Source: an uncultured delta proteobacterium (GTDB taxonomy: Bacteria > Desulfobacterota > Binatia > Binatales > Binataceae). From it: 64,000 nt of DNA. How positions within the stretch are numbered: the stretch's first letter is position 1; each line of letters opens with the position of its first letter. The position numbers and the translations under genes were made by a program. Shown piece by piece: positions 1-64,000 of this stretch. The stretch spans positions 556,343 through 620,342 of the forward strand of contig CAWHTV010000002.1 in assembly GCA_963832395.1 (NCBI GenBank), in the 5' to 3' direction. The notes below the pieces were generated by a model. That model ran no database searches and was not told the origin of the DNA. It was given only the letters and a program-made list of their open reading frames with translations.

Positions 1-696
1 GATGGTTGCGATGCCAGTTCTCGCCCTGGCAAAACTGCATCAGGCCAAGCCAGGTCACGTTGCGGCTGGAATCCTCGCCAGGGGAAACCCCGGGCTCCGT
101 ATGGCAAACGCTGTTGACGAAGCATTGCGCATGGAGCGCAAACACCAGCCGAATCGCCCCCATCCAGAAAAAAGCCGCAGGCGCCGAAATACAGGCCGCC
201 GAAAAATGACACCGCCAGGATCGGTCCCTGCACGTACCACCAGAACCGGTACAGCGGGCGGTCGAGCTCGGGGCAGAAGCGCTCGACCGACGGCTCGCCG
301 GACTGCCAGAGCCATCGCAGATGAGCCCACCAGAAACCGTTGACCGGGCTCGAAATATCGTTCTCGGTATCGGCGAAAGCGTGATGGCGCCGATGGCCGG
401 CGGCCCAGCTCAAGGGCGTTCCGGAGCCATTAAATACCGCGAAGAAGGTCAGTATCGAGGACAGCCACGGATTGAGCCGCAGGGCGCGATGCGCGAGCGC
501 GCGATGATAGCAGACGGTGGTGGCCATCCCGCCCAGCCATACGCAGGCAAAACGAACCCAGAAGCACTCGCCAGCCGGGCAGCGGAAACAGGATCAGGCC
601 GACCAGCGCGGTGACGTGGATCAAGATGAACCACGGCAGCACCAGCGAGTCTTCGCTGCGCGCGCGCCACCATGGCCATTCCCACGGCGGGTCCAC
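1..696 (-). CDS. Membrane fatty-acid/acyl-CoA desaturase (Delta9-type); C-terminus lies outside the window; at least 2 frame breaks
   Basis: Minus-strand ORF 430-696 gives the N-terminus (WFILIHVTALVGLILFPLPGW). Continuing in shifted frames I read the three His boxes CYHRALAHRA, GHRRHHAF and GENWHRNHH (the last at nt ~1-30). The frame changes coincide with A4 at 549-552 and A6 at 168-173. Confidence 0.7.
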
Positions 697-1008
697 CGGC
701 GGCCCTTCGAAGGGCTCGTGCGCTATTCAACTAATTGGCCCGGAAAGTGCGGCGGAAATCGCTGCGGCGAACAATTCGTGTTCCACGCGGTTCGAAGGCC
801 GATGTGATAGACATGGCGCTGCTCTCCCTTGGGCAGTTGGCCGGAGAGCGCGCGAACAAGAAACCAAATGGGGCGAAGAAGGTTAACTGAAAGGCGTTCT
901 GACCGGTGATACGGAGGTTACACGGGTCAGCAGGCCAAGTCTATGACCCTCCCGCTCCATGTGCGTGTCCAATTGGTGATACTGCCTCGCTTCTCGCCCC
1001 GATCCGCG

Positions 1009-1525
1009 CTAAAAATCGCCGCTTTTTATCTTCGCCATGAAATCCTTGCCGCCGGAATCGAGGTAGACGATTTCCATTATCGAACCGATCGCCGCTTCGG
1101 TGTCGAAATAGGTGTAGCGCGTGGTGCCGAACCGCCCGCTCATCAGGGACGAATAGCCGCCGGCGCCGAGCGAATCCAGGGCGCGCTGGTACTGCTGCGG
1201 GGTCGTAAAGGAAAAATCCGAGATGATGGAGGCCTTCGCCCCTGCGTTCCAGATGCTCCTTGTAGCAGGTCTCGCCGGAGAGGTGCTGGATGAGCTCGAT
1301 TTGGGTGTCGCCGGAATAGGCGAGCGCGAGCTTGAAATTTTGCTCCGCCGGCCGGCCGCGGAAGGTCTTGTCGCGAGCCTTAAGCCCGAAGTCCTCGATC
1401 ACGTAGAAACGCGCCACCCCCATCGTGCGGTTGAAAAACTCCATCCCCGCCGTCAGGTCTTTGACCACGAACGCGACCTGCTGCAGGCCGCCGCCGAGAT
1501 AGTGAAGGGGTGAGCGTGCGTCCAT
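1009..1525 (-). CDS. VOC/glyoxalase-fold protein (methylmalonyl-CoA-epimerase-like); 1 frame break
   Basis: ORF 941-1525 starts with LQQVAFVVKDLTAGMEFFNRTMGV...IELIQHL...GLHHLGF. After the A5 run at 1212-1216 the sensible continuation (SFTTPQQYQRALDSLGAGGYSSLMSGRFGTTRYTYFDTEAAIGSIMEIVYLD) is in another frame and stops at 1009-1011. Confidence 0.6.
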
Positions 1526-1702
1526 CGGGCTTTCCTCCCGCGGAGCAGGCTACCACATCAGACGCATGGATACGATGGCTATCGGCCGACGGGTGTCTTC
1601 GCGCGCTCGCCTGGTTAGCGGCTCGCGTCTTGCGTGCTGGATCACACGAGGATTCGATGATTTAACCGAGAGATCAGCGCAAGAGGAGTCGCATCAGCTC
1701 TC

Positions 1703-4700
1703 ATGCTTCCCCGCAGTCTTCTGATCGCCAACCGAGGCGAGATCGCCATCCGCATCATGCGCGCCGCCGCCGAGCTGGGTATCGCGCACGGTGGCCGTCT
1801 TTTCCGAGGACGACGCCCGCTCACTCCATACCCGCAAGGCCGACGAGGCCCGCGCGCTCACCGGCACCGGCGCCGCCGCCTATCTCGACATCGAACAAAT
1901 CGTGGCGATCGCGAAAGCGGCCGGATGCGACGCCATCCATCCCGGCTACGGCTTTCTCAGCGAAAACGCCGGCTTCGCCCGCCGCGCGGCAGAGGAAGGG
2001 ATCAAGTTCGTCGGCCCGCGGCCGGAGGTCCTCGAGCTGTTCGGCGACAAGGTGCGCGCGCGGGCGTTGGCGGAGCGCGTCGGAGTGCCATTGCTGCCCG
2101 GCACCGCGGGTGCGACCAGTCTTGAGCGAGGCCGGGAGTTTCTGGCTTCGCTGGGCGACGGCGGCGCGATGATGATCAAGGCGGTCGCCGGCGGAGGCGG
2201 CCGCGGGATGCGCGCGGTGAGGCGCCTCGACGAACTGGACGAGGCGTATCGGCGATGCCAGTCCGAAGCGCGAACGGCCTTCGGCAACCCCGACGTGTAC
2301 GTGGAGCGGCTGATGCCGCGTGCGCGCCACCTCGAGGTCCAAATAGCCGGCGACGGCTCCGGCAGCGTCAGCCATCTGTGGGAGCGCGAATGCACCATCC
2401 AGCGGCGCAATCAGAAGCTGGTCGAAATCGCGCCCAGCCCCGGCCTGCCCGAGCGCCTGCGCGCCCGGCTCACCGCGGCGGCCGTGCAGATGGCCGAGGC
2501 GGTCCGCTACGACAGCCTCGGCACCTTCGAGTTCCTGCTCGACGCCGACGCGCGGCACGACGACGCCGAGTTCGCCTTCATCGAGGCCAACCCCCGCCTC
2601 CAGGTCGAGCATACGGTGACCGAGGAAGTGACGGGTATCGACCTGGTCAAACTCCAGTTGCAGTTGGCGGGCGGAAGCACGCTCACCGAGCTTGGAGTGC
2701 GCCAGGCCGACATCCCCAAGCCGCGCGGCTTCGCGATCCAGATGCGCATCAACATGGAGTCGATGGGCGCGGACGGCACTACCAAACCCTCAGGCGGGAC
2801 GCTGACCGCGTTCGAGGCGCCGTCGGGGCCCGGGCCTGCGCGTGGATTCGTTCGCCTATGCCGGTTACACGACCAACCCGAACTTCGATTCGCTGCTGGC
2901 CAAGCTCATCGTGCACTCGCCGTCGGCGGATTTCGCCGCGGCCGTGACGCGGGCCTATCGCGCGCTCTGCGAGTTCCGGATCGAAGGCGTCGCAACCAAT
3001 ATCGGATTTCTCCAGAGCCTGCTGCGGCATCCCGATTTCGCCGCGAACCGGCTCTACACCCGCTTCGTCGAGGAGCACATCGCCGAGCTTGGTCGCCGCG
3101 CGCGAATTCCACTCATCGCCAGCTCTTTTTTGCCGAGCCGAGCCAGGCGCGGCCGAATCGTCGCAGACTGCGCCGCGCCGAGCGGCAGGCGCGCGCCGGG
3201 CGCGAGGCAATTGGCCGGAGCCAAAATCGATTCGATCGATCCGCTGGCCGTGCTGAGCCACGGCAAGAGCGCGGCCAATTCGACGCCGGCGGCGACAGTC
3301 GTGACGGCCGAGAACGACGCCGCGACGGCTCACGAAATCACCGGGCCGGAAAACACGGTCGCGGTCGCCGCGCCGATGCAGGGAACGATCGTCTCCATCG
3401 ACGTGCGCGAGGGCGAACTGGTGCGCAAGGGCCAGCAACTCTTCGTGATGGAAGCGATGAAGATGGAGCACGTCATCCGCGCGCATATGAGCGGCGTGGT
3501 GCGGCAGATCGCGGTCGCCGAGCGCGACGCGATCTTCGAGGGCCATCCGCTCGCCTTCATCGAAGAGGCCGAGGTCGAAATCGGTCGAGGCCGCCGAGGC
3601 CGAAAAGGTCGACCTCGACCGCATCCGCCCCGATCTCGCGGAGGTGTACGAGCGCCACGCGAGCGGACTCGACGCCGCGCGGCCCGAGGCCGTCGCGCGC
3701 CGGCGCAAGACCCATCAGCGCACCGCCCGCGAGAACATCGAGGATCTCTGCGACCGCGGCAGCCTTCGTCGAGTACGGCGCGCTGGTGCTTGCGGCGCAG
3801 CGCCGGCGCCGCGCGCTCGACGACCTGATGAAAAACACGCCGGCCGACGGACTGGTCGCCGGAATCGGCCGGGTCAACGGCGATCTCTTCGACGACTCGC
3901 GCGCCCAGTGCGTCGCGATGTCCTACGACTACACCGTGCTCGCCGGCACCCAGGGCCAGCAGAACCATCGCAAGAAGGACCGCATGTTCGAAATCGCCGC
4001 CAAGCTGCGCCTGCCCGTGGTGTTCTTCACCGAGGGCGGCGGCGGGCGTCCCGGCGACACCGACGGGCTGTGGCTCTCCGGTCTCGACGTTCCGGCGTTC
4101 CACTACTGGGGCAAACTGAGCGGCCTGGTGCCGATGGTCGGAATCAACTCGGGCCGATGCTTCGCGGGCAACGCCGCGCTGCTCGGATGCTGCGACGTCG
4201 TCATCGCCACCGCCAACTCCAACATCGGAATGGGCGGTCCGGCGATGGTCGAGGGCGGCGGCCTCGGCATCTTCCGTCCCGAGGACATCGGGCCGATGAG
4301 CGTGCAGGTGCCCAACGGCGTGGTGGACCTCCCGGTCGCCGACGAGGCCGAGGCGGTGCGCGTCGCGAAAAAATATCTCTCGTATTTCCAGGGCCCGGTC
4401 GGCCGTTGGGAATGTGCCGACCAGCGCCTGCTGCGCGGGATCATCCCGGAGAATCGCCTGCGCATCTACGACGTCCGCGCGGTGATCGAAACCCTCGCCG
4501 ACACCGGCTCGGTGCTCGAATTGCGCCGCCACTTCGGGCTCGGGATGGTGACCGCGCTGGTCAGGATCGAGGGGCGCCCGCTCGGCGTGATCGCCAACAA
4601 CCCCACCCATCTGGCCGGCGCGATCGACAGCGACGGCGCCGACAAGGCCGCCCGCTTCATGCAACTGTGCGACGCTTTCGACCTGCCGCTGCTCTTCCTG

Positions 4701-5180
4701 TGCGACACCCCGGGCATCATGGTGGGGCCGGAGATCGAAAAGACCGCGCTGGTGCGCCACGCCGCCCGGATGTTCATCGTGGGCGCCAACATCAGCGTGC
4801 CGTTTTTCACCATCGTCCTGCGCAAGGGCTACGGCCTCGGCGCGCAAGCGATGGCCGGGGGCAGCTTCAAGACCCCGATGTTCACGGTCTCGTGGCCGAC
4901 CGGCGAGTTCGGCGGGATGGGACTGGAGGGCGCGGCCAAGCTCGGCTATCGCAAGGAACTGGAGGCGGTCAACGACCCGGCCGCGCGCAAGAAGCTCTTC
5001 GAAGAGATGGTGGCGCGGATGTACCAGCAGGGCAAGGCGCTCAACAGCGCCTCGCATTTCGAGCTCGACGACGTGATCGACCCGGTCGAATCGCGCCGCT
5101 GGATTCTCACCGGCCTGCGCTCGGCGCCCCCGCCCGCCCCACGCACCGGCAAGAAGCGCCCGCACGTCGATTCCTGGTGA
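1703..5180 (+). CDS. Single-chain biotin-dependent acyl-CoA carboxylase (biotin carboxylase + BCCP + carboxyltransferase); about 4 frame breaks
   Basis: The segments join into one protein. The 1703 frame gives LLIANRGEIAIRIMRAAAELGI. The 1791 frame gives the ATP-grasp BC core. The 2842 frame gives the BC C-domain and the biotinyl domain (EAMKMEH). The 3644 frame then the 1791 frame give the carboxyltransferase (ARENIEDLCDRGSFVEYG, GRVNG, YDYTVLAGTQG, FFTEGGGGRPGD). Breaks lie near 1790, 2830 (G4/C3/G3 runs), 3585 and 3768. Confidence 0.85.
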
Positions 5181-5232
5181 GCGCCGCCGCTGTGCGGCGC
5201 TGGGATGGCCCGCCGCTGGGGCGGGCGCATTT
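5181..5232 (+). terminator. Two GC-rich hairpins after the carboxylase stop; possible terminator
   Basis: The hairpins are GCGCCGC-cgctgt-GCGGCGC (5181-5200) and GCCCGCC-gctgg-GGCGGGC (5208-5226). The second is followed by gcaTTTcgaTT. The U-tract is weak. Confidence 0.35.
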
Positions 5233-5296
5233 CGATTGCCGCCGTGCCGCGACTCGGGTTAAGGTAGCGCCCTAACAACGGTGGAGGTAACCCCCT

Positions 5297-6149
5297 ATGC
5301 ATTGGAAAATTGGCGACGTCAAAGTCACGCTTCTTCGCGAACAGGAACCGCACTGGGCCGGCACCATGATAACGGCCAATGCGACAGTCGATGCGATTAA
5401 GCATGAACGCGAATGGCTTACTCCCTTTATCGACGAGAACGACAAAATTCTCCTCAGCATTCATGCCCTGCTCGTGGAGTCTGAGGGCCGCCGCATCCTG
5501 GTCGACACCTGCGTCGGCAACGACAAGCCGCGTCCGGGCTTTGCGGATTTCAACAACCTGCACACGCCGTTCCTGGCGGACATCGAGAAGGCCGGAGTTT
5601 CGCGCGAATCGATAGACACCGTCATCTGCACGCATCTCCATCTCGATCACGTCGGATGGAATACCATGCTGGTTGGCGAGCAAATGGGTGCCGACCTTTC
5701 CCAAAGCCAAGTACATGATGTGCAACAAGGAATGGGACCACTGGTCGAAATACGACGGCAGCCCCGACTTCCAGAAGCCGATCGAGGACTCGGTGCGTCC
5801 GGTGATCGAGGCGGGACTTGCCGAGTTGGTTGAGCCGGCGCGTAAGCTGACTGGCGAAGTCTGGCTCGAACCCACCCCTGGCCATACTCCCGGCCATACC
5901 AGCGTGCGGATTTCTTCGCGCGGCGAGAACGCGGTGATCACCGGCGACATGATCCATCATCCGATCCAGGTCGCCCATCCGGAATGGGTCTGCGAATTCG
6001 ACACCGACCCGGTGATGGCGTCCGACACGCGCAAGAAATTCGTCGAGCGCTATTGCGATCAGCCGGTGCACGTCATCGGCACGCATTTCGCCGGCCCGAC
6101 CTCGGGCCATATCGTGCGCCGCAGCGGAGGGTTTCGCTTCGAGGCGTAG
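5297..6149 (+). CDS. MBL-fold metallo-hydrolase; 1 frame break near 5680
   Basis: ORF 5297 carries ILVDTCVGND and the THLHLDHVGWN metal motif. ORF 5673 continues with PTPGHTPGHTSV...ITGDMIHHP...HVIGTHF. Confidence 0.75.
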
Positions 6150-6175
6150 ATGCCGCGGCAAAGCGATGAAGTTGG

Positions 6176-6208
6176 AAGCGGCGGGACGTTCGTCCCGCCG
6201 CTTTTTTA
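6176..6208. terminator. Bidirectional rho-independent terminator between convergent genes
   Basis: AAGCGGCGGGAC-gttc-GTCCCGCCGCTT is followed by TTTTTTA. It sits exactly between the stop at 6149 (+) and the stop at 6206 (-). Confidence 0.75.
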
Positions 6209-7168
6209 TTCGGCTCCGTCTTTCACGCGCAAAACGATCTTGCCGCGGAGATGGCCGCGCAACAGGGTCTCATAAGCTTCGCGCGCCCGGCTGAGCGCAA
6301 ACACTTCCGACACGAACGTCCGTAACTGCCCCGCGTCGGTGAGCCTGGCCAACTCGGACAACTCGGCGCGGTTTGGCTCCACGATAAAGAAAATTCCCCG
6401 CGCGCCGGCTCGGACGGCGTCCTGCTCCGGCGGTGGCTCGGCGATCGAGACCAGGTCGCGCCCGGCTTGAGCACGGCCCACGAGCGCTTGAGTGTCTCTC
6501 CACCGACCGTATCGAGCACCAGGTCGACGCCATGCGCGACATCCTCGAAGCGGGCGGTTTCGTAGTCGACAACCTTGTTCGCACCAAGGCTCTGGAGAAA
6601 ATCGCGATGGCGACCCGACGCGACCGCTATCACTTCCGCGCCCTTCGCGCGCGCGAGTTGCACGGCGAAACTGCCGACGCCGCCGGCGGCGCCATGGATC
6701 AGCACGCGCTTGCCGGCGGTGAGCCCGCCGTGATCGAATAGCGCCTGCCATGCCGTCAGCGCCGAGAGCGGCATCGCGGCCGCCTGCAGATGTCCAATCG
6801 AGCGCGGCTTGGGCGCCAGATCGGCCGCGCGCACCGCTACGAATTCGGCAGCCGCGCCGTCACGCGAGAAATCCGTGAGGCCGTATACCGCCTCGCCCTG
6901 GCTTGAGATCGGAGACGCCCTCGCCAAGCGCGGCGACGACGCCGGACACTTCGTGCGAAGGAATTATCGGCAGGCGGCTTTTACCCGAGTGGTCGGCCCA
7001 GGTCTCTTTCCAGGTAAGCTCGGCCGGCGTCAACGCGGCGGCATACACTTCGACCAGCGCATCGCCGCTCGCCAGCCGGGGCCGCGGCGCCCGCTCGTAA
7101 ACCATACCCTCGGGCCCGCCAACCTCATGAATCCGGATCGCATTCATGTAGTCCGCCGCGCTCGCCAT
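6206..7168 (-). CDS. Zn-independent MDR-family NADPH:quinone oxidoreductase; 2 frame breaks
   Basis: Three minus-strand ORFs join (6860-7168, 6223-6927, 6206-6751). They read MNAIRIHEVGGPEGMVYE..., then KRVLIHGAAGGVGSFAVQLAK..., then FFIVEPNRAELSELARLTDAGQLRTFVSEVFALSRAREAYE. Confidence 0.8.
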
Positions 7169-7192
7169 GACAGTGCTTTTCTCGCTGTGGTT

Positions 7193-8101
7193 CTAAGACG
7201 GATTGAAATGCGAGTATTCGTGGAACTCGTAGCGCAGCGGGAATCCATGAGGATTGTCGACGACCTGGTCGAGTTCGAAATCAAGGATACGCTTGGCGCC
7301 GGCCAGCGTCGCCGCGCGCTCCGGGTCCCAGTCGATCGCCGCGCGTCCGGTAAGCTGGAGCGTTCGTCCGCTGTCGAAGCCGATGAAAATCATCCCGACG
7401 TGGGGGTTCACGACGATATTGCCGAGCGTGTTGAACATGTTGTTGCCGGAGTAGTCGGGAATCACGAGGTGGCGGCTGTCGACAATCCGCACGAAGCCGG
7501 GATTACCGCCGCGATGCGAAACGTCGGCGCCGGACTCGGGATGGTCGGTCGCGATGAAGAAGGTGTCGGCGCGCGCGATCCGTTGTTGCTGCTCGGCTGA
7601 AAGTTCCGCCGTTCGCACGATCGCCGCATCATCACCAGGGCTCCATTGCCGCTGACCGGTTGGCGAGCGGGCCTGTATGTAGTGCGGACAATTGCCATAG
7701 ACCTGGGCGTCCCGAATCTCGATTGCGCCCCCCTTTACTATATGACCCTCTCCGTTCAGGCGAAGTCTGCGCCGCGTGGCGAGGTCAGGAACAATCACCG
7801 CCGCATGCGCCGGTGACGCCAGGTTTTCCGCCAGCGGATCGCCGGCGGCGGGAACGGCCGCGATCCTTATCGACTGATAGTTGAGCACCTGGAGGAATCC
7901 CGCGTCACCCGTCAGCACCGAGGCCCACACGGCGCCGCTCCGGTCGACTGTTCCCAGCACCGCCATCCGTTGCGCGGCTACGAAGCCCGCCAGCGAGGGC
8001 AAAATTGCGCCGCTCATTGCCGCCGCCAATTTATCGGCCTGCCGGCGAACCCCTGCCTTCTCCTGTACCGCGATTTCTCCGTCGTGATATTTCATCACCA
8101 A
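7193..8101 (-). CDS. Pyridoxamine-5'-phosphate-oxidase-like FMN-binding split-barrel protein
   Basis: This is an intact 302-aa ORF. The C-terminal half reads [45 protein letters not shown], a pattern I associate with the PNPOx-related split-barrel family. Confidence 0.6.
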
Positions 8102-8126
8102 ACCACCGCCGACGACCGGGCTGGTT

Positions 8127-9705
8127 TCATCCGTGAGTCGGCTTTTTCATGATCACATTCACGTCCGTGGGATTGATCAGGTCCGGCACTTTCCAGCCAT
8201 CCAGATCGTACTCGGCCATGCATCGATCGACGAACCCGGTCAGCTCCTCCGCGCGGCCGGTGGCGATTGCCATCGGCAGGTTCTCGAGCCTGATGTTCTC
8301 GTAGTTGCCGGCGTAGTTGCGCTCGTAAAGCTCGTGGCGCCCGCCGAACTCGGTCCCCATCGCGTCCCACAGGACCTTGAGCAGCTTGACCCGCTCCAGC
8401 GCGTCGTAACCGTTCGAGCCGCGCAGATATTTGTCGAGGTACGGGCGCAGCTCCGGATTCTTGAAATCGGCGGCGTGCGAATTGAGATAGATCAGTCCGC
8501 TCGAAATCGTCTGCTCGGCGATTTCCTTGATCCGCGGATAGGCAGTGGTCGCAAGAAAGCGATACGCCATCCCATACTCGGCCTTGGGCAGGACCGTGCC
8601 GTTCACCCACGGGTCGGGCGTTTTGGCCATCGCGTCGGTCAGCCCCCAGAACACGTTGCGCCACGCCAGCACCTCGCCCGCCTGCACCTGTGCCGAGCGC
8701 AGCTCCTTTGAGCCGATCGCATCGATCGCCTTGAGAATCAGGCCGGCCAGAAAATCGAGCTTCACCGCGAGCCGCGTGCATCCGTGCAGCGTGAAGCGGG
8801 GGATGAAGCCCGAGCGCGGAAAGAAAGTGTTGGCCTTTTCGACGTCGCGGTAGACGAACAGGTTCTCCCACGGCACCAGCACCTTGTCGAGGATGAGGAC
8901 GGCGTCGTTCTCGTCCAGGCGCGAGGAGAGCGGATAGTCGAACGGACTGCCCATCGTCGCCGCCATCAACTCGTACGACGGCCGGCAGATGAGCTTCACG
9001 CCGCGCGTGTCCATCGGGATCATCGCGAAAATCGCGAGTCTCCGGCTTGCCGAGCGGAGTCGGGCCATAGAAGCCGATGAAATTGTAATGGGTCAGCGCC
9101 GAGCCGGTCGCCACGACCTTGGCGCCGCTGACGATCACGCCGGCGTCGGTTTCTTTCTCGACGTGCACGAAGACGTCGGTCACTTCGTCGGGCGATTTGC
9201 TGCGGTCGGTGGGCGGATTGACCAGCGCGTGGTTGAGGAACAGGCATTTTTCCTGCGCCTCGCGATACCATCGGAGCGCGTTTTCCTGGTAGGGCGCGTA
9301 GAACTCGGCATTGGCTCCCAGCGTGCCGGTGAGGCTCGCCTTGTAGTCGGGCGATCGTCCGAGCCAGCCATACGAGACTTTCGCCCACTCGGCGATCGCG
9401 TCGCGCGCACCCACCAGATCGTCGGCAGTGCGCGGGACCTTGTAGAACTTGTGCGTGAAGCCGCCGTTGCCGGTATCGGTGGGCGCGGTGAGAATCGGGC
9501 TCCTTTGCGGATCGTGCAGCGCGTCATACATCCGCGCCAGCATCCGCGCCGTGTTGCGGAAGGCCGGATGCGCGGTCACGTCCTTGACGCGCTCGCCGTA
9601 AATCCAGACCTCGCGCGAATCGCGGATGCTCTCCAGGAATTGCTTGCCGGTGAACGGCCGCTCGGATCGGCGTTCACTTCCCGTCTCGGGTGCCTCGCGT
9701 TTCAT
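8127..9705 (-). CDS. HpaB-family 4-hydroxyphenylacetate 3-monooxygenase oxygenase component; 1 frame break near 9040
   Basis: Translation starts at ATG 9705 (MKREAPE...[32 protein letters not shown]). The C-terminal 313-aa ORF 8127-9068 continues the same family (ICRPSYE...[20 protein letters not shown]...). Confidence 0.8.
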
Positions 9706-9895
9706 CCGGAACCTCCGTTGCACGCTCGAATCGCTGGGGCAGGCCGCTCGCCGACGGGCCACGCGCCATGACGCCAGATAGCGCAAATTTGCGGCGCGAG
9801 AAGCGCCGCGCAGCAGGCGAGCGACGCTTGTTGACGCCGCCGCCGCCTGCGATCTTAGTGGCGGGCGCGATCCCGCCCAAGCGAGGAGTCGAGTT

Positions 9896-10582
9896 ATGCC
9901 GCCGTCATCGAAGTCTCCAAGCCCGGTTGTGTTCCTGCTCGACGTCGACAACACGCTGCTCGACAACGACCGCGTGTCCGACGATCTGCGGCGCCATCTC
10001 ACGCGCGAGGTCGGCGCCGATCCCCAGGAGCGCTACTGGGCGATCTTCGAGGAGCTGCGAAAGGAACTCGGCTACGCCGACTACCTCGGCGCGCTGCAGC
10101 GCTACCGCGTCGAGCATCCGCACGACACCCATCTGTTCGAGGTCTCCTCGTACCTGGTCGACTATCCGTTCGCCAACCGGCTCTATCCCGGCTCGCTCGA
10201 CGCAATCGAGCATCTCGCCGCCTTCGGCCCGACGGTCATCCTGTCCGACGGCGACGTGGTGTTCCAGCCGCGCAAGGTCAACCGCTCGGGACTGTTCGAG
10301 GCGGTCGAGGGACGCGTGCTGATTTACATCCACAAGGAGCAGGAACTCGAGGACGTCGAGCGCCGCTATCCGGCAACGCATTACGTGCTGGTCGACGACA
10401 AGGTCCGAATCCTGGCGGCGGTCAAAAAGGCCTGGGGCAAGCGCGTGACCACGGTCTTCCCGCGCCAGGGGCACTATGCGCACGCCGCCGACGTGGCGAG
10501 CTATCCGCCGCCCGACATCACCGTCGAGCGCGTCGGCGACCTCGTCGGCTACGACCTGCCGGCGCTGCTCGGCACCCGATAA
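9896..10582 (+). CDS. HAD-superfamily hydrolase
   Basis: The ORF is intact. The N-terminal motif is [15 protein letters not shown] (the DxDxT nucleophile motif). Confidence 0.65.
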
Positions 10583-10641
10583 GCGCTGGGTCGTGAAGCG
10601 GGTGGCGAGATCGCTCGCGACGGCGTCGCGCGCGCGCGGCT

Positions 10642-11821
10642 CTAGCGTCCGGCCGCCGCCTTAGGCTCCGCGTTGCGCACGCCGATCGCGCCGCTTGCGT
10701 GCAGCTGCTCCAGCTCGGAGGCGCTGAGGCCCCACTCCCGCAGCGCCTTCCTCGGTATGCTCTCCGGGACGCGCCGGCGGACGCTGAATTTTGCTCGGCG
10801 TGCGGCTGAAGCGCGGCGCCGGGGCGGGCTGCACCACGCCGTCGACCTCGACGAAGGTCCCGCGATGGCGGTTATGCGGATGCTGCGGCGCCTCAATCAT
10901 GGTCAGGACCGGCGCGAAGCAGATCTCGCTGCCCTCCATGATCGCGCACCATTCGTCGCGGGTCTTGGTCTTGAACAGCGCCTTGAGCCGCTCCTGGAAC
11001 GCGGGCCATTGCGTGCGATCGTTCTGGCGCGGCAGCTTCTCGCCCTCCAGCCCGGTCAGCCGCAGCAGTTCGGCGTAGAACTTGCCCTCGATCGAACCGA
11101 TCGAGACGTACTTGCCGTCGCTGGTCTCGTAGACGTTGTAATAGTGCGCGCCGGTGTCGAGGATGTTTTCGCCGCGGTTGTCGTTCCACACGCCCGCGCC
11201 GCGCAAGCCGTAGATCCCGGCCATCAGCGACGACGCGCCGTCGATCATCGCGACGTCGATCACCTGGCCCTTGCCCGACTTCTGCGCCTCGAGCAATCCC
11301 GCCACCACTCCCAGCGCGAGGTACACGCCGCCGCCGCCGAAATCGCCGACCAGGTTGAGCGGCGGCACCGGCGCCTCGCCGCGCCGTCCGATCGAATGAA
11401 GCGCGCCGGTGAGCGCGATGTAGTTGATGTCGTGGCCGGCCGCGAGCGCGAGCGGTCCGTCCTGTCCCCAGCCGGTCATCCGCCCGTAGACCAGCTTCGG
11501 ATTGCGCGCCTGGCAGACGTCCGGACCAAGCCCGAGACGTTCCATCACGCCCGGGCGGAATCCTTCGATCAGCGCGTCGGCCCGCTCGATCAGCTTGAGC
11601 GCGAGTTCGGTGCCCTCGCGGCGTTTGAGATCGATCGCCACCGAGCGGCGGCCGCGGTTGAGCAGGTTATATTTCGTCTCGGTGTTGATTCCGAGGTTCG
11701 CGTCCTCGGCGCGGTCCAGGCGCAGCACCTCGGCTCCCATGTCCGAGAGCAGCATCGCGCACATCGGTGCGGGGCCGATACCCGCGAATTCAACAATTTT
11801 GTAGCCGGACAAAACTCCCAT
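10642..11821 (-). CDS. Family III CoA-transferase (CaiB/BaiF; alpha-methylacyl-CoA racemase-like); 1 frame break near 10760
   Basis: It reads [32 protein letters not shown]...[27 protein letters not shown]. The C-terminal tail resumes in the frame of ORF 10642-10896 ([19 protein letters not shown]). Confidence 0.8.
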
Positions 11822-11870
11822 GGCGGACGCCTCCTGCGTGTTTAACTGGTACTCAAGTGCGCTCGTGTTT

Positions 11871-12251
11871 TCAGCTCTGGAACAGCGGGACCTTGGTCTT
11901 GGCGTAAGTCAGCTTCTGCACCAGCTTGTCGCCCTTGAAGTGCATCAGGTCGAGCCCGCGCCACGAGACCGGCTCGCCCTTGATGCTCAGCGTGCAGCGC
12001 CAACTCGCCATCACCTTGCCCGCCTCGGGGTCGACGAACATATCTTCGTCGATGAACTTCATCTCGCCGAAAGCGCCGTTGAATTGCGGCTCGAAGGCGG
12101 CGCGGACCGCCGCCTTGCCCACGTTGCGCCGGCCGTTGAACTCGTCGTAGACGCCGTCGTCGGCGAAGAACGCCATCACGGCGTCCAGATCGTTGCGATT
12201 GAACGCCTCGACAAAGCGATTAGTGAGATCCAGCAGATGAGCGCGATCCAT
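11871..12251 (-). CDS. SnoaL-like / NTF2-fold protein
   Basis: I placed the start at the internal ATG 12251, which is preceded by AGGAG. The sequence reads [30 protein letters not shown]. Confidence 0.6.
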
Positions 12252-12460
12252 AGACGGATCTCCTTTTTCAAATCTCGGCAGCCTGGCGCCAAAAGATTGC
12301 AACTCGCAGACATAGGACATAGGCACGAAGGAAAAAGGCCGCGCAATTGCGGCGATCCGACTCACGGATCGAGAACGACGTTGCACGAAGTTTGTTTGAT
12401 CCACGCCTTCCGGTGCAGATCCGGATGAGAGATGGCCAAGCTTGACGGCCTATCGCTATA

Positions 12461-12493
12461 GGCAGAGCGGAGCGCATGGCGCTCCGCTCTGCC
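12461..12493. repeat. Perfect 15-bp inverted repeat (hairpin) with no U-tract
   Basis: The repeat is GGCAGAGCGGAGCGC-atg-GCGCTCCGCTCTGCC. It lies at the edge of a low-GC region with no ORF. Confidence 0.8.
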
Positions 12494-13358
12494 ATCAACC
12501 TGGCCCTCCTGAGGTCGCTGCCCACACGGAGCAATTGCCCGCTGTGCCGACCTTCGATAATTAGCGTACTCCGTCAGGGAACAGGAACAACCTTCTCAAC
12601 TAAAATGTCCCGGAAGACTTGCCCCATTGAAAGACAGCCATAGCCGGGCGTCGCTGGAGCGCTAAGCGTCACACCGACGAAGGTGTAGGTTTCGACTACC
12701 GGTTGTCGTTCTTGTTCTCCGCCGGTGCCGCCGACAAACTGATCTGTTTCAGTACCTACTGGAATCGCCAGTGGCTGGGGTTAAAGCAGCCGGTTCCCGA
12801 TATACCAACGATGAATAGGTCTCCAAACAAAGGGCCGCTAATAGAGTGACTGGCTCCTACGGCACCAACCAAGGTCAATGGTCTCACCGGTCCTCGCTAT
12901 TATCCAGAGAGGCCTTTGAAAGAACAGGAAAGAGCGGCGTTTATGCTCCATTCGATCACCGATTGACCGGGCCCTGACGTCACCGAGAGAATCGGACCCC
13001 CAGCCCGTGTTCAACAGGGCGGCATCCGTGGTACTGCCATCGAAAGCTGAAATTGCTGAACTACGTCTATGCTTTCTCCTGTCGATAAGAAACGTTCCCC
13101 TGTACGTCTTGGCCTGGACGGCTGGCACTGCGGAAGTACATAGCGACCACTAAGGCCTAGTGACATGACACCCCCGATTTTTGAAAACATCTTCTGCCCT
13201 CCAATTTGTGCTAATCCGCTGACTACAAGCCCAATGGAAAGAGTCCCAGCGCAAGTCCGGAGACCGGCCTATGCCATCGAGATTGGCGCGGCGAGCACTC
13301 GGCATTGACCATGTCGGCCGGCGAACCGCACCGGCGGGCGCCGCGCAACTACGCATCC

Positions 13359-13965
13359 CTATGGCAGGCTGCGAGCCTTCTTGAATCGCCTCGCGTCCGA
13401 GGCATTTCTGCAACCACGCTTGCGCGGTCGGGGTCGTCGTCATATCGAGCTTAGCGAACATCGCGAAGCTCAGGATCGACGACAGGTTGAGGTCGGCGAT
13501 CGTGAAGTCTTTGCCGAGCAGATAGTCACGCCCTTGAGCGCTCCGTCGAGCACCTTCAGCGGCCCCTGCATCGCCGTGACCGCCGCCACCGCCGCCTCCT
13601 CGTTGCGCTGCTCGGGCGGCAGCAGCAACCGGTTGCGCAGGATCGTTAACAGGTGCGGCTCGGCCTCGGTCATCCCCCAGAAACTCCACTGAACCGCGTG
13701 GCCGCGGTCCTCGTGCGACTCGGGCCACAGCGGCGCCTTGCCGTACTTGGCCGCGAGATACAGGTTGATCGCCATCGACTCCCAGAAGATTTTCCCGTCG
13801 TCTTCGAGCACCGGGATATGTCCGTTGGGGTTGAGCTTCAGGTGCTCGGGCGACTTGGCCTTGGCCACTTCGACCGGGACGTGCTCGTACTTGAGCCCGA
13901 GTTCCTCGAGCGCCCACAAAGCGCGCGCCGAACGCGACTTGGACGTGCCATAAAGCTTTGATCAT
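13359..13965 (-). CDS. Glutathione S-transferase; about 3 frame breaks
   Basis: The start is ATG 13965 with GGAGGA 5 nt upstream. The N-terminus MIK(L)YGTSKSRSARALWALEELGLKYEHV requires removing one A of AAA at 13952-13954. The core comes from ORF 13470-13919. The C-terminus (DYLLGKDFTIADLNL...AWLQKCLGREAFKKARSLP*) needs two further shifts and stops at 13359-13361. Confidence 0.75.
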
Positions 13966-14117
13966 CTGTATCCTCCGAAACGCCGAGCGGTTTGATCTGT
14001 TGATTCTATGTAGCGCGCCGGCTTCCTCGCGCACAAACCCTCGCTAGCACGGTCTGCGACCGGCAAACGGATCACGGTCGGCCTCCGGTTGGAACACCGG
14101 CGCGTCCGTGTAAGGAT

Positions 14118-15296
14118 TTGCTCCGAGGCCGACCCCATATGCGACGCGACATTTTCACCGAAGAGCACGAGATGTTCCGGGCGCAGGTGCGCCGCTTCGT
14201 CGAAACCGAGCTGGTGCCGAAGATCGACGGATGGAACCGCGCCGGGATGAGCGACCGCGAGAGCTGGCGCAAGCTAGGCGCGGCGGGATTTCTCGGGCCC
14301 AATGCGCCGGCCGAGTACGGCGGCGGCGGCGTCGACTTCATCTACGACGCGATCGTGATCGAGGAGCTGGCGCGAGTGCGCGCGCACGGTCTGATGATGG
14401 GGCTGCACTCGGACATCTGCCTGCCCTACCTGACCAGCTTCGGCAGCGAGGAGCAGAAGCAGCGCTGGGCGCCGGGCGCGATCAGCGGCGACGTAATCCT
14501 GGGAATCGCGATGACCGAGCCGGGCACCGGCTCCGACCTCGCCGCGGTCCAGACCACCGCGCGGCGCGACGGCGACAGCTACGTCATCAACGGCTCCAAA
14601 ATTTTCATCTCCAACGGCCAGATTGCCGACCTCTTCATCGTGGTGGTCAAGACCGACCCCAAGGCCGACCCGGCACATCGCGGCGTCAGCCTCATCCTGG
14701 TCGAGGCCGACGCGCCGGGCTTCGTGCGCGGCCGCAAGCTCGACAAGCTCGGCTTTCGCGGCCAGGACACCAGCGAGCTGTTCTTCGAGGATTGCCGCGT
14801 GCCGGTGAGCAATCTGCTCGGCCGCGAGGGCGCGGGCTTCAAGATGCTGATGGAAAAGCTCCAGCAGGAGCGGCTGGTCACCGCGGTCGGCGCGATCACC
14901 AGCACGCGGCGCTGCCTCGACGACACCATCGAGTACACCCGCCAGCGCAAGGCCTTCGGCCAGCCCATCGCCTCGTTCCAGAACACGCAGTTCAAGCTCG
15001 CCGAGATGATGACCGAGGTCGAAGTCGGCCAGGCCTTCGTCGACCGGCTGCTGGCCGCTCACGTGCGCGGCGACGAACTCGTGACCGAGGTCAGCATGGC
15101 GAAATGGTGGGTAACCGAATTGCTCAAGCGCGTGTCGAGCCAGTGCCTGCAACTGCATGGCGGCTATGGCTTCATGATGGAGTTTCCGGTGGCGACCGAC
15201 TACGCCGACGCGGCAGTGCAATCGATCTACGCCGGCACCAACGAGATCATGAAGGTGATCATCGCGCGCCGGATGGGCCTCGACGCGCGCGAGTAA
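14118..15296 (+). CDS. Acyl-CoA dehydrogenase
   Basis: The ORF is intact at 392 aa, and the true start is probably ATG 14139. Motifs seen are FTEEHEMFR...GIAMTEPGTGSDLA...INGSKIFISNG...QLHGGYGFMMEFP. Confidence 0.9.
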   Translation: MLRGRPHMRRDIFTEEHEMFRAQVRRFVETELVPKIDGWNRAGMSDRESWRKLGAAGFLGPNAPAEYGGGGVDFIYDAIVIEELARVRAHGLMMGLHSDICLPYLTSFGSEEQKQRWAPGAISGDVILGIAMTEPGTGSDLAAVQTTARRDGDSYVINGSKIFISNGQIADLFIVVVKTDPKADPAHRGVSLILVEADAPGFVRGRKLDKLGFRGQDTSELFFEDCRVPVSNLLGREGAGFKMLMEKLQQERLVTAVGAITSTRRCLDDTIEYTRQRKAFGQPIASFQNTQFKLAEMMTEVEVGQAFVDRLLAAHVRGDELVTEVSMAKWWVTELLKRVSSQCLQLHGGYGFMMEFPVATDYADAAVQSIYAGTNEIMKVIIARRMGLDARE

Positions 15297-15335
15297 CCAA
15301 ACAACGCGACGTCGATCAGTGAAAAGGAAATAGCG

Positions 15336-15687
15336 ATGGCCGAGCAAAAAAATCCCAATCGCGTGATCAGCATCTTTCGCTTTCGCATGAAGAATCTCAG
15401 CGCGGCCGAGCGCGATGAATACAACGCCACCGCCGGCCGTTTGCTGAAGATCGTCAACGCAATGCCCGGCTTCATCTCGTTCCGCGAATACAAGAATCAT
15501 GACGGCGAGTTGCTCGGCATCACCGAATGGGCTTCGGCCGAGGCGCTGGCCGCGTGGCGGGAAAATCCCGAGCATCGCAAGGCCCAGGAGCGCGGACAGC
15601 AGGCCTTTTACGCCGAGTACGAAATCTCCGTCTGCACGCCGCTGCACGCACTACAGCTTCAAGGACGGTCAGCGGTCGGCTCAATGA
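15336..15687 (+). CDS. Antibiotic-biosynthesis-monooxygenase (ABM) domain protein; 1 frame break near 15645
   Basis: It reads ISIFRFRMKN...MPGFISFREYKNHDGELLGITEWASAEALAAWRENPEHRKAQERG. The alternative frame ends ...YSFKDGQRSAQ* with a TGA that overlaps the next ATG (ATGA at 15684-15687). Confidence 0.6.
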
Positions 15688-17233
15688 CCGACGGCTCCGG
15701 GGTTGGCTCGAAGACCGGCGCTCCCGGCCGCGCGCCGCCGGACGAGCACGACGCGCGGCTTCTCGCCAACGTCCATCCCGAGAGCTGGGAAAATCCCGAA
15801 CCGGCGGCGCGCTACAACCTGGTGGTGATCGGCGCCGGGACGGCGGGCCTGGTCGCCGCGGCGGGCGCGGCGGGGCTGGGCGCGCGGGTCGCACTGGTCG
15901 AGCGCCGCTTGATGGGCGGCGATTGTCTGAACTTCGGATGCGTCCCGTCGAAGGCGCTGATTCGCGCCTCGCGCGTATGCGGCGCGATCAACCACGCGGC
16001 GAGCTACGGGATCGCGCCGAACGCACCGGCGCATGCGGAATTCGGCGCAGTGATGGAGCGGATGCGCCGGCTGCGCGCGGAATTGAGCGCTAACGACTCC
16101 GCCGCGCGCTTCAAGGGTCTCGGCGTCGACGTTTTTCTCGGCGCAGGCGCGATTCGTCGGACGCGATGCGGCCGAAGTTGAGGGCATGCGGCTCAACTTC
16201 AGCCGCGCGCTGGTCGCGACCGGCGCGCGTCCGGCCGCGCCGCCGATTCCGGGCCTCGCCGAAACCGGGTTTCTTACCAACGAAACGGTTTTCTCGCTGA
16301 CCGAGTTGCCGCGGCGGCTCGCGGTGATCGGCGCGGGGCCGATCGGATGCGAGCTGGCGCAGGCGTTCCGGCGCTTCGGCTCGGAGGTATGGCTGCTGGA
16401 GGCCTTGGCGCAGATCCTGCCGCGCGAGGACCGCGACGCAGCCGCGATCGTCGAGCGCGCGATCGTCGGCGATGGGGTCGAACTGCTCACCGGATGCAAG
16501 GTCGCAAGCGTCGGGATGGGCGCCGCGGGCCGTATCGTGCGCCTGGAGCATCGCGGCGCGCATCGTGAGATCGAAGTCGATGAAATCCTGGTGACCGCGG
16601 GGCGCGCGCCCAACGTCGAGGGACATCGGCCTCGAGGCCGCCGGCGTGGAGTACGACCGCAAAAGCGGCGTGCGGGTCGACGACTATCTGCAAACCAGCA
16701 ACTCGCACATCTTCGCCGCCGGCGACGTATGCTCAGCGCTTCAGTTCACGCATCTGAGCGACGCGCACGCCCGTATCGTGATTCGCAACGCGCTGTTCTT
16801 CGGACGCGACCGCGTAAGCCGCCTCACGATTCCCTGGTGCATCTACACCGACCCGGAAATCGCCCACGTCGGCCTCGGCGAAGCTGAAGCCGCCGCGCGC
16901 GGCGTCGCGATACGGACCTTCACGCAGACGATGAGCGCGGTGGACCGCGCGGTGCTGGACGGCGAGACCGCGGGAATCGCCAAAGTCCACGTGCGCGAAG
17001 GCGGCGACCAAATCGTTGGCGCAACGATCGTCGCGGCCCACGCCGGCGAAATCATCTCCGAATTGACGCTCGCGATCGCCGCCGGGATTGGACTGGGGCG
17101 GATCGCCGGCGTGATTCATCCCTATCCCACGCAGGCCGAGGCGATCAAAAAGATCGCCGACTCCTACAACCGCACGCGCCTGACCCCTTCGCGCAAGCGC
17201 CTGCTTACGCGGCTGCTCACCTGGCGCCGCTAG
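15685..17233 (+). CDS. FAD-dependent pyridine nucleotide-disulfide oxidoreductase (mercuric-reductase/dihydrolipoamide-dehydrogenase class); 2 frame breaks
   Basis: It carries YNLVVIGAGTAGL, the redox-active GGDCLNFGCVPSK, a second Rossmann motif (AVIGAGPIGCELAQ), IFAAGDV, and a dimerisation domain ending HPYPTQAEAI. Breaks lie near 16150 and 16625. Confidence 0.8.
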
Positions 17234-17339
17234 CGACGCGGGCGCCTTCCCTTGGGCCGCGCGCGCGATTTGCGCTATCCTCGCGTTCGCGCTAGGTCGC
17301 AGTAAAATGCGCGGAACTTCACGTCAAGGAGTTGGTCTT

Positions 17340-18277
17340 ATGCAGCTGCATCCCCAAATGAAGGCGATTCTCGACCAGGCGGCCGCCTCCGGCGCCAAGC
17401 CGTTCCATTTGAGACTCCAGCGCAAGCACGGCAGGGAATCGCAGCGTTGCTGGAGCCCTTCAACAGCGCTCCCGAGAAAGTGGCGAAGTCCGAGAAGCGT
17501 TCCATCCCCGGGCCGGGCGGCGAAATCCCGGTGCAGGTCTATACGCCCGAGGGTAACGCGCCGTTTCCGGTCCTGGTCTACTTTCACGGCGGCGGATGGA
17601 CGATCGGCACGATCGCTTCGTGGGATTCGTTCTGCCGCTCGCTGTGCAACGCCTCCGGATGCGTCACCGTGTCGGTCGATTACCGGCTCGCGCCGGAGCA
17701 CAAATTTCCCGCCGGTCCGGAAGACTGCTATGCCGCGACCGACTGGGTGGCGAAAAACGCCGCATCGATCGGCGGCGACCCGGCGCGCGTGGCGGTCGGT
17801 GGCGACAGCGCGGGCGGAAATCTCGCGGCGGTGGTCGCCCTGATGGCGCGCGATCGCGGCGGCCCAAAGGTCGCCTTCCAACTCCTGATTTATCCCGCCA
17901 CCGACGCGGGCCTCGACACGCCCTCGCAGCAGCAGTTCCAGGACGACGGCTACATCCTGTCCAAGAAGGACATGGTCTGGTTCTGGGGTCACTACCTCAA
18001 CGGCGACAAAGACAAAACCAACCCGTACGCGTGCCCGGCCGAGGCCAACAGCCTGCGCGGGTTGCCGCCGGCGCTGGTGGTGACGGCGGGCTTCGATCCG
18101 CTGCGCGACGAAGGCGAGACCTACGCGGCGCGGTTGCAAGAGGCGGGCGTAAAGACCGAGTGCATCCGCTACGAAGGCGTGACGCACGGCTTCGTGCTGA
18201 TGGCGGCGGTGCTGGACGAGGCGCGCAAGTCGATCGCGGACATGGGCGCGGCGCTCAAGGCCGCGCTCAAGAAGTAG
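17340..18277 (+). CDS. Alpha/beta-hydrolase esterase/lipase (HSL family), copy 1; 1 frame break near 17420
   Basis: The N-terminus is [23 protein letters not shown]. It has the oxyanion motif HGGGW, the nucleophile motif GDSAGG, DPLRDEG, and a C-terminal His in GVTHGF. Confidence 0.8.
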
Positions 18278-18296
18278 TACCGCGCTGCCGCGGCGG

Positions 18297-18344
18297 CTGT
18301 GGGGCGGGCGGCGGCGCGCTAGCGCGCCGCCGCCCGCCCCACAG
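18297..18344. terminator. 48-nt perfect palindrome (about 22-bp GC stem) between the two esterase genes
   Basis: The palindrome is CTGTGGGGCGGGCGGCGGCGCGCT|AGCGCGCCGCCGCCCGCCCCACAG, followed by cgcaTTTTgc. It starts 20 nt after the stop at 18277. Confidence 0.55.
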
Positions 18345-18412
18345 CGCATTTTGCGCCTGCGCTAGCTCGCGCCGTGCGCGGCGCGAGCGTCCGCATCGGG
18401 GAGGAACCGCGT

Positions 18413-19348
18413 ATGCCACTGGACCCGCAGATGAAGGTGATACTCGATAAAGCCGCGGCCGCCGGTGTGCCCTCGTTTCACCAGATGACCGCCGTGCAGG
18501 CGCGCGAGGTCCTGCGCAAGCGCCCGCCGATGGGCGCGCCGGAACCAATCGCGCACATCGATAACCGCGGCATCCCCGGCCCTGCCGGCGAGATTCCTAT
18601 TCGTATATACCGTCCACAGGCGGACGCGCCGCTGCCCGCGGTGGCTTTCTTCCATGGCGGCGGATGGGTGGTCGGCGATCTCGATACGCACGACGTCGTA
18701 TGTCGGATTCTGACTAATGCCGCGCGATGCGTGGTGGTATCGGTCGACTACCGCCTCGCGCCGGAGCATCGGTTTCCCGCAGGCCCCGATGATTGCTACG
18801 CGGCGACCGCATGGGTCGCAAACAACGCCGCGTCGATCGGAGCTGATTCCTCGCGCCTGGCCGTCGCCGGCACCAGCGCCGGCGGCACGCTGGCGACGGT
18901 GGTCGCGATGATGGCGCGCGACCGGCGTGGCCCGCGGCTCGCCTGCCAGGTGCTTTGGTATCCGGCAACCGACGCCGCGATGGATACGCCGTCGCATCGC
19001 GACTACTCTACCGGCGCCTACTACCTACTCTCGCGTGCCGACATGGAGTGGTTCTGGAATCACTATCTGTCGTCCGAGCGCGATCGCGCGAATCCCTACT
19101 GCTGCCCCGGTGTGGCCAAGGACTTAAGCGGACTGCCACCGGCGCTGGTCGTCACCGCCGAGTACGATCCGCTGCGCGACGAAGCCGAGGAATACGCCGC
19201 GAGCCTCAAACGCGCCGGCGTCGCGGTCAAATGCACACGCTACGAGGGCGTGACGCACGCGTTCACCGGGATGGCGCCGATTCTGGACAAGGGCCGCCAG
19301 TCGATTCTCGAGGCGGCCACCGCCCTGCGCGAGGCCTTCGGCGTCTGA
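18413..19348 (+). CDS. Alpha/beta-hydrolase esterase/lipase (HSL family), copy 2 (intact)
   Basis: The start is ATG 18413, preceded by GGGGAGGA. It is colinear with copy 1 (MPLDPQMKVILDKAAAAG..., HGGGW, GTSAGG, DPLRDEA, GVTHAF). Confidence 0.85.
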   Translation: MPLDPQMKVILDKAAAAGVPSFHQMTAVQAREVLRKRPPMGAPEPIAHIDNRGIPGPAGEIPIRIYRPQADAPLPAVAFFHGGGWVVGDLDTHDVVCRILTNAARCVVVSVDYRLAPEHRFPAGPDDCYAATAWVANNAASIGADSSRLAVAGTSAGGTLATVVAMMARDRRGPRLACQVLWYPATDAAMDTPSHRDYSTGAYYLLSRADMEWFWNHYLSSERDRANPYCCPGVAKDLSGLPPALVVTAEYDPLRDEAEEYAASLKRAGVAVKCTRYEGVTHAFTGMAPILDKGRQSILEAATALREAFGV

Positions 19349-19415
19349 CAGGGCGCGTAGTGGTACGGTTCAGGATTTTCCCTTTTGAGTCGCTCGCGCG
19401 AACGCTGTTTCAACA

Positions 19416-20332
19416 GTGACTATGGCTGCGAAGGCACGACACGCCGAACAGACTCCTGGGGTCAAGCCGGGCACATATAGTGATGGGCATCCACTCGACA
19501 CCGTGCACTATCTCGAGTCCAAGCTGATTCTGAAACCGGACCGCTTTACCGGGCTTCCGTCTTTTCATGATTTTGGCAAGCTCGTGCGCCGCGCCGCCGA
19601 GCAACTGGATATCGATTTTTCGACCCGAGGCTCCAAGGGCGTGCGGCCTCGCATCCGGGAGGTAGTGTTTCTCGATACCAAGGACTTCAGCCTGTACAAC
19701 AATTCGTTCATCCTGCGCCGGCGAATCTCATATGAAGATGGTTTTCCGGTGGGTAACCCGGAGATCGTTTTCAAGTTCCGGCATCCCGACCTGCAGCTTG
19801 CGGCCGAGATGGATGTGCGTCCGAATATCCCGGCTGAATATCGGATCAAGTTCAAGGCCGAAGCATTGCCGCTCAAGGATAAGCTCGGCGGGGCTCGTCT
19901 GCTCTATTCGCACAACGTTCAATTCGAGCTGCAGCGCGAGATGCATAGCGCTTCGATGGCTGAGTTGGCGGAGTTTTTTCCGGCGCTCGGTAACCTCGGG
20001 AAGTCGACCAAGAAGGTCCTTTTGGTCAACCATACGATCGTCGAGGAGGTGCTGACAGGATATCGGCGTTCTCGATTTCGGCGAAGGGAGTCACCGCCCA
20101 GTCGAACGCCGCACTGTGGCGGGAGCGCGGTGATCACAAAATGCTCATTGGAGAGTTCGCCTTCGACTGCAAATTCAAACGCAGGGACGAGCTTCACGAC
20201 AAGGCGCTCGAACGCGTCAGACGGTTCTTCATCCTGCTTCAGAACATCGCGAGCCACTGGATCTCGCTGGGGACAACCAAGACCGGTATCGTTTATCGGC
20301 TAAAGGGCAATCCGCCTCAGAGCCACGAGTAA
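19416..20332 (+). CDS. Hypothetical protein, CYTH/triphosphate-tunnel-like; visibly lower G+C; about 2 frame breaks at 20060-20090
   Basis: It shows repeated beta-strand-like segments with alternating charged residues: YLESKLILK, VVFLDTKDFSLYNNSFILRRR, EIVFKFRHP, YRIKFKAEA, LIGEFAFDCKFKRR. The C-terminal ORF 20141-20332 joins through a short third-frame segment (IGVLDFGE). Confidence 0.4.
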
Positions 20333-20398
20333 GACACCGGGTGAGGCCGCACGAAGCCTTCGGCGTGTGACCGAGCCCACCCGCGCGGCAGCTACCAC

Positions 20399-20815
20399 TC
20401 AGGATTTTTTCTGGACGCCGCCGCCGAGGCCAGATTCCCGAAGATCGGAAACCGGGCGATACTGGGTGCTCGGCTCGAGCCGCGGATTGCGCGACGGATC
20501 GAGCGGCGGGAGGCGCCCGTCGCGTTTCGCGGCGGCCTCGACGAGCGCGGTATCGGGCCGCCACGGTTCGGCGTCGCTGTTGCGAACGGCGGTGCCGCGA
20601 AAGTCGTAACGCATCCAGTAGACCGTGCGCATCGCGGCGCCCGCGGGGTCGCGACGCAGATGCGTGTAGATCCATTTCTCGTTGAAGCGCACGCCGTCTT
20701 CCTCGCGCTCGCGCGGATCGTCGAGGCTGCCCTCGGTACGGTCGGGCGTGCCGAGGATGGCGACGATCGCGTTGCGGGCCGGACGATCGTTCAATTCGCT
20801 CATACTTCCGCTCAT
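20399..20815 (-). CDS. Hypothetical 138-aa protein, translationally coupled to nuoEF
   Basis: It is the C-terminal part of ORF 20399-21901 (MSGSMSELNDRPARNAIVAILGTPDRTEGSLDDPREREEDGVRFNEKWIYTHLRRD...). Its ATG at 20815-20813 overlaps the nuoEF TGA at 20814-20812. I recognise no family. Confidence 0.5.
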   Translation of the reverse strand: MSGSMSELNDRPARNAIVAILGTPDRTEGSLDDPREREEDGVRFNEKWIYTHLRRDPAGAAMRTVYWMRYDFRGTAVRNSDAEPWRPDTALVEAAAKRDGRLPPLDPSRNPRLEPSTQYRPVSDLRESGLGGGVQKKS

Positions 20816-22602
20816 ACCTCGAAGCTCTCCGGGAAGGGGCATCGATGCTCCGCGATGTGGGCCTCGAAGTCGGCGCGGAACTGCTTGAGGAACGCGCGCG
20901 CGGCCCACGACGCGCCGTCGGCGAGCGCGCAGATGCATTTGCCGTCCATGAAATCGAAAGTGTCGGCCAGGGTCTGGAGGTCCTGCGGCTCGCCCTCGCC
21001 GCTTTCGATCCGGCGGAGCGTCTTGTAGGTCCATCCGGTGCCCTCGCGGCACTGGGTGCATTGGCCGCACGATTCGTGCTCGAAAAAACGCGCCACCACC
21101 AGCGCCGTGCGCACCATGCAGGTGCGATCGTCCATCACGATCGCGCCGCCGGTGCCGATCAGCGTGCCGGCCGCGCGCAGCGATTCGTGATCCATCGCGA
21201 CGTCGATCTGATCGCCGCGCAACACCGGCATCGAGACGCCGCCCGGAATCACCGCCTTGATCGGCCGCCCGCTGGGCACGCCGCCGGCGTACTGATAGAT
21301 GAGGTCGCGCAGCTTCACGCCGAGCCTGAGCTCGAAAATCCCGGGATTGTTGACGTGGCCGCTTACGCCGAACAGCGTGTGGCCGGCGGCGTTCTTGACC
21401 CCTTCGTCGAGGAACCATTGCGCGCCGCGCATCACGATCGCCGGCACGTGCGAGAGCGTTTCGACGTTGTCGACCGTGGTCGGCTGGCCCCACAATCCGG
21501 CCTGCGCGGGAAAGGGCGGGCGCTTGCGCGGCTGCCCCTTGCGCCCTTCCATCGATTCCAGCATCCCGCTTTCTTCGCCGCAGATATACGCGCCCGCGCC
21601 TTGCTGGATGGTGATGTCGAAGCGGCGGTTGAAGCCGAGCGCGTTGTCGCCGAGAATTTTGGCTTCGTAGAGCGAGCGGATCGCCGCGCTCATCGCCGCG
21701 AATTCCTCGACGTATTCGCCGCGGATATAGATGAAGGCCGCGGTGGACTCCATCGCCATCGCCGCGATCATGATTCCCTCCAGCGGCAGGAACGGATTGC
21801 GCGACATGATCTGGCGATCCTTGAAGGTGCCGGGCTCGCTCTCGTCGGCGTTGACCGCGAGGTAGCGCGGGCGCGCGTCGCGCGGCGGCATGAACGTCCA
21901 CTTAAGGCCGGTGACGAAGCCGGCGCCGCCGCGGCCGCGCAGGTTGGAATCCTTCACCAGCGTGGCGAGGTCTTTGGGCGCCATCGCACCCGCCTTGGGC
22001 GCCGCCTCGAACCCGCCGTGCTCGCGGTATTCCTCGAGCGTCAGCCGTTTTTCATCGCCGCGCGGCAGCAGGTAGCCGTCGACGCCGTCGGGAACGCGCG
22101 AGATGACCGGCGCGGGGCGAGACGCCGCGCGCGCCGCTTCGGGCGATTCAAGCAGGCTCGCGGCGAACTCCGGCGTTACGTTTTCCAGGTACGGATTGCG
22201 GTTGACCTGCACCACCGGCGCGGTCGCGCATGAGCCTAGACATTCGACTTCCGCGATCGCGAAGCGGCCGTCGGGCGTCGCGGTGCCCGATTTGATCCCG
22301 AGCCGGCGTTCGAGCTCGCGCACCACGCCGCGCGCGCCGCGCAGGCAGCATGGCAGGTTGGTGCAGACCTGGATGACCGCCTGTGCGCGAGGCAGGTTGA
22401 AGAGCGAATAGAACGAGGCGACCTCGGCGACTTCGCTGGCGCGCATCCCGAACAGCGGCGCCAGCTCGGCGAAGGCTTCGGGGCCGAGCGCGCCCAGGTC
22501 GTCGCGGGCCAGATAGATCGCCGCCAGCAGCGCGCCGCGCGGGTTGGGAAAGCGCGCCTGCTCGGCGCGGATCTTTTCCTGCGTTTCAGCCGACAAGCCC
22601 AT
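20812..22602 (-). CDS. nuoEF: Fused NADH dehydrogenase subunits NuoE (24 kDa, 2Fe-2S) and NuoF (51 kDa, FMN/NADH, 4Fe-4S)
   Basis: The ORF is intact at 596 aa. The NuoE part reads VCTNLPCC...ECLGSCATAP. The NuoF part reads NLRGRGGAGF, NADESEPGTFKDR, YICGEESGMLESMEG and ESCGQCTQCREG...GKCICALADGA. Confidence 0.9.
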   Translation of the reverse strand: MGLSAETQEKIRAEQARFPNPRGALLAAIYLARDDLGALGPEAFAELAPLFGMRASEVAEVASFYSLFNLPRAQAVIQVCTNLPCCLRGARGVVRELERRLGIKSGTATPDGRFAIAEVECLGSCATAPVVQVNRNPYLENVTPEFAASLLESPEAARAASRPAPVISRVPDGVDGYLLPRGDEKRLTLEEYREHGGFEAAPKAGAMAPKDLATLVKDSNLRGRGGAGFVTGLKWTFMPPRDARPRYLAVNADESEPGTFKDRQIMSRNPFLPLEGIMIAAMAMESTAAFIYIRGEYVEEFAAMSAAIRSLYEAKILGDNALGFNRRFDITIQQGAGAYICGEESGMLESMEGRKGQPRKRPPFPAQAGLWGQPTTVDNVETLSHVPAIVMRGAQWFLDEGVKNAAGHTLFGVSGHVNNPGIFELRLGVKLRDLIYQYAGGVPSGRPIKAVIPGGVSMPVLRGDQIDVAMDHESLRAAGTLIGTGGAIVMDDRTCMVRTALVVARFFEHESCGQCTQCREGTGWTYKTLRRIESGEGEPQDLQTLADTFDFMDGKCICALADGASWAARAFLKQFRADFEAHIAEHRCPFPESFEV

Positions 22603-22640
22603 CGTGTTTCACGCTCGCGCCGTCGCGCCGGCCGCGTGCT

Positions 22641-23888
22641 CTAGCGGTCGCATTCGCCGCCGATCATGTTGATCAAGTCGAAAGTCGGCACCACGTCGGC
22701 CAGCATTCCGCCGGTGATCATCTTCTCCAGCGCCGACATGTTGGAAAAGCTCGGCGCGCGGCATCGGCATTTGTACGGCTTGCCGGTGCCGTCGCTCACG
22801 ATATAGAAACCGAGTTCGCCGTTGGCGCCCTCGACCGCGTGGTAGACCTCGCCCGGCGGCACCAGTCCGCCCTCGGTGACCAGCTTGAACTGGTCGATCA
22901 GTTCTTCCATGCGGCCGAACACCTTGCCCTTGCGCGGCCAGCGCACGCGCGGGTCGTCGGAGTTTACGGGTCCGGCGGGAATTTTCTCGAAGCACTGCGC
23001 GATCATGCGGCGGCTCTGGCGCAACTCCTCCAGGCGCACCAGGTAGCGATCGAAGTTGTCGCTATGCTCGCCGACCGGAACGTCGAAGTCCAACTCTCCG
23101 TATACGAGATACGGCTGCACGCGGCGCACGTCGTAGGGCACGCCGCCGGCGCGCAGGAGCGGACCGGTCACGCCATGCGCGATCAGCGTTTCGGGCGCCA
23201 GATGGCCGGTGCCCTCGACGCGGTCGCGAAAAACCGGATTTTGCGTGAGCAGCTTGTCGGCGTCGTCGAGCAGGCTGAGCGAACGGTCCAGCCGCTCGAC
23301 GGCGAAGCGATCGAAGCCCTCGGGAAGATCGGCCGAGACGCCGCCGATGCGGATGTAGTTGGTGGTGACGCGCGCGCCGCAAAGCGCGTCGAGCAGATCG
23401 CACATCAACTCGCGCGCCTCGAGCAGGTAGAGAAACGGCGTCATCGCCGCCAGCTCGAGCGCCATCGCACCGAGGCACAGGTAATGATCGCTCATGCGCG
23501 AGATTTCGCCCGCGATCACCCGGATGAAGTCGCAGCGCGGCGGCGTGCGCAGGTCCATCAGCTTCTCGACCGCGAGGCAGTAGCCGACGTTGTTGAGCAT
23601 CGGCGAGCTGTAGTTCAGCCGGTCGGTGTACGGGATGTTCTGGTAGTAGTAGCCGGTCTCGCACTCCTTCTCGAAGCCGCGATGGAGATAGCCGACCTGG
23701 ACGTCGGCCTTGACCACGCGCTCGCCGTCGAGGTCGAGCACCATCTTGACCGTGCCGTGGGTCGCCGGATGCGACGGGCCCATCTGCATCCGCATCAGCG
23801 GCGTCTGCAGATCGCGCGCCGGATCGGCGGGCGGCGCGTCAGTGGGGGCGGCGGGGTTCTTTGGCTCCAGGTCCGGCATAGGGTTCAA
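22641..23888 (-). CDS. nuoD: NADH dehydrogenase subunit D (49 kDa)
   Basis: The ORF is intact at 415 aa. It carries MGPSHPATHGTVKMVLDLDGE, HRGFEK, PYTDRLNY and a C-terminal IGGECDR. Confidence 0.9.
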   Translation of the reverse strand: MNPMPDLEPKNPAAPTDAPPADPARDLQTPLMRMQMGPSHPATHGTVKMVLDLDGERVVKADVQVGYLHRGFEKECETGYYYQNIPYTDRLNYSSPMLNNVGYCLAVEKLMDLRTPPRCDFIRVIAGEISRMSDHYLCLGAMALELAAMTPFLYLLEARELMCDLLDALCGARVTTNYIRIGGVSADLPEGFDRFAVERLDRSLSLLDDADKLLTQNPVFRDRVEGTGHLAPETLIAHGVTGPLLRAGGVPYDVRRVQPYLVYGELDFDVPVGEHSDNFDRYLVRLEELRQSRRMIAQCFEKIPAGPVNSDDPRVRWPRKGKVFGRMEELIDQFKLVTEGGLVPPGEVYHAVEGANGELGFYIVSDGTGKPYKCRCRAPSFSNMSALEKMITGGMLADVVPTFDLINMIGGECDR

Positions 23889-24492
23889 TCGGTTGTTCGT
23901 CGTGTTTGGCGTAGTCCTTGCGCAGCGGATGGCCGACGAATTCGTCGTAGAGATAGATGCGGCGAAGGTCCGGATGGCCGTCGAAGCGGATGCCGTAGAG
24001 GTCGAAAGTTTCGCGTTCGAGCCAGTTGGCGCCGGGCCATAGCGCGCTCAGGCTCGCGATCGCCGGATCGTCCTCGGGCACGCGGCACTTCACGCGCAGG
24101 CGATGGAGCAGGCGGGTGGAGACCAAATGATAGACCACGGCGAAGCGCGGAGCGTCGCCGCGCGCGGGCAGGTTCACGCGATGGCGCCACTCGGCGCGCT
24201 TGCGCACCAGGTTGTGATTGCGATCCCAGGTCTCGGGCGCGTTCTGGAAGCCGTCGGGCTGGCCGAAATAGTCGACGCAGGTCACGTCGAGCAGCAGGTC
24301 GAAGCCAAGCTCGGGCGAGTCGCGCAGCGTGCGCGCCGCTTCGAGAATATTCTCGCGCGCGACGTGGATGCAGTCGTCGCCGCGAAAGCTCTGATGCTCG
24401 GCGATCAGCGGACCGAGCCGCGCGATCACCTTTTGCAGCAGCGCGGAAAGCTCGGGCGGTGCGGGCGTTTTTGGTTCCTCGGCGGCGCTCAT
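23839..24492 (-). CDS. nuoC: NADH dehydrogenase subunit C (30 kDa)
   Basis: The ORF is intact at 217 aa (LLLDVTCVDY...FAVVYHLVS...ANWLERETFDLYGIRFDGHPDLRRI). It overlaps the annotated nuoD start by 50 nt. Confidence 0.85.
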   Translation of the reverse strand: MSAAEEPKTPAPPELSALLQKVIARLGPLIAEHQSFRGDDCIHVARENILEAARTLRDSPELGFDLLLDVTCVDYFGQPDGFQNAPETWDRNHNLVRKRAEWRHRVNLPARGDAPRFAVVYHLVSTRLLHRLRVKCRVPEDDPAIASLSALWPGANWLERETFDLYGIRFDGHPDLRRIYLYDEFVGHPLRKDYAKHDEQPIEPYAGPGAKEPRRPH

Positions 24493-24498
24493 CGGTCC

Positions 24499-25047
24499 TT
24501 ATTCGTAGTGGCCGCGCAGAAAATCGGTTCGGGTCTTGAGGCGATCCTGCGGCACCAGCAGATCGGTCTTGTGCCAGAGCGAGCCGCGGCGCGAGTAGCT
24601 CGCGATCTCGACCTCGCGGCTCATCACGATCGCCTCCTCGGGGCAGGCCTCCTCGCACAGCCCGCAGAACATGCAGCGCGACATGTCGATGTCGAAAATC
24701 TCGGGATAGCGCTCGACCTCGTCGGCGGTCTCGGCGGGAAAAATCGTGATGCAGGTGGTGGGGCAGGCCCATTCGCACAGCCCGCACGCGACGCATCGCT
24801 CCTTGCCGTTCTCCATCTGCACCAGCACCGGCATCCCGCGCATCGCCGGCGGCTGCACGAAGCGCTGCTCGGGAAAATAGACCGTGAAGTCCTGGCGCCC
24901 GCGCATGAAGCCAAACAGGTTGCGCAGCAGATGCGCCGTGGCGACCCACAGCCCCACCAGCACCGCCCACAACGCGTGCGGCCCGACCAGGCTTGGCGCC
25001 GGCCGCACCACCTTTACTACTCGAATCGCCATCCGGCGTCGCTTCAC
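24499..25047 (-). CDS. nuoI: NADH dehydrogenase subunit I (2x 4Fe-4S ferredoxin)
   Basis: It carries CVACGLCEWACP and CMFCGLCEEACP. The start is GTG 25047 or ATG 25032. Confidence 0.85.
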   Translation of the reverse strand: MKRRRMAIRVVKVVRPAPSLVGPHALWAVLVGLWVATAHLLRNLFGFMRGRQDFTVYFPEQRFVQPPAMRGMPVLVQMENGKERCVACGLCEWACPTTCITIFPAETADEVERYPEIFDIDMSRCMFCGLCEEACPEEAIVMSREVEIASYSRRGSLWHKTDLLVPQDRLKTRTDFLRGHYE

Positions 25048-25054
25048 CTGTCCG

Positions 25055-25110
25055 CGAGTACCAGTTTTGCAGTATCAGCTTCGCAGTATCAATCTTGCGG
25101 TATCAGTTTA
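25055..25110 (-). repeat. Four tandem copies of a 14-nt unit filling the MFS-nuoI spacer
   Basis: The minus strand reads taaaCTGATACCGC aagaTTGATACTGC gaagCTGATACTGC aaaaCTGGTACTCG. The first copy starts at the MFS stop codon. The array is AT-rich in a GC-rich genome. Confidence 0.8.
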
Positions 25111-26508
25111 GGCCGGCGACGGCCGCACCGTTGGCGCCGCGGCCTCGCCCGAGCTTTGCCCGGCCTTGACCGGCACCCATCCGCCGCGCACCGCGAGCAT
25201 TGCGGGAATAAGCGTCGCCATGCCCGCCACGGCCACCCACATCCATGCGGCCCATCCGTAGTGGCTCGAAACATAAGCGACCAGCGGACCCGAGATCGCT
25301 ATCCAGCCGCGATAGATCAACTGGAAGAACGACCATCCGCTCGCCTGCAACGCCGGCGAGATATCCTCGAGCAGTTCCGAATATTGCGCGCACCACGGGA
25401 TGAAGGCGAAGGCGACCAGACCGCCGAGCAGGAACATCACCGCGCTTAGCTGGAACGGCGGCAACGGATTGGAAAACGTTCCAATCCACCAGATCAGCAC
25501 CGCAAGACTGGCGACGGTGCCGATCAACACCAGCGGCTTGCGCACCCGCAGCTTGTCCGAGAGCAATCCGGCCGGCACCAGCATGAACAGATTGAGCAGC
25601 CAGAAGTACGACGCTATCTTGTCCGCCTCGGCCGGAGAGTAGTGGAACGCCCGCGTGAACATCACCGGGAAAAACGTCTGGCTGGTGATCGGCAGAGTCA
25701 GGAAGGCCACGCATCCGACCACCAGCACCCACACCTCCCAGCGGCTGAGCAACTCCTTGAAGGCCGCGCCGCCGCTGGCCGGAACTTCCATCGCCGTCTC
25801 GCGCAGGTGTTCGGCGGGCGCGGCGGCCACCGTGGTTTCGCTCTCGACGATGGTCAGGCGCAGGTTCGGATGAAGATCTTTAAGCCACAGCAGCACCGGG
25901 ATGTACATCAGGATCGACAGCAGATCCCCATTATCCAAATCTGCGATTGCCAGGTGCCGAAGATGGGCAGCGTCTCACCGCTGATGAAGTTCCACAGGAA
26001 AATGCACCCGACCGCGCCGACCGTGAGCAGGCCGAAGGCCGCGCCGCGGCTCACGCGCGGCGACATATCGCGGGTGAGGCCGCCGAGCGCGCCCCACATC
26101 AGCCCCGCCGTCAGATTCATCGCGCCGCGGATGATCACGAACGACCAGAACCCGGTCATCAGCAGATTGGCAAAGGTCAATACGATGATGACCGCGAGAC
26201 AAACGTCGATGACGATGATGCGGCCGTGGCGATCGGCGAGCGGCCCGCCGATCATCGCCGACCCGCCGGAGAGCAGCACCGCGAACAGCAGAAACAGGGT
26301 GAAGTTTTCCAGGCTGAAGTGCAGCGTCGGAATCCACAGCGGCAGCAGCGGCGCGAATTGGAATTCGTAGAAGGAGACGATCGTGGCGAGCACGGTGAGC
26401 ATCAGCATCGCCCAGCGATGCGCGCCGACCGGGATAGGTCTCGAGCGTGCGATGGGTCGCGAGGTAGCCCTTGAGGCCACCCGGTTCCGAAACCGCTGCG
26501 GTCGCCAT
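25108..26508 (-). CDS. MFS-type permease embedded in the nuo cluster; 2 frame breaks (about 26440 and 25930)
   Basis: The start is ATG 26508 (MATAAVSEPGG...). The hydrophobic segments join across ORFs 25908-26714 and 25108-25938. MFS loop motifs are GGPLADRHGRIIV in the first half and GLLSDKLRVRKP in the second half. Confidence 0.7.
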
Positions 26509-26599
26509 AGATTTTTGTCCCCCTGCGGCTTTCCGCCGGCGCGCGAGGCCGGTTCGCAAACCACAGAGTGCGTCAATTGATCGCCCGACGGCAAGCGAT

Positions 26600-28258
26600 T
26601 CAGCGGTCGCCCGCGCGTTGCGCGCCCGCCTCGTCGAGCATCGTGCCGCTGGCTCCCAGGGCCTCCAGCGAAATCCCGGCGAAGCGCGGATGCGCGCGCC
26701 GTATCGGTTCCCACATCGCTTCCGGATCGAAGCGGCGCTCACCGCCGATCGATCGCGTTGAGCAGACGGGTGAAGACCTCGCCATCGCTAAGCCATCCCG
26801 GCGGCGTCTCGATCGCCTTGAAGATGCGCTGCACGCGCCCGGCGTGATTGGTGAACGAGCCGTCCTTCTCGGCGAATGTCGTGGTGGGAAATACCACGGT
26901 CGCGCGGCCCAGGCGCGGATCGAGCCTCAGCGTCTGCACGATCAGCAGTTCGAGCCGTCCCAGGATTGCCTCGAGACGTTCGGGCGCGAGCGCGTCAAGC
27001 AGGTCGACGGATCGTCGCCGCAAAGATAGAGTCCCTTGAGCTCGCCCGCTTCCACGGCCCGCAGCAGCTCGCCGAGCCCGTCGTCGTCGCCGCTCACCAG
27101 TCCCAGCTCGCGCACGCCGCGCGCGTTAGGCGCCTTCTCGGCCTTGATCAGGAAGTCGTCGGCCGTTCCGCGCCGCACCGCCATCGCGGCCTTGCCCGCG
27201 CCGGCCGCGCGCATCAGCTCGCCGAAGCGAAAGTTTTCCTCGTTGGTGAGATGGGGCGAGATGACCGCGCCGAGCGCGCCGTCGCCGTGGCGCGCCTTGA
27301 GCGCGGCGATCGCCGCGGACGCGCGCGCCAGCGCCTCTTGCCACGGCGCCTGGACGAGCGCGCCGTTCTCCGCGACCATCGGCGCGCGCAGGCGCTCGGG
27401 CGCGTCGACGAACTTGTAATCCAGGCGCCCGTGGTCGCACATCCAGGTGTCGTTGACCGCGTCGTTGCGGCGCGGAATCAGCCGCCAGATGCGATTGCGA
27501 TACTCCGAGACCATGATGTTGCAGCCGTTGGAGCATCCGGGGCAAACGCTGGCGGTCTCCTGGAGAAACCACACGCGGATGCGATGATGGAAGTCCTTGC
27601 TTTCGAGCGCGCCCACCGGGCAGATGTCGGCGGTGCAGATGGAGTAGTCATTGTCGAGGCGGCGGTCATAGACGTCGAGCACCGAGCGGTCGCCCAGGTT
27701 GAAAACCGCGAGCTCGCCGGTCTTGCTGATTTCACGGCAAAAGCGCACGCAGCGCCGGCACAGGATGCATCGTTCCTGGTCGAGCAGCATGCGCTCGCCG
27801 ATGTCGACGCGCTTCTGATGCTTGCGCCGCGGCTCGAGCGTGCGCGCATGGCGGCTGCCAAAGCGCATCGCGTAGTTCTGCAGCCAGCACTCTCCGGCCT
27901 TGTCGCAGATCGGGCAATCCAGCGGATGGTTGAGCAGGAGCATCTCGAGCACGCCGCGGCGCGCCAGCGCGACCTCCGGATCCTCCGTATGCACGATCAT
28001 CCCGTCGCGCACCTGCGTGTTGCACGAGATCTGCAGCTTCGGCATCCCCTCGATCTTCACCTGGCAGAGCCGGCAACTGCCGTCGATGCTGAGCTTGGGA
28101 TGGTAGCAGTAGTGCGGGATGTCGAGCCCCGCGTCGAGCATCGCCTGCAACAGCGGCGTGCCCTCGGGCGCCTCGATCGCGCGGCCGTCGACCGTGAGCT
28201 TCGCGGTCTTGGGAGCGTTGGTCTTCGATGCGTTAGTCGAGCTTGCGTCCGCTGCCAT
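26600..28258 (-). CDS. nuoG: NADH dehydrogenase subunit G (75 kDa-type, short form); 2 frame breaks (about 27010 and 26770)
   Basis: It carries 2Fe-2S CYHPKLSIDGSCRLCQV, HPLDCPICDKAGEC, CILCRRCVRFC and ICPVGAL. The C-terminal part continues in ORFs 26739-27023 and 26600-26785. Confidence 0.8.
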
Positions 28259-28811
28259 GGAGACTGGCCCACAGTTGTGGCTGACGTTCGTTCTGGACGC
28301 GGTACTGCAGCTTGATCAGCCCGTCGAGCACGGCCTCGGGACGCGGCGGACATCCGGGAATATAGATGTCGACCGGGATGATGCGGTCGATGCCCTGGAG
28401 CACGGCGTAGTTGTCGTAGGGACCACCCGAACTGGTGCAGGCGCCGAACGACACCACCCACTTCGGCTCCGCCATCTGCTCCCACACGCGGCGCAGGATG
28501 GGCGCCTGGCGCTGGGTGATGGTGCCGACCACGAACAGCAGGTCGGCCTGGCGCGGAGTGAAGCGCGGCAGCGCGGCGCCGAAGCGGTCGATATCGTAGC
28601 GGGGGCCGGCCACCGAGAAATATTCCATCCCGCAGCACGCGGTGACGAACGGGTAGCTGAAAAAGGAATACTTGCGCGCCCACTGCACGGCGTCATGCAA
28701 TCGCGTGAGCGCGAAGCTTTCGGGGAAGGCCGCGCTCTCGTCGTTGAGCGAATGGCGCGCGAGTCCGCCGCGCACCAGGAAGGCCGAAAATCTGCGTTGA
28801 CGCTGAGCCAT
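28233..28811 (-). CDS. nuoB: NADH dehydrogenase subunit B (20 kDa, cluster N2)
   Basis: The ORF is intact at 192 aa (FVTACCGMEY...VVSFGACTSSGGPY...IYIPGCPPRPEA). It overlaps the nuoG start by 26 nt. Confidence 0.9.
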   Translation of the reverse strand: MAQRQRRFSAFLVRGGLARHSLNDESAAFPESFALTRLHDAVQWARKYSFFSYPFVTACCGMEYFSVAGPRYDIDRFGAALPRFTPRQADLLFVVGTITQRQAPILRRVWEQMAEPKWVVSFGACTSSGGPYDNYAVLQGIDRIIPVDIYIPGCPPRPEAVLDGLIKLQYRVQNERQPQLWASLHGSGRKLD

Positions 28812-28821
28812 ATTGAAGGTC

Positions 28822-28869
28822 CCGCAAAACCTATCGCGAACTTGCCGTAAATCCGCCGCAAACTTGCCG
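28822..28869. promoter_or_regulatory. Direct repeats in the divergent nuoB/amidohydrolase control region
   Basis: CGCGAACTTGCCG (28835-28847) and CGCAAACTTGCCG (28857-28869) match at 12 of 13 positions and are spaced 22 bp apart. A partial third copy, CCGCAAAAC, lies at 28822-28830. Confidence 0.3.
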
Positions 28870-29063
28870 CGAAGCTTTACGCGTGGAGTCCCGCGTCGCC
28901 GCGCCTGTATCGCGTTCGGCGCGCTGCCGGCTACGTTCGATTCATCTTTCGCGAAATGGCCTTCGAGGGCAAGGCCACCGGATTTGCAATCGCGGCGCTA
29001 TCGGTGGTTAGAAGAGACGAGACGCCCTGGCGGCGGCGAAATCCGGAGGGAGGGGAAACCACG

Positions 29064-30176
29064 ATGGCGAAAATCATCGACTCCGACGCACACGTCGTCG
29101 AGCCGCGCGCGCTGTGGGAGGAATACGTCGAGCCCGCCTTCCGCGATCGCATCCCGAAAGTCGTCAAGGATGCGGACGGGGTCGATCGCTTCGCGGTGGG
29201 CCAGGCCGCGCGCGCCGGCATCTACGCTCCCGCCGCGATGTGCATCCCGGGCGGGCTCAGCCGTCCCGAACTGGCGCGCGAGCTTTCGTGGGACGACCTG
29301 AGACCCGGCAGTTACGACCCCCACGCACGCATCAAGGACATGGATTCGGAGGGAATCGACATGTCCTTTCTTTTTCCCTCGCTCGCGCTCGCCTACGTCG
29401 CGATCCGCGAGGCCGACCTCGCGGCTGCCGCGTGTCGCGCCTACAACAACTGGATGGCGGACTTTTGCGGCGCTTATCCCGAGCGGCTCTACAGTATCGC
29501 GCCGGTTCCGCTGTTCGAGGTCGAGGCCGCAATCGCGGAGATGCGAAGGGTGGTCAAGGAGCATGGCGTGCGCGCGGTGCTGGTGCGGCCTAATCCGTAC
29601 GGCGGCCGTCTGTTGAGCGACCCTGCTTACGATCCTTTCTGGTGCGAGGCGCAGCAACTCGACTGCACCATCGCCGTGCACGGCGCGGTAGGCGGCGACA
29701 TGCCAACGGCTGGGTTCGATCGTTACCGCGATTTTTTCCAGCGCATGATCATCTCGCATCCGCTCGAGCTGCAGATGGCCTGCATGACCTTGATCTGCGG
29801 CGGCGTGCTGGAGAAATATCCGCGCCTGCGTATCGCATTCCTGGAAGCGGGCGGGCTCTGGGTTCCTTACTGGCTGGCGCGGCTGGACGAGTTCCACGGC
29901 AAGATCGGCCACATGGCGCCCAGGATCAAGCTGAAGCCGAGCGAATATTTTCGCCGCCAGTGCTTCTGCTCGTGCGAGCCCGACGACGTGGCGCTCAAGA
30001 CGGTCGCCGCGCTCGACGCCGGCGATTTCCTGATGTGGGCGTCAGACTATCCGCACTATGACTGCGAATTCCCCGGCGCGGTGCGGGAACTGCGCGAGCA
30101 CTGCGCGGCGCTGAGCCCCGAGACGCAAAGAAAAATCATGGGAGATAACGCGGCCCGCTGCTACGGGCTTGCCTGA
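29064..30176 (+). CDS. Amidohydrolase-2 family (ACMSD-like metal-dependent hydrolase/decarboxylase)
   Basis: The start is ATG 29064 after GGAGGGAGGGG. The sequence reads MAKIIDSDAHVVEP...RAVLVRPNP...IAVHG...FLEAGGLWVPYW...WASDYPHYD. Confidence 0.8.
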   Translation: MAKIIDSDAHVVEPRALWEEYVEPAFRDRIPKVVKDADGVDRFAVGQAARAGIYAPAAMCIPGGLSRPELARELSWDDLRPGSYDPHARIKDMDSEGIDMSFLFPSLALAYVAIREADLAAAACRAYNNWMADFCGAYPERLYSIAPVPLFEVEAAIAEMRRVVKEHGVRAVLVRPNPYGGRLLSDPAYDPFWCEAQQLDCTIAVHGAVGGDMPTAGFDRYRDFFQRMIISHPLELQMACMTLICGGVLEKYPRLRIAFLEAGGLWVPYWLARLDEFHGKIGHMAPRIKLKPSEYFRRQCFCSCEPDDVALKTVAALDAGDFLMWASDYPHYDCEFPGAVRELREHCAALSPETQRKIMGDNAARCYGLA

Positions 30177-30201
30177 GGTCCGGATAGCCGCCGCCGCAAA
30201 G

Positions 30202-31221
30202 CTAGCGCCCGCGGCTGCGTAGCTCGCGCTCGGCTAACTCGAGATCGGCCTCGACCATCATCTCGACCAGCTGCTGGAAATTGACCCGCGGTTGCCATCC
30301 CAGGAGACGGCGCGCCTTGGAGCTGTCGCCCTGCAGCAGGTCGACCTCGGCCGGCCGCAGGTAGCGCGGGTCGGTCTGGATGTATTTGCGCCAATCGAGC
30401 TTGAGCAGCTCGAACACGCGCTCGAGGAACTCCTGCACGGAATGGGTTTCGCCGGTGGCGACCACATAGTCGTCCGGCTGCTCCTGCTGCAACATCATCC
30501 ACATCGCTTCGACGTAGTCGCCGGCAAAACCCCAGTCGCGGCGCGCGTCGAGGTTGCCCAGCGCAAGGCTGTCCTGCATGCCGAGCTTGATGCGGGTGGC
30601 GCTGCGAGTAATTTTGCGGGTGACGAAGTTCTCACCGCGCCGCGGCGATTCGTGATTGAACAGGATGCCGTTGGCGGCGAACAGGCCGTAGGCCTCGCGG
30701 TAATTGATGGTCTGCCAGTGGGCGTAAACCTTGGCGCAGGCGTAGGGGCTGCGCGGATGGAACGGCGTAGTCTCGCGCTGCGGCACCTCGGCTACCCGCC
30801 CGAACATCTCGGACGAACCCGCCTGGTAGTAGCGCGCCGCGCGGCCATGACGCTTGTTGTGATCGCGCAGCGCCTCCAGCAGGCGAAGTGCTCCGAGGCC
30901 GACCACGTCGGCGGTATATTCAGGCTGGTCGAAGGAGATACGCACGTGCGACTGCGCGGCGAGATTGTAAACCTCGTCGGGCCGCACCTGCTCGATGATC
31001 GCGCGCAATCCGGTGCCGTCGCCCAGGTCGCCGTAGTGCAGTTGGAGCGGCGAAGGGCCCGGTCCGAAGCCCTTGCGCATATGGTCTATGCGTCCGGTTG
31101 CGAAGCTCGAGGTCCGGCGCACGATGCCGTGCACTTCATAGCCCTGCTTGATGAGAAATTCCGCGAGGTACGAGCCGTCCTGCCCGGTAACCCCGGTTAT
31201 CAACGCAACTTTAGCCATCAA
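30202..31221 (-). CDS. gmd: GDP-mannose 4,6-dehydratase
   Basis: The ORF is intact at 339 aa ([18 protein letters not shown]...YNLAAQSHV...[12 protein letters not shown]...[21 protein letters not shown]). Confidence 0.9.
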
Positions 31222-31245
31222 TTATCCTTGTCCCGCCCGCGCCGT

Positions 31246-31609
31246 TCAGTCGCCCGGGACGATGCGATGCGAGTCGCTGTCAAAGTGCTGCGTGGAGAAC
31301 TCGTACAGCTCGGCGTCCTCCAGCGCTTCCATCTGATGCACCAGCCCCAGCGGAACGTCCATGCACTCGCCGGCGACGAGTTCGAACTCTTCGATAACTT
31401 CGGAGTCGGGTCGATTCCTTGACGCGGACCTTAAGCCGGCCCGCGCGCAGATAGAACGACTCGGTCTTGATCTTGTGAAAATGCAGCGAGCAGCGCTTGC
31501 CCTTGCGAATCTCGAGGATCTTGCCGCAGTAGAGGTCGCCGTTGACGATCCATACCTCGCGGCCCCAGCCCTTGGGCACGATTTTCACTGGCTTGCGTGC
31601 GCGGTTCAT
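31246..31609 (-). CDS. Small cupin-domain protein; 1 frame break near 31410
   Basis: The start is ATG 31609 (MNRARKPVKIVPKGWGREVWIVNGDLYCGKILEIRKGKRCSLHFHKIKTESFYL). The shifted C-terminus reads VIEEFELVAGECMDVPLGLVHQMEALEDAELYEFSTQH...* and stops at 31246-31248. Confidence 0.6.
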
Positions 31610-31776
31610 AGCTGTTGCGCAACCCTTTTCAGACGCTCGTCTTGACGCTCCGCCATACGTCATGCCCGTCAGACTGATTCGTAACTAGAATGCCAGAAGC
31701 GCGCGGGGCACACTACTCCCCGCCCACGGATCCCGACGGCTCGCCAGGCGCGCGTTTCGCCCTGATGAAAGACTTC

Positions 31777-33637
31777 TCAGGCGGCCGAGGGCCGCACGAC
31801 AGCCGGCGGCGACACTTGCGCAGCCGCGGCCTGATCATCGCCGTTGGCGACGGCGAGCACGAATTCGTTCACTTCGATCGATAGGCGTTGTAGCGGCAGA
31901 TGATTGGCGTCGGCGAAGGCCTTGACCATCGCAAGGCGGTCCTGGCTGATCGCGTCCGCGGCGATAAGAATCCAGTGAAACCCGGTGGTGGTGTGGATCC
32001 GCGGCAGATCGTCGAGCCGGCCGAGCACCTGATGGCCGTGGACCAGCTTGCCCTCCTTGAACGCGTCATCATCGACGAAGCCGATGAGCCGCACCCGCCG
32101 GTCGTTGCCGGAAAAGATATAGCGTACGGCCGCCTCGCCCATCCGCCCCGCTCCCACGATCAGCACCCGCTCGGTCGGCAGCGCGACCATCGCGAGCGCG
32201 CGCCGTTGGATCTGAAACGACATCCGCGTAAACACCAACAGGTTGAACAACAGCACCACGTACAGCACGGCGACCGATCCTGAAACCTCGAGCCGTATGA
32301 ACAGCGAGGCGATGGCGACCAGGACCCCGGCCAGCAGCGAGGCGTTGGCGAAGCGGAGGAGGTCGGCAATCCCGGCGTAGCGCCAGATTCCGCGGTAGAC
32401 ACCGGTCAGGCCGAAGGCGAGGTACGTGGCGACGAAAAAGACCGGCGTGCTTCTCATCATCGAAACGACCAACGTGTCGTTGATCTTGAAATCGCGGCGC
32501 AAAAGGCAGGCGCCGAAGTAGGCCGCCGGGATGAGCGCGAAGTCCAGCATTGCCTCCGGCAGGCGCCGCTTGTAACCGAGACTCAGGATCGAACGCGCGA
32601 GACCTTGCAAATAGCCGAAGGCCACGCCCGGTGCGCGGCCCTCGAAGGTCAGATCGATCATAAACAGCCCGATCACGCCAATTCCGCGCGGCCACGAACG
32701 GCAACGCGCTGAGCAAATAGGCATGCGACAAAAGGGTCTGGCCTGCCGCCAGCAGCGCGCCTATCGCGGCCAGCGTCCAACTCACGGCCACTGCGCGCCG
32801 CACGTTCAGCCCCAGCATCAAGAGACGATGATGCGAATGGTCCAGGCCGCGGCGCGAAATCGGATTTCCGGTGGCCAGCCGCGACAGCGTCACAATGGCG
32901 GTGTCGAGCAGCGGCACCAGCATCACCAGCAACGGGAAGACCGCACTCGAAAGATGCGAGTTTCGTTGCAGCGCCGCCCCTTGCAGCGCCAACGCGCCCA
33001 GCAGGAAGCCAATCGGCAGCGCGCCGCTATCACCCATGAAAATCGATGCCGGATGAAAGTTGAATACCAGGAAGCCGCCCAACGCCGCTCCGGCCGCCAA
33101 CGCCGCACATGCCAGTCCCACGTCGCGCGACCACCATGCGACGACGCCAACCGCGCCCACCGCGGCAATTCCAACCCCGGCGGCCAATCCATCAAGCCCA
33201 TCAACCAGGTTGAAGGCGTTGATTACCGCGACCATCCAGAAGCCCGCCAGCCCCAGGTTGACCAGCGGCCACCGCGTGACCTCAGGCGCAGCGGGCCCGG
33301 CCCACAGGAAAAACGCGACCACCGCTAACTGTGCGAGCAACTTGCGTGACGGCGTCAACACAACAACGTCGTCGAGCGCTCCAACCGCCAACAGCGTCAG
33401 CATTCCGGCCAGCATCCACAGCGGCAACTCCCCCACCAGGCCAAGTGCCGCGAGGACCGCGACTACGATCGCCACGCCACCGAGTACGGGCCTGGGCTCT
33501 GGATGGCCCGACTCCTCGCAAGGCGGTGCTACGATGTTGAAGCGCAGGGCGAGTGCTTTGACCGCAGGCGTTGATGCGAGCACCAACCCGAAGGCCGTCA
33601 CGGCGGAGATGGCAAGCTTCTCGGCAATAGCGGTCAC
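31777..33637 (-). CDS. WecA/MraY-family (GT4) polyprenyl-phosphate sugar-1-phosphate transferase fused to a C-terminal membrane + Rossmann-like domain; 1 frame break near 32690
   Basis: The N-terminal part reads NAFNLVDGLDGLAAG...NFHPASIFMGDSGALPIGF. The C-terminal part (ORF 31777-32724) has about 4 hydrophobic segments followed by RVLIVGAGRMGEAAVRYI...IGFVDDD. Confidence 0.75.
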
Positions 33638-33697
33638 TGGACTGAATTCAACCGCCCACAGTGCTCGGCACAGGCAGGAATAGATGGCGTTGTGCGA

Positions 33698-33713
33698 TGG
33701 GCAAATTTGCCCA
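33698..33713. promoter_or_regulatory. 16-bp perfect palindrome upstream of the WecA-like gene
   Basis: TGGGCAAATTTGCCCA lies 61-76 nt upstream of the start at 33637, inside a low-GC spacer. Confidence 0.3.
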
Positions 33714-33905
33714 CGGTCTCCATATTCCGCATAAATGCGCGCCCTGTGGCAAGAAGCCGAAACTCGTCGGTGCTTGGATGCAGGTTTTAGGCATCCTTAC
33801 GACTGTTTGAATATAGTTCGAGTCACTATATGAGGCAATGAGACAATCCGCGGGCAGAAGCTCCCAGTGACGACCAGCGTCCGCCGGCGAGCAGCAAAAA
33901 AGGGC

Positions 33906-34490
33906 CTAATCAGGGCGTAGATCGTCGGTCAGCGCCACCGCGAGCGAACCTTCAATGGGAGTGCGCACAGAGAGATGGGGGTGGTCGACTTCGATCGCGA
34001 CTTTGCCCGCAGCCGCCAGCTCTCCAAAACGGTCGGCGTTCGCGCCGAGCGGAAAAGCGATGAACTGGACCGCGCTTATCTGGTCGGGCGACATCTGGCG
34101 GTCGTCGAAGCGCGCGCCGACACGGCGTCCGTCGAGAACCATCCACAGATGCCGCTCCAGGCCCACCAGGCGGGCAAGCTCGACGTCGCGCTCGGCCGGG
34201 TCCGCATACTCGATGAGCAGGGTCGCGAAGAGTTCGCCCGGGCGCGGGATGAGTTCGTTGTAGGTCTCGACTTCGTGGTTGATCGCGGCGTCCTCGAAGA
34301 TGCGCTCCGCCCGCAGAACCTCCTGGATTTGATACCAGAGGGTCTGCCGGTTCTCGAACATCAGCGTGAGATGCTGGCCGACGGCGAGGCGGCGGCGCGC
34401 CTTCTCGGCGATGCACAGCGGACGCAGCAGCGGCCGGACGCGATCATAGGTGGTCACCGGCAGCACTTCGAGCGGGGTTAAGGGTTTCAC
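33906..34490 (-). CDS. DUF3501-family protein
   Basis: It is the C-terminal part of ORF 33906-34844 (KPLTPLEVLPVTTYDRVRPLLRPLCIAEKARRRLAVGQHLTLMFENRQTLWYQIQEVLRAERI...). The GTG at 34490 lies 8 nt after GAGGAG. An alternative GTG at 34499 overlaps the upstream TGA. Confidence 0.6.
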   Translation of the reverse strand: MKPLTPLEVLPVTTYDRVRPLLRPLCIAEKARRRLAVGQHLTLMFENRQTLWYQIQEVLRAERIFEDAAINHEVETYNELIPRPGELFATLLIEYADPAERDVELARLVGLERHLWMVLDGRRVGARFDDRQMSPDQISAVQFIAFPLGANADRFGELAAAGKVAIEVDHPHLSVRTPIEGSLAVALTDDLRPD

Positions 34491-34495
34491 GGCTT

Positions 34496-35842
34496 TCACT
34501 CCTCGGCGGTAGGCGGCTCCGGCGGCGGCACGGGCGTGGCGAAGCCGTCGGCCTCGTAAGCGCGCGCCAGGATTTCGACCGGGTTGAGCGGGCGCACGCC
34601 GATGGCCTGCTCGATCTGGATCGCGGCCAGCGGACAGTCGCTGGCCAACACCTGCGCCTCGGCGTCCTTCATTCCCGCGAAGGCCTTTGCGCCCCACTTC
34701 ATCGATAGCTCGAAGAACTCCTTCTTCATCGCCCAGGTGCCGTCGTGCGCCGTGCAGGCGTCCACCGTCACGACTTCCGCGCCCGGGATCGAGCGGATGA
34801 GATCGCGCGAGCGCAGCCCGATGTTCTGCGCTTTGAGATGGCACGGCACGTGATACGCGACCTTGCCCGGAGTGGTGCGAAATTCGCGGTCGAATTTGCC
34901 CTCGCGCCTGAGCGCGTAAAGCAGCTCGTGCGGGTCGGCGACGGCGGCGGCCAGCTCGCGGGCCTCGGCGGTGTCGAGCAGGTCGGGGTATTCCTTGCGC
35001 ATCATCAGCGAGCAGGTCGGATTGATCGCGGCGACCCGGTAGCCCTGGCGCACCAGCGGCAGCATCGAGGCCAGGTTGGCGCGCGCGAGCTTTTGCGCAA
35101 AGGCGACGTCGCCGCCGTCAAGCGCCGGCATCCCGCAGCAGTTCTGCGCCGGCGACGCGATCGCGCATCGATTGCGCGCGAGCACCGAGACCAGCGCGCG
35201 CCCGGGCGCCGGGTTGTAGTAGTTGACGAAGCAGGTATGAAAGATCGCGACCTTGGCCGCGGGCTCGGCGGGCGCGGCAGGAACGCCCGTGCGCCTGAGC
35301 CACGCCTCGAAGGTTTCGCCGGCGAACTCGGGCAGTTTCTTGGCGCGCGAGATGCCGAGCATCTTCTCCATCATCGCGCGCTGAAAGGGGCTGCGGCAGG
35401 CCCAGTTGGCGAGCTTCGGAACCACGCTGCCGATCTTCCCGAGCTGGTCCGGATTGCCGAGCATCTTCTCGCGCAGGCCGACGCCGTGCTCGCGGCTCTC
35501 GACCGCGCGCGCCCGCAGCATCAGGCGCGGGAAGTCGAGCTGAAACTCATGGCCGTCATGCGGCGTATACGGGCATCGCACCTCGCACAGCTTGCAGCCG
35601 TAGCACAGATCGATCACTCGCTGGTTCTGCGCCGCGCTCAGGCTGCGCACGTCGCCGTCACCGTGATCGAGCGCCCCAAACAGCTCCGGGAACGACGGGC
35701 AGAGATTGAAGCACAGCCGGCAGCCCTGGCAGATGTCGAAGACGCGCTCGATTTCCTTGTCGAGGGCCGCGCGCTCCCAATACTTGGGCTCGTTGGGGTT
35801 GTACGAAAGGGCGTCGGTCGGTCGCGACTGGATGCGGTCCAT
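34496..35842 (-). CDS. HdrD/GlpC-like (Fe-S)-binding oxidoreductase with CCG domains
   Basis: The ORF is intact at 448 aa. It carries CQGCRLCFNLCP, CYGCKLCEVRCP and two Cys-rich CCG-type segments (NCCGMPA, HVPCH). Confidence 0.8.
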   Translation of the reverse strand: MDRIQSRPTDALSYNPNEPKYWERAALDKEIERVFDICQGCRLCFNLCPSFPELFGALDHGDGDVRSLSAAQNQRVIDLCYGCKLCEVRCPYTPHDGHEFQLDFPRLMLRARAVESREHGVGLREKMLGNPDQLGKIGSVVPKLANWACRSPFQRAMMEKMLGISRAKKLPEFAGETFEAWLRRTGVPAAPAEPAAKVAIFHTCFVNYYNPAPGRALVSVLARNRCAIASPAQNCCGMPALDGGDVAFAQKLARANLASMLPLVRQGYRVAAINPTCSLMMRKEYPDLLDTAEARELAAAVADPHELLYALRREGKFDREFRTTPGKVAYHVPCHLKAQNIGLRSRDLIRSIPGAEVVTVDACTAHDGTWAMKKEFFELSMKWGAKAFAGMKDAEAQVLASDCPLAAIQIEQAIGVRPLNPVEILARAYEADGFATPVPPPEPPTAEE

Positions 35843-35920
35843 TTAGCGGCTCTCGGTTAACCGGTTCTCGGGCGGCCTATCGGGATTACGAGGCCGCGGC
35901 GGCTATGCAGGCAAAGAGCG

Positions 35921-36011
35921 CCGGCCCGCCAAGCGCCAGATAGCGTCCGGCGGGCCGGAATCCTTGCCGACGCACATGCCGCCGGCGCGCCTGCGCGTGC
36001 GGCGGCATGTG
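35921..36011 (-). terminator. Two stable hairpins between rubrerythrin and the Fe-S gene (terminator, attenuator or processing site)
   Basis: The hairpins are CACATGCCGCC...GGCGGCATGTG (35973-36011, 11-bp stem) and CCGGCCCGCC...GGCGGGCCGG (35921-35958, 10-bp stem). Neither has a clear U-tract. Confidence 0.35.
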
Positions 36012-36024
36012 ATGCGGTTCGCTG

Positions 36025-36441
<417 letters not shown>

Positions 36442-36557
36442 CGTTACCCTCTCCTGGGCGTGTGTGTGGTTCACGGCAGGCGGCACAATTGGCGCGGCCC
36501 AACTTTCGCGGCGGGTCGCCGGACGGCTGCCGAGCGGCTCAATCGCGCTGCCTACCA

Positions 36558-36576
36558 GATGATAATTATTATCATC
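36558..36576. promoter_or_regulatory. Fur/PerR-family operator (perfect 7-1-7 inverted repeat)
   Basis: GATGATAATtATTATCATC contains TGATAAT-T-ATTATCA, the Fur-type 7-1-7 consensus. It lies 117-135 nt upstream of the rubrerythrin ATG and is the only strongly AT-rich 19-mer in this region. Confidence 0.5.
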
Positions 36577-36608
36577 CGGCTCGCGCGACCGTCAAGCTGG
36601 GAGAGTGT

Positions 36609-37250
36609 TTCGACGAAAACATTATCCCGCCACGATCCTTTGCCGTCCATGCTGATGGCGATGCCGGCTTGGAGCAGAACGTCGGTGAAGCTGGTGCTGG
36701 TGAATTGGCTGCCTTGATCGGTATTGAAAATGTGCGGTTTGCCGTGGCGGGCCAGAGCTTCCTCCAGTGCTTCGATGCAGAACTCGGCTTCCATCGTGAC
36801 CGACAATCGCCAAGCGAGGACCCGGCGGCTGAACCAGTCGACGACGGCCGCGAGATAGACAAAGCCTCGCGCCATGGGGATGTAGGTGAGATCCATCGCC
36901 CAGACCTGGTTGGGCCTGATGACCGGCACGTTGCGCAGAAGATAGGGGTAAATCTTGTGTCCCGGTGCCGGCTTCGAGGTGTTGGGCTTGCGATAAATTG
37001 CCTTGATCCCCATGCGCTTCATCAACGTAGCCACGTGCTGACGACCGATGACGACCCCTTCCGCGTTCAGGAGATCGCGCAGCATCCGACTGCCCGCGAA
37101 GGGCAAGTCAAGATGCAACTCATCCATCCGGCGCATCACGGCGAGGTCGGCTGCGGAAACCGGTCGGGGCAGATAATACACACTGCCACGGCTGATCTTC
37201 AGGGCCTTCGCCGGTTTGCTGATCGACAGTGTGTGTTGACGGTCGATCAT
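36609..37250 (-). pseudogene. IS3-family transposase OrfB (DDE integrase), C-terminally truncated
   Basis: It reads MIDRQHTLSISKPAKALKISRGSVYY...NQVWAMDLTYIPMARGFVYLAAVVDWFSRRVLAW...IFNTDQGSQFTS. The tail of the listed ORF (TLSQLDGRASRMIIIIIW*) is read-through into flanking DNA and the Fur box. Confidence 0.75.
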
Positions 37251-37558
37251 CGCTTTGCGCTCAGCAAACCGGCCTTGCTGAGCGCTCCGCCCAAAAAATC
37301 ATTCTCCAGCGTCAGCTCGCCGATCTTCGCGTGCAGCGACTTCAGATCAATCGCGAGGGTAGCGGGCCCACTGCCAGCCGCGGACCCGAACACGCCGGCC
37401 GCCCCTTCCAGCAGTTGCGCCTTCCATTGGGTCACCTGATTGGGATGAACGTCAAATTGCTGCGCCAATTCCGCCAGCGTCAGCTCGCCCCTGACGGCGG
37501 CCAGTGCCACCTTCGCCTTGAATGCCGGGGTGTGATTCCGGCGCGGTCGTCTGCTCAT
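37247..37558 (-). CDS. IS3-family transposase OrfA (HTH)
   Basis: The internal ATG at 37558 gives MSRRPRRNHTPAFKAKVALAAVRGELTLAELAQQFDVHPNQVTQWKAQLLEGAAGVF. Confidence 0.8.
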   Translation of the reverse strand: MSRRPRRNHTPAFKAKVALAAVRGELTLAELAQQFDVHPNQVTQWKAQLLEGAAGVFGSAAGSGPATLAIDLKSLHAKIGELTLENDFLGGALSKAGLLSAKR

Positions 37559-37842
37559 CTTCTCTCCTGTTCGGCTGCCATCTTGGCCGCCGGCAGGCAG
37601 AAACGCCACTTACCCCGCTGTCCAAATTCTCCCAGCCAGCTCTCGGATCGGGCAGGCGATGATTTCGCCGTGCTGATAGCCTCGGCGTCGGGTGATTCGT
37701 GACCGCAATGGAGCGCAAAACCGGTGCATCATAGTCCTTGGCTTGGGCGCGATTCGAGAGTACCGTAAGGAACAATTATTACGTCGTGCGGTGACCACGC
37801 GGCTCTCGTCGCCGGGTCCAGAATCTTCCTCGCCATTGATCA

Positions 37843-39900
37843 TTGCACGCGGGCAGCGCGGCAATGGTCGACAACAGCATAAAAGACCCCGGCAACGCGC
37901 GCGATGACTATGCTCTGCAGCAGTCGGTCATAGCTTCGCTTAGCCAGCACGCGTTGGTAGGCACCGATCTGCAGCTACTGTTCGACGAAGCTACCCGCCT
38001 GATAAAAGAGACGTTGCGGATTGACTACGCGACGGTGAGCGAGTTGCGACCGGACCGCGAGACGCTGGTCGGTAGGGCCGGCGCCGGATGGGACGTGGAC
38101 GTGGTCCGCACCCTCGTCGCGGAGGCTGGTGCTCGCTCGCAAAGCGGCTATGCGCTGCTGGTCAACGCTCCCGTGATCGTGCCCGATTTCAGCAGCGAGC
38201 GACGCTTCCAGAGTTCCATCGCCGAACGCTGGGCGTTGCGCAGTGGCGTGACGATGGTGATTCATGGCCGCGACCGGCCCTTCGGAGTGCTCTCGGCCCA
38301 CGACCGGGAGCAGCGCGCGTACGGCCACGATGAGGTGAACTTCCTCCAATCGATCGCCAACATCCTGGGACTGGCGATCGGACAGAACCAGACCGAGGGC
38401 GAGTTGCGCGCCAGCGAGCGCTACTTTCGCTCGCTCATCGAAGACACCAGCGATCTGATCGTGGTCCTCGATTTGCAGCACAGGTACCGGTTCGTCAGCC
38501 CCTCCATAGAAAGGATACTTGGCCAAAAGGCCGAGGAGTTCGTCAGCAGGAGCGCCCTTGATTTCTGCCATCCTGAAGAGCGCGAGGCGATTGACGGCGA
38601 ATTGCGGCGCATCGCCACTGAAGGTGCGGAAGAGCGGATGCTACGCTCCCGACTCCGCCACAAGGACGGTTCGTGGCGGGTGCTGGAGTGGAATGCTCGC
38701 CCCGCGGTCGACATCAAGGGTACACCCTGCCTGGTCGCCAGCGCGCGCGACGTGACGGCGCGCGAGCGGATGCTGGATGATCTGCGCGAGAGCGAGCGGC
38801 GCTTTCGGGGCATCTTCGACAGCAGCCGGGACGCGATCATGATCGCCACCCCTGACGATGGCCGCATCGTCGACGTCAACAGCGCCCTTACCCGCATCTA
38901 CGGTCACAGCCGCGAGCAGGCGCTGGGCAAAGACCCGCGGGAGCTCGCGCTTTTCGTGAATCCGGAGGACCATCGGCGCTTCGAGCGCGACGTCTTCGAG
39001 CGCGGGGCCGTGAGCAACTTCGAGACCGACCTGCGCGCCCGCGAAGGCAGGACCGTGCCCACGCTGCTGTCCGCGGTGATGGTCGATCTGGGCGTCGGCG
39101 TCCGCGTGGTTTCGATCCTGCGCGACATCAGCGAGCGCCGCGCGGCCGACCTCGAGCTGGCCAGCGCACGCGACTCCGCGCTCGAGTCGACGCGCCTTAA
39201 ATCCGCCTTCCTCGCCAACACCAGCCACGAGATTCGCACGCCGCTCAACGTCATCCTGGGATACACCGATCTGGTCGGCGAGCACCTGGCCGATATCGGC
39301 GACCATACCCAGGACGCCTACCTCGAGGCGCTCGGGCGCGCCGGACGGCGCCTGCTGAAAACCATCCAGCAGATTCTCGACTATTCGCGCATGGAGGCCG
39401 GAGCGCTGGCGCTCAACCCTTCGGCGATCGCCCTCGCCCCGTTCATCGAGGACCAGGTCAATGATCTCGGCGTGCTGGCCGCCGAGAAGGGACTCGAGCT
39501 GCGGCTCGAAATCGCGGAGTCCGACGCCACCGTGCGCTTCGACGAATACTGCCTGCAAAGCGCGCTGAGCAACCTGCTCCACAACGCGATCAAATTCACC
39601 GACCGCGGCGAGATCGTCCTGGGGCTCGATCGCGACAGCGCCGGCACGCTGAAACTCGAAGTCCGCGATACCGGCATCGGCATCGACGACGACTACATGC
39701 CACGGCTGTTCGAGCCTTTCTCGCAGGAGCAGGCCAGCCATAGCCGGCGCTTCGAGGGTGCTGGACTCGGCCTGGCCTTCGCACGCAAGTGCGTCGAGCT
39801 CGGCGGCGCCCGGATTTACGCCGCCAGCCGCAAGGGCGAGGGCTCGACCTTCACCATCGAGTTCCCACGCACGTGCGAAATTCGCCGCCGCCGCGCCTAG
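37843..39900 (+). CDS. Cytoplasmic sensor histidine kinase (GAF-PAS-PAS-HisKA-HATPase_c), orphan
   Basis: The ORF is intact at 685 aa. The H-box reads FLANTSHEIRTPLN, the N-box LLHNAIKFT, and the G-boxes DTGIGI and GAGLGL. I see no transmembrane segment and no response regulator nearby. Confidence 0.85.
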   Translation: MHAGSAAMVDNSIKDPGNARDDYALQQSVIASLSQHALVGTDLQLLFDEATRLIKETLRIDYATVSELRPDRETLVGRAGAGWDVDVVRTLVAEAGARSQSGYALLVNAPVIVPDFSSERRFQSSIAERWALRSGVTMVIHGRDRPFGVLSAHDREQRAYGHDEVNFLQSIANILGLAIGQNQTEGELRASERYFRSLIEDTSDLIVVLDLQHRYRFVSPSIERILGQKAEEFVSRSALDFCHPEEREAIDGELRRIATEGAEERMLRSRLRHKDGSWRVLEWNARPAVDIKGTPCLVASARDVTARERMLDDLRESERRFRGIFDSSRDAIMIATPDDGRIVDVNSALTRIYGHSREQALGKDPRELALFVNPEDHRRFERDVFERGAVSNFETDLRAREGRTVPTLLSAVMVDLGVGVRVVSILRDISERRAADLELASARDSALESTRLKSAFLANTSHEIRTPLNVILGYTDLVGEHLADIGDHTQDAYLEALGRAGRRLLKTIQQILDYSRMEAGALALNPSAIALAPFIEDQVNDLGVLAAEKGLELRLEIAESDATVRFDEYCLQSALSNLLHNAIKFTDRGEIVLGLDRDSAGTLKLEVRDTGIGIDDDYMPRLFEPFSQEQASHSRRFEGAGLGLAFARKCVELGGARIYAASRKGEGSTFTIEFPRTCEIRRRRA

Positions 39901-39920
39901 CGCGCGCTCACCGCATCGTT

Positions 39921-39980
39921 AAGCGATCTTTTTAGCGATCCTGCAAGAGATTTTGTTCGCGATTTTGTAAGAAGAACTAG
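39921..39980. repeat. Degenerate 12-nt tandem repeat (4-5 copies) in a convergent intergenic spacer
   Basis: The copies are aagcgatctttt / tagcgatcctgc / aagagattttgt / tcgcgattttgt / aagaagaactag. The array lies between the kinase stop (39900) and the metH stop (39977). Confidence 0.5.
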
Positions 39981-42900
39981 CGGGACGCGATCGCGCGCGG
40001 CGGGGGAACCGGCGCGGGGCTCTGCTCGCGCTCGAGCGCCTCGATATCGGCGGCGGAGAGGCTGAAGTAACGCGCTTCCGGATGATGAAAAACCATCGCG
40101 CTCACCGCGCTCTCGGGATCCATCATGTAGCCCTCGGTCAGTTTCAGACCAATCGAATGCTTCTCGACCTCGAGCAGGCGGAACAGCTTCTGCTGGTCCT
40201 CCAGGCGCGGACAGGCCGGGTATCCGAATGAAAACCGCTTGCCGTGATAGTGTGCCTGGTGCAGCTCCTTCATCGTGATCCCCGCCGGATCGCCGAACCC
40301 CCACATCTGGCGGATCTTCTGATGCAGCAGCTCGGCGAAGGCCTCGGCCCCCTCCAGCGCCAGTATTTGCAGGATATGCGAACGCAAGTACTCGCCGCGG
40401 TCCTTCCATTCCTCGGCCAGCGCGCGAACGCCTTCGCCGATCGTGGTCACGAACATGCACAGGTAATCGGTTCTGCCGGATGAGCGCGACGCGACATAAT
40501 CGGCAAGGCACAGTCCGGGCTCGTCGCTCTGGCGGCCGAAGATCAGACTCTCGAGCACCGTCTTGCCGTCGGAAGAATAGATCATCACGGTGCGGTCGCC
40601 GTCGGAGCGGGCGGGAAAGAAGCGGTAAACCGCGTTGGCCCTGATATCGGTGCGCCCCAACATCACCTCTTCGACCGCCGCAACCGCCGCGCTCAATTCC
40701 GTGGCACGTGGGTCACGGCCGGCCAGGGCCGACTCGTAGTTGCGCAGCCCCAGGTGGCGCGTATAGAGCATCACCGGATTGATGTAGCGGAAGACCTCGC
40801 CCAGGTCGTAGCCGCGCACGACGTGCGGCTTCAAGTCCGGCGGCAGCGGGAATTTCGACGTCCTGACGCACGGTGGACGCGCGCCGGCCGGCGAGCGGCG
40901 CGGGCGCCGCCGGCTTCACCGCGCTCGCGCGCATCCTTTGCGTCTCGGCCTCCAGCCTCCGGCAGAGCGCGGCGCGCCGCTCCTCGTCCATCAACTGGTT
41001 GGCGAGGTCCAGCCCTTCCATCGCGTCGTTGGCGTAAGCGACCGGTCCGTCGTACTCGGGCGCGATCTTCATCCGGGTGAAGCGCGCCGAGAGCGCCGCG
41101 CCGCCGACCAGGATCGGGCATCCGATGCCCGCGCTCTTCAAGTCCTGCGCCGTCGCCACCATCATCTGCGCCGACTTCACCAGCAGGCCGGAGAGCCCGA
41201 TCGCGTCGGGCCGATGCTCGTTGTAGGCCTTGATCAACTCTTCGGGCGGCACCTTGATGCCGAGGTTGACGACCCGGTAGCCGTTGTTGCTCAGGATGAT
41301 GTCGACCAGGTTCTTGCCGATGTCGTGGACGTCGCCCTTCACCGTCGCGAGCACGATGGTGCCGCGGCTCGCGCTGTCGGCCTTCTCCATGTGCGGTTCG
41401 AGATGGGCGACCGCGGCCTTCATCGCCTCGGCCGATTGCAGCACCTCGGCCACGATCATCTGGTTGGAATTGAACAGCCGCCCGACTTCGTCCATCCCCT
41501 TCATCAACGGGCCGTTGATGATCTCCAGCGCCGAGCGCGCGCCGAGCGCCTCGTCGAGGTCCTCGATGAGCCCTTCCTTGGAACCCTCCAGGATGTAGAG
41601 TCCGAGCCGCTCATCCAGCGGCAACGAACGCCGTTGCTCGACGTTGGGCTTGGCCTTGCGCGAGCGGAAGTAGCCGGCGAAGGCCGCAATCGGATCGTCG
41701 CCGCGCCACCAGATCAGGTCCTCGGCCAGGCGGCGTTCCTCTTCGGGCACCGAGTGGTAGCGCTCGAGCTTCTCGGAGTTGACGATCGCGAGGTCCAGCC
41801 CGGCCTGCACGCAGTGATAGAGCATCACCGAGTTCAGCACCTCGCGCCCCGCCTCGGGCAGGCCGAAGGAGACGTTGGAGATGCCGAGCACGGTCTTGCA
41901 GCGCGGCAACGCGGCCTTGATGAGCGCGATGCCCTCGATAGTCTCGACGGCGGAGCCGATATAGTTGCGGTCGCCGGTGCCGACCGGAAAGACCAGCGGA
42001 TCGAAGATGATGTCCTCGGGCTCGACGCCGTAGCTTTCGGTCAGAATCTTGAACGAGCGCTCGGCGATCGCGAGCTTGCGCGCGCGCGTGATCGCCTGCG
42101 CCTGCTGCTTGTCCTCGTCGATACAGCCGACCACCAGCGCCGCGCCGTAGCTGCGCGCGAGCGGCACCACGCGCTGGAAACGTTCCTCGCCGTCCTCGAG
42201 GTTGATCGAGTTGATGATCGACTTGCCCGGCGCGCGCTTGAGCGCCTCTTCGAGCGCGACCGCGTCGGTCGAATCGATCATCAGCGGAACTTTTACCTTC
42301 TTGACCTCGATTTCGAGGAACCCGGTCAGGTCGGCGATCTCGTTGCGATCGGGATCCTGCAAGCAGACGTCGAGCACGTGGGCGCCGCGGCGCACCTGCA
42401 GGCGGCCAATCTCGGCCGCCTCCTCCAGCTTGCCCTCGGCGATCAGCCGCTTGAACTTGCGGCTCCCGAGCACGTTGGTGCGCTCGCCGACGATCACCGG
42501 GCGCGTGTTGTCGTCGATCACCAGCGCCTCGATTCCCGACACCACCGAACGGCGCAGGCTCGAAGGCTTGCGCGGCCGCTTGCCCTCGGCCATCCGCGCC
42601 AGCATCCGGATGTGCTCGGGCGTGGTCCCGCAGCATCCGCCGATCAGGTTGACCCATCCGGCGTCGACGAAGCGCTCGAGCTTGCGCGCCAGCGATTCGG
42701 CCGATTCGTTGTAATGGCCCTCCTCGTCGGGCAGGCCCGCGTTCGGCACGCAGGCGACGTCGAAGCGGCAGATCTCCGCGAGCGTGCGCAGATGGTCGGT
42801 CATGAAGTCGGGGCCGGTCGCGCAGTTAAGGCCCATCCAGATGAGCCCGCGATTGGCGAGCGAGGTGTAAAAGGCCTCGATATCCTGCCCCGCCAGCAGC

Positions 42901-43517
42901 GTGCCCATCGTCTCGATGGTGCCCGAGACCGCGATCGCGACCTCGATGCCGGTCTTCGCGATCGCGCGCTCGATTCCGACCAGGCCGGCCTTGCAGTTGA
43001 GCGTGTCCTGCACGGTCTCCAGCAGCAGCAGGTCGACGCCGCCCTCGATCAGTCCCTCGGCCTGCTCCTGGTAGGCGTCCGCGAGTTCGTCGAAGGTGAT
43101 GCCGCCGGTGACCGAGATGGCCTTGGTCGTCGGCCCCATCGAGCCCGCTACGAAGCGCGGCCGCTTGGGCGTGCTGGCGGCGTCGGCGGCCGCGCGCGCG
43201 ATCGAGCCGGCCAGGCGATTCATCTCGCGCGCATGTTCGGCCAGTCCATACTCGGCCAGCACGACGGAAGCGGCGCCGAAGGTGTTAGTCTCGATGATAT
43301 CGGCGCCGGCGTCGAGAAAGCTGTCGTGCAGCTCGCGGATCTTGTCAGGGCGCGTGCGGATCAGGTTCTCGTTGCAGCCCTCGAGCTGCGGGCCGCCGAA
43401 GTCGGCCGCGCTCAGATGCATGTTCTGGATGGAGGTCCCTGCGGCGCCGTCGATAATGACGATCCGCGCGGCCAGCAACTCGCGCAAAAGCCCGATTCGA
43501 TCCAAAGTGCTTTTCAT
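39977..43517 (-). CDS. metH: Cobalamin-dependent methionine synthase; 1 frame break near 40845
   Basis: The start is ATG 43517 (MKSTLDRIGLLRELL..IIDGAAGTSIQ). It has the Hcy and pterin barrels, a B12 domain with GDVHDIGKN, and the AdoMet-activation domain in ORF 39977-40834. Confidence 0.9.
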
Positions 43518-43780
43518 GCTCAACAGAAGAGGCCCTGCGGCCTCGGCATTCAGCTTATCCGACTGACACGTGACGGGCAATTTCGACCGACGCGATAGAC
43601 GAATGTTTTGTATTTACGCTGTAACTGCTGTAACGGATCGCTGAGCTGCCGCAATTCGTCGCACGGGAGTAAACCGGCAGGGCGTGGCGCGGGGGGAACT
43701 TTGACGCGCCGGACCGGTTCACTAATGCTGGACGCGGCCGTGAGCGACGCGCAGCGCCGCCCAGCCAAGGAGAAACGACG

Positions 43781-44533
43781 ATGATCCCGGCCTGGCTCTC
43801 CACATTTGACGCGTTACTCGCTGTGCTACTGGTGTCAATCGGCGTGGCGGGAGCCCATATGGGCATCGTCTCGCCGATGACCGGCTTTTTGGCCTTCCTG
43901 CTGAGCTTCGTAATCGCGATCCTGGCGCTGCTATTCGGACTGATAGGCCTCGCCCGCACTTCGGCCCCACAACGCCGGCCCGCGCGGCCCAAGGCCGTCC
44001 AAGGCATCGTGGTGGGCTTGCTCGTCGCCGTCCCGGTCGGGTTCACGATGTGGCGCTGGGTGTCGATGCCCTACCCGGAAATCAACGACATCACGACCGA
44101 CTACGACAACCCGCCGGCGTTCGTCCAACCGCCGGATATGTCAGCCGACTCGATGAAGTACGACCGCGCGAAGTTCCAGCCGGTCCAGAGTAAGGAGTAT
44201 CCGAAGCTCGATCCGCTACGCCTCGACGAGAAGCCCGACGACGCCTTCGCCAAAGTGAAAGCCGCGGCAAACACGATGCCGGGCTGGCTCATCGTCTACG
44301 TCGATCCGGCGACGCGCACGATCGAAGGAATCGAGACTTCCTACCTGTTCCGCTTTCGCGATGACTTCGTGATCCAGGTGCGGCCGGGGCCGGACGCGAA
44401 CAGCAGCCTGGTCGAGATGCGTTCGCGCTCGCGCGACGGCACCGGCGACTTTGGCGTGAATTACAAGCGCATCCGGGCGTTCTTCGCGATGCTGAAGCCG
44501 GGCGGCGACTCTGGCGCGGCGTCGCCGTCGTAG
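43781..44533 (+). CDS. DUF1499-family protein with an N-terminal multi-span membrane region
   Basis: The ORF is intact at 250 aa. The sequence reads INDITTDYDNPPAF...YLFRFRDDFVIQV...VEMRSRSRDGTGDFGVNYKRI. RBS AAGGAGA lies upstream. Confidence 0.65.
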   Translation: MIPAWLSTFDALLAVLLVSIGVAGAHMGIVSPMTGFLAFLLSFVIAILALLFGLIGLARTSAPQRRPARPKAVQGIVVGLLVAVPVGFTMWRWVSMPYPEINDITTDYDNPPAFVQPPDMSADSMKYDRAKFQPVQSKEYPKLDPLRLDEKPDDAFAKVKAAANTMPGWLIVYVDPATRTIEGIETSYLFRFRDDFVIQVRPGPDANSSLVEMRSRSRDGTGDFGVNYKRIRAFFAMLKPGGDSGAASPS

Positions 44534-44570
44534 CGTGTGCTCGGCGCGTTGCGCCTGATCTGCGTTTCCC

Positions 44571-45600
44571 CTACGGGCGTAGCGCACGCATCAGCCGGCG
44601 AACCGCCGTCTCGCGTGGTTCGTTGACCGGGTTGACGAACACGATCGCCGTGCCGATTCCCGGCGCGCATAGCTCGGCCAGCCGCTCGCGCACCCGCTCC
44701 TCGGACCCGACCAGCAGCGTCGCGTCGATCATCGCGTCGCTCACCGCCGCGAGCGCTCCGGCGGCCTCGCCGCGCGCCGCGCGAATCGCCGCGATCTCCC
44801 GCTCGAAGCCCGCCTTGGCCATCATGTTGCCGTAGAAACGCAGCGCCCCATAGCGCGAGAGCAGCGTGCGAGCGGGACGGCGTGCCGCCTCGAGATCGTC
44901 CGCGATGAACGCGGTCGCGAACAGCGCTGGCTCGACCGCGGCCGGGTTGCGCCCGGCCGCGCGCGCGCCTTCGGCAATCTCGCCCAGCGCTTCGCGCACG
45001 CGGGCCGGAGGAAAGAAATTGAAAATCACGCCGTCGGCGATCTCGCCCGCCATCCTCACCATCGGCCGCGACACGCCCGCCAGATAGAGCGGAAGCTTGC
45101 CACTGATTTTCGGTCCGGTGCCGCCGCCTTCGAGCATCTTGCGCAGCGTCGCGACCGTCTCGCGCATCTTCACCATCGGCTGCCCCATCTCGATCCCCAG
45201 CCGCGAGTTGCCTTCGCCGTGGCCGGTGCCGAGGCCCAGGATGAAGCGTCCGCCGGTGAACTGATGCACTGTCGCGGCCTCGTTGGCCAGCAGCGCCGGA
45301 TGGCGCAGGTAGATGTTGGTGATCGCGGTGCCGAGCCCGATGCGCCGCGTTTGCATCCCGAGCGCCAGTGAGCACGGCGAGCGAATCGTTGTTGGCCTCG
45401 GTCATGAAAGCCGCGGCATAGCCCATCTCTTCCGCGTCCCTGGTCCACTCGACGATCTTTTCGATCGGGCTGTCGGGCATCACCGAGAATGCAAGCGCCG
45501 TCCTCGCCATCGCGTACCATCCTTTCGGGTCTTCAATCGCGCACGGATCGATGAACCCGTAGACCGAATCTCCCCACCGCAACCGCTTGATCTCATCCAC
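44571..45600 (-). CDS. Luciferase-like monooxygenase (LLM) family oxidoreductase; 1 frame break near 45350
   Basis: The N-terminus comes from ORF 44461-45600 (EWTRDAEEMGYAAAFMTE). The core comes from ORF 44571-45356 (IGLGTAITNIYLRHPALLA...GRFILGLGTGH). Confidence 0.75.
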
Positions 45601-45639
45601 CGCCGGGCGCGATAAGAAGAACGGACGATTAAGAGCGCA

Positions 45640-46782
45640 ATGGACAATTACGATTTCATCGTCGTGGGCGGCGGCATCGCCGGCGCCTCAGCCGGATATG
45701 AACTGGCGGCGCACGGCCGCGTGCTGGTGCTCGAACGCGAGAGTCAGCCCGGCTACCACACTACCGGCCGCTCCGCGGCGCTCTTCGTCCAGACCCACGG
45801 GCCCTCGGTGATTCGCGCGCTCGCTCGGGGTGCTAAAAACTTTTTTCTCGACCCGCCCGCTGGATTCGCCGAGCATCCGTTGCTGACGGCGCGCGGGATG
45901 CTCCTCATCGGGCGCGCCGACCAGTCCGCATTGCTCGAACAGAGCTTCGCGCAATCGTCACGCCACGTCGCCGGGGTGCGGCGTCTTGACGTGAAAGAGG
46001 CGTGCGAGCTCGTGCCCTTGCTGAAGGAGGACTACCTTGTCGGGGCGGTGCTCGACCCCGAGGCGATGGACATGGACGTGCACGCCATCCATTGGGGTTT
46101 CATCCGCGGGATGCGCGCGCGCGGCGGCAAGCTCGCAACCAGCGCCGAGTTGCAGGGCCTGGAGCGCAACAGCGGCGACAAGGGCAGCAAATGGATCGCG
46201 CGGACGACGGCGGGCGACTTCGCCGCGCCGGTCGTGGTCAACGCGGCGGGCGCCTGGTGCGATAAGGTGGGCGCGATGGCTGGTGCAGGCGCAATCGGTC
46301 TGGTGCCGAAGCGGCGCACCGCATTTATTTTCGATCCGCCGGCGGGCGCCGAGATCGCGAAATGGCCCTCGGTGATCGACGTCGGCGAGGAATTCTATTT
46401 CAAGCCCGACGCCGGCAAGTTCCTCGGCTCGCCGGCCGACCAGACGCCGATGGAGCCGTGCGACGCGCAGCCAGACGACTTCGACGTCGCGCTCGCCGTC
46501 GACCGGATTCAGCGTGCGGCGCGAATTCCAGTCACGCATATCAGCCGCAAATGGGCGGGCCTGCGTTCGTTCGTCGCCGACGGATGCCCGGTGGTCGGCT
46601 ATGACCCACGCCTGGAGGGATTCTTCTGGCTGGCGGGCCAGGGCGGTTACGGAATCGAAACTTCGCCGTCGATGGGTCGGCTCACCGCGAGCCTCGCGCT
46701 GCGACGCGGCGTTCCCTCCGACCTTGCCGGGCAGGGCGTAACTGAAGGTGCAGTTTCACCGGCGCGTTTCGCACGCACATAG
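45640..46782 (+). CDS. FAD-dependent oxidoreductase (DAO / glycine-D-amino-acid oxidase family)
   Basis: The ORF is intact at 380 aa. The N-terminal motif is YDFIVVGGGIAGASAGYEL. Confidence 0.8.
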   Translation: MDNYDFIVVGGGIAGASAGYELAAHGRVLVLERESQPGYHTTGRSAALFVQTHGPSVIRALARGAKNFFLDPPAGFAEHPLLTARGMLLIGRADQSALLEQSFAQSSRHVAGVRRLDVKEACELVPLLKEDYLVGAVLDPEAMDMDVHAIHWGFIRGMRARGGKLATSAELQGLERNSGDKGSKWIARTTAGDFAAPVVVNAAGAWCDKVGAMAGAGAIGLVPKRRTAFIFDPPAGAEIAKWPSVIDVGEEFYFKPDAGKFLGSPADQTPMEPCDAQPDDFDVALAVDRIQRAARIPVTHISRKWAGLRSFVADGCPVVGYDPRLEGFFWLAGQGGYGIETSPSMGRLTASLALRRGVPSDLAGQGVTEGAVSPARFART

Positions 46783-46813
46783 GCTTCACAAGCGTTCTCG
46801 GGGCTTTTGAGCA

Positions 46814-48324
46814 ATGACCGACAATCGATGGGACCTTGTCATTCGCGGCGCGCGCATCTTCGACGGCACCGGCGCGGCGCCTTTCGTGGGCGACCTCGCG
46901 GTGCGCGGCGATCGAATCGCGGCGGTCGGCGAAGTCGAGGGCGCAGCCGTGCTCGCGCGCAGCCGTGCGAGATCGACGCCCGCGGGCTCGCGCTCGCGCC
47001 CGGCTTCATCGACGTCCACAGTCACGACGACTTCGCGGTGCTGACCACGCCCGCGATGGACTTCAAGCTGATGCAGGGTGTCACCACGGAAGTCGTTGGC
47101 AACTGCGGGATGGGTGCGGCGCCCTACAAAGCAGTGCGCGAACACTTCGGCATCTTCTTTGGCGACGCGGCGATGCCCGGATGGGAGGGTTATCGTGGCT
47201 ACCTCGAAGTGGTCGAGCGCGCGCCACCGAGCCTCAACGTCGCGATGTTGGTCGGGCACAACACCATCCGCGCCGCCGTGATGGGAATGGCGCGCCGCGC
47301 GCCCACACAGGACGAACAGCGCGCGATGCGTGCGTTGGTGCGCGAAGGGCTCGAAGCCGGCGCGGTGGGTTTCTCCACGGGGCTCATCTATGAACCAGGC
47401 CGCCACTGCGCAACCGAAGAGGTAATCGAGTTGGCTCGCGACGTGGCTGAGGCCGGCGGACTTTACGCGACTCACATGCGCAATGAGGCCTCGGGCCTGA
47501 TTGACGCAGTGCGCGAGGCGATCCGCATCGGCCGCGAGTCGGGCGCGCGCGTCCAAATCTCGCATCACAAGGCGGCGGGAAAGAGAAACTGGGGTCGCGT
47601 GCGGGAATCGATCAAACTTATCGAAGAGGCGCGCGCCGAGGGCCTCGACGTGACCGCGGATCAATATCCCTACACCTCGGGCAGCACGCTGCTGGCGGCG
47701 GTGCTGCACAACAACGTCTTCAACCCGCAGGGCGACCGCGGCGGAATCGCGCGAATCGAGCCCGAGCGCGTGCTGATCGCTTCCGCGCCGCTTCATCCGG
47801 AGTACGAGGGCCAGACCATCGCGGAACTCGCGGTCAGGCTCGATCTTTCGCCCGAGGACGCGGCGCGCAAAGTCGACTCCGACGAGCAGCATCACGCGAT
47901 TGCCATCCTCGACATGATGGACGAAGGCGACGTGCAAACCGTGATGCGCCATCCGACGACCATGATCGGCTCGGATGGAATTCCGCTGGGCGGCAAACCT
48001 CATCCGCGTCTGTACGGGACCTTTGCACGAGTGCTCGGCCACTACGCGCGGGAACTCGGCCTGCTCACGATGGAAGACGCCGTCCATCGCATGACCGGAA
48101 TGCCGGCGCAAAAGTTCGGCCTCGCGGACCGCGGCGTGCTGCGCGCCGGAGCCCACGCCGACCTGGTGATTTTCGATCCGGAGACGGTAATCGACACCGG
48201 AACTTTCAATGAGCCCAAGCGCTATCCGGCTGGAATCGCGCACGTCTTCGTCAATGGCGTCGCCGTGGTCGCAAACGGCCGGCATACGAACGCCCGCCCC
48301 GGCCAAGCGCTCCGCCGCGGCTAA
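46814..48324 (+). CDS. N-acyl-D-amino-acid deacylase (D-aminoacylase) family amidohydrolase; 1 frame break near 46960
   Basis: It reads MTDNRWDLVIRGARIFDGTGA..., then PGFIDVHSHDD, GVTTEVVGNCG, HMRNE, ISHHKA and MIGSDG. Confidence 0.8.
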
Positions 48325-48443
48325 GCGCGGCCCAGAAGGTGCGGCTCGATAGCTTCGCGGATGGCCGATGAATCGCACGAAAGCGGTGTCGCGCGGACGG
48401 GCCGCTCAGGCTAAGATGCTTACCCGGGTCGCGCAGGCCCGGA

Positions 48444-49070
48444 TTGCTCATGATCGCGATAGTCGACTACAAGGCGGGAAATCTCACCAGCGTGGCGCGG
48501 GCGCTCGAGCATCTCGGCCATAGCTGCGAGATTACCGATCGTCCCGAGCGCGTGCGCGCCGCCGAGCGCGCCATCCTGCCCGGCGTCGGCGCCGCGGGGG
48601 CCACGATGGAAAACCTGCGCGCGCTGGGGCTCGACGAGGTCCTGCGCAACGACGTCGTCCGCGCCGGCAAACCCTTCCTGGGCATCTGCATCGGAATCCA
48701 GGTGCTGCTCGAGCGGAGCGAGGAGGACGACGCCCGCTGTCTCGGAATTATCGCGGGGCGCGTGGCGCGCTTTCCGGCGGCGGTCGACGGACGCCCGCTG
48801 AAAGTCCCGCAAATCGGATGGAACCGCGTGCGCCAGACGCGGCCTCATCCGGTGTTTCGCGGCGTTCCCGACAACACTCACTTCTACTTCGTCAACTCCT
48901 ACTATCCGATCCCTGACGACCCGTCGCTGGTGATCGCGACCAGCGACCACGGCGTGCCGTTTTGCGCCGCGATCGCGCGCGACAATGTCGTCGCCACCCA
49001 GTTCCATCTCGAAAAAAGCGGCGCCGCGGGACTGCGCTTGCTCGACAACTTCTGCCGCCTCAAGCTCTAG
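48444..49070 (+). CDS. hisH: Imidazole glycerol phosphate synthase, glutamine amidotransferase subunit
   Basis: It reads [18 protein letters not shown]...PGVGA...[11 protein letters not shown]...NSYY...QFHLEKSG. The likely start is ATG 48450. Confidence 0.9.
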
Positions 49071-49075
49071 CGCCG

Positions 49076-49893
49076 TGATCGCCAAACGCATCATCCCCTG
49101 CCTCGACGTGCGGGCGGGCCAGGTCACCAAGGGCATCCAGTTCCTGGACAACGCCGACGTCGGCGATCCGGTCGCGATGGCGCGTTACTATTATGAACAG
49201 GGCGCCGACGAGCTGGTGTTCTACGACATCACGGCCTCCAACGAGCGGCGCGGGATCATGATCGACGTGGTGCGCGCGGTGGCGCGCGAAATCTTCATCC
49301 CGTTCAGCGTCGGCGGCGGCTTGCGCACGCTCGAGGACATGCGCGCGGTGCTGCTGGCCGGCGCAGAGAAGGTCTCGATCGATTCGGGCGCGGTGCGCGA
49401 TCCGAGCCTGATTGCGGCCGGCGCGCGCGCCTTTGGCAGCCAGTGCGTCGTGCTCTCGATGCAGGTCAAGCGCACGGGCCGGGCGGGGCTGCCCTCGGGC
49501 CACGAGGTCATAATCGACGGCGGACGCACGCCCACCGGCCGCGACGCGCTCGAGTGGGCGCGCGAGGGCGAGCGGATGGGCGCCGGCGAACTGTGTATCA
49601 ACTCGATCGACGCCGACGGCACCAAGGCCGGCTACGATCTCGAAATAACCCGGATGATCGCGGACGGGGTGGGAATCCCGGTGATCGCCTCGGGCGGCGC
49701 GGGCGAGCCGCGCCATCTGCTCGACGCGTTTACCGCGGGTGGCGCCGACGCCGCCATCGTCGCCTCGATCGTCCACTACGGCGAATGCACGATTCCCGAC
49801 CTCAAGCGCTACTTGCGCGCGGGCGGAGTCGAAATTCGCGAGGCGATCCACCTGGACTTCCGCGACGAAGAAATGGAAAGGAGCGGCCCGTGA
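49076..49893 (+). CDS. hisF: Imidazole glycerol phosphate synthase, cyclase subunit
   Basis: The start is GTG 49076. The sequence reads [14 protein letters not shown]...[13 protein letters not shown]...PFSVGGGLR...[15 protein letters not shown]...PVIASGGAG. Confidence 0.9.
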
Positions 49894-50303
49894 AAATCGC
49901 GATGGTAGTGTCGGAGTTCAACTTTGACGTGACCTCCGCGATGGAGGAGCGGGCACGGCGCCACGCCGCCTTCCTCGGGGTCGAGGTGAGCCACGTGGTC
50001 CACGTTCCGGGCGTCTTCGACATGGGCCCGGCGATCAAGAAGCTGGTGCGCCGCAAGGACGTCGACGCGGTGGTGATAATCGGCACCGTGATCAAGGGCG
50101 ACACCGGGCACGACGAGATCGTCGCGCACGCCGCCGCGCGCGCCGCCGCCGACCTGGCGCTGCAGTTCGACAAGCCGGTCGCGCTCGGGATGACCGGGCC
50201 CGGGATGACCCGCGAACAGGCGCTCGACCGTATCGACAACGCGCGCAACGCGGTCGAGGCGGCGGTCCGGATGGTGCGCACGCTCAAGGAAATCGGGGAA
50301 TAG
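49890..50303 (+). CDS. ribH: 6,7-dimethyl-8-ribityllumazine synthase, archaeal-type short form
   Basis: The GTG at 49890 overlaps the hisF TGA and has GGAAAGGAG 7 nt upstream. The sequence ([99 protein letters not shown]) matches my recollection of archaeal DMRL synthases. Confidence 0.7.
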
Positions 50304-50415
50304 CCGCGCATCGGGGCCAGGCGGTGCGCGAATGTCGGCCGCGTCTGGGCCGGCCCGGCAAATTCTGCTGACAGCCTCTCAACAGGGCGCTGTTAAAAGA
50401 TCGCCGTCGCTGGCG

Positions 50416-50444
50416 TTGAGACGCCGCGGACGAGTTTTTATACT
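50416..50444 (+). promoter_or_regulatory. Near-consensus sigma70-type promoter (TTGAGA-17 nt-TATACT)
   Basis: The -35 element lies at 50416-50421 and the -10 at 50439-50444. The predicted transcription start falls at about 50451, which is the GTG start of the next ORF. Confidence 0.4.
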
Positions 50445-50450
50445 CGGGCC

Positions 50451-51282
50451 GTGGTGGGGACGTTGGACGATGTGGCGGTGAGGCGCGCGCAAACTTTTTC
50501 GACGCGCGCGGCGGCGCGGATTCTCGCAATCTCGCCCGATCGGATTCGCTACTGGGTCAAACGCTCGCTGGTGCGGCCGCTCAAGGGCGGCCGCCAGATG
50601 CGTTTCGGCTTCGACGATCTGCTGGTGATGCGCCTGGCCAAGGAGTTGCTGCCCGACGCGCCATCATCTGGACCCGATGCGCCGATGCCTGGAACGGGTG
50701 CGCGGGATGTTCGGACCGGCGCGCCCGGTCACCTCGCTTAGGCTCGCCAACTACGACGGGCAAATCGTGGTGCGCGACGGCAACGTGATGGTCGAGGCGA
50801 TGAGCGGCCAGATACTGCTCAACTTCGGCGCGCCGCCCGCGCCGGGCAAGGTCGAGGAGCGTTTCGGCCCGGCCCGCGTGCGCGAGCGTTTCGAGGAGGC
50901 GCGCCGGCTGGCCGAGAGCGATCCGTTGCGCGCGCTCACGCTGTATAGCGAACTGCTGGGCCGCGAGCCGGGAAATTTCGAGGCTCATATCGATCTCGCC
51001 GGCCTGCTCGAACGCGAAGGCGATCTCGCCGGCGCGCTGCGTGCGTTGCTCGGCGCCGCGGCGATTGTTCCCACCAACGCCGACGTCCACACGCGCCTGG
51101 GCCTGCTCTATCGCCGCCGCGAGGACATGCAAAGCGCGCTCGGGAGCTTCCTGCGCGCGACCGAATGCGATCCGCTCTCGCTCGCGGCGCATCGCAATCT
51201 CGCCGAGCTGTACGAATCGATGGGCCGCAAGCGCGAGGCGCTGCGCCATCTCGGCATGGTCCATCGCCTGACCCGCGGCTAG
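50451..51282 (+). CDS. MerR-type HTH domain fused to TPR repeats; 1 frame break near 50660
   Basis: The N-terminus reads FSTRAAARILAISPDRIRYWVKRSLVRP...FGFDDLLVMRLAKELL. ORF 50677-51282 carries TPR-like helices (ALTLYSELLGREPGNFEAHIDLAGLLEREGDLAGALRAL...). Confidence 0.6.
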
Positions 51283-51366
51283 CCGCGGCCCTGCCCGCCG
51301 GCAGCATCGCTTCATGCCTCTAAGCCCGCGTTTGAACTGACCCGCGCGGCGGCGATAAGCTTCTCG

Positions 51367-52060
51367 GTGATGCCCGACAAGACTTTGAAGCAAATCGACG
51401 TGTTGCGCCACGAACTCAAGGCGCTGCGCTATATCCTCGACAACTTCCACGCCGGCAAACTTCCGCCCGCGGCGCTGCCGCCGCGCGAGGACTTTCTCTC
51501 CGCGCAGGCGCGCGAGATTTACGAGACCATCCTGAAGGCCCCAAGCCGCGACGCGGCCGAGGCGCGGATCGGCAGAGATGCGCCTCGACGACGTCGACGT
51601 CGCGTCGTTCCTGCGCCTAAGCGGCGATCACTACTACACCTATCCCGCGCTGGTGCACGAGCGCGCCGAGGCGCTTGCGCGCCGGCCGGCTCAGGATCGA
51701 GGCGGCTTGAGCGCGCTTGCCGCAAAGGAACTGCATCTTCTGCTCGACTCGTCGGGCGCGCTGATCGTCTACCAGGAAGAGGGCACGCATTGGGCCGGCG
51801 TGCTGGGATTCTCGAGCGAGGAGCGGGCGCGCGAGTTCGTCGCGAAGAGCCATCTCGAGGTCGCCGAGACCGCCGCTATAGACCCGGCCGATCCGGCCCA
51901 GGTCGCCTCGCTGGTCAACGCGGTTAAGCAGCGCGCGGTCCGCTACCTGCTGCTCGACCTCGATTGGCAAAGCGGCGAATGCGTCCAGGTCGAGTTCGAG
52001 GGCAGTTCCTTCGGCGCGTCCCGCGAACGCCGCTTCACTCCCCATCAGCATCAGCATTGA
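51367..52060 (+). CDS. Hypothetical protein; 1 frame break near 51575
   Basis: ORF 51367 (MMPDKTLKQIDVLRHELKALRYILDNF...) joins ORF 51578-52060. I recognise no domain. Confidence 0.4.
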
Positions 52061-52093
52061 GCCGCGTCGGCGGTCGATGCGGATGCGAAGAAA

Positions 52094-53323
52094 ATGAGCG
52101 CGACGATGTCCGAAAGCGTCACGATCGAAGACCTCGAGCTTGCGCGCGAGCGTCTGGCGGGAGTCGTCAAGCCGACCCCGCTCATCCATAGCGAGACGCT
52201 CTCGCGGATGCTCGCGGCGGAGGTGTACCTCAAGCCCGAGAACCTGCAGAAGACCGGCTCGTTCAAGATTCGCGGGGCATACAATCGGATCGCGGCGCTT
52301 TCGCCCGCCGAGGCCGCGCGCGGCGCGGTCGCCGCGTCGGCCGGCAATCACGGCCAGGCGCTCGCCTGGGCCGCCTCGCGCGCCGGCGTGCGCGCGACGA
52401 TCGTGATGCCGACAACGGCCGCGATCGCGAAGATCGACGCGACGCGCAGCTACGGCCAGACAGTCGAGCTTGCAGGCATCGACTACCTCGAGGCCCATCG
52501 CGCGGCCGAAGAAATCTGCGCGCGCACCGGTGCGCTGTTCGTCGACGCTTACGACGATCCGTTCGTGATCGCCGGCCAGGGCACGGTCGGTCTGGAGATC
52601 GCCGCCGAACTCGCGCCCGACTTCGTGCTCGTGCCGGTGGGCGGCGGCGGGCTGATCGCCGGGATGGCGCTGGCGCTCGCCGCGCGCGCCCCGCGCGCGA
52701 AACTGATCGGCGTCGAGGCGGCGGGCTCGGCGCAACTGAGCCTTAGCCTCGGTCAGGGCGTGCCCTCCACCGTGCCGACCGCGGTCGACACCATCGCCGA
52801 CGGCCTTGCGACGGGACGCATCGGACGCCTGCCGTTCGAGATCGTGCGCAACCGCCTCGACCGCGTGGTGACGGTCGACGACTTCGAGATCGGCGAGGCA
52901 GTGCTGCTGATGCTCGAGCGGATGAAGCTGCTTGCCGAGGGCGCGGGTGCGGCGGCACTGGCGGGCGCGCTGAAGCTTGGCGGCGCGATAGCCGGACGGC
53001 GCGTGGTTATCGTGGTGAGCGGCGGCAATATCGACGTCAACCTGCTCGACCGGATCATCGGGCACGGACTCTCCAAGGCGGGGCGGCTGATGCGGTTGAT
53101 GGTGGAGATGCGGGATCGGCCGGGAGAGTTGGGGCGGCTGCTCACCGTGATAACCGAGCAGCGCGCCAACGTGCGTGCGATCCAGCACGATCGCACGCGG
53201 CGCGACGTGCGAATCGGCGGCGCACGCGTGACGCTGGAACTCGAAACGCGCGGCCACGATCATATCGAGCGCATCCGCGACGCGCTTATCGCGCACGGTC
53301 ACAAGGTGGTCGTCGAAAACTGA
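52094..53323 (+). CDS. ilvA: Threonine ammonia-lyase (PLP-dependent, single ACT-like domain)
   Basis: The ORF is intact at 409 aa (LKPENLQKTGSFKIRGAYN, ASAGNHGQALA, PVGGGGLIAG, SGGNID). Confidence 0.85.
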   Translation: MSATMSESVTIEDLELARERLAGVVKPTPLIHSETLSRMLAAEVYLKPENLQKTGSFKIRGAYNRIAALSPAEAARGAVAASAGNHGQALAWAASRAGVRATIVMPTTAAIAKIDATRSYGQTVELAGIDYLEAHRAAEEICARTGALFVDAYDDPFVIAGQGTVGLEIAAELAPDFVLVPVGGGGLIAGMALALAARAPRAKLIGVEAAGSAQLSLSLGQGVPSTVPTAVDTIADGLATGRIGRLPFEIVRNRLDRVVTVDDFEIGEAVLLMLERMKLLAEGAGAAALAGALKLGGAIAGRRVVIVVSGGNIDVNLLDRIIGHGLSKAGRLMRLMVEMRDRPGELGRLLTVITEQRANVRAIQHDRTRRDVRIGGARVTLELETRGHDHIERIRDALIAHGHKVVVEN

Positions 53324-53335
53324 TCGAAAACCGAC

Positions 53336-54121
53336 ATGGACACCATCCTCGACGCGCATTGCCACCTGGCCGACCCGCGGCTCTATCCGGATCTCGACGG
53401 CGCGCTTGCGCGCGCGGCCGATGCCGCGGTGGGAACGATCGTCGCGGTCGGCGCGATCGACACGATCGAGACCGACCGGCTGACCGTCGAAATAGCCGAG
53501 CGTCATCCGCACATCTTCGCCGCCGTCGGAGTCCATCCGCATAACGCCGCCGATTGCGACGAGGCGCGCATCGCGGCACTCGCCGCGCTCGCGCGCTCGC
53601 CCAAGGTGGTCGCGATCGGAGAGACCGGACTGGATTTTCACTACATGCACTCGCCCGCCGGCGCGCAGGAACGGGCGTTTCGAAGGCATCTGGAACTCGC
53701 CCGCGAGCTCGATCGTCCGGTGATGATTCATTGCCGTGACGCCGAGCGGCGGCTGTGCGAGATCGTTCGCGAAACCGGCCTCCCGCCGGCTGGCGGCATG
53801 ATCCATTGTTTCACCGGCGACGCCGACGCGGCGCGGGAGTTCGTCGAACTCGGCTTCTACGTCTCGTTCTCCGGAATTCTCACATTCAAAAAGGCCGACG
53901 CATTGCGGGCGGCCGCGATGGTCGTGCCGGAGGACCGACTGCTGATCGAAACCGACGCACCCTATCTCGCGCCCGAGCCTTATCGCGGCAAGCCCAACGA
54001 GCCCGCCTACGTCCGCCGCACCTTCGAGGCGATGGCCGCGCTGCGCGGCGCCGACGCATCGGTGCTGGCCGCGCGGATTCGCGACAACGCCGATCGCCTG
54101 TTCAGATTGCCCGCGCGCTAG
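53336..54121 (+). CDS. tatD: TatD-family metal-dependent hydrolase/DNase
   Basis: The ORF is intact at 261 aa (LDAHCHL...AAVGVHPH...AIGETGLDFHY...VMIHCRDA...IHCFTG...LIETDAPYL). Confidence 0.85.
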   Translation: MDTILDAHCHLADPRLYPDLDGALARAADAAVGTIVAVGAIDTIETDRLTVEIAERHPHIFAAVGVHPHNAADCDEARIAALAALARSPKVVAIGETGLDFHYMHSPAGAQERAFRRHLELARELDRPVMIHCRDAERRLCEIVRETGLPPAGGMIHCFTGDADAAREFVELGFYVSFSGILTFKKADALRAAAMVVPEDRLLIETDAPYLAPEPYRGKPNEPAYVRRTFEAMAALRGADASVLAARIRDNADRLFRLPAR

Positions 54122-54131
54122 CCGTCGCTGC

Positions 54132-54824
54132 CTAGCCCAGCGGATGGCCGCCGAAGGCCCACGGATGAATCGCGACCAGCACGACCGTCAGCGCCGCTCC
54201 GATTGCGATCGCCAGCCACGGCAGGTCGTCGCTGGGATGGCATCGCTGACGCCCGCTGAGCAGCGCCGCGCCGGGCATGAACGAGGTCTGCTCGACGAAG
54301 CGGCGGTACGGCTCGCCCATCGAGCGCAGCTTGCGATGGTCCTGGTGCAAGCCGCCGAAGATGCCGAGCGCCGGGAACGTGCCGAAGAACACCAGGTCGC
54401 CGGCCCATCCGTTCATCAACATGTGCGCGAAGCCGAAAATAGTGAAGGCGATGAACCCCGGATGGCGCGAGAGCTTGAGGATGCCACGCGGCATTAGATT
54501 GTCCGGCGCGCCGAGCGCTGCGGGATTGGGAGTCATCAGCGACGCGACCCACATTATCAGCGCCACCAGCATCATCGGCCCAATCAGCCATCGCAGCGGC
54601 GCGATCCCACGCAAGTACCACAGCATCGGGCCCGCGTGCTTGTGATGGGCGAACACGTCCACCAGCGGGATGAAGGTCCCCAGCGCGACCAGCGAGTAGA
54701 TTCCGCGAAAGGGTTGCTCGCCAACCGTCCCGGCAATCGCTCCGCGCACCGGATCCGAGGACAGGATGAAATGACCGGCCAGAAATAGTGCGGCCCACAG
54801 CGCTATCAGCCCGACGGCTCCCAT
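54132..54824 (-). CDS. NnrU-family membrane protein
   Basis: The internal ATG at 54824 gives MGAVGLIALWAALFLAGHFILSS...KLSRHPGFIAFTIFGFAHMLMNG... Confidence 0.65.
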   Translation of the reverse strand: MGAVGLIALWAALFLAGHFILSSDPVRGAIAGTVGEQPFRGIYSLVALGTFIPLVDVFAHHKHAGPMLWYLRGIAPLRWLIGPMMLVALIMWVASLMTPNPAALGAPDNLMPRGILKLSRHPGFIAFTIFGFAHMLMNGWAGDLVFFGTFPALGIFGGLHQDHRKLRSMGEPYRRFVEQTSFMPGAALLSGRQRCHPSDDLPWLAIAIGAALTVVLVAIHPWAFGGHPLG

Positions 54825-54876
54825 CGTTTTTCCCGGGCGGGGTTTTCCTTTGCGATAGACCCGAACCAGGTATGCA

Positions 54877-55414
54877 CTAAAGTGCGCAGACCCGAGGGGC
54901 CCACACCGCGATAAACCGTTCAAAGCCCACGCCCATCGCGATAACGTGCGCCAGTTCCACAATCTCTGGATCGCTGAATTCCTGACGCAGCAGGTTGAAA
55001 AACTGCTCGTCCAATGCCTGCGGATCGCTGCCCAGCTTATCCGCGAACTTCAGCGCCAACTTCTCGCGTCGCGTAAGCACTTCACTCACTTCGTAATGAT
55101 CCACCTCGGCGCTTTTCTCAGGAGGCACTTTCGGCGGGGGCTGATGGTGGCGCATGCCGACTCGACTTAGCGGCGTAGGGTGAGCAGTCGTTGTTGCGCG
55201 CCAGCTTGATCCGGACCAACTCCTTCAGCTCGCGAGGCAACTTGCCGTTGTCGAGCAATTGGACATAGCCCGACCATATGATCTCGGCAATCTCCGGCTT
55301 ATGGGCGAAGATCTTGAGCCCGTTCACATAGTCAGGGTCGTCTCTGAAGCGTCTGACCAGAGCCATCATTCCGGATGAGAGCTTGGCCTCATCGACCGGA
55401 TTAATCCCTGCCAT
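54877..55414 (-). CDS. AhpD-like / carboxymuconolactone-decarboxylase (CMD) family protein, paralog 1; 1 frame break near 55136-55170
   Basis: ORF 55118-55414 (...LKELVRIKLARNNDCSPY...) joins ORF 54877-55155 (...EVDHYEVSEVLTRREKLALKFADKLG...EIVELAHVIAMG). It is colinear with paralog 2. The break is probably in the G5 run at 55136-55140. Confidence 0.65.
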
Positions 55415-55466
55415 GATTTTCCTCCTGCCCGCTGCGAGTCAGACGGGAACGCGCACCTTAGGCCTC

Positions 55467-55988
55467 TCACGCCTCTTCCACTTTGAAGACGGAGAGCAAC
55501 CGGCCCCAACCGATACAGACGCCGATTACAACGGACAGTTCGACGATTTCAGCTTCGGAAAATTCGGTCCGCAGGAGTGCCATGAACGCGTCGTCGACAG
55601 CCTGGTGCTCGACGCCCATCTTTTCGGCGAACTTCAACGCCAGCCTCTCGCGCCGGGTAAGCACGGAGCTGAATTCGTAGTTGGGAATTTCCGCGATGCG
55701 CTCTTCCGTAAGGCCTTTATCCATCACCGATGGATAGCGAAAGCGCTTTCACATGAAGCAGTCGTTGTTCTGGGCGATTTTGATCCGAACGAGTTCCTTG
55801 AGCCGGGAATCGAGCAGTCCTCCGTCGAACATCTCGACGTAGGCGTTCCACATCGGTTCGACGAACTCCTGGCTATGAGCGAAGATTCCAAGCCCTGTGA
55901 AGTAGCCGGGATCGAACTTTATCTTCTCGGCCAGAGACGCCATACGCGGAGTCATCTCGCTCTGCTCAAGAGGCTTTAATCTTGCCAT
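55467..55988 (-). CDS. AhpD-like / CMD family protein, paralog 2, with an in-frame TGA (candidate selenocysteine, C-F-M-U)
   Basis: ORFs 55749-55988 and 55467-55727 are in the same frame. They are separated only by the TGA at 55751-55749 and 7 sense codons. The TGA falls exactly where the second Cys of the family's CxxC motif belongs (IAQNNDCFM[TGA]KRFRYPSVMDKGLTEERI). Confidence 0.6.
55719..55748 (-). other. Candidate bacterial SECIS hairpin
   Basis: The minus strand reads UGA-aagcGCUUUcgcu-AUCCAU-CGGUG-AUGGAU-AAAgGC. A 6-bp upper stem starts 13 nt after the UGA, the apical loop contains GGU, and a lower helix GCUUU/AAAGC is possible. Confidence 0.45.
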
Positions 55989-56419
55989 CGCGTGTGCTCC
56001 CTATTGCGCCAGGGCGGTTGCACCAAAACGAGCGATTCGTCTGTGCACCGACGCCCAACGCCTAAGCTAATATGCCCACGGAGATCGAAACCGGAATCTT
56101 GATTTTTGAAACCTTGATCCGGGTAACACGGACATCAAGCAGCGTGCAACCCCGAATCTCGACCCATCGGTTTTCCCTCATGCAGAGACGGCGGCGGCAT
56201 GAATCGACCGCAACCGCACTCAACTGTAGTCGCACCGCGGTGGGCAGGATAGAGGACCGCTGGCGAAGAGAGCGCTCCTCATAACCGGTGAAACGAAATC
56301 AAGGGCAGCACTGAATGACCGAATCAATGATGCCGGGCGATGGAGACCTGTCTGAGAGTCAGCTCGATAGTTACCAGGACCGAGTGATGCCCAAGTTGAT
56401 AGCGTCGCCAGGCGATGAC

Positions 56420-57571
56420 TCAGGGAAGAATGGGGCACTCCCTACGTTGTATAGGACCGGACTTTGCGCCGAGAGCGTACAGATCGATCCATTGCCCTGC
56501 CTTAACCTCGACGGATCGACGTTCAGGCGGACTTCCTTGTTCGGATTGAAAATCAAGCATGTAACGACCAGGCGGCAAAGGAAGCACAAAACCACCATCG
56601 GAATATCCGCATCCGCCGCATGTGACCATGTCTGCGCTACCCTCCCGAAACACCTCGACACATCTTCTCTCTGTTGGAATTCCGAAGATCGGTTCGTTGC
56701 CATAGCATAGTGTCACTGGGGGGCCGGCTCGGCCTCGAACTCCCGAGTTGTAAGCGGTTTGCGCGACAATCACAGGCTCTTGACATGTCTTTGTCTGAAC
56801 AAGGGAAGAAAACTGGTAGCTGACGTAACTTTTTGCCGATATGCACGTGTGCCCGGGAATGCATTCTGCGTCCGTCGAGCACTCCGCGCCAATCCGGGTC
56901 TCCTTGGGCGCAAAGATGTGTTGCCAATGATGCGGTTTGACGATGACTAACTGCCGCCACGAATTGCCGCCAGAGGCAGGGGTCCGATATGGGTTCTGCC
57001 CTACAAACACTACGTAACGGCCGGGAGCCAGTGACAACTGGAAGCTCCCGTCGTTCGCGCAAGCGGCTGCTGCGACCAAATTCATATAGTCCCGCCGGAA
57101 TCGCTCGCGATCGATACATGAACCGTAGTCGGGGCTCCTAGGCTTGCCCGGATCGCCAGTAGAGGAATAGCCAAGCGGCACGTGGCTCTGCGCATCGTAA
57201 GCCTCGACGCATCGGTTCTTCCATTTGTCACGCTGAGATTCGTCCAAGATTAACGTAGCGTCTATGCTTTTTTTATTCGCACCTGGGAGATCAGATTCTT
57301 TCCGAAGTGAATCGATGTTTTCCCGCATCAACTTGAGATTTTCCTCAAAGTGCGGAACGACCCCTAGTATTCCCGAGTCGGGCGTCCCCGTCCCGGCGAA
57401 AGACGGAACCGCGTAAAACTGCATCACGACAACGAGCACAAGAGGCGACACCCAAATAGATCGTCGACTACGCGGTCTGCTTTTTTCACGAAGCAGAAAG
57501 GTGAAAACGAAGTAGATGATGGTCGAGTTAATTGGCGCTAACTTTTCCATTTCCGGACCCCAGATTATCAC
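56420..57571 (-). CDS. Hypothetical secreted or membrane-anchored Cys-rich protein; visibly lower G+C
   Basis: The ORF is intact at 383 aa. It has an N-terminal hydrophobic anchor (VSPLVLVVVMQFYAVPSFAG) and about 12 Cys. It also has two LxPGRY(V/M)-type motifs (LAPGRYVVFVG, LPPGRYMLDF), as in carboxypeptidase-regulatory-like beta-sandwiches. Confidence 0.55.
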   Translation of the reverse strand: MIIWGPEMEKLAPINSTIIYFVFTFLLREKSRPRSRRSIWVSPLVLVVVMQFYAVPSFAGTGTPDSGILGVVPHFEENLKLMRENIDSLRKESDLPGANKKSIDATLILDESQRDKWKNRCVEAYDAQSHVPLGYSSTGDPGKPRSPDYGSCIDRERFRRDYMNLVAAAACANDGSFQLSLAPGRYVVFVGQNPYRTPASGGNSWRQLVIVKPHHWQHIFAPKETRIGAECSTDAECIPGHTCISAKSYVSYQFSSLVQTKTCQEPVIVAQTAYNSGVRGRAGPPVTLCYGNEPIFGIPTERRCVEVFREGSADMVTCGGCGYSDGGFVLPLPPGRYMLDFQSEQGSPPERRSVEVKAGQWIDLYALGAKSGPIQRRECPILP

Positions 57572-57598
57572 GACCTGATGACCGCCTTATGCAAGCGA

Positions 57599-57628
57599 TT
57601 CACGCCCGACCCTATGCGGGGTTATAAC
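57599..57628 (+). promoter_or_regulatory. Possible promoter (TTCACG-18 nt-TATAAC) placing the transcription start at the ECF sigma ATG
   Basis: The -10 element at 57623-57628 ends 7 nt before ATG 57636. The match to consensus is weak. Confidence 0.2.
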
Positions 57629-57635
57629 CTGTGTC

Positions 57636-58185
57636 ATGGACCCAGGGGCCAAGCTCGCATTGCCGCCGCCGTTCGAGGAGGCGCTCAGCCGCCACGAGCG
57701 CGAGATCATGCGCTTTCTGCTGCGCATGACCCGCGATCAGAACGACGCACTCGATCTCTTCCAGGAAACCTGGCTGCGCGCTTACCGCGCCTATCCAAAA
57801 CTCGACTCGGAGCAGGGTCTGCGGCCATGGCTGTATCGAATCGCGACCAATCTCTGCCGCAACCGCGCGCGCGACAATTTCAGACGTGCGCGCGTGATCA
57901 GCAACGGCGACGATCCCACCGACGGCGATCATCGTCTTGCGTCCGCATCTGGTTCCGACTTCGCGTCTGCCGGCGGCGGACACGAGGGCGTGACTCCATC
58001 TCCGGCGTGCGATCGCGGGACTGCCCCACAAGCAGGGCCAGGCGCTGGTGATGCGCAAGTTCGCGGGACTCGAATACGAGGAGATCGGCGCAGCGCTGGA
58101 GTGCTCGGCGGACAGCGCGCGGGCCAGCGTCTACCAGGCGCTGAAAAAGCTCAAGGCGACTTCGATAGGCGTACCAAGGCGATGA
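57636..58185 (+). CDS. ECF-type sigma-70 family sigma factor; 1 frame break near 57990
   Basis: Region 2 lies in the 57636 frame (REIMRFLLRMTRDQNDALDLFQETWLRAYRAY...RPWLYRIATNLCRNRARD). Region 4 lies in the +1 frame (LRRAIAGLPHKQGQALVMRKFAGLEYEEIGAALECSADSARASVYQALKKLK) and ends at TGA 58183-58185. Confidence 0.8.
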
Positions 58186-59045
58186 AATCCAGAACGGTGA
58201 ACATCATGAATGCGACGCTCAAGGACGAGATACTGATGCGCGAGATGCTCGACGATGACGGGCCGCTCGAGATGGACGGCGCGCCCGACGACGCCGCGGT
58301 CGAAGCGGCGCTGCGCGCGGTACGTCCAAAGCTCGCACGGACGCTTGGCCGTGCGCGCAGACCGCTCGCACGCGTCGGGGTAATCGACTCGCCGGTCGGC
58401 CGCCTGCTGGTGGCCGAGAGCGCGCGCGGTCTGCTCGCGGTGCAGTTCCTCGACGTGTCCGACGCGCCCGACGCGCTGGCGGGGCTCAAGGAGGGATTCG
58501 ACCTGGTCGAAGACCCGCGCGTCGGCGAACGTATCGGGCGCGAGATCGAGCGCTACCTGGGCGGCGACATGCATGCGCTCGACCGCCCGGTCGACCTCAG
58601 CCTGGTGCGGAGCGATTTTCAGCGGCGCGCGCTGATGCGGCTCCGCCGTACGATACCGCCCGGCTCGGTCATCACCTACCAGGGGCTGGCGGCGGCGGTC
58701 GGCGCGCCGTCGGGCCAGCGCGCGATCGGCAACACGATGGCCACCAATCCGGTGCCGCTATATGTCCCGTGCCATCGCGTGATCCGCTCCGACGGCACGA
58801 TCGGCAACTACGGCGGCGGCGTGGCGCGCAAGATCAAGTTGCTGCGCGCCGAGGGCTTCAGCGTGGCTCGCGATCATCGATTGCCCGCCGGCAGCGTGAT
58901 GGGGCATCTGGTGACGCACATCTTCTGCCGTCCGCAATGCCATGCGGCGATGCGTGCCAGCCGCGCAAAATCGGTTATCTTTGCCAATTCAGGCCGTGCA
59001 CGCAGCGCGGGACTGCGTGCGTGCAAGCTTTGCCATCCGGCCTAG
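58182..59045 (+). CDS. Methylated-DNA-protein-cysteine methyltransferase (MGMT/Ogt) fused to a C-terminal Ada-type Zn(Cys)4 domain, sitting in the anti-sigma position
   Basis: ATG 58182 overlaps the sigma-factor TGA (ATGA). The MGMT core reads ITYQGLAAAVGAPSGQRAIGNTMATNPVPLYVPCHRVIRSDG. The C-terminus reads IFCRPQCHAAMRASRAKSVIFANSGRARSAGLRACKLCHP, which parallels E. coli Ada FCRPSC...(26 aa)...CKRCQP. Confidence 0.8.
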   Translation: MKSRTVNIMNATLKDEILMREMLDDDGPLEMDGAPDDAAVEAALRAVRPKLARTLGRARRPLARVGVIDSPVGRLLVAESARGLLAVQFLDVSDAPDALAGLKEGFDLVEDPRVGERIGREIERYLGGDMHALDRPVDLSLVRSDFQRRALMRLRRTIPPGSVITYQGLAAAVGAPSGQRAIGNTMATNPVPLYVPCHRVIRSDGTIGNYGGGVARKIKLLRAEGFSVARDHRLPAGSVMGHLVTHIFCRPQCHAAMRASRAKSVIFANSGRARSAGLRACKLCHPA

Positions 59046-59075
59046 CGCGATGCGCCAGGCGAAACCAGAACACCG

Positions 59076-59110
59076 TGCGGCGCGACGCCCATTTCGGGTG
59101 CCGCGCCGCA
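59076..59110. terminator. Long imperfect hairpin between convergent genes
   Basis: The outer stem is TGCGGCGCG...CGCGCCGCA (9 bp). An inner 5-bp helix carries the loop ATTTC. The U-tracts are weak on both strands. Confidence 0.4.
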
Positions 59111-59126
59111 TGGCGCTAATATCTCA

Positions 59127-59154
59127 CAGTTTCTGGCTTGCAGTTTCTGACTAT
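59127..59154 (-). repeat. Two tandem 14-nt units related to the nuoI-upstream repeat
   Basis: The minus strand reads TAG tCAGAAACTG caagcCAGAAACTG tgag. The array starts at the lipoprotein stop codon. Compare CTGATACTGC plus a 4-nt purine-rich spacer at 25055-25110. Confidence 0.6.
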
Positions 59155-59522
59155 TCGGTTTGCTGCTGCTGCTGAAGCTGCTCGATCTGGCGGCGCTGGC
59201 TCTCGATCTCCTGCTGCTGGTTCTGGATCTGCCCCTGCTGCTGCTGCGAGGCGGCCTGCTGGTTCTGCATCGAGTTGCCCACGACGTAGCCGGTGCCCGC
59301 GCCAAGCGCACCGCCGATAGCCGCGCCGGCGAGTGGATGTCCCACCGCCGCACCGACGATCGCACCGGTGCCGCCGCCCAACACGCCGCCGCCCAGCGTT
59401 CCTTCCGTGGTCGTGGACATCCCCTGCGGACCGCATCCGGCGAGCGCAACGGTTATGACCAGCGACAGCGCCGCCGCCGCGATCATCGCTCCGCGAAAGC
59501 TAACTTTGCCCGGCGTCTCCAT
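59151..59522 (-). CDS. Glycine-zipper lipoprotein with a Gln-rich coiled-coil tail, copy 3
   Basis: The likely start is ATG 59522. It has the lipobox VALAGC, the zipper GGGVLGGGTGAIVGAAVGHPLAGAAIGGALGAGTGYVVG, and the tail QNQQAASQQQQGQIQNQQQEIESQRRQIEQLQQQQQTE*. Confidence 0.75.
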   Translation of the reverse strand: METPGKVSFRGAMIAAAALSLVITVALAGCGPQGMSTTTEGTLGGGVLGGGTGAIVGAAVGHPLAGAAIGGALGAGTGYVVGNSMQNQQAASQQQQGQIQNQQQEIESQRRQIEQLQQQQQTE

Positions 59523-59572
59523 TGTAAATGCCTTGCCCTCATCCCCCGCGGACTGCCTCAGCCGTTCTCCAC

Positions 59573-59938
59573 TCATTCGGTTTGCTGCTGCTGCTTGAGC
59601 TGCTCGATCTGCTGGCGCTGCTGCTCGAGTTCCTGCTGCTGCTGTTGCATCTGGTTCTGGGTCTGCGCCTGCGCGTCCTGATTGTTCTGCATCGAGTTGC
59701 TGACGACGTAGCCGGTGCCCGCGCCCAGCGCGCCACCGATCGCGGCGCCGGCGCCCGGATGGCCAACTGCGGCGCCGATTATCGCTCCGGCACCGGCACC
59801 CAGCACGCCACCGCCCAGCGTTCCTTCCTCACGGGTCGACAATGGCTGCCCGCTGCATCCGGCCAGCGCAAAGGCCGCGATCAGCGCAAATGCCACTGCC
59901 GCCAATATGCCCTTGTTTGGGTTTCTGGATTGCTTCAT
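59573..59938 (-). CDS. Glycine-zipper lipoprotein with a Gln-rich coiled-coil tail, copy 2
   Basis: The start is ATG 59938 after GAGGAGA. It has the lipobox FALAGC, the same zipper, and the tail QQQQQELEQQRQQIEQLKQQQQTE*. Confidence 0.8.
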   Translation of the reverse strand: MKQSRNPNKGILAAVAFALIAAFALAGCSGQPLSTREEGTLGGGVLGAGAGAIIGAAVGHPGAGAAIGGALGAGTGYVVSNSMQNNQDAQAQTQNQMQQQQQELEQQRQQIEQLKQQQQTE

Positions 59939-59959
59939 GGGTCTCCTCTCATCGAACGA

Positions 59960-60307
59960 TTATTCCGTCTCCTGCTGCTGCTTGAGTTGCTGGATCTGTT
60001 GACGCTGTTGCTCGAGTTGCTGTTGCTGCTGCTGGATCTGACTTTGGGTCTGCGCCTGCGCGTTTTCGTTGTTCTGCATCGAGTTGCCGACCGCAAAGCC
60101 ACCAACGCCGCCAATCGCACCGCCGATAGCCGCGCCCGCGCCAGGTGCACCCACCGCAGCGCCAATAATCGCGCCGGTCGCTGCGCCCAATCCGCCGCCT
60201 ATAAGCGTGCCCTTTTCACGGGTCGACAACGGCTCCCCGGAACACCCCGCGACCAAAAGAGCCGCAGCCACCGCCACCAAGATTGTCGAGATCACGCCCT
60301 TGCGCAT
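59960..60307 (-). CDS. Glycine-zipper lipoprotein with a Gln-rich coiled-coil tail, copy 1
   Basis: The start is ATG 60307 after GAGGGGG. It has the lipobox LVAGC, the zipper GGGLGAATGAIIGAAVGAPGAGAAIGGAIGGVGGFAVG, and the tail QQQQQQLEQQRQQIQQLKQQQETE*. Confidence 0.8.
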   Translation of the reverse strand: MRKGVISTILVAVAAALLVAGCSGEPLSTREKGTLIGGGLGAATGAIIGAAVGAPGAGAAIGGAIGGVGGFAVGNSMQNNENAQAQTQSQIQQQQQQLEQQRQQIQQLKQQQETE

Positions 60308-60666
60308 CGCTCGCCCCCTCCTGTCTACGTAGAGTAAGGTCACTGGTTTCGCACCTTGTTTCGTCCCCTGACATATATCGCTTGATTGCTCTATCTGCCC
60401 CACCGGCTTTTGCCCCGAAGTATATTGAGCAGTTTTCATGCCGACCACGGCCATCCGTCTTTTACCCTTTTTTCTCGTCTCTTGCTTCCGACTGCAAACT
60501 CACAGTGGTGGCAATGCAACCGCTTTGGTGCACCTCTCAGGCAAACTTGTTACGCACAATTGGCCGCCCGACATGCTCGCGGCGCCATAACGCGCCCGGC
60601 CTCCAGGACGTTTCGGCGCCGAAGTCGGCTTCGTTCTCGACTAGTGGGAATCCGCGAGTGAGTCCC

Positions 60667-61533
60667 CTATGGGAGCACCGCGAAAATGCGTGCCGGCGCC
60701 CCCGTTCCCTTGTCGATCTTCATCGGAATGCAGAAGATCGTCGCGCCGCTGAACGGCAGCTTATCCGCATTGGCAAGGTTTTCAAATCCCACCCGATTGG
60801 CGCCGAGCCACATCCGATGGACCGGAAAGTCCTTGGAGTTCCCGGGGTCGAGGCTGGCAGTGTCGATCGCCAGCGCCATCACGTTCCGATCAGTCAGTAA
60901 AAATTTCACGGCTTCAGGCGAAAAGCCGGGAAAATGCAGGTGCGCGACGTCACCCGGCTTGTCGCTGCCGAGATAGTGCTTCTTGTCAGGCCAGAAGCGG
61001 CCCCATCCGGAGCGCCCCACCACGATCGCTCCCGAGGGAATCTCGCCGTGAGTTCTTTCGTAGGCGTGAATCTCCTCGACGGTCATCGTCGCGTCGGGGT
61101 AGTTGAGCGAACCCGCTGAGAAGTCGATTACCACCGCCGGCCCTACGAAGTAACTCATCGGCACCTGGTCGACCGACATCCCGTTGCGGTTGAAATGCAG
61201 CGGCGCGTCCATGTGCGTGCCGCCGTGCTCGGGCGCCGCGAACCTGGCCGAAGAGTAGAAATAACCGCCCGGCTGCATCCCGAACTTCTCGAACTTGTGC
61301 TCGAATCCGCCTTCGGTGGGCCAATAGATGGTCGAGGCGTCGAAGCTATAGGTCAGGTCGATAATTTTGGTCGAATCGCCGGTGATAGCGCCGGCGATTC
61401 GCGCCGGATTGGATAAGTCGCCCTGCGCCTGCGCGTTACCGGCCACCATCGCCACCAGGAGCACCGCCATCGCTGATGCCGCACCGACCATGCTCATCCT
61501 ACGCGTCCTCCATATCGTCGCGCGTATCACCAT
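60667..61533 (-). CDS. Secreted cyclase-family protein (kynurenine-formamidase-like)
   Basis: The ORF is intact at 288 aa. It has a signal peptide (AVLLVAMVAGNAQAQG) and the metal motif EHGGTHMDAPLHF. Confidence 0.75.
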   Translation of the reverse strand: MVIRATIWRTRRMSMVGAASAMAVLLVAMVAGNAQAQGDLSNPARIAGAITGDSTKIIDLTYSFDASTIYWPTEGGFEHKFEKFGMQPGGYFYSSARFAAPEHGGTHMDAPLHFNRNGMSVDQVPMSYFVGPAVVIDFSAGSLNYPDATMTVEEIHAYERTHGEIPSGAIVVGRSGWGRFWPDKKHYLGSDKPGDVAHLHFPGFSPEAVKFLLTDRNVMALAIDTASLDPGNSKDFPVHRMWLGANRVGFENLANADKLPFSGATIFCIPMKIDKGTGAPARIFAVLP

Positions 61534-61556
61534 ACGCGCCCTACGCGACTATCACT

Positions 61557-63317
61557 TTACCAGCCGATCGCCTGCGCCGGCATCAGCGGCGCAATCTGGC
61601 CGCGCGGGTCGGCTCCTGCCGTCAGGCGCCCTCGCGCATCGTCCAGCCCTACCGCGAGCACGTTGCCGTCGCACCAGGGCGGACGCGTCTCGACCTTGTG
61701 GCCACGCGCCGCGAGCTCGGCGCGCACACGCTCGTCGATCCGGCTCTCCACGCGCAACAGCCCCGGCGAAGCGTCGTGCGGGTAGAACGACGAAGGGGCA
61801 TGCATGCACGAGTACCGCGGCGCCTCGATCGCCTGCTGCAAATCCATCCCGAATTCGGCCACGTTGAGGAAAAATTGCAGCGTCCACTGGTCCTGCTGAT
61901 CGCCGCCCTGGGTGCCGAACGCGATCCATCGGCCGTCGCGCATCACCGCCAGCGACGGCGTCAGCGTCGTCCGCGGGCGCTTGTGCGGCGCAAGTGCGTT
62001 GGGATGGCGCTCGTCGAGATAGAAGGTCTGCAGGCGCGTACCAAGCGGAACACCCAGCGCGTCGGCGACCGGCGAGCTGCGCAACCATCCGCCGCTCGGA
62101 GTGATCGCAATCACATTGCCCTGGCGATCGGCCGCGTCGACATGCGTGGTGCCTGCGCCCCACGAGCGCGCTTGTATCGATGCGCCCAGCTCGGCGCGCA
62201 TCGCACGCGGATCGCCCGGCCGCAGTTCCATCGAGGCGCGCTTCGGATCGATCAGCGCGCGGCGCAGCACCGCGTAGCGCTCCGAGAACAACTCTTTGAG
62301 CGGTACGTCCGCGAATTCGGGGTCGGCATAGTAGGCCTCGCGGTCGGCGAACGCGAGCTTGGCCACCTCGACCAGCGTATGCAGATAGGCGGCCGAGTTG
62401 TGCCCCATCGCGGCAAGGTCGAAGCCCTCCAGCAGCGCGAGCTGCTGCAGGAAGACCGGTCCCTGCGACCACGGTCCGCATTTGAACACGGTTGCGCCGC
62501 GGTAGGTGCGGCTGGTCGGCTCCTCGATCCGGGTCGTGAACGTGGCGAGGTCCTCGAGCGCCAGCAGGCCGCCGTGAGCATCCGAATGCGCGACGATCTC
62601 ATGCGCGATGTCGCCGCGATAGAAGCGCTCGACCGCCGCGCGAACTCCGGCCTCGCGCCCGCCGTTGCGCGCGCCGGCTTCGGCGTCGAGCAGGCGGCGG
62701 AAAAGATTCGCCAGCGCGGGATTCCTGATGATGTCGCCCGAGCGTGGAAGTTCGCCGCCGGGCAGGTAGATGCGCGCGCTCGATGGCCATCGCCCGCGAT
62801 ATAAGTCGGCGTTGCCGTGGATCGAGCTGAGTCCGAGACCGGGAACGTCGGTCGAGTCGCTGTCGCCGCACAGGCCCGGATGCATCGGGAAGCCGTCTTC
62901 GCATAGCGCTAGCGCCGGGCCGGCGACTTCGGCGAGCGATTTGGTGCCGAAGTTCTCCAATGCGCATGCAAACGCGCCGAAAGCCGCCGGTACTCCAGCG
63001 GCGAGCAATCCTTCACCCGGAACGAGCTCCAGCCCGAGCGCCCGGTAATGAGCGATCGTGGCGCGCGCGGGCGCCATCGTATTGCCGTTGACCGAAACCA
63101 GCCGCTGGCTCGGCCCCACCCGGATGAGCATCGGCGCCTCGCCACCGATCGTGTGCATGTGGGGATTGACGACTCCCTCGACCAGGGCCGCCGCGACAGC
63201 GGCATCGATAGCGTTGCCGCCGCGATCGAAGATGCGGGCGCCAGCGGCGGCCGAGAGGTAGTGCTCAGTGGAGACCATCGCCTCACGGCCCATAATCAGC
63301 GGATATAGCGTTGACAT
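61557..63317 (-). CDS. ggt: Gamma-glutamyltransferase
   Basis: The ORF is intact at 586 aa. It reads GGNAIDAAVAAAL..., with the autoprocessing and nucleophile region GAGTTHVDAADRQGNVIAITPSGG. Confidence 0.9.
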   Translation of the reverse strand: MSTLYPLIMGREAMVSTEHYLSAAAGARIFDRGGNAIDAAVAAALVEGVVNPHMHTIGGEAPMLIRVGPSQRLVSVNGNTMAPARATIAHYRALGLELVPGEGLLAAGVPAAFGAFACALENFGTKSLAEVAGPALALCEDGFPMHPGLCGDSDSTDVPGLGLSSIHGNADLYRGRWPSSARIYLPGGELPRSGDIIRNPALANLFRRLLDAEAGARNGGREAGVRAAVERFYRGDIAHEIVAHSDAHGGLLALEDLATFTTRIEEPTSRTYRGATVFKCGPWSQGPVFLQQLALLEGFDLAAMGHNSAAYLHTLVEVAKLAFADREAYYADPEFADVPLKELFSERYAVLRRALIDPKRASMELRPGDPRAMRAELGASIQARSWGAGTTHVDAADRQGNVIAITPSGGWLRSSPVADALGVPLGTRLQTFYLDERHPNALAPHKRPRTTLTPSLAVMRDGRWIAFGTQGGDQQDQWTLQFFLNVAEFGMDLQQAIEAPRYSCMHAPSSFYPHDASPGLLRVESRIDERVRAELAARGHKVETRPPWCDGNVLAVGLDDARGRLTAGADPRGQIAPLMPAQAIGW

Positions 63318-63688
63318 GGCGTCTATAACGAGTACCTTGAAGATTGAGCGTCCGTTAACGATAAGCGGGGCTAATGGTGATTAGGTGGTGCTGCGGTACG
63401 GAAGTCCTCATCCCAAAACCGGTCCATCCCAAATCAGACCAACCTCTACCTGACTCGATTCAAGCCGCAAATCAAGAGCGCGTGTTGGCGCCGCCAGATG
63501 GTGATAATGGCCAAGGGCTGGGAACTCTGTAAAGGGCCCGGATTGTTTGGCTTTCCAAGCAAGCTGTGGACGAGAATCAAAGTTGGAGGCAGAGCGTCTA
63601 ATTAGTAGGCGCGATCATTGCTAATGTACCGGAGCAAAGCATGTCTCCAGTAGGCGGGCGGGGGAGATTGGCTGGTGGAAGGACAGCG

Positions 63689-63898
63689 ATGAACATGGAA
63701 AGTACAAATTTCGAGGCGGTGGTTGGGCGGCAATGTCGTTTGCTCAAGCCTGTACGAGACCATGAAGGGCTGAGCAGATTTAGCGAAAAACCTCGCATTC
63801 TGCGTTCCGTGGACAACCTCGGGCGCCGTATGCTGCTGGTGCAGTTTGACGACGGCGCGACCACCTTCTTGTTTCCGGACGAAGTGGTCGTCGAATAG
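63689..63898 (+). CDS. Small hypothetical protein (69 aa) in a lower-GC region
   Basis: ATG 63689 is preceded by GGAAGGA. The sequence is MNMESTNFEAVVGRQCRLLKPVRDHEGLSRFSEKPRILRSVDNLGRRMLLVQFDDGATTFLFPDEVVVE. I recognise no family. Confidence 0.35.
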   Translation: MNMESTNFEAVVGRQCRLLKPVRDHEGLSRFSEKPRILRSVDNLGRRMLLVQFDDGATTFLFPDEVVVE

Positions 63899-63920
63899 AC
63901 ACGCTGCCTGATTCGCAGGC

Positions 63921-63939
63921 GACCGCGTAATTCGCGGTC
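63921..63939 (+). terminator. Short hairpin after the small ORF
   Basis: GACCGCG-taatt-CGCGGTC lies 23 nt after the stop at 63898. The U-tract is weak. Confidence 0.3.
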
Positions 63940-64000
63940 AGCTCTGTTCGGATCCTTACCTTGGGGCATGAGGCTGACGCCACGTGCCCACAGTGTGCTT

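Follow-up and report, generated by a model that had tools for sequence, protein, structure and literature searches.

A gene cluster that carries every hydrophilic subunit of complex I and none of the membrane subunits, with an MFS permease gene in its middle, raises the question of whether it specifies a new kind of enzyme or one arm of a familiar one. The cluster lies in a 64-kb stretch of DNA (the window, by which we mean the whole stretch analysed) from Candidatus Binataceae (Binatota), an uncultured soil lineage; its closest NuoD homologues, at 69-97% identity, come from Binataceae or Binatales wherever the source is named. Our analysis indicates that we are looking at a layout typical of the lineage and not at a new kind of enzyme. 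We consider it probable, taking all parts of the explanation together, that the cluster is the complete peripheral arm of an ordinary complex I, that the membrane arm is encoded elsewhere, that the MFS gene is a passenger, that a small gene at the end of the cluster (gene X) is an accessory, and that the frameshifts in the cluster are assembly errors.

Subunits, cofactor motifs and reading frames

Pfam and NCBIfam together give the minus-strand order nuoB, nuoG, MFS, nuoI, nuoC, nuoD, fused nuoEF and a 138-aa ORF, exactly as the first-pass annotation had read it, and Pfam matches all seven hydrophilic subunits, NuoB, C, D, E, F, G and I. All features of the cluster given below are on the minus strand. 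The gene nuoB (28233..28811; 192 aa; Oxidored_q6, E 2e-26), encoding the carrier of Fe-S cluster N2, has as its neighbour a divergent Amidohydro_2 gene at 28956-30176, so that the amidohydrolase noted there at first sight was correctly placed. Next comes a nuoG of the short type (26600..28258), whose Pfam domains (Fer2_4, NADH-G_4Fe-4S_3, Fer4_Nqo3, Molybdop_Fe4S4 and Molybdopterin) fall on a 438-aa and a 94-aa piece. Beyond the MFS gene lie nuoI (24499..25032; 177 aa from its ATG; two 4Fe-4S clusters, Fer4 families), nuoC (23839..24492; 217 aa; Complex1_30kDa, E 1e-42), nuoD for the quinone-site subunit (22641..23888; 412-415 aa; Complex1_49kDa, E 1e-100) and the fused nuoE-nuoF (20812..22602; 596 aa; 2Fe-2S_thioredx, Complex1_51K, SLBB and NADH_4Fe-4S), which carries the NADH/FMN site and clusters N1a and N3 and recurs as a fusion of the same 596 aa in all Binatia loci.

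The more specific NCBIfam models mostly agree. NuoB scores 207 bits against NF005012 (cut-off 116) and 200 against TIGR01957 (cut-off 142.7), NuoC 131.5 bits against TIGR01961 (cut-off 122.45), NuoD 474 bits against NF004739 (cut-off 360) and 466 against TIGR01962 (cut-off 459), and the NuoF part of the fusion 476 bits against NF010120 (cut-off 389). NuoI, at 112.4 bits, stays 0.6 bit below the TIGR01971 cut-off of 113.05, and NuoG reaches 406 bits against an equivalog cut-off of 470, a shortfall that arises because it is the short form. The cofactor ligands can be read directly in the translations: CCGME, GAC and GCPP in NuoB, which make up the four N2 cysteines; CxxCxxCxxxCP twice in NuoI; Cx4C...Cx3C in NuoE; GAGAYICGEES and CGQCTQC in NuoF; and cysteine patterns of the N1b, N5, N4 and N7 type in NuoG.

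Could the cluster belong instead to a group 4 [NiFe] hydrogenase or an Mbh-type complex? The comparison of NuoD with group-4 hydrogenase relatives, which the first-pass annotation had proposed, places NuoD with complex I by alignment E-values. It aligns over its full length with NDUFS2 (E 3e-113) and Nqo4 (E 2e-103), and its matches to hydrogenase-type relatives are far weaker (MBH, E 2e-35; FHL, 5e-33; Mbs, 3e-58). We likewise reject a NiFe large subunit, since the protein has an N-terminal GPSHPATHG and a C-terminal GGECDR without the NiFe cysteine pairs. Moreover, His44 and Tyr93 of NuoD correspond in the alignment to NDUFS2 residues His59 and Tyr108 (chain 5xtd_Q); from published structures we take the quinone-site ligands to be His38/Tyr87 in T. 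thermophilus and His59/Tyr108 in mammals. With these parts, NADH would be oxidised at the FMN of the fused NuoEF, the Fe-S chain through NuoE, NuoF, NuoG, NuoI and NuoB would relay electrons to cluster N2, and quinone would be reduced at the NuoB/NuoD interface, while NuoA, H, J, K, L, M and N, which provide the quinone channel and pump protons, would presumably be supplied from another locus.

The subunits had also been described as intact together with their cofactor motifs. This holds for the motifs, but nuoG is not a single intact ORF in the window: a 438-aa ORF ends at 26942, and the true stop, a TGA that closes a third piece read from the sequence, lies at 26600. Alignment with loci L001, L002 and L003 places indels near 27005 (-1) and 26748 (+1); the intact orthologue (L002, 5641-7299) has 552 aa. 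The adjacent MFS gene is likewise broken twice, near 26433 (+1) and near 25922-25926 (+2). Four frame-breaking indels in two neighbouring genes, as a set not restricted to homopolymers, might suggest that both genes are true pseudogenes in this genome and that the cluster is decaying. However, equivalent breaks occur in unrelated genes: we count eight frame breaks, each backed by at least four relatives, in about 21 kb of the window and in at least five genes, with unrelated genes broken at 13.5, 16.1, 16.6 and 32.7 kb and MetH split as well. The 97% relative L001 has breaks of its own, and different ones, in nuoB, nuoG and nuoC, and the other subunits are whole and strongly conserved, as are all relatives. 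Since the breaks are spread over unrelated genes and relatives are intact, assembly errors are probable; for the four frameshifts of nuoG and the MFS gene, the likeliest cause is a wrong consensus in a noisy assembly. They could also be real mutations in one strain, but decay of the cluster we regard as distinctly unlikely.

The membrane arm and the lineage

None of the 30 large ORFs in the 64-kb window contains a NuoA, H, J, K, L, M or N domain, and tblastn with queries from canonical operons finds no membrane subunit in the window or within 10 kb on either side of 36 Binatia loci. The absence claimed at the outset for the cluster thus extends to the whole window. Where, then, is the membrane arm? 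A survey of Binatota states in its Fig. 5 legend that each of the 108 genomes covered encodes the full set of complex I subunits (10.1101/2020.09.14.296780), and split sets of nuo genes are reported to be common across most clades of bacteria (PMC12361115). We infer, because of this preprint statement and the conserved quinone site, that the membrane arm (NuoA, H, J, K, L, M and N) is encoded at another locus of the genome.

A membrane arm elsewhere was one of the two readings offered by the first-pass annotation, which thought such a split unusual. The evidence favours the location but not the adjective: the split is the standard Binatia layout. We find the membrane-less B-G-I-C-D-EF-X cluster at 36 Binatia loci in GTDB genomes and at 5 metagenome loci, in about 40 independent assemblies, the Binatia loci being drawn from short-read and long-read assemblies alike. 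B-G-I-C-D-EF-X is the ordinary, inherited layout across Binatia. Outside Binatia the closest NuoD proteins, at 58-60% identity, are those of two Myxococcota MAGs (L035, L036), which share with Binatia an I-C-D-X block.

One might still ask whether the cluster is a second, auxiliary peripheral set in a genome that also has a full canonical nuoA-N operon at another place. Multiple complex I copies do occur in other soil bacteria, which lends the idea some plausibility. Yet each Binatia genome matched in our genome-collection scan contributes one such locus, in a scan not designed for divergent paralogues, and the best 120 NuoD homologues all come from this cluster type, in a search again not designed for divergent paralogues. 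We therefore leave an auxiliary set a small chance and continue with the cluster as the peripheral arm of the lineage's ordinary complex I.

The embedded MFS gene

The MFS permease gene (25108..26508) is covered by Pfam MFS_1 on both six-helix halves, at profile positions 4-159 and 161-345 of 347, on two window pieces; an intact orthologue of 465 aa is found in L001, L002 and others. It has weak matches to D-galactonate, NarK and aromatic-acid families and belongs to none of the named MFS subfamilies compared (ACS, OPA, NarK, aromatic acid:H+), its best NCBIfam score being 40.4 bits where the cut-off is 395. With 234 matches at E <= 1e-10 the family is narrow, and all named members are Binataceae.

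At least 28 loci have the gene between nuoG and nuoI, at least 25 genomes have it intact, and its position is kept while NuoD diverges to about 73% identity and the MFS protein to about 59%. That this position is an assembly chimera has next to no probability. The assembly is noisy, but the same junctions recur in at least 28 independent assemblies that differ in assembler and read type (contig names k141_, NODE_ and contig_), which refutes a chimera. The same cluster also exists without the MFS gene, in L028, L029, L031-L034 and L082-L084, where nuoG and nuoI abut or lie a few bases apart. In the NuoD tree the loci with the gene form one clade; of those without it, L028 is the sister of this clade and the rest branch deeper. 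The synteny B-G-MFS-I-C-D-EF looked for in relatives is therefore conserved as regards the cluster but limited to one subclade as regards the MFS gene. The first-pass annotation had allowed that the split might prove ordinary in the lineage with the MFS gene unconserved; the former is what we see, and the latter is not, the gene being conserved within a large subclade. We read the gene as that of a solute transporter which probably entered the cluster a single time, between nuoG and nuoI, in an ancestor of one Binataceae subclade, and which has been kept there ever since.

These observations bear on the more provocative of the two original readings, an NADH:acceptor module docked on the permease, in which the arm would sit on the MFS protein instead of NuoH. 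The MFS protein is indeed the sole membrane protein of the cluster. However, sister lineages have the cluster without it, the insertion is single and late, the spacers on either side of the gene are promoter-like, NuoD is canonical with its quinone-site His and Tyr, NuoB likewise with its N2 cysteines, and a homologue 51% identical to the MFS protein is encoded outside nuo clusters; the survey cited above, as far as its figure legend goes, reports all complex I subunits in Binatota genomes. Hence we consider a new NADH:acceptor complex very improbable, and a structural dock for the arm on the MFS protein is very unlikely.

How is the inserted gene expressed? The spacer between nuoG and MFS (26509..26599) measures 91 nt, from the nuoG stop at 26600 to the MFS ATG at 26508, close to the 90 nt or so first estimated; that between MFS and nuoI, from the MFS stop at 25108 to the nuoI ATG at 25032, measures 75 nt and not about 60. 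In an alignment of nine loci the first spacer has a conserved TTGACG/TTGACA, which is -35-like, and an AGGGGGA ribosome-binding site; judged by its motif, it is a putative promoter. Conserved promoter-like motifs precede both MFS and nuoI, and an automatic scan returns no sigma-70-like site in the window's own cluster. Going by the motifs, the MFS gene would probably be under its own promoter, and a second promoter would probably restart nuoI-C-D-EF-X. The second spacer also contains a 14-nt tandem repeat (25057..25105; CTGATACTGCAAAG on the coding strand), for which TRF gives a period of 14 and 2.5-2.8 copies; in close relatives we count by eye roughly 2 to about 10 copies.

Since the MFS gene has long been retained and is intact, it may be physiologically linked to complex I. 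In its specific form the idea is that, in the clade that has it, the permease is a working but non-structural companion, importing an NADH-feeding substrate or a cofactor precursor. The constancy of position and intactness in at least 28 loci across deep divergence argues for such a role, as does the lack of a terminator-like site in either spacer flanking the gene. The 51%-identical homologue lies outside nuo context, in tandem beside genes for acyl-CoA dehydrogenase and SDR proteins, a neighbourhood that hints at an organic acid as the substrate. On the other hand, sister lineages run the same cluster without it, the protein has no specific transporter family match, Rfam finds no riboswitch or other known RNA element in the nuoG-MFS spacer that would mark a ligand, and an insertion in an essential operon can persist simply since imprecise loss is harmful. 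We give the companion role a modest minority of the probability; a passenger gene, and not a complex I subunit, is the best reading.

Gene X and comparison with known systems

The last gene of the cluster, gene X (20399..20815; 138 aa), encodes a small, soluble, conserved protein. It had been called an orphan, a description that no longer applies: it belongs to a family with 115 homologues, all annotated 'hypothetical' and Binataceae where named, with 83 representatives among 1.84 billion sequences and 12 invariant columns in the alignment. Its ATG overlaps the TGA of nuoEF (ATGA), a 4-nt coordinate overlap also seen in L083, and gene X is, judging by this overlap, translationally coupled to nuoEF. 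No Binatia cluster lacks it, and in the Myxococcota loci L035 and L036 the gene after nuoD is a homologue. The AF2 model has a pLDDT of 83, no transmembrane helix and no fold match in the PDB. We also considered ESSS/NDUFB11 (PF10183) and rejected it: weak hits appear in 3 of 46 family members (best E 2e-4) and not in the window copy, hhalign gives a probability of 0.6% against human NDUFB11, a PDB search with the family profile returns no NDUFB11 chain, and the transmembrane helix of NDUFB11 is not in the model.

From its linkage, gene X most likely serves the peripheral arm, as an accessory subunit or an assembly factor peculiar to the lineage. We put forward more tentatively a joint proposal, which we think rather less probable than its negation: that gene X is an unrecognised complex I accessory subunit or assembly factor of Binatia and some Myxococcota, with a fold new to the PDB, and that, in the Binataceae that have it, the MFS protein is functionally tied to the complex, in the most extreme case by giving the arm a second contact with the membrane. 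Of practical interest is gene X, being small, confidently folded in the model, narrow in range and tied to nuo genes in two phyla.

More generally, a clean split of the complex I genes along the arm boundary appears to be the stable inherited state of an uncultured phylum-level lineage, and it fits a modular view in which N and Q modules stand against P modules. For annotators, 'incomplete complex I' calls on Binatota contigs would reflect layout and not biology, and a nuoG or MFS gene called as truncated in a noisy long-read MAG would be an assembly artefact. A split exactly along the arm boundary is not described in PMC12361115 or 10.1101/2020.09.14.296780; it also agrees with Oppermann et al. 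2022, who, as cited in the former, found complex I assembly in E. coli to be independent of gene order.

Bacterial complex I is known to have accessory subunits, such as Nqo15 and Nqo16 of T. thermophilus and the Paracoccus homologues of NDUFS4, NDUFS6 and NDUFA12, which are small, soluble, co-encoded with core genes and lineage-restricted. Gene X resembles these in size, solubility, linkage and narrow range, but it has no sequence or fold similarity to them or to any PDB entry. The MFS protein shares its two MFS_1 halves with the anion:cation symporter, OPA and NarK-like groups, and its scores fall well short of all the subfamily cut-offs. Subunits of the B, C, D and I types have homologues in group 4 [NiFe] hydrogenases, Mbh/Mbs and formate hydrogenlyase, whereas here the NuoEFG NADH module is present. 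With canonical complex I (E. coli nuoA-N, the T. thermophilus Nqo1-9 peripheral arm, mitochondrial NDUFS2/NDUFS7/NDUFV1 and others) the cluster shares the same seven hydrophilic core subunits and the FMN, Fe-S and quinone motifs. It differs in order, B-G-(MFS)-I-C-D-EF-X in place of A-B-C-D-E-F-G-H-I-J-K-L-M-N, in the fusion of NuoE with NuoF, the short NuoG (552 aa), the unlinked membrane genes and the extra gene X. Other split sets, namely the cyanobacterial ndh operons, the clades in PMC12361115 and loci L035 and L036, likewise distribute core genes over several loci; here, however, the split matches the arm boundary exactly, with seven of seven hydrophilic subunits together and none of the seven membrane subunits among them.

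Gene content and complex I identity of the cluster

Our ORF listing, together with Pfam and NCBIfam scans, confirms the gene order proposed in the first-pass annotation. On the minus strand lie nuoB (28233-28811), nuoG (starting at 28258, its final piece ending at 26600), an MFS_1 permease gene (MFS), nuoI (24499-25032), nuoC (23839-24492), nuoD (22641-23888), a fused nuoE-nuoF (20812-22602) and a 138-aa ORF, here called gene X (20399-20815). Spacers of 91 and 75 nt flank the MFS gene, and the divergent amidohydrolase described upstream of nuoB is indeed an Amidohydro_2 gene. The description of the cluster was thus largely right, every cofactor motif listed in it being found in the translations, although it overlooked frameshifts in nuoG and MFS, to which we return below. 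An exact-sequence look-up of the window's NuoD and of the protein P0099 returned no record.

The arm belongs to complex I by several measures. NuoD scores above both of its NCBIfam equivalog cut-offs, and NuoB, NuoC and NuoF score above theirs; NuoI falls 0.6 bit short, and NuoG lies under its cut-off because it is of a short form. Over its full length NuoD aligns with mammalian NDUFS2 at E 3e-113 and with T. thermophilus Nqo4 at 2e-103, as against 2e-35 for a membrane-bound hydrogenase, and these scores, combined with the missing NiFe cysteines, rule out a hydrogenase-type module. Moreover, His44 and Tyr93 of NuoD align with His59 and Tyr108, which we take from published structures to be the quinone-headgroup ligands. 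Conservation of the quinone site in turn implies a channel for quinone, a structure that every known complex I builds with NuoH.

Where, then, is the membrane arm? That the window's cluster has no membrane subunits, as first reported, is borne out by Pfam, which found no membrane-subunit domain in another 30 large ORFs of the 64-kb stretch, and by tblastn with NuoA/H/J/K/L/M/N queries taken from four canonical operons, which found none of these in the window and none within 10 kb on either side of 36 Binatia loci. The Fig. 5 legend of a survey preprint on the Binatota gives complex I as complete in all genomes (10.1101/2020.09.14.296780), and the published version states that all genomes encode it (PMC8262859). 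The legend statement and the conserved quinone site suggest that the membrane arm would be encoded elsewhere in the Binataceae genome, and this step is the weakest link in our argument.

The nuoG gene is not intact in the window: a 438-aa ORF ends at 26942, a second piece of 94 aa in another frame holds the end of the Molybdopterin domain, and the last piece is back in the frame of the first. The MFS reading frame likewise changes twice. Aligned with three close relatives, nuoG shows indels of -1 near 27005 and +1 near 26748, and MFS shows indels of +1 near 26433 and +2 near 25922-25926; the relatives' NuoG and MFS proteins are 552 and 465 aa long. With eight relatives as guides, and counting a break only where at least four of them support it, we find eight frame breaks in at least five genes (at 13.5, 16.1, 16.6, 25.9, 26.4, 26.7, 27.0 and 32.7 kb), or about 1 per 2.7 kb over the roughly 21 kb comparable to relatives. 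The breaks at 13533, 16140, 16611 and 32686 fall in unrelated genes. MetH is also split into two overlapping ORFs (39977-43613), and a Pyr_redox gene is fragmented (15297-17233). Because the breaks are scattered over unrelated genes, and because a 97% identical contig (L001) has different breaks of its own in nuoB, nuoG and nuoC, consensus errors of a noisy assembly fit the pattern better than decay of the cluster does. Basecalling errors at Dam motifs were considered as the cause of the indels and rejected, since four of the eight breaks lie near GATC versus 36% of random windows, which is no enrichment. In practice, gene calls from the window's assembly will come out fragmented.

Layout across relatives and the inserted permease

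Soil metagenomes and MAGs are the source of the best NuoD homologues (69-97% identity), and those with a taxon name belong to Candidatus Binataceae or Binatales. Scanning GTDB with one genome for each species yielded 36 Binatia loci, to which metagenome contigs added five. By tblastn mapping the order nuoB, nuoG, [MFS], nuoI, nuoC, nuoD, nuoEF, gene X is invariant; in one locus (L082) nuoC and nuoD are fused. Since the same membrane-less theme recurs over the Binatia loci, it is the layout that the lineage normally inherits. Chimerism at the borders of MFS can be dismissed, as the same junctions occur in at least 28 assemblies whose contig names (megahit, SPAdes, long-read) mark them as independent.

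The closest NuoD sequences outside Binatia, at 58-60% identity, belong to two Myxococcota MAGs in which nuoI-nuoC-nuoD is followed by a short X homologue (L035, 8971-11414; L036, 8985-11465), 47-52% identical over residues ~14-82. This arrangement implies that a rearranged I-C-D-X block is common to two phyla. In both MAGs nuoB lies 5-8 kb upstream of the block, and the nuoB-nuoI interval of L036 holds lipB and lipA only, with no membrane-arm gene.

At least 28 loci carry the MFS gene. It is missing from L028, L029, L031-L034 and L082-L084, where nuoG and nuoI abut or lie a few bases apart. In a neighbour-joining NuoD tree all MFS-containing loci form one clade, with L028 as its sister and the other MFS-less loci deeper, and this single clade indicates that MFS was inserted once. 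The suggestion that the permease might be the partner on which an NADH:acceptor module docks is therefore unsupported: sister clusters do without the gene, which contradicts a structural role for it as dock of the arm. The protein itself matches MFS_1 over both halves and no named MFS subfamily in NCBIfam (the best score is 40 bits, where the cut-off is 395), and its family is small, with 234 matches at E <= 1e-10. One 59% identical copy (L085) still lies within a nuo cluster. At another locus (L086, 7001-9885) two 458-aa MFS genes stand in tandem, one of them 51% identical to the MFS of the nuo cluster, and the pair adjoins acyl-CoA dehydrogenase, SDR and FIST genes; a locus of this type may be the source from which the embedded gene was copied.

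The spacer before MFS contains a conserved TTGACG/TTGACA element. In the spacer before nuoI, one subclade (L015, L016, L018, L020, L021, L068) carries a conserved GGGTTTAC(G/C)-N16-TAGACT element. This element, located some 45 nt ahead of the nuoI ATG and stopping 7 nt short of the start codon, looks like a putative sigma-70-type promoter for a leaderless nuoI-C-D-EF-X transcript downstream of MFS. The window's own subclade has, in place of the TAGACT element, tandem copies of a 14-nt unit that reads CTGATACTGCAAAG on the coding strand (25057-25105). This repeat, also found in the MFS-nuoI spacer of L001, L003, L005, L007, L009, L011 and L012, varies by eye from ~2 to ~10 copies among close relatives; it may be an array of binding sites for a regulator, a site prone to slippage or noise of the assembly. 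No terminator-like site was found in either spacer, and a search of both for an Rfam element or riboswitch that might hint at what MFS transports gave none at E <= 1. In our reading MFS is a passenger, a transporter gene under predicted expression signals of its own; a physiological tie to respiration, though possible, is not supported.

Just downstream of the cluster, on the plus strand, lie two tandem Abhydrolase_3 (esterase/lipase) paralogues (17306-18277 and 18323-19348), and most Binataceae loci have one or more such esterases after gene X. Between them and gene X the window has a convergent 295-aa ORF (19416-20303, plus strand), whose C-terminal part reads out of frame. In several relatives (e.g. 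L002, L005), unlike the window, the esterase comes directly after X, so this ~1-kb segment is variable.

Gene X and comparison with known systems

Gene X had been called an orphan, yet a word-indexed search finds 115 homologues, all annotated as hypothetical, the named ones being from Binataceae. The family is nevertheless small: an exhaustive HMM search recovers only 83 representatives among 1.84 billion cluster representatives, and many of these are 80-110 aa long and comprise only the core (residues ~3-90). Twelve columns are invariant, including an LGTP motif, NE-W and several Trp and Arg. The AlphaFold2 model, a confident one (pLDDT 83), starts with a helix, continues with a six-stranded sheet and another helix, and ends in a disordered tail. 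Foldseek found no match to this fold in the PDB (best E 1.1), the family profile matched no PDB sequence, and the window's copy matched nothing in Pfam or NCBIfam.

Three of 46 X members do match the Pfam family ESSS (NDUFB11 of mitochondrial complex I) weakly, with a best E of 2e-4 (alignment A1). We rejected this identity, as hhalign against human NDUFB11 gives a probability of 0.6%, the PDB profile search is unsupportive and X lacks a transmembrane helix. Proteins in which X is fused to transmembrane regions (P0357, P0358 and P0404) were likewise set aside, being probably merged gene calls whose extra regions are unrelated to one another and to any locus. The start of X overlaps the end of nuoEF, the shared bases being ATGA in the window and the overlap 4 nt long in L083, and in two phyla X follows the last peripheral-arm gene. 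From this linkage alone, the most economical inference makes X an accessory subunit or an assembly factor specific to the lineage.

The interest of the cluster is modest, and gene X is its main source. The split first described as unusual is the norm in Binatia and is consistent with known nuo organisation: a recent survey states that both split and single-cluster complex I occur within most bacterial clades (PMC12361115). This cluster represents a known system in a form particular to its lineage, with a rearranged order, an E-F fusion, a short NuoG, an inserted transporter and a conserved small protein.

Follow-up and report, generated by a model that had tools for sequence, protein, structure and literature searches.

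Gene 1 lies on the minus strand of the window, the whole 64,000-nt stretch of DNA analyzed here. It is very probably an intact gene for an AhpD/CMD-fold oxidoreductase of about 19 kDa, predicted from the sequence to have the UGA at codon 80 decoded as selenocysteine (Sec). We favor the Sec reading because the UGA is conserved, a Sec/Cys pair is seen at the redox site, the downstream sequence is coding, and a SECIS-like structure follows. A preliminary description of this DNA had proposed a selenoprotein here, and the proposal is supported by conservation of the TGA, Cys-form homologues, purifying selection and a covarying hairpin.

Gene 1 and its redox motif

The features of gene 1 are as follows.

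55467..55988, minus strand: gene 1, predicted AhpD/CMD-family selenoprotein gene; 173 codons, one ORF through an internal TGA
55988, minus strand: ATG start of gene 1, read from the sequence
55749..55751, minus strand: internal in-frame TGA, codon 80; predicted selenocysteine, the U of C77-F-M-U80
55758..55760, minus strand: TGC codon of Cys77, first residue of the CxxU redox motif; invariant in all aligned homologues
55469-55467, minus strand: terminal TGA stop of gene 1, read from the sequence
55997..56002, minus strand: Shine–Dalgarno-like AGGGAG, 8 nt 5' of the gene 1 ATG, read from the sequence

Direct translation gives 79 codons upstream of the internal TGA, ending ...IAQNNDCFM, and 93 in-frame codons downstream of it (KRFRYPSVMDKGLTEER... 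/ KRFRYPSVMDKGLTEERIAEIPNYEF...), up to the terminal TGA. The preliminary description had laid out the gene in this way, with an N-terminal half, TGA at 55751-55749 and a continuation in the same frame, and the sequence reads as described. It had also anticipated that standard gene callers would miss the gene. Public records indeed show two separate proteins, a 79-aa 'hypothetical protein' (HVB81311.1) and an 85-aa product (HVB81310.1), from Candidatus Binataceae. On inspection of the sequence, neither internal start candidate (GTG and ATG, codons 88 and 89) is preceded by a purine-rich motif comparable to AGGGAG. A scan of 54700-56500 for promoters and terminators gave no match. The preliminary description had called gene 1 the only interrupted gene of the window with both halves in one frame. 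Besides gene 1, other same-frame ORF pairs separated by a stop were found in a crude scan of the window; two of these were inspected, and they look like borders of neighboring genes.

Profile scores for gene 1 were computed with U replaced by C. Residues 53-122 matched the Pfam CMD family (PF02627) at 40.1 bits (cut-off 23; E = 3.7e-10), and this match crosses the TGA. The best NCBIfam match, NF053654 ('YciW-related (seleno)protein'), scored 66.1 bits versus a cut-off of 310, far below threshold, and TIGR01926 ('peroxidase-related enzyme') scored 28.1 bits versus a cut-off of 81.8, which was likewise not passed. Relatives score 20-59 bits on TIGR01926, and Cys-form relatives also fall far below the NCBIfam cut-offs. 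Scores below the TIGR01926 and NF053654 cut-offs indicate a sister group that has no dedicated NCBIfam model. Judged by sequence, gene 1 belongs to this group, which is marked by CxxU/CxxxRY..GLTEE and set apart by the NCBIfam model scores.

Alignments to known proteins locate the TGA within the redox motif. A phmmer search against PDB sequences aligned residues 58-169 to Atu0492 (2gmy) and PA0269 (2ijc, 2o4d, 7xw1), without gaps around the motif, such that Cys77 and the TGA fall on the two cysteines of the NGCA[FY]C motif in these proteins. The C-F-M-U reading had been placed at the CxxC of the family in the preliminary description, and the TGA does align with the second Cys of CxxC in relatives. 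CxxC is found at the aligned site in 2gmy, PA0269, P0024-27, P0065, P0072, P0084, P0087, P0114 and P0130; in the distant homologue P0024, CGPC is aligned at the CxxU of gene 1. Full-length Cys-form homologues are single chains with CxxCxxxRY..GLTEE at the same place. One such Sec/Cys pair aligns without gaps, with P0130 reading NQCQNCLLTRYPDSIEDGLTEE and gene 1 reading NDCFMUKRFRYPSVMDKGLTEE.

PA0269 (of P. aeruginosa) and Atu0492 are the best sequence and fold matches, with CxxC on the same helix. They carry Cys where gene 1 has Sec, and gene 1 has about 57 extra N-terminal residues. The proton relay proposed for PA0269 consists of Glu36, Cys48, Tyr50, Cys51 and His55 (PMC3141380), whose counterparts in gene 1 are Glu65, Cys77, Met79, Sec80 and Arg84. 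Glu36 of that relay (PMC3141380) is thus conserved as Glu65, whereas His55 is replaced by an invariant Arg84. Among orthologues, Glu65, Cys77, the TGA and Arg84 are all invariant, and position 79 is Met or Thr. Gene 1 hence departs from the Glu...Cys-x-x-Cys...His pattern of the AhpD relay, with Arg84 at the His position, and its chemistry may therefore differ from that of AhpD. Mycobacterium tuberculosis AhpD, a member of the CMD fold family that reduces AhpC, has a CxxC-type center at Cys130-x-x-Cys133 (PMC3141380). Structurally it matches only remotely (TM about 0.3), with its active site elsewhere in the chain.

Codon 80, selection and the downstream hairpin

Codon 80 is TGA in all 28 related loci fetched, and TAA or TAG in none. 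Among these loci are MAGs of Binataceae from soil and of marine Gammaproteobacteria, plus eight metagenomic lineages that are more distant. The preliminary description had named the aligned codon in orthologues as a place to look; TGA stands there in 28 of 28, with Cys in distant homologues. Among the related loci recovered, we found no close orthologue with Cys at codon 80. Four GTDB genomes encode gene 1 orthologues, all with TGA at the identical codon.

L001: 'uncultured delta proteobacterium' MAG, 98% amino acid identity to gene 1
L002: Candidatus Binataceae, 87% amino acid identity to gene 1
L003 and L004: Gammaproteobacteria MAGs, 70-73% amino acid identity to gene 1

JGI metagenomes were scanned with two patterns, QEFVEPM and NNDCF[MT]C, the second of which requires a Cys codon. 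This gave 13 further loci with TGA at codon 80. The pattern NNDCF[MT]C yielded no Cys form, meaning that the confirmed loci must come from QEFVEPM, and since the Cys pattern came up empty the sampling of loci was not biased to TGA. Another four contigs carry an identical N-terminal half of gene 1, with the TGA present. Each of the GTDB, JGI and identical-half loci has a single in-frame stop, which is always TGA and always at codon 80. Because independent short-read contigs from JGI metagenomes, with the identical N-terminal half, also show the TGA, it is not an assembly error in gene 1.

An exhaustive HMMER search with the C-terminal half of gene 1 returned many short 'proteins' beginning just past codon 80, together with full-length Cys forms. 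DNA was recovered for eight of the short matches (41-51% identity), and each had the same architecture, with TGA at CxxU. Seven of the motifs read NQCQL-U, NQCLT-U, NGCLF-U, NECAT-U, NDCFT-U, NACHY-U and NRCHY-U; the eighth is cut by the contig end. In a library of 1.84 billion proteins, many of the best matches to the C-terminal half (P0060-P0207) were fragments of 75-125 aa starting past CxxU (loci L022-L029). That fragments start just past CxxU indicates that Sec forms of the subgroup are widespread and systematically mis-called as two ORFs.

To compare selection and the hairpin across orthologues, we used a set of 11 distinct full-length coding sequences. Both halves of gene 1 are under strong purifying selection. 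By the Nei–Gojobori method, dN/dS was 0.05-0.11 upstream of the TGA (codons 1-79) and 0.065-0.086 downstream of it (codons 81-173), with synonymous sites saturated in the deeper comparisons. The eight codons from the TGA to the next ATG show dN = 0 and dS of 0.2-0.6 within clades, and only conservative changes (K/R, R/K, F/L) between clades. Arg84 is retained through CGC, CGA or AGA codons. The reading frame and spacing of gene 1 are unchanged across relatives, with no indel versus any of them. From this purifying selection and the Pfam CMD match that crosses the TGA, the sequence 3' of the TGA is predicted to be translated.

Just downstream of codon 80 lies a SECIS-like element.

55718..55736, minus strand: hairpin UAUCCAUC-GGU-GAUGGAUA, with a perfect 8-bp stem and a GGU triloop at 55728-55726

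The hairpin starts 12 nt 3' of the internal UGA. A hairpin had been reported here with a 6-bp stem, a 5-nt loop and a spacing of 13 nt; the element is real and GGU does lie in its loop, but the stem, loop and distance are 8 bp, 3 nt and 12 nt. Its sequence occurs nowhere else in the window, where chance would give 0.01 matches, and this ruled out a REP-like repeat. Folding of the 19-nt hairpin gave –7.8 kcal/mol (z = –3.2), and for the 71-nt context alone, folding was on a par with shuffled sequences (z = –0.74). At 1.4% of random positions in the window, a perfect hairpin with 7 bp or more starts 8-20 nt further on; the figure is 0.9% when a G early in the loop is also required. Because of that 1.4% rate, the hairpin by itself is only mildly unusual; its conservation is decisive.

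In the 11 distinct orthologues, the nucleotides of the hairpin are invariant except for one change (A to G in L010, which turns a U-A pair into U-G). Among codons for invariant amino acids, degenerate codons are frozen in 5 of 6 cases inside the hairpin versus 1 of 83 elsewhere (Fisher p = 8.6e-7; 11 orthologues). When eight distant lineages are included, for 14 lineages in all, compensatory changes on both sides are seen in 7 of the 8 stem pairs. Paired cells amount to 93.8% across these 14 lineages, and to 33-59% after the 3' arm is slid by 1-3 nt. Shuffles reached the observed values in 0 of 500 trials on four of five summary measures and in 5 of 500 on the fifth. Loop bases 1-2 are invariably GG (a GGN triloop), and the stem measures 6-8 bp. 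The stem sequence diverges across lineages yet keeps exactly the same columns relative to the UGA. The next possible start codon, by comparison, shifts by lineage, lying 0, about 4-5, or 8 codons after the UGA. A fixed hairpin register alongside a variable restart codon implies that the UGA, rather than a restart site, sets where the element lies. These data show that the hairpin is conserved as an RNA structure and keeps a constant distance to the UGA.

A 'possible lower helix' had been suggested beneath this stem. It forms in single sequences, in differing registers, and RNAalifold retains only the upper stem; the lower helix therefore has no conserved register across sequences. Scanning 55400-56100 against Rfam at E <= 10 turned up no credible match, to a SECIS or to anything else. 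The SECIS of E. coli fdhF is a stem–loop directly 3' of the UGA, with a loop G-U about 20 nt after the UGA, and only its apical part is needed or conserved. Unlike it, the gene 1 hairpin has a GGN loop of 3 nt and a perfect stem of 6-8 bp and lacks a bulged U; SelB binding is predicted.

Gene 2, the neighborhood and the state of the assembly

Directly 3' of gene 1 lies a paralogue.

54877..55414, minus strand: gene 2, paralogue of gene 1 (about 45% identity), 52 nt 3' of gene 1
55426-55421, minus strand: ribosome-binding site AGGAGG of gene 2

Gene 2 has the motif NNDCSPY, with Tyr at the Sec position, and a C-terminus reading PRVCAL. Its copy in the window is frameshifted by one extra base (AGT-C-GGC) at about 55159-55160, versus L001 and L006. 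An intact gene 2 of 178-181 aa lies directly 3' of gene 1 in L001-L004, L006, L007, L011, L012, L014, L015 and L018-L021, and an intact copy (178 aa) is present in all close relatives, among them contigs with an identical N-terminal half of gene 1. Across the clade, wherever a locus has enough downstream sequence, the gap between gene 1 and the paralogue is 45-58 nt and the paralogue carries NNDCS[AP]Y and PRVCA[LIV]. Among the results of the first protein search, P0001-P0013 and P0015 are paralogues of the gene 2 type. The nearest full-length paralogue has Tyr, neither Cys nor Sec, at the position aligned with codon 80, a point against the Sec reading. The clade with the Sec-enzyme/paralogue cassette comprises Binataceae and a group of marine Gammaproteobacteria. 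More distant Sec forms are without the paralogue.

For the fold, we used an AlphaFold model of P0015, a database orthologue of gene 2 rather than gene 1. The model is all-helical (pLDDT 76); confidence is low for the C-terminal tail and for the loop that follows Cys77. In the PDB it best matches PA0269 AhpD, Atu0492, mlr4105, other 'peroxidase-related' proteins and the debrominase Bmp8.

The genes flanking the pair differ by lineage. In Binataceae relatives the pair has an ECF sigma factor and an Ada-like gene upstream of it, and is followed downstream by NnrU and TatD; the marine MAGs have unrelated genes around it. Given these differences, the pair of gene 1 and gene 2 is itself the conserved unit. 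No ahpC neighbor was found near gene 1. Between gene 1 and the sigma gene, the window holds a specific insert of 1.4 kb (56162-57583) that is absent in L001 and L006. An ORF within it (56420-57571, minus strand) encodes 383 aa with no family assignment and a weak CarboxypepD_reg match below threshold. At the same spot, L019-L021 have a different insert, encoding a 566-aa Trans_reg_C/hydrolase protein and two small secreted-looking proteins. The site at 56162-57583 is a variable insertion hotspot.

Several other genes in the window are interrupted. An ORF at 57636-59045 (plus strand) encodes a chimera of 469 aa, with an ECF sigma N-terminus (residues 12-104) and an Ada/Ogt domain (residues 246-408). 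Relatives have two separate genes at this site, for a 177-aa sigma factor and a 287-aa Ada-like protein, and the ORF of the window carries one extra base at each of three places, near 57993, 58158 and 58181. The gene for HpaB (4-hydroxyphenylacetate 3-monooxygenase; 8095-10002, minus strand) is in two frames with a break near 9068, and a NuoG-like gene (26739-28258, minus strand) is split near 26990. Versus L001 and L006, window-specific single-base insertions outnumber deletions. These split genes suggest an indel-prone assembly or a decaying genome. The NuoG-like gene belongs to a complex I-type cluster (20812-28258, minus strand) with a fused NuoE-NuoF (596 aa) and NuoD, an ordinary context unrelated to gene 1.

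We also searched for Sec machinery. No selA, selB, selD or tRNA-Sec was found in the window plus flanks of up to 20 kb from relatives, a sample of about 206 kb from many genomes that says little about their presence. ARAGORN detected no tRNA-Sec in the window and 14 loci; NCBIfam models found no SelA, SelB or SelD among 20 large ORFs of the window; and tblastn with an approximate E. coli SelD query had no match in the 206 kb. An altered genetic code was ruled out: TGA terminates about 25 of the about 68 putative ORFs in the window, gene 1 included, and the code is therefore standard.

Other readings, proposed mechanism and significance

Could the UGA of gene 1 be a true stop? Peptides of 79 and 85 residues might then assemble into a split CMD protein, with the hairpin aiding restart. 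Gene callers and public records annotate exactly these two products, 79 aa and 85 aa, and the internal ATG falls within the 3' arm of the hairpin. Yet this start is without a Shine–Dalgarno sequence, and the position of the restart codon varies by lineage whereas the register of hairpin to UGA is fixed. Moreover, the codons from UGA to ATG evolve like coding sequence, the frame is always retained, and the break falls exactly at the second redox residue of a protein whose Cys forms are single chains. We consider a split gene highly improbable. A nonsense mutation or a miscalled base, in a decaying or misassembled genome, would be in keeping with the frameshifts in gene 2, the sigma/Ada ORF, HpaB and the NuoG-like gene. 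But the same TGA recurs in 28 of 28 independent loci that span different assemblies and phyla, the sequence 3' of it evolves with a dN/dS of about 0.07, and gene 1 has no indels versus relatives. The likelihood that gene 1 is a pseudogene or the product of such an error is close to nil.

The UGA might instead be recoded independently of SelB, by a near-cognate or suppressor tRNA (Cys, Trp, Gly) or through an altered code, with the hairpin acting as a general stimulator of read-through. The inserted amino acid is not readable from sequence, and Sec machinery was not located in the about 206 kb searched, both of which fit this account. Against it, TGA is the ordinary stop for about a third of the ORFs in the window, and codon 80 falls at the redox Cys, a typical place for Sec/Cys exchange. 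The element also has the hallmarks of a bacterial SECIS, namely a hairpin just 3' of the UGA and a small loop with conserved G (PMC1088965, PMC9312934), and accepted selenoprotein families are documented to have this CxxU arrangement. SelB-independent recoding is accordingly given very little weight here, and the decoding of codon 80 as Sec is the reading we carry forward.

Under the Sec reading, the mRNA hairpin 12 nt 3' of the UGA would act as a bacterial SECIS, recruiting SelB with Sec-tRNA(Sec) to the ribosome paused at the UGA, and translation would then proceed to the stop at 55469-55467. The redox center of the product would be Cys77-x-x-Sec80 in lieu of the CxxC of the family, with the Glu of the AhpD relay kept as Glu65 and the invariant Arg84 predicted to stand in place of the relay His. 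Sec80 would serve as the attacking nucleophile, on a peroxide or an oxidized partner protein, and Cys77 would resolve it into a selenenylsulfide. Judged by its family, the enzyme may be a peroxide or disulfide reductase that cycles via this Cys77-Sec80 selenenylsulfide. The Arg-for-His change and the fold match to Bmp8 are reasons why other thiol or selenol chemistry may be at work. Bmp8 (6ohj/6ohi), a CMD-fold, thiol-dependent reductive dehalogenase, is one of the best fold matches to the paralogue model and shows that the CMD fold supports chemistry beyond peroxide reduction. The likeness is at the level of fold only (about 20% identity), and no halogenation or bmp-type genes lie near gene 1.

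The products of gene 1 and gene 2 may cooperate, as a hetero-oligomer or a redox relay. A stronger version, which we offer tentatively and think rather unlikely, starts from gene 2 as a duplicate that exchanged the second redox residue for Tyr and acquired a Cys on a flexible C-terminal tail. This tail Cys would recycle the Cys77-Sec80 selenenylsulfide of gene 1 within an obligate heteromeric selenol/thiol relay, making an AhpD-type system with a built-in reductant.

The kind of protein that gene 1 encodes is already known. AhpD-like/CMD-domain selenoproteins with CxxU were described from the Sargasso Sea in 2005, are established families, and in ocean metagenomes few selenoprotein families are more abundant (PMC1088965, PMC2398784, PMC9312934, PMC13188914). 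The preliminary description was right that Sec-containing AhpD-like members had been reported earlier, in work that runs from Zhang et al. 2005 and 2008 to reviews of 2022 and 2026 (PMC1088965, PMC2398784, PMC9312934, PMC13188914). The published families are AhpD-like 1 (COG2128/YciW, TIGR01926) and AhpD-like 2 or CMD-domain protein (PF02627), found in marine and soil metagenomes. They resemble gene 1 in superfamily, in the replacement of the second Cys of CxxC by Sec, and in a SECIS hairpin that directly follows the UGA and carries G in its small apical loop; like gene 1, they come from environmental bacteria, and they are abundant with a putative function. Unlike in the gene 1 clade, a tandem CxxY paralogue goes unmentioned in the accessible text of the papers on them. 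The novelty is modest: a subgroup that lies below all curated NCBIfam cut-offs and stands in public records as two hypothetical proteins, its very regular SECIS, and the clade-specific coupling to a CxxY paralogue with a C-terminal Cys. A literature search found no report of a selenoprotein in Binatia/Binatota.

General knowledge of Sec decoding and of AhpD-like selenoproteins is unchanged by gene 1. For annotation, the finding offers a correction, in that public records of dozens of MAGs and metagenomes break the gene into a hypothetical protein of 79 aa and an 'alkylhydroperoxidase family enzyme' of 85 aa. The SECIS is sharply defined, with a fixed register, a stem of 6-8 bp and a GGN triloop, and would make a good covariance model for the whole subgroup. 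For the biology of the organisms, the Sec-plus-paralogue cassette is a candidate redox pair, and the implication is that Binataceae, an uncultured soil lineage, use selenocysteine.
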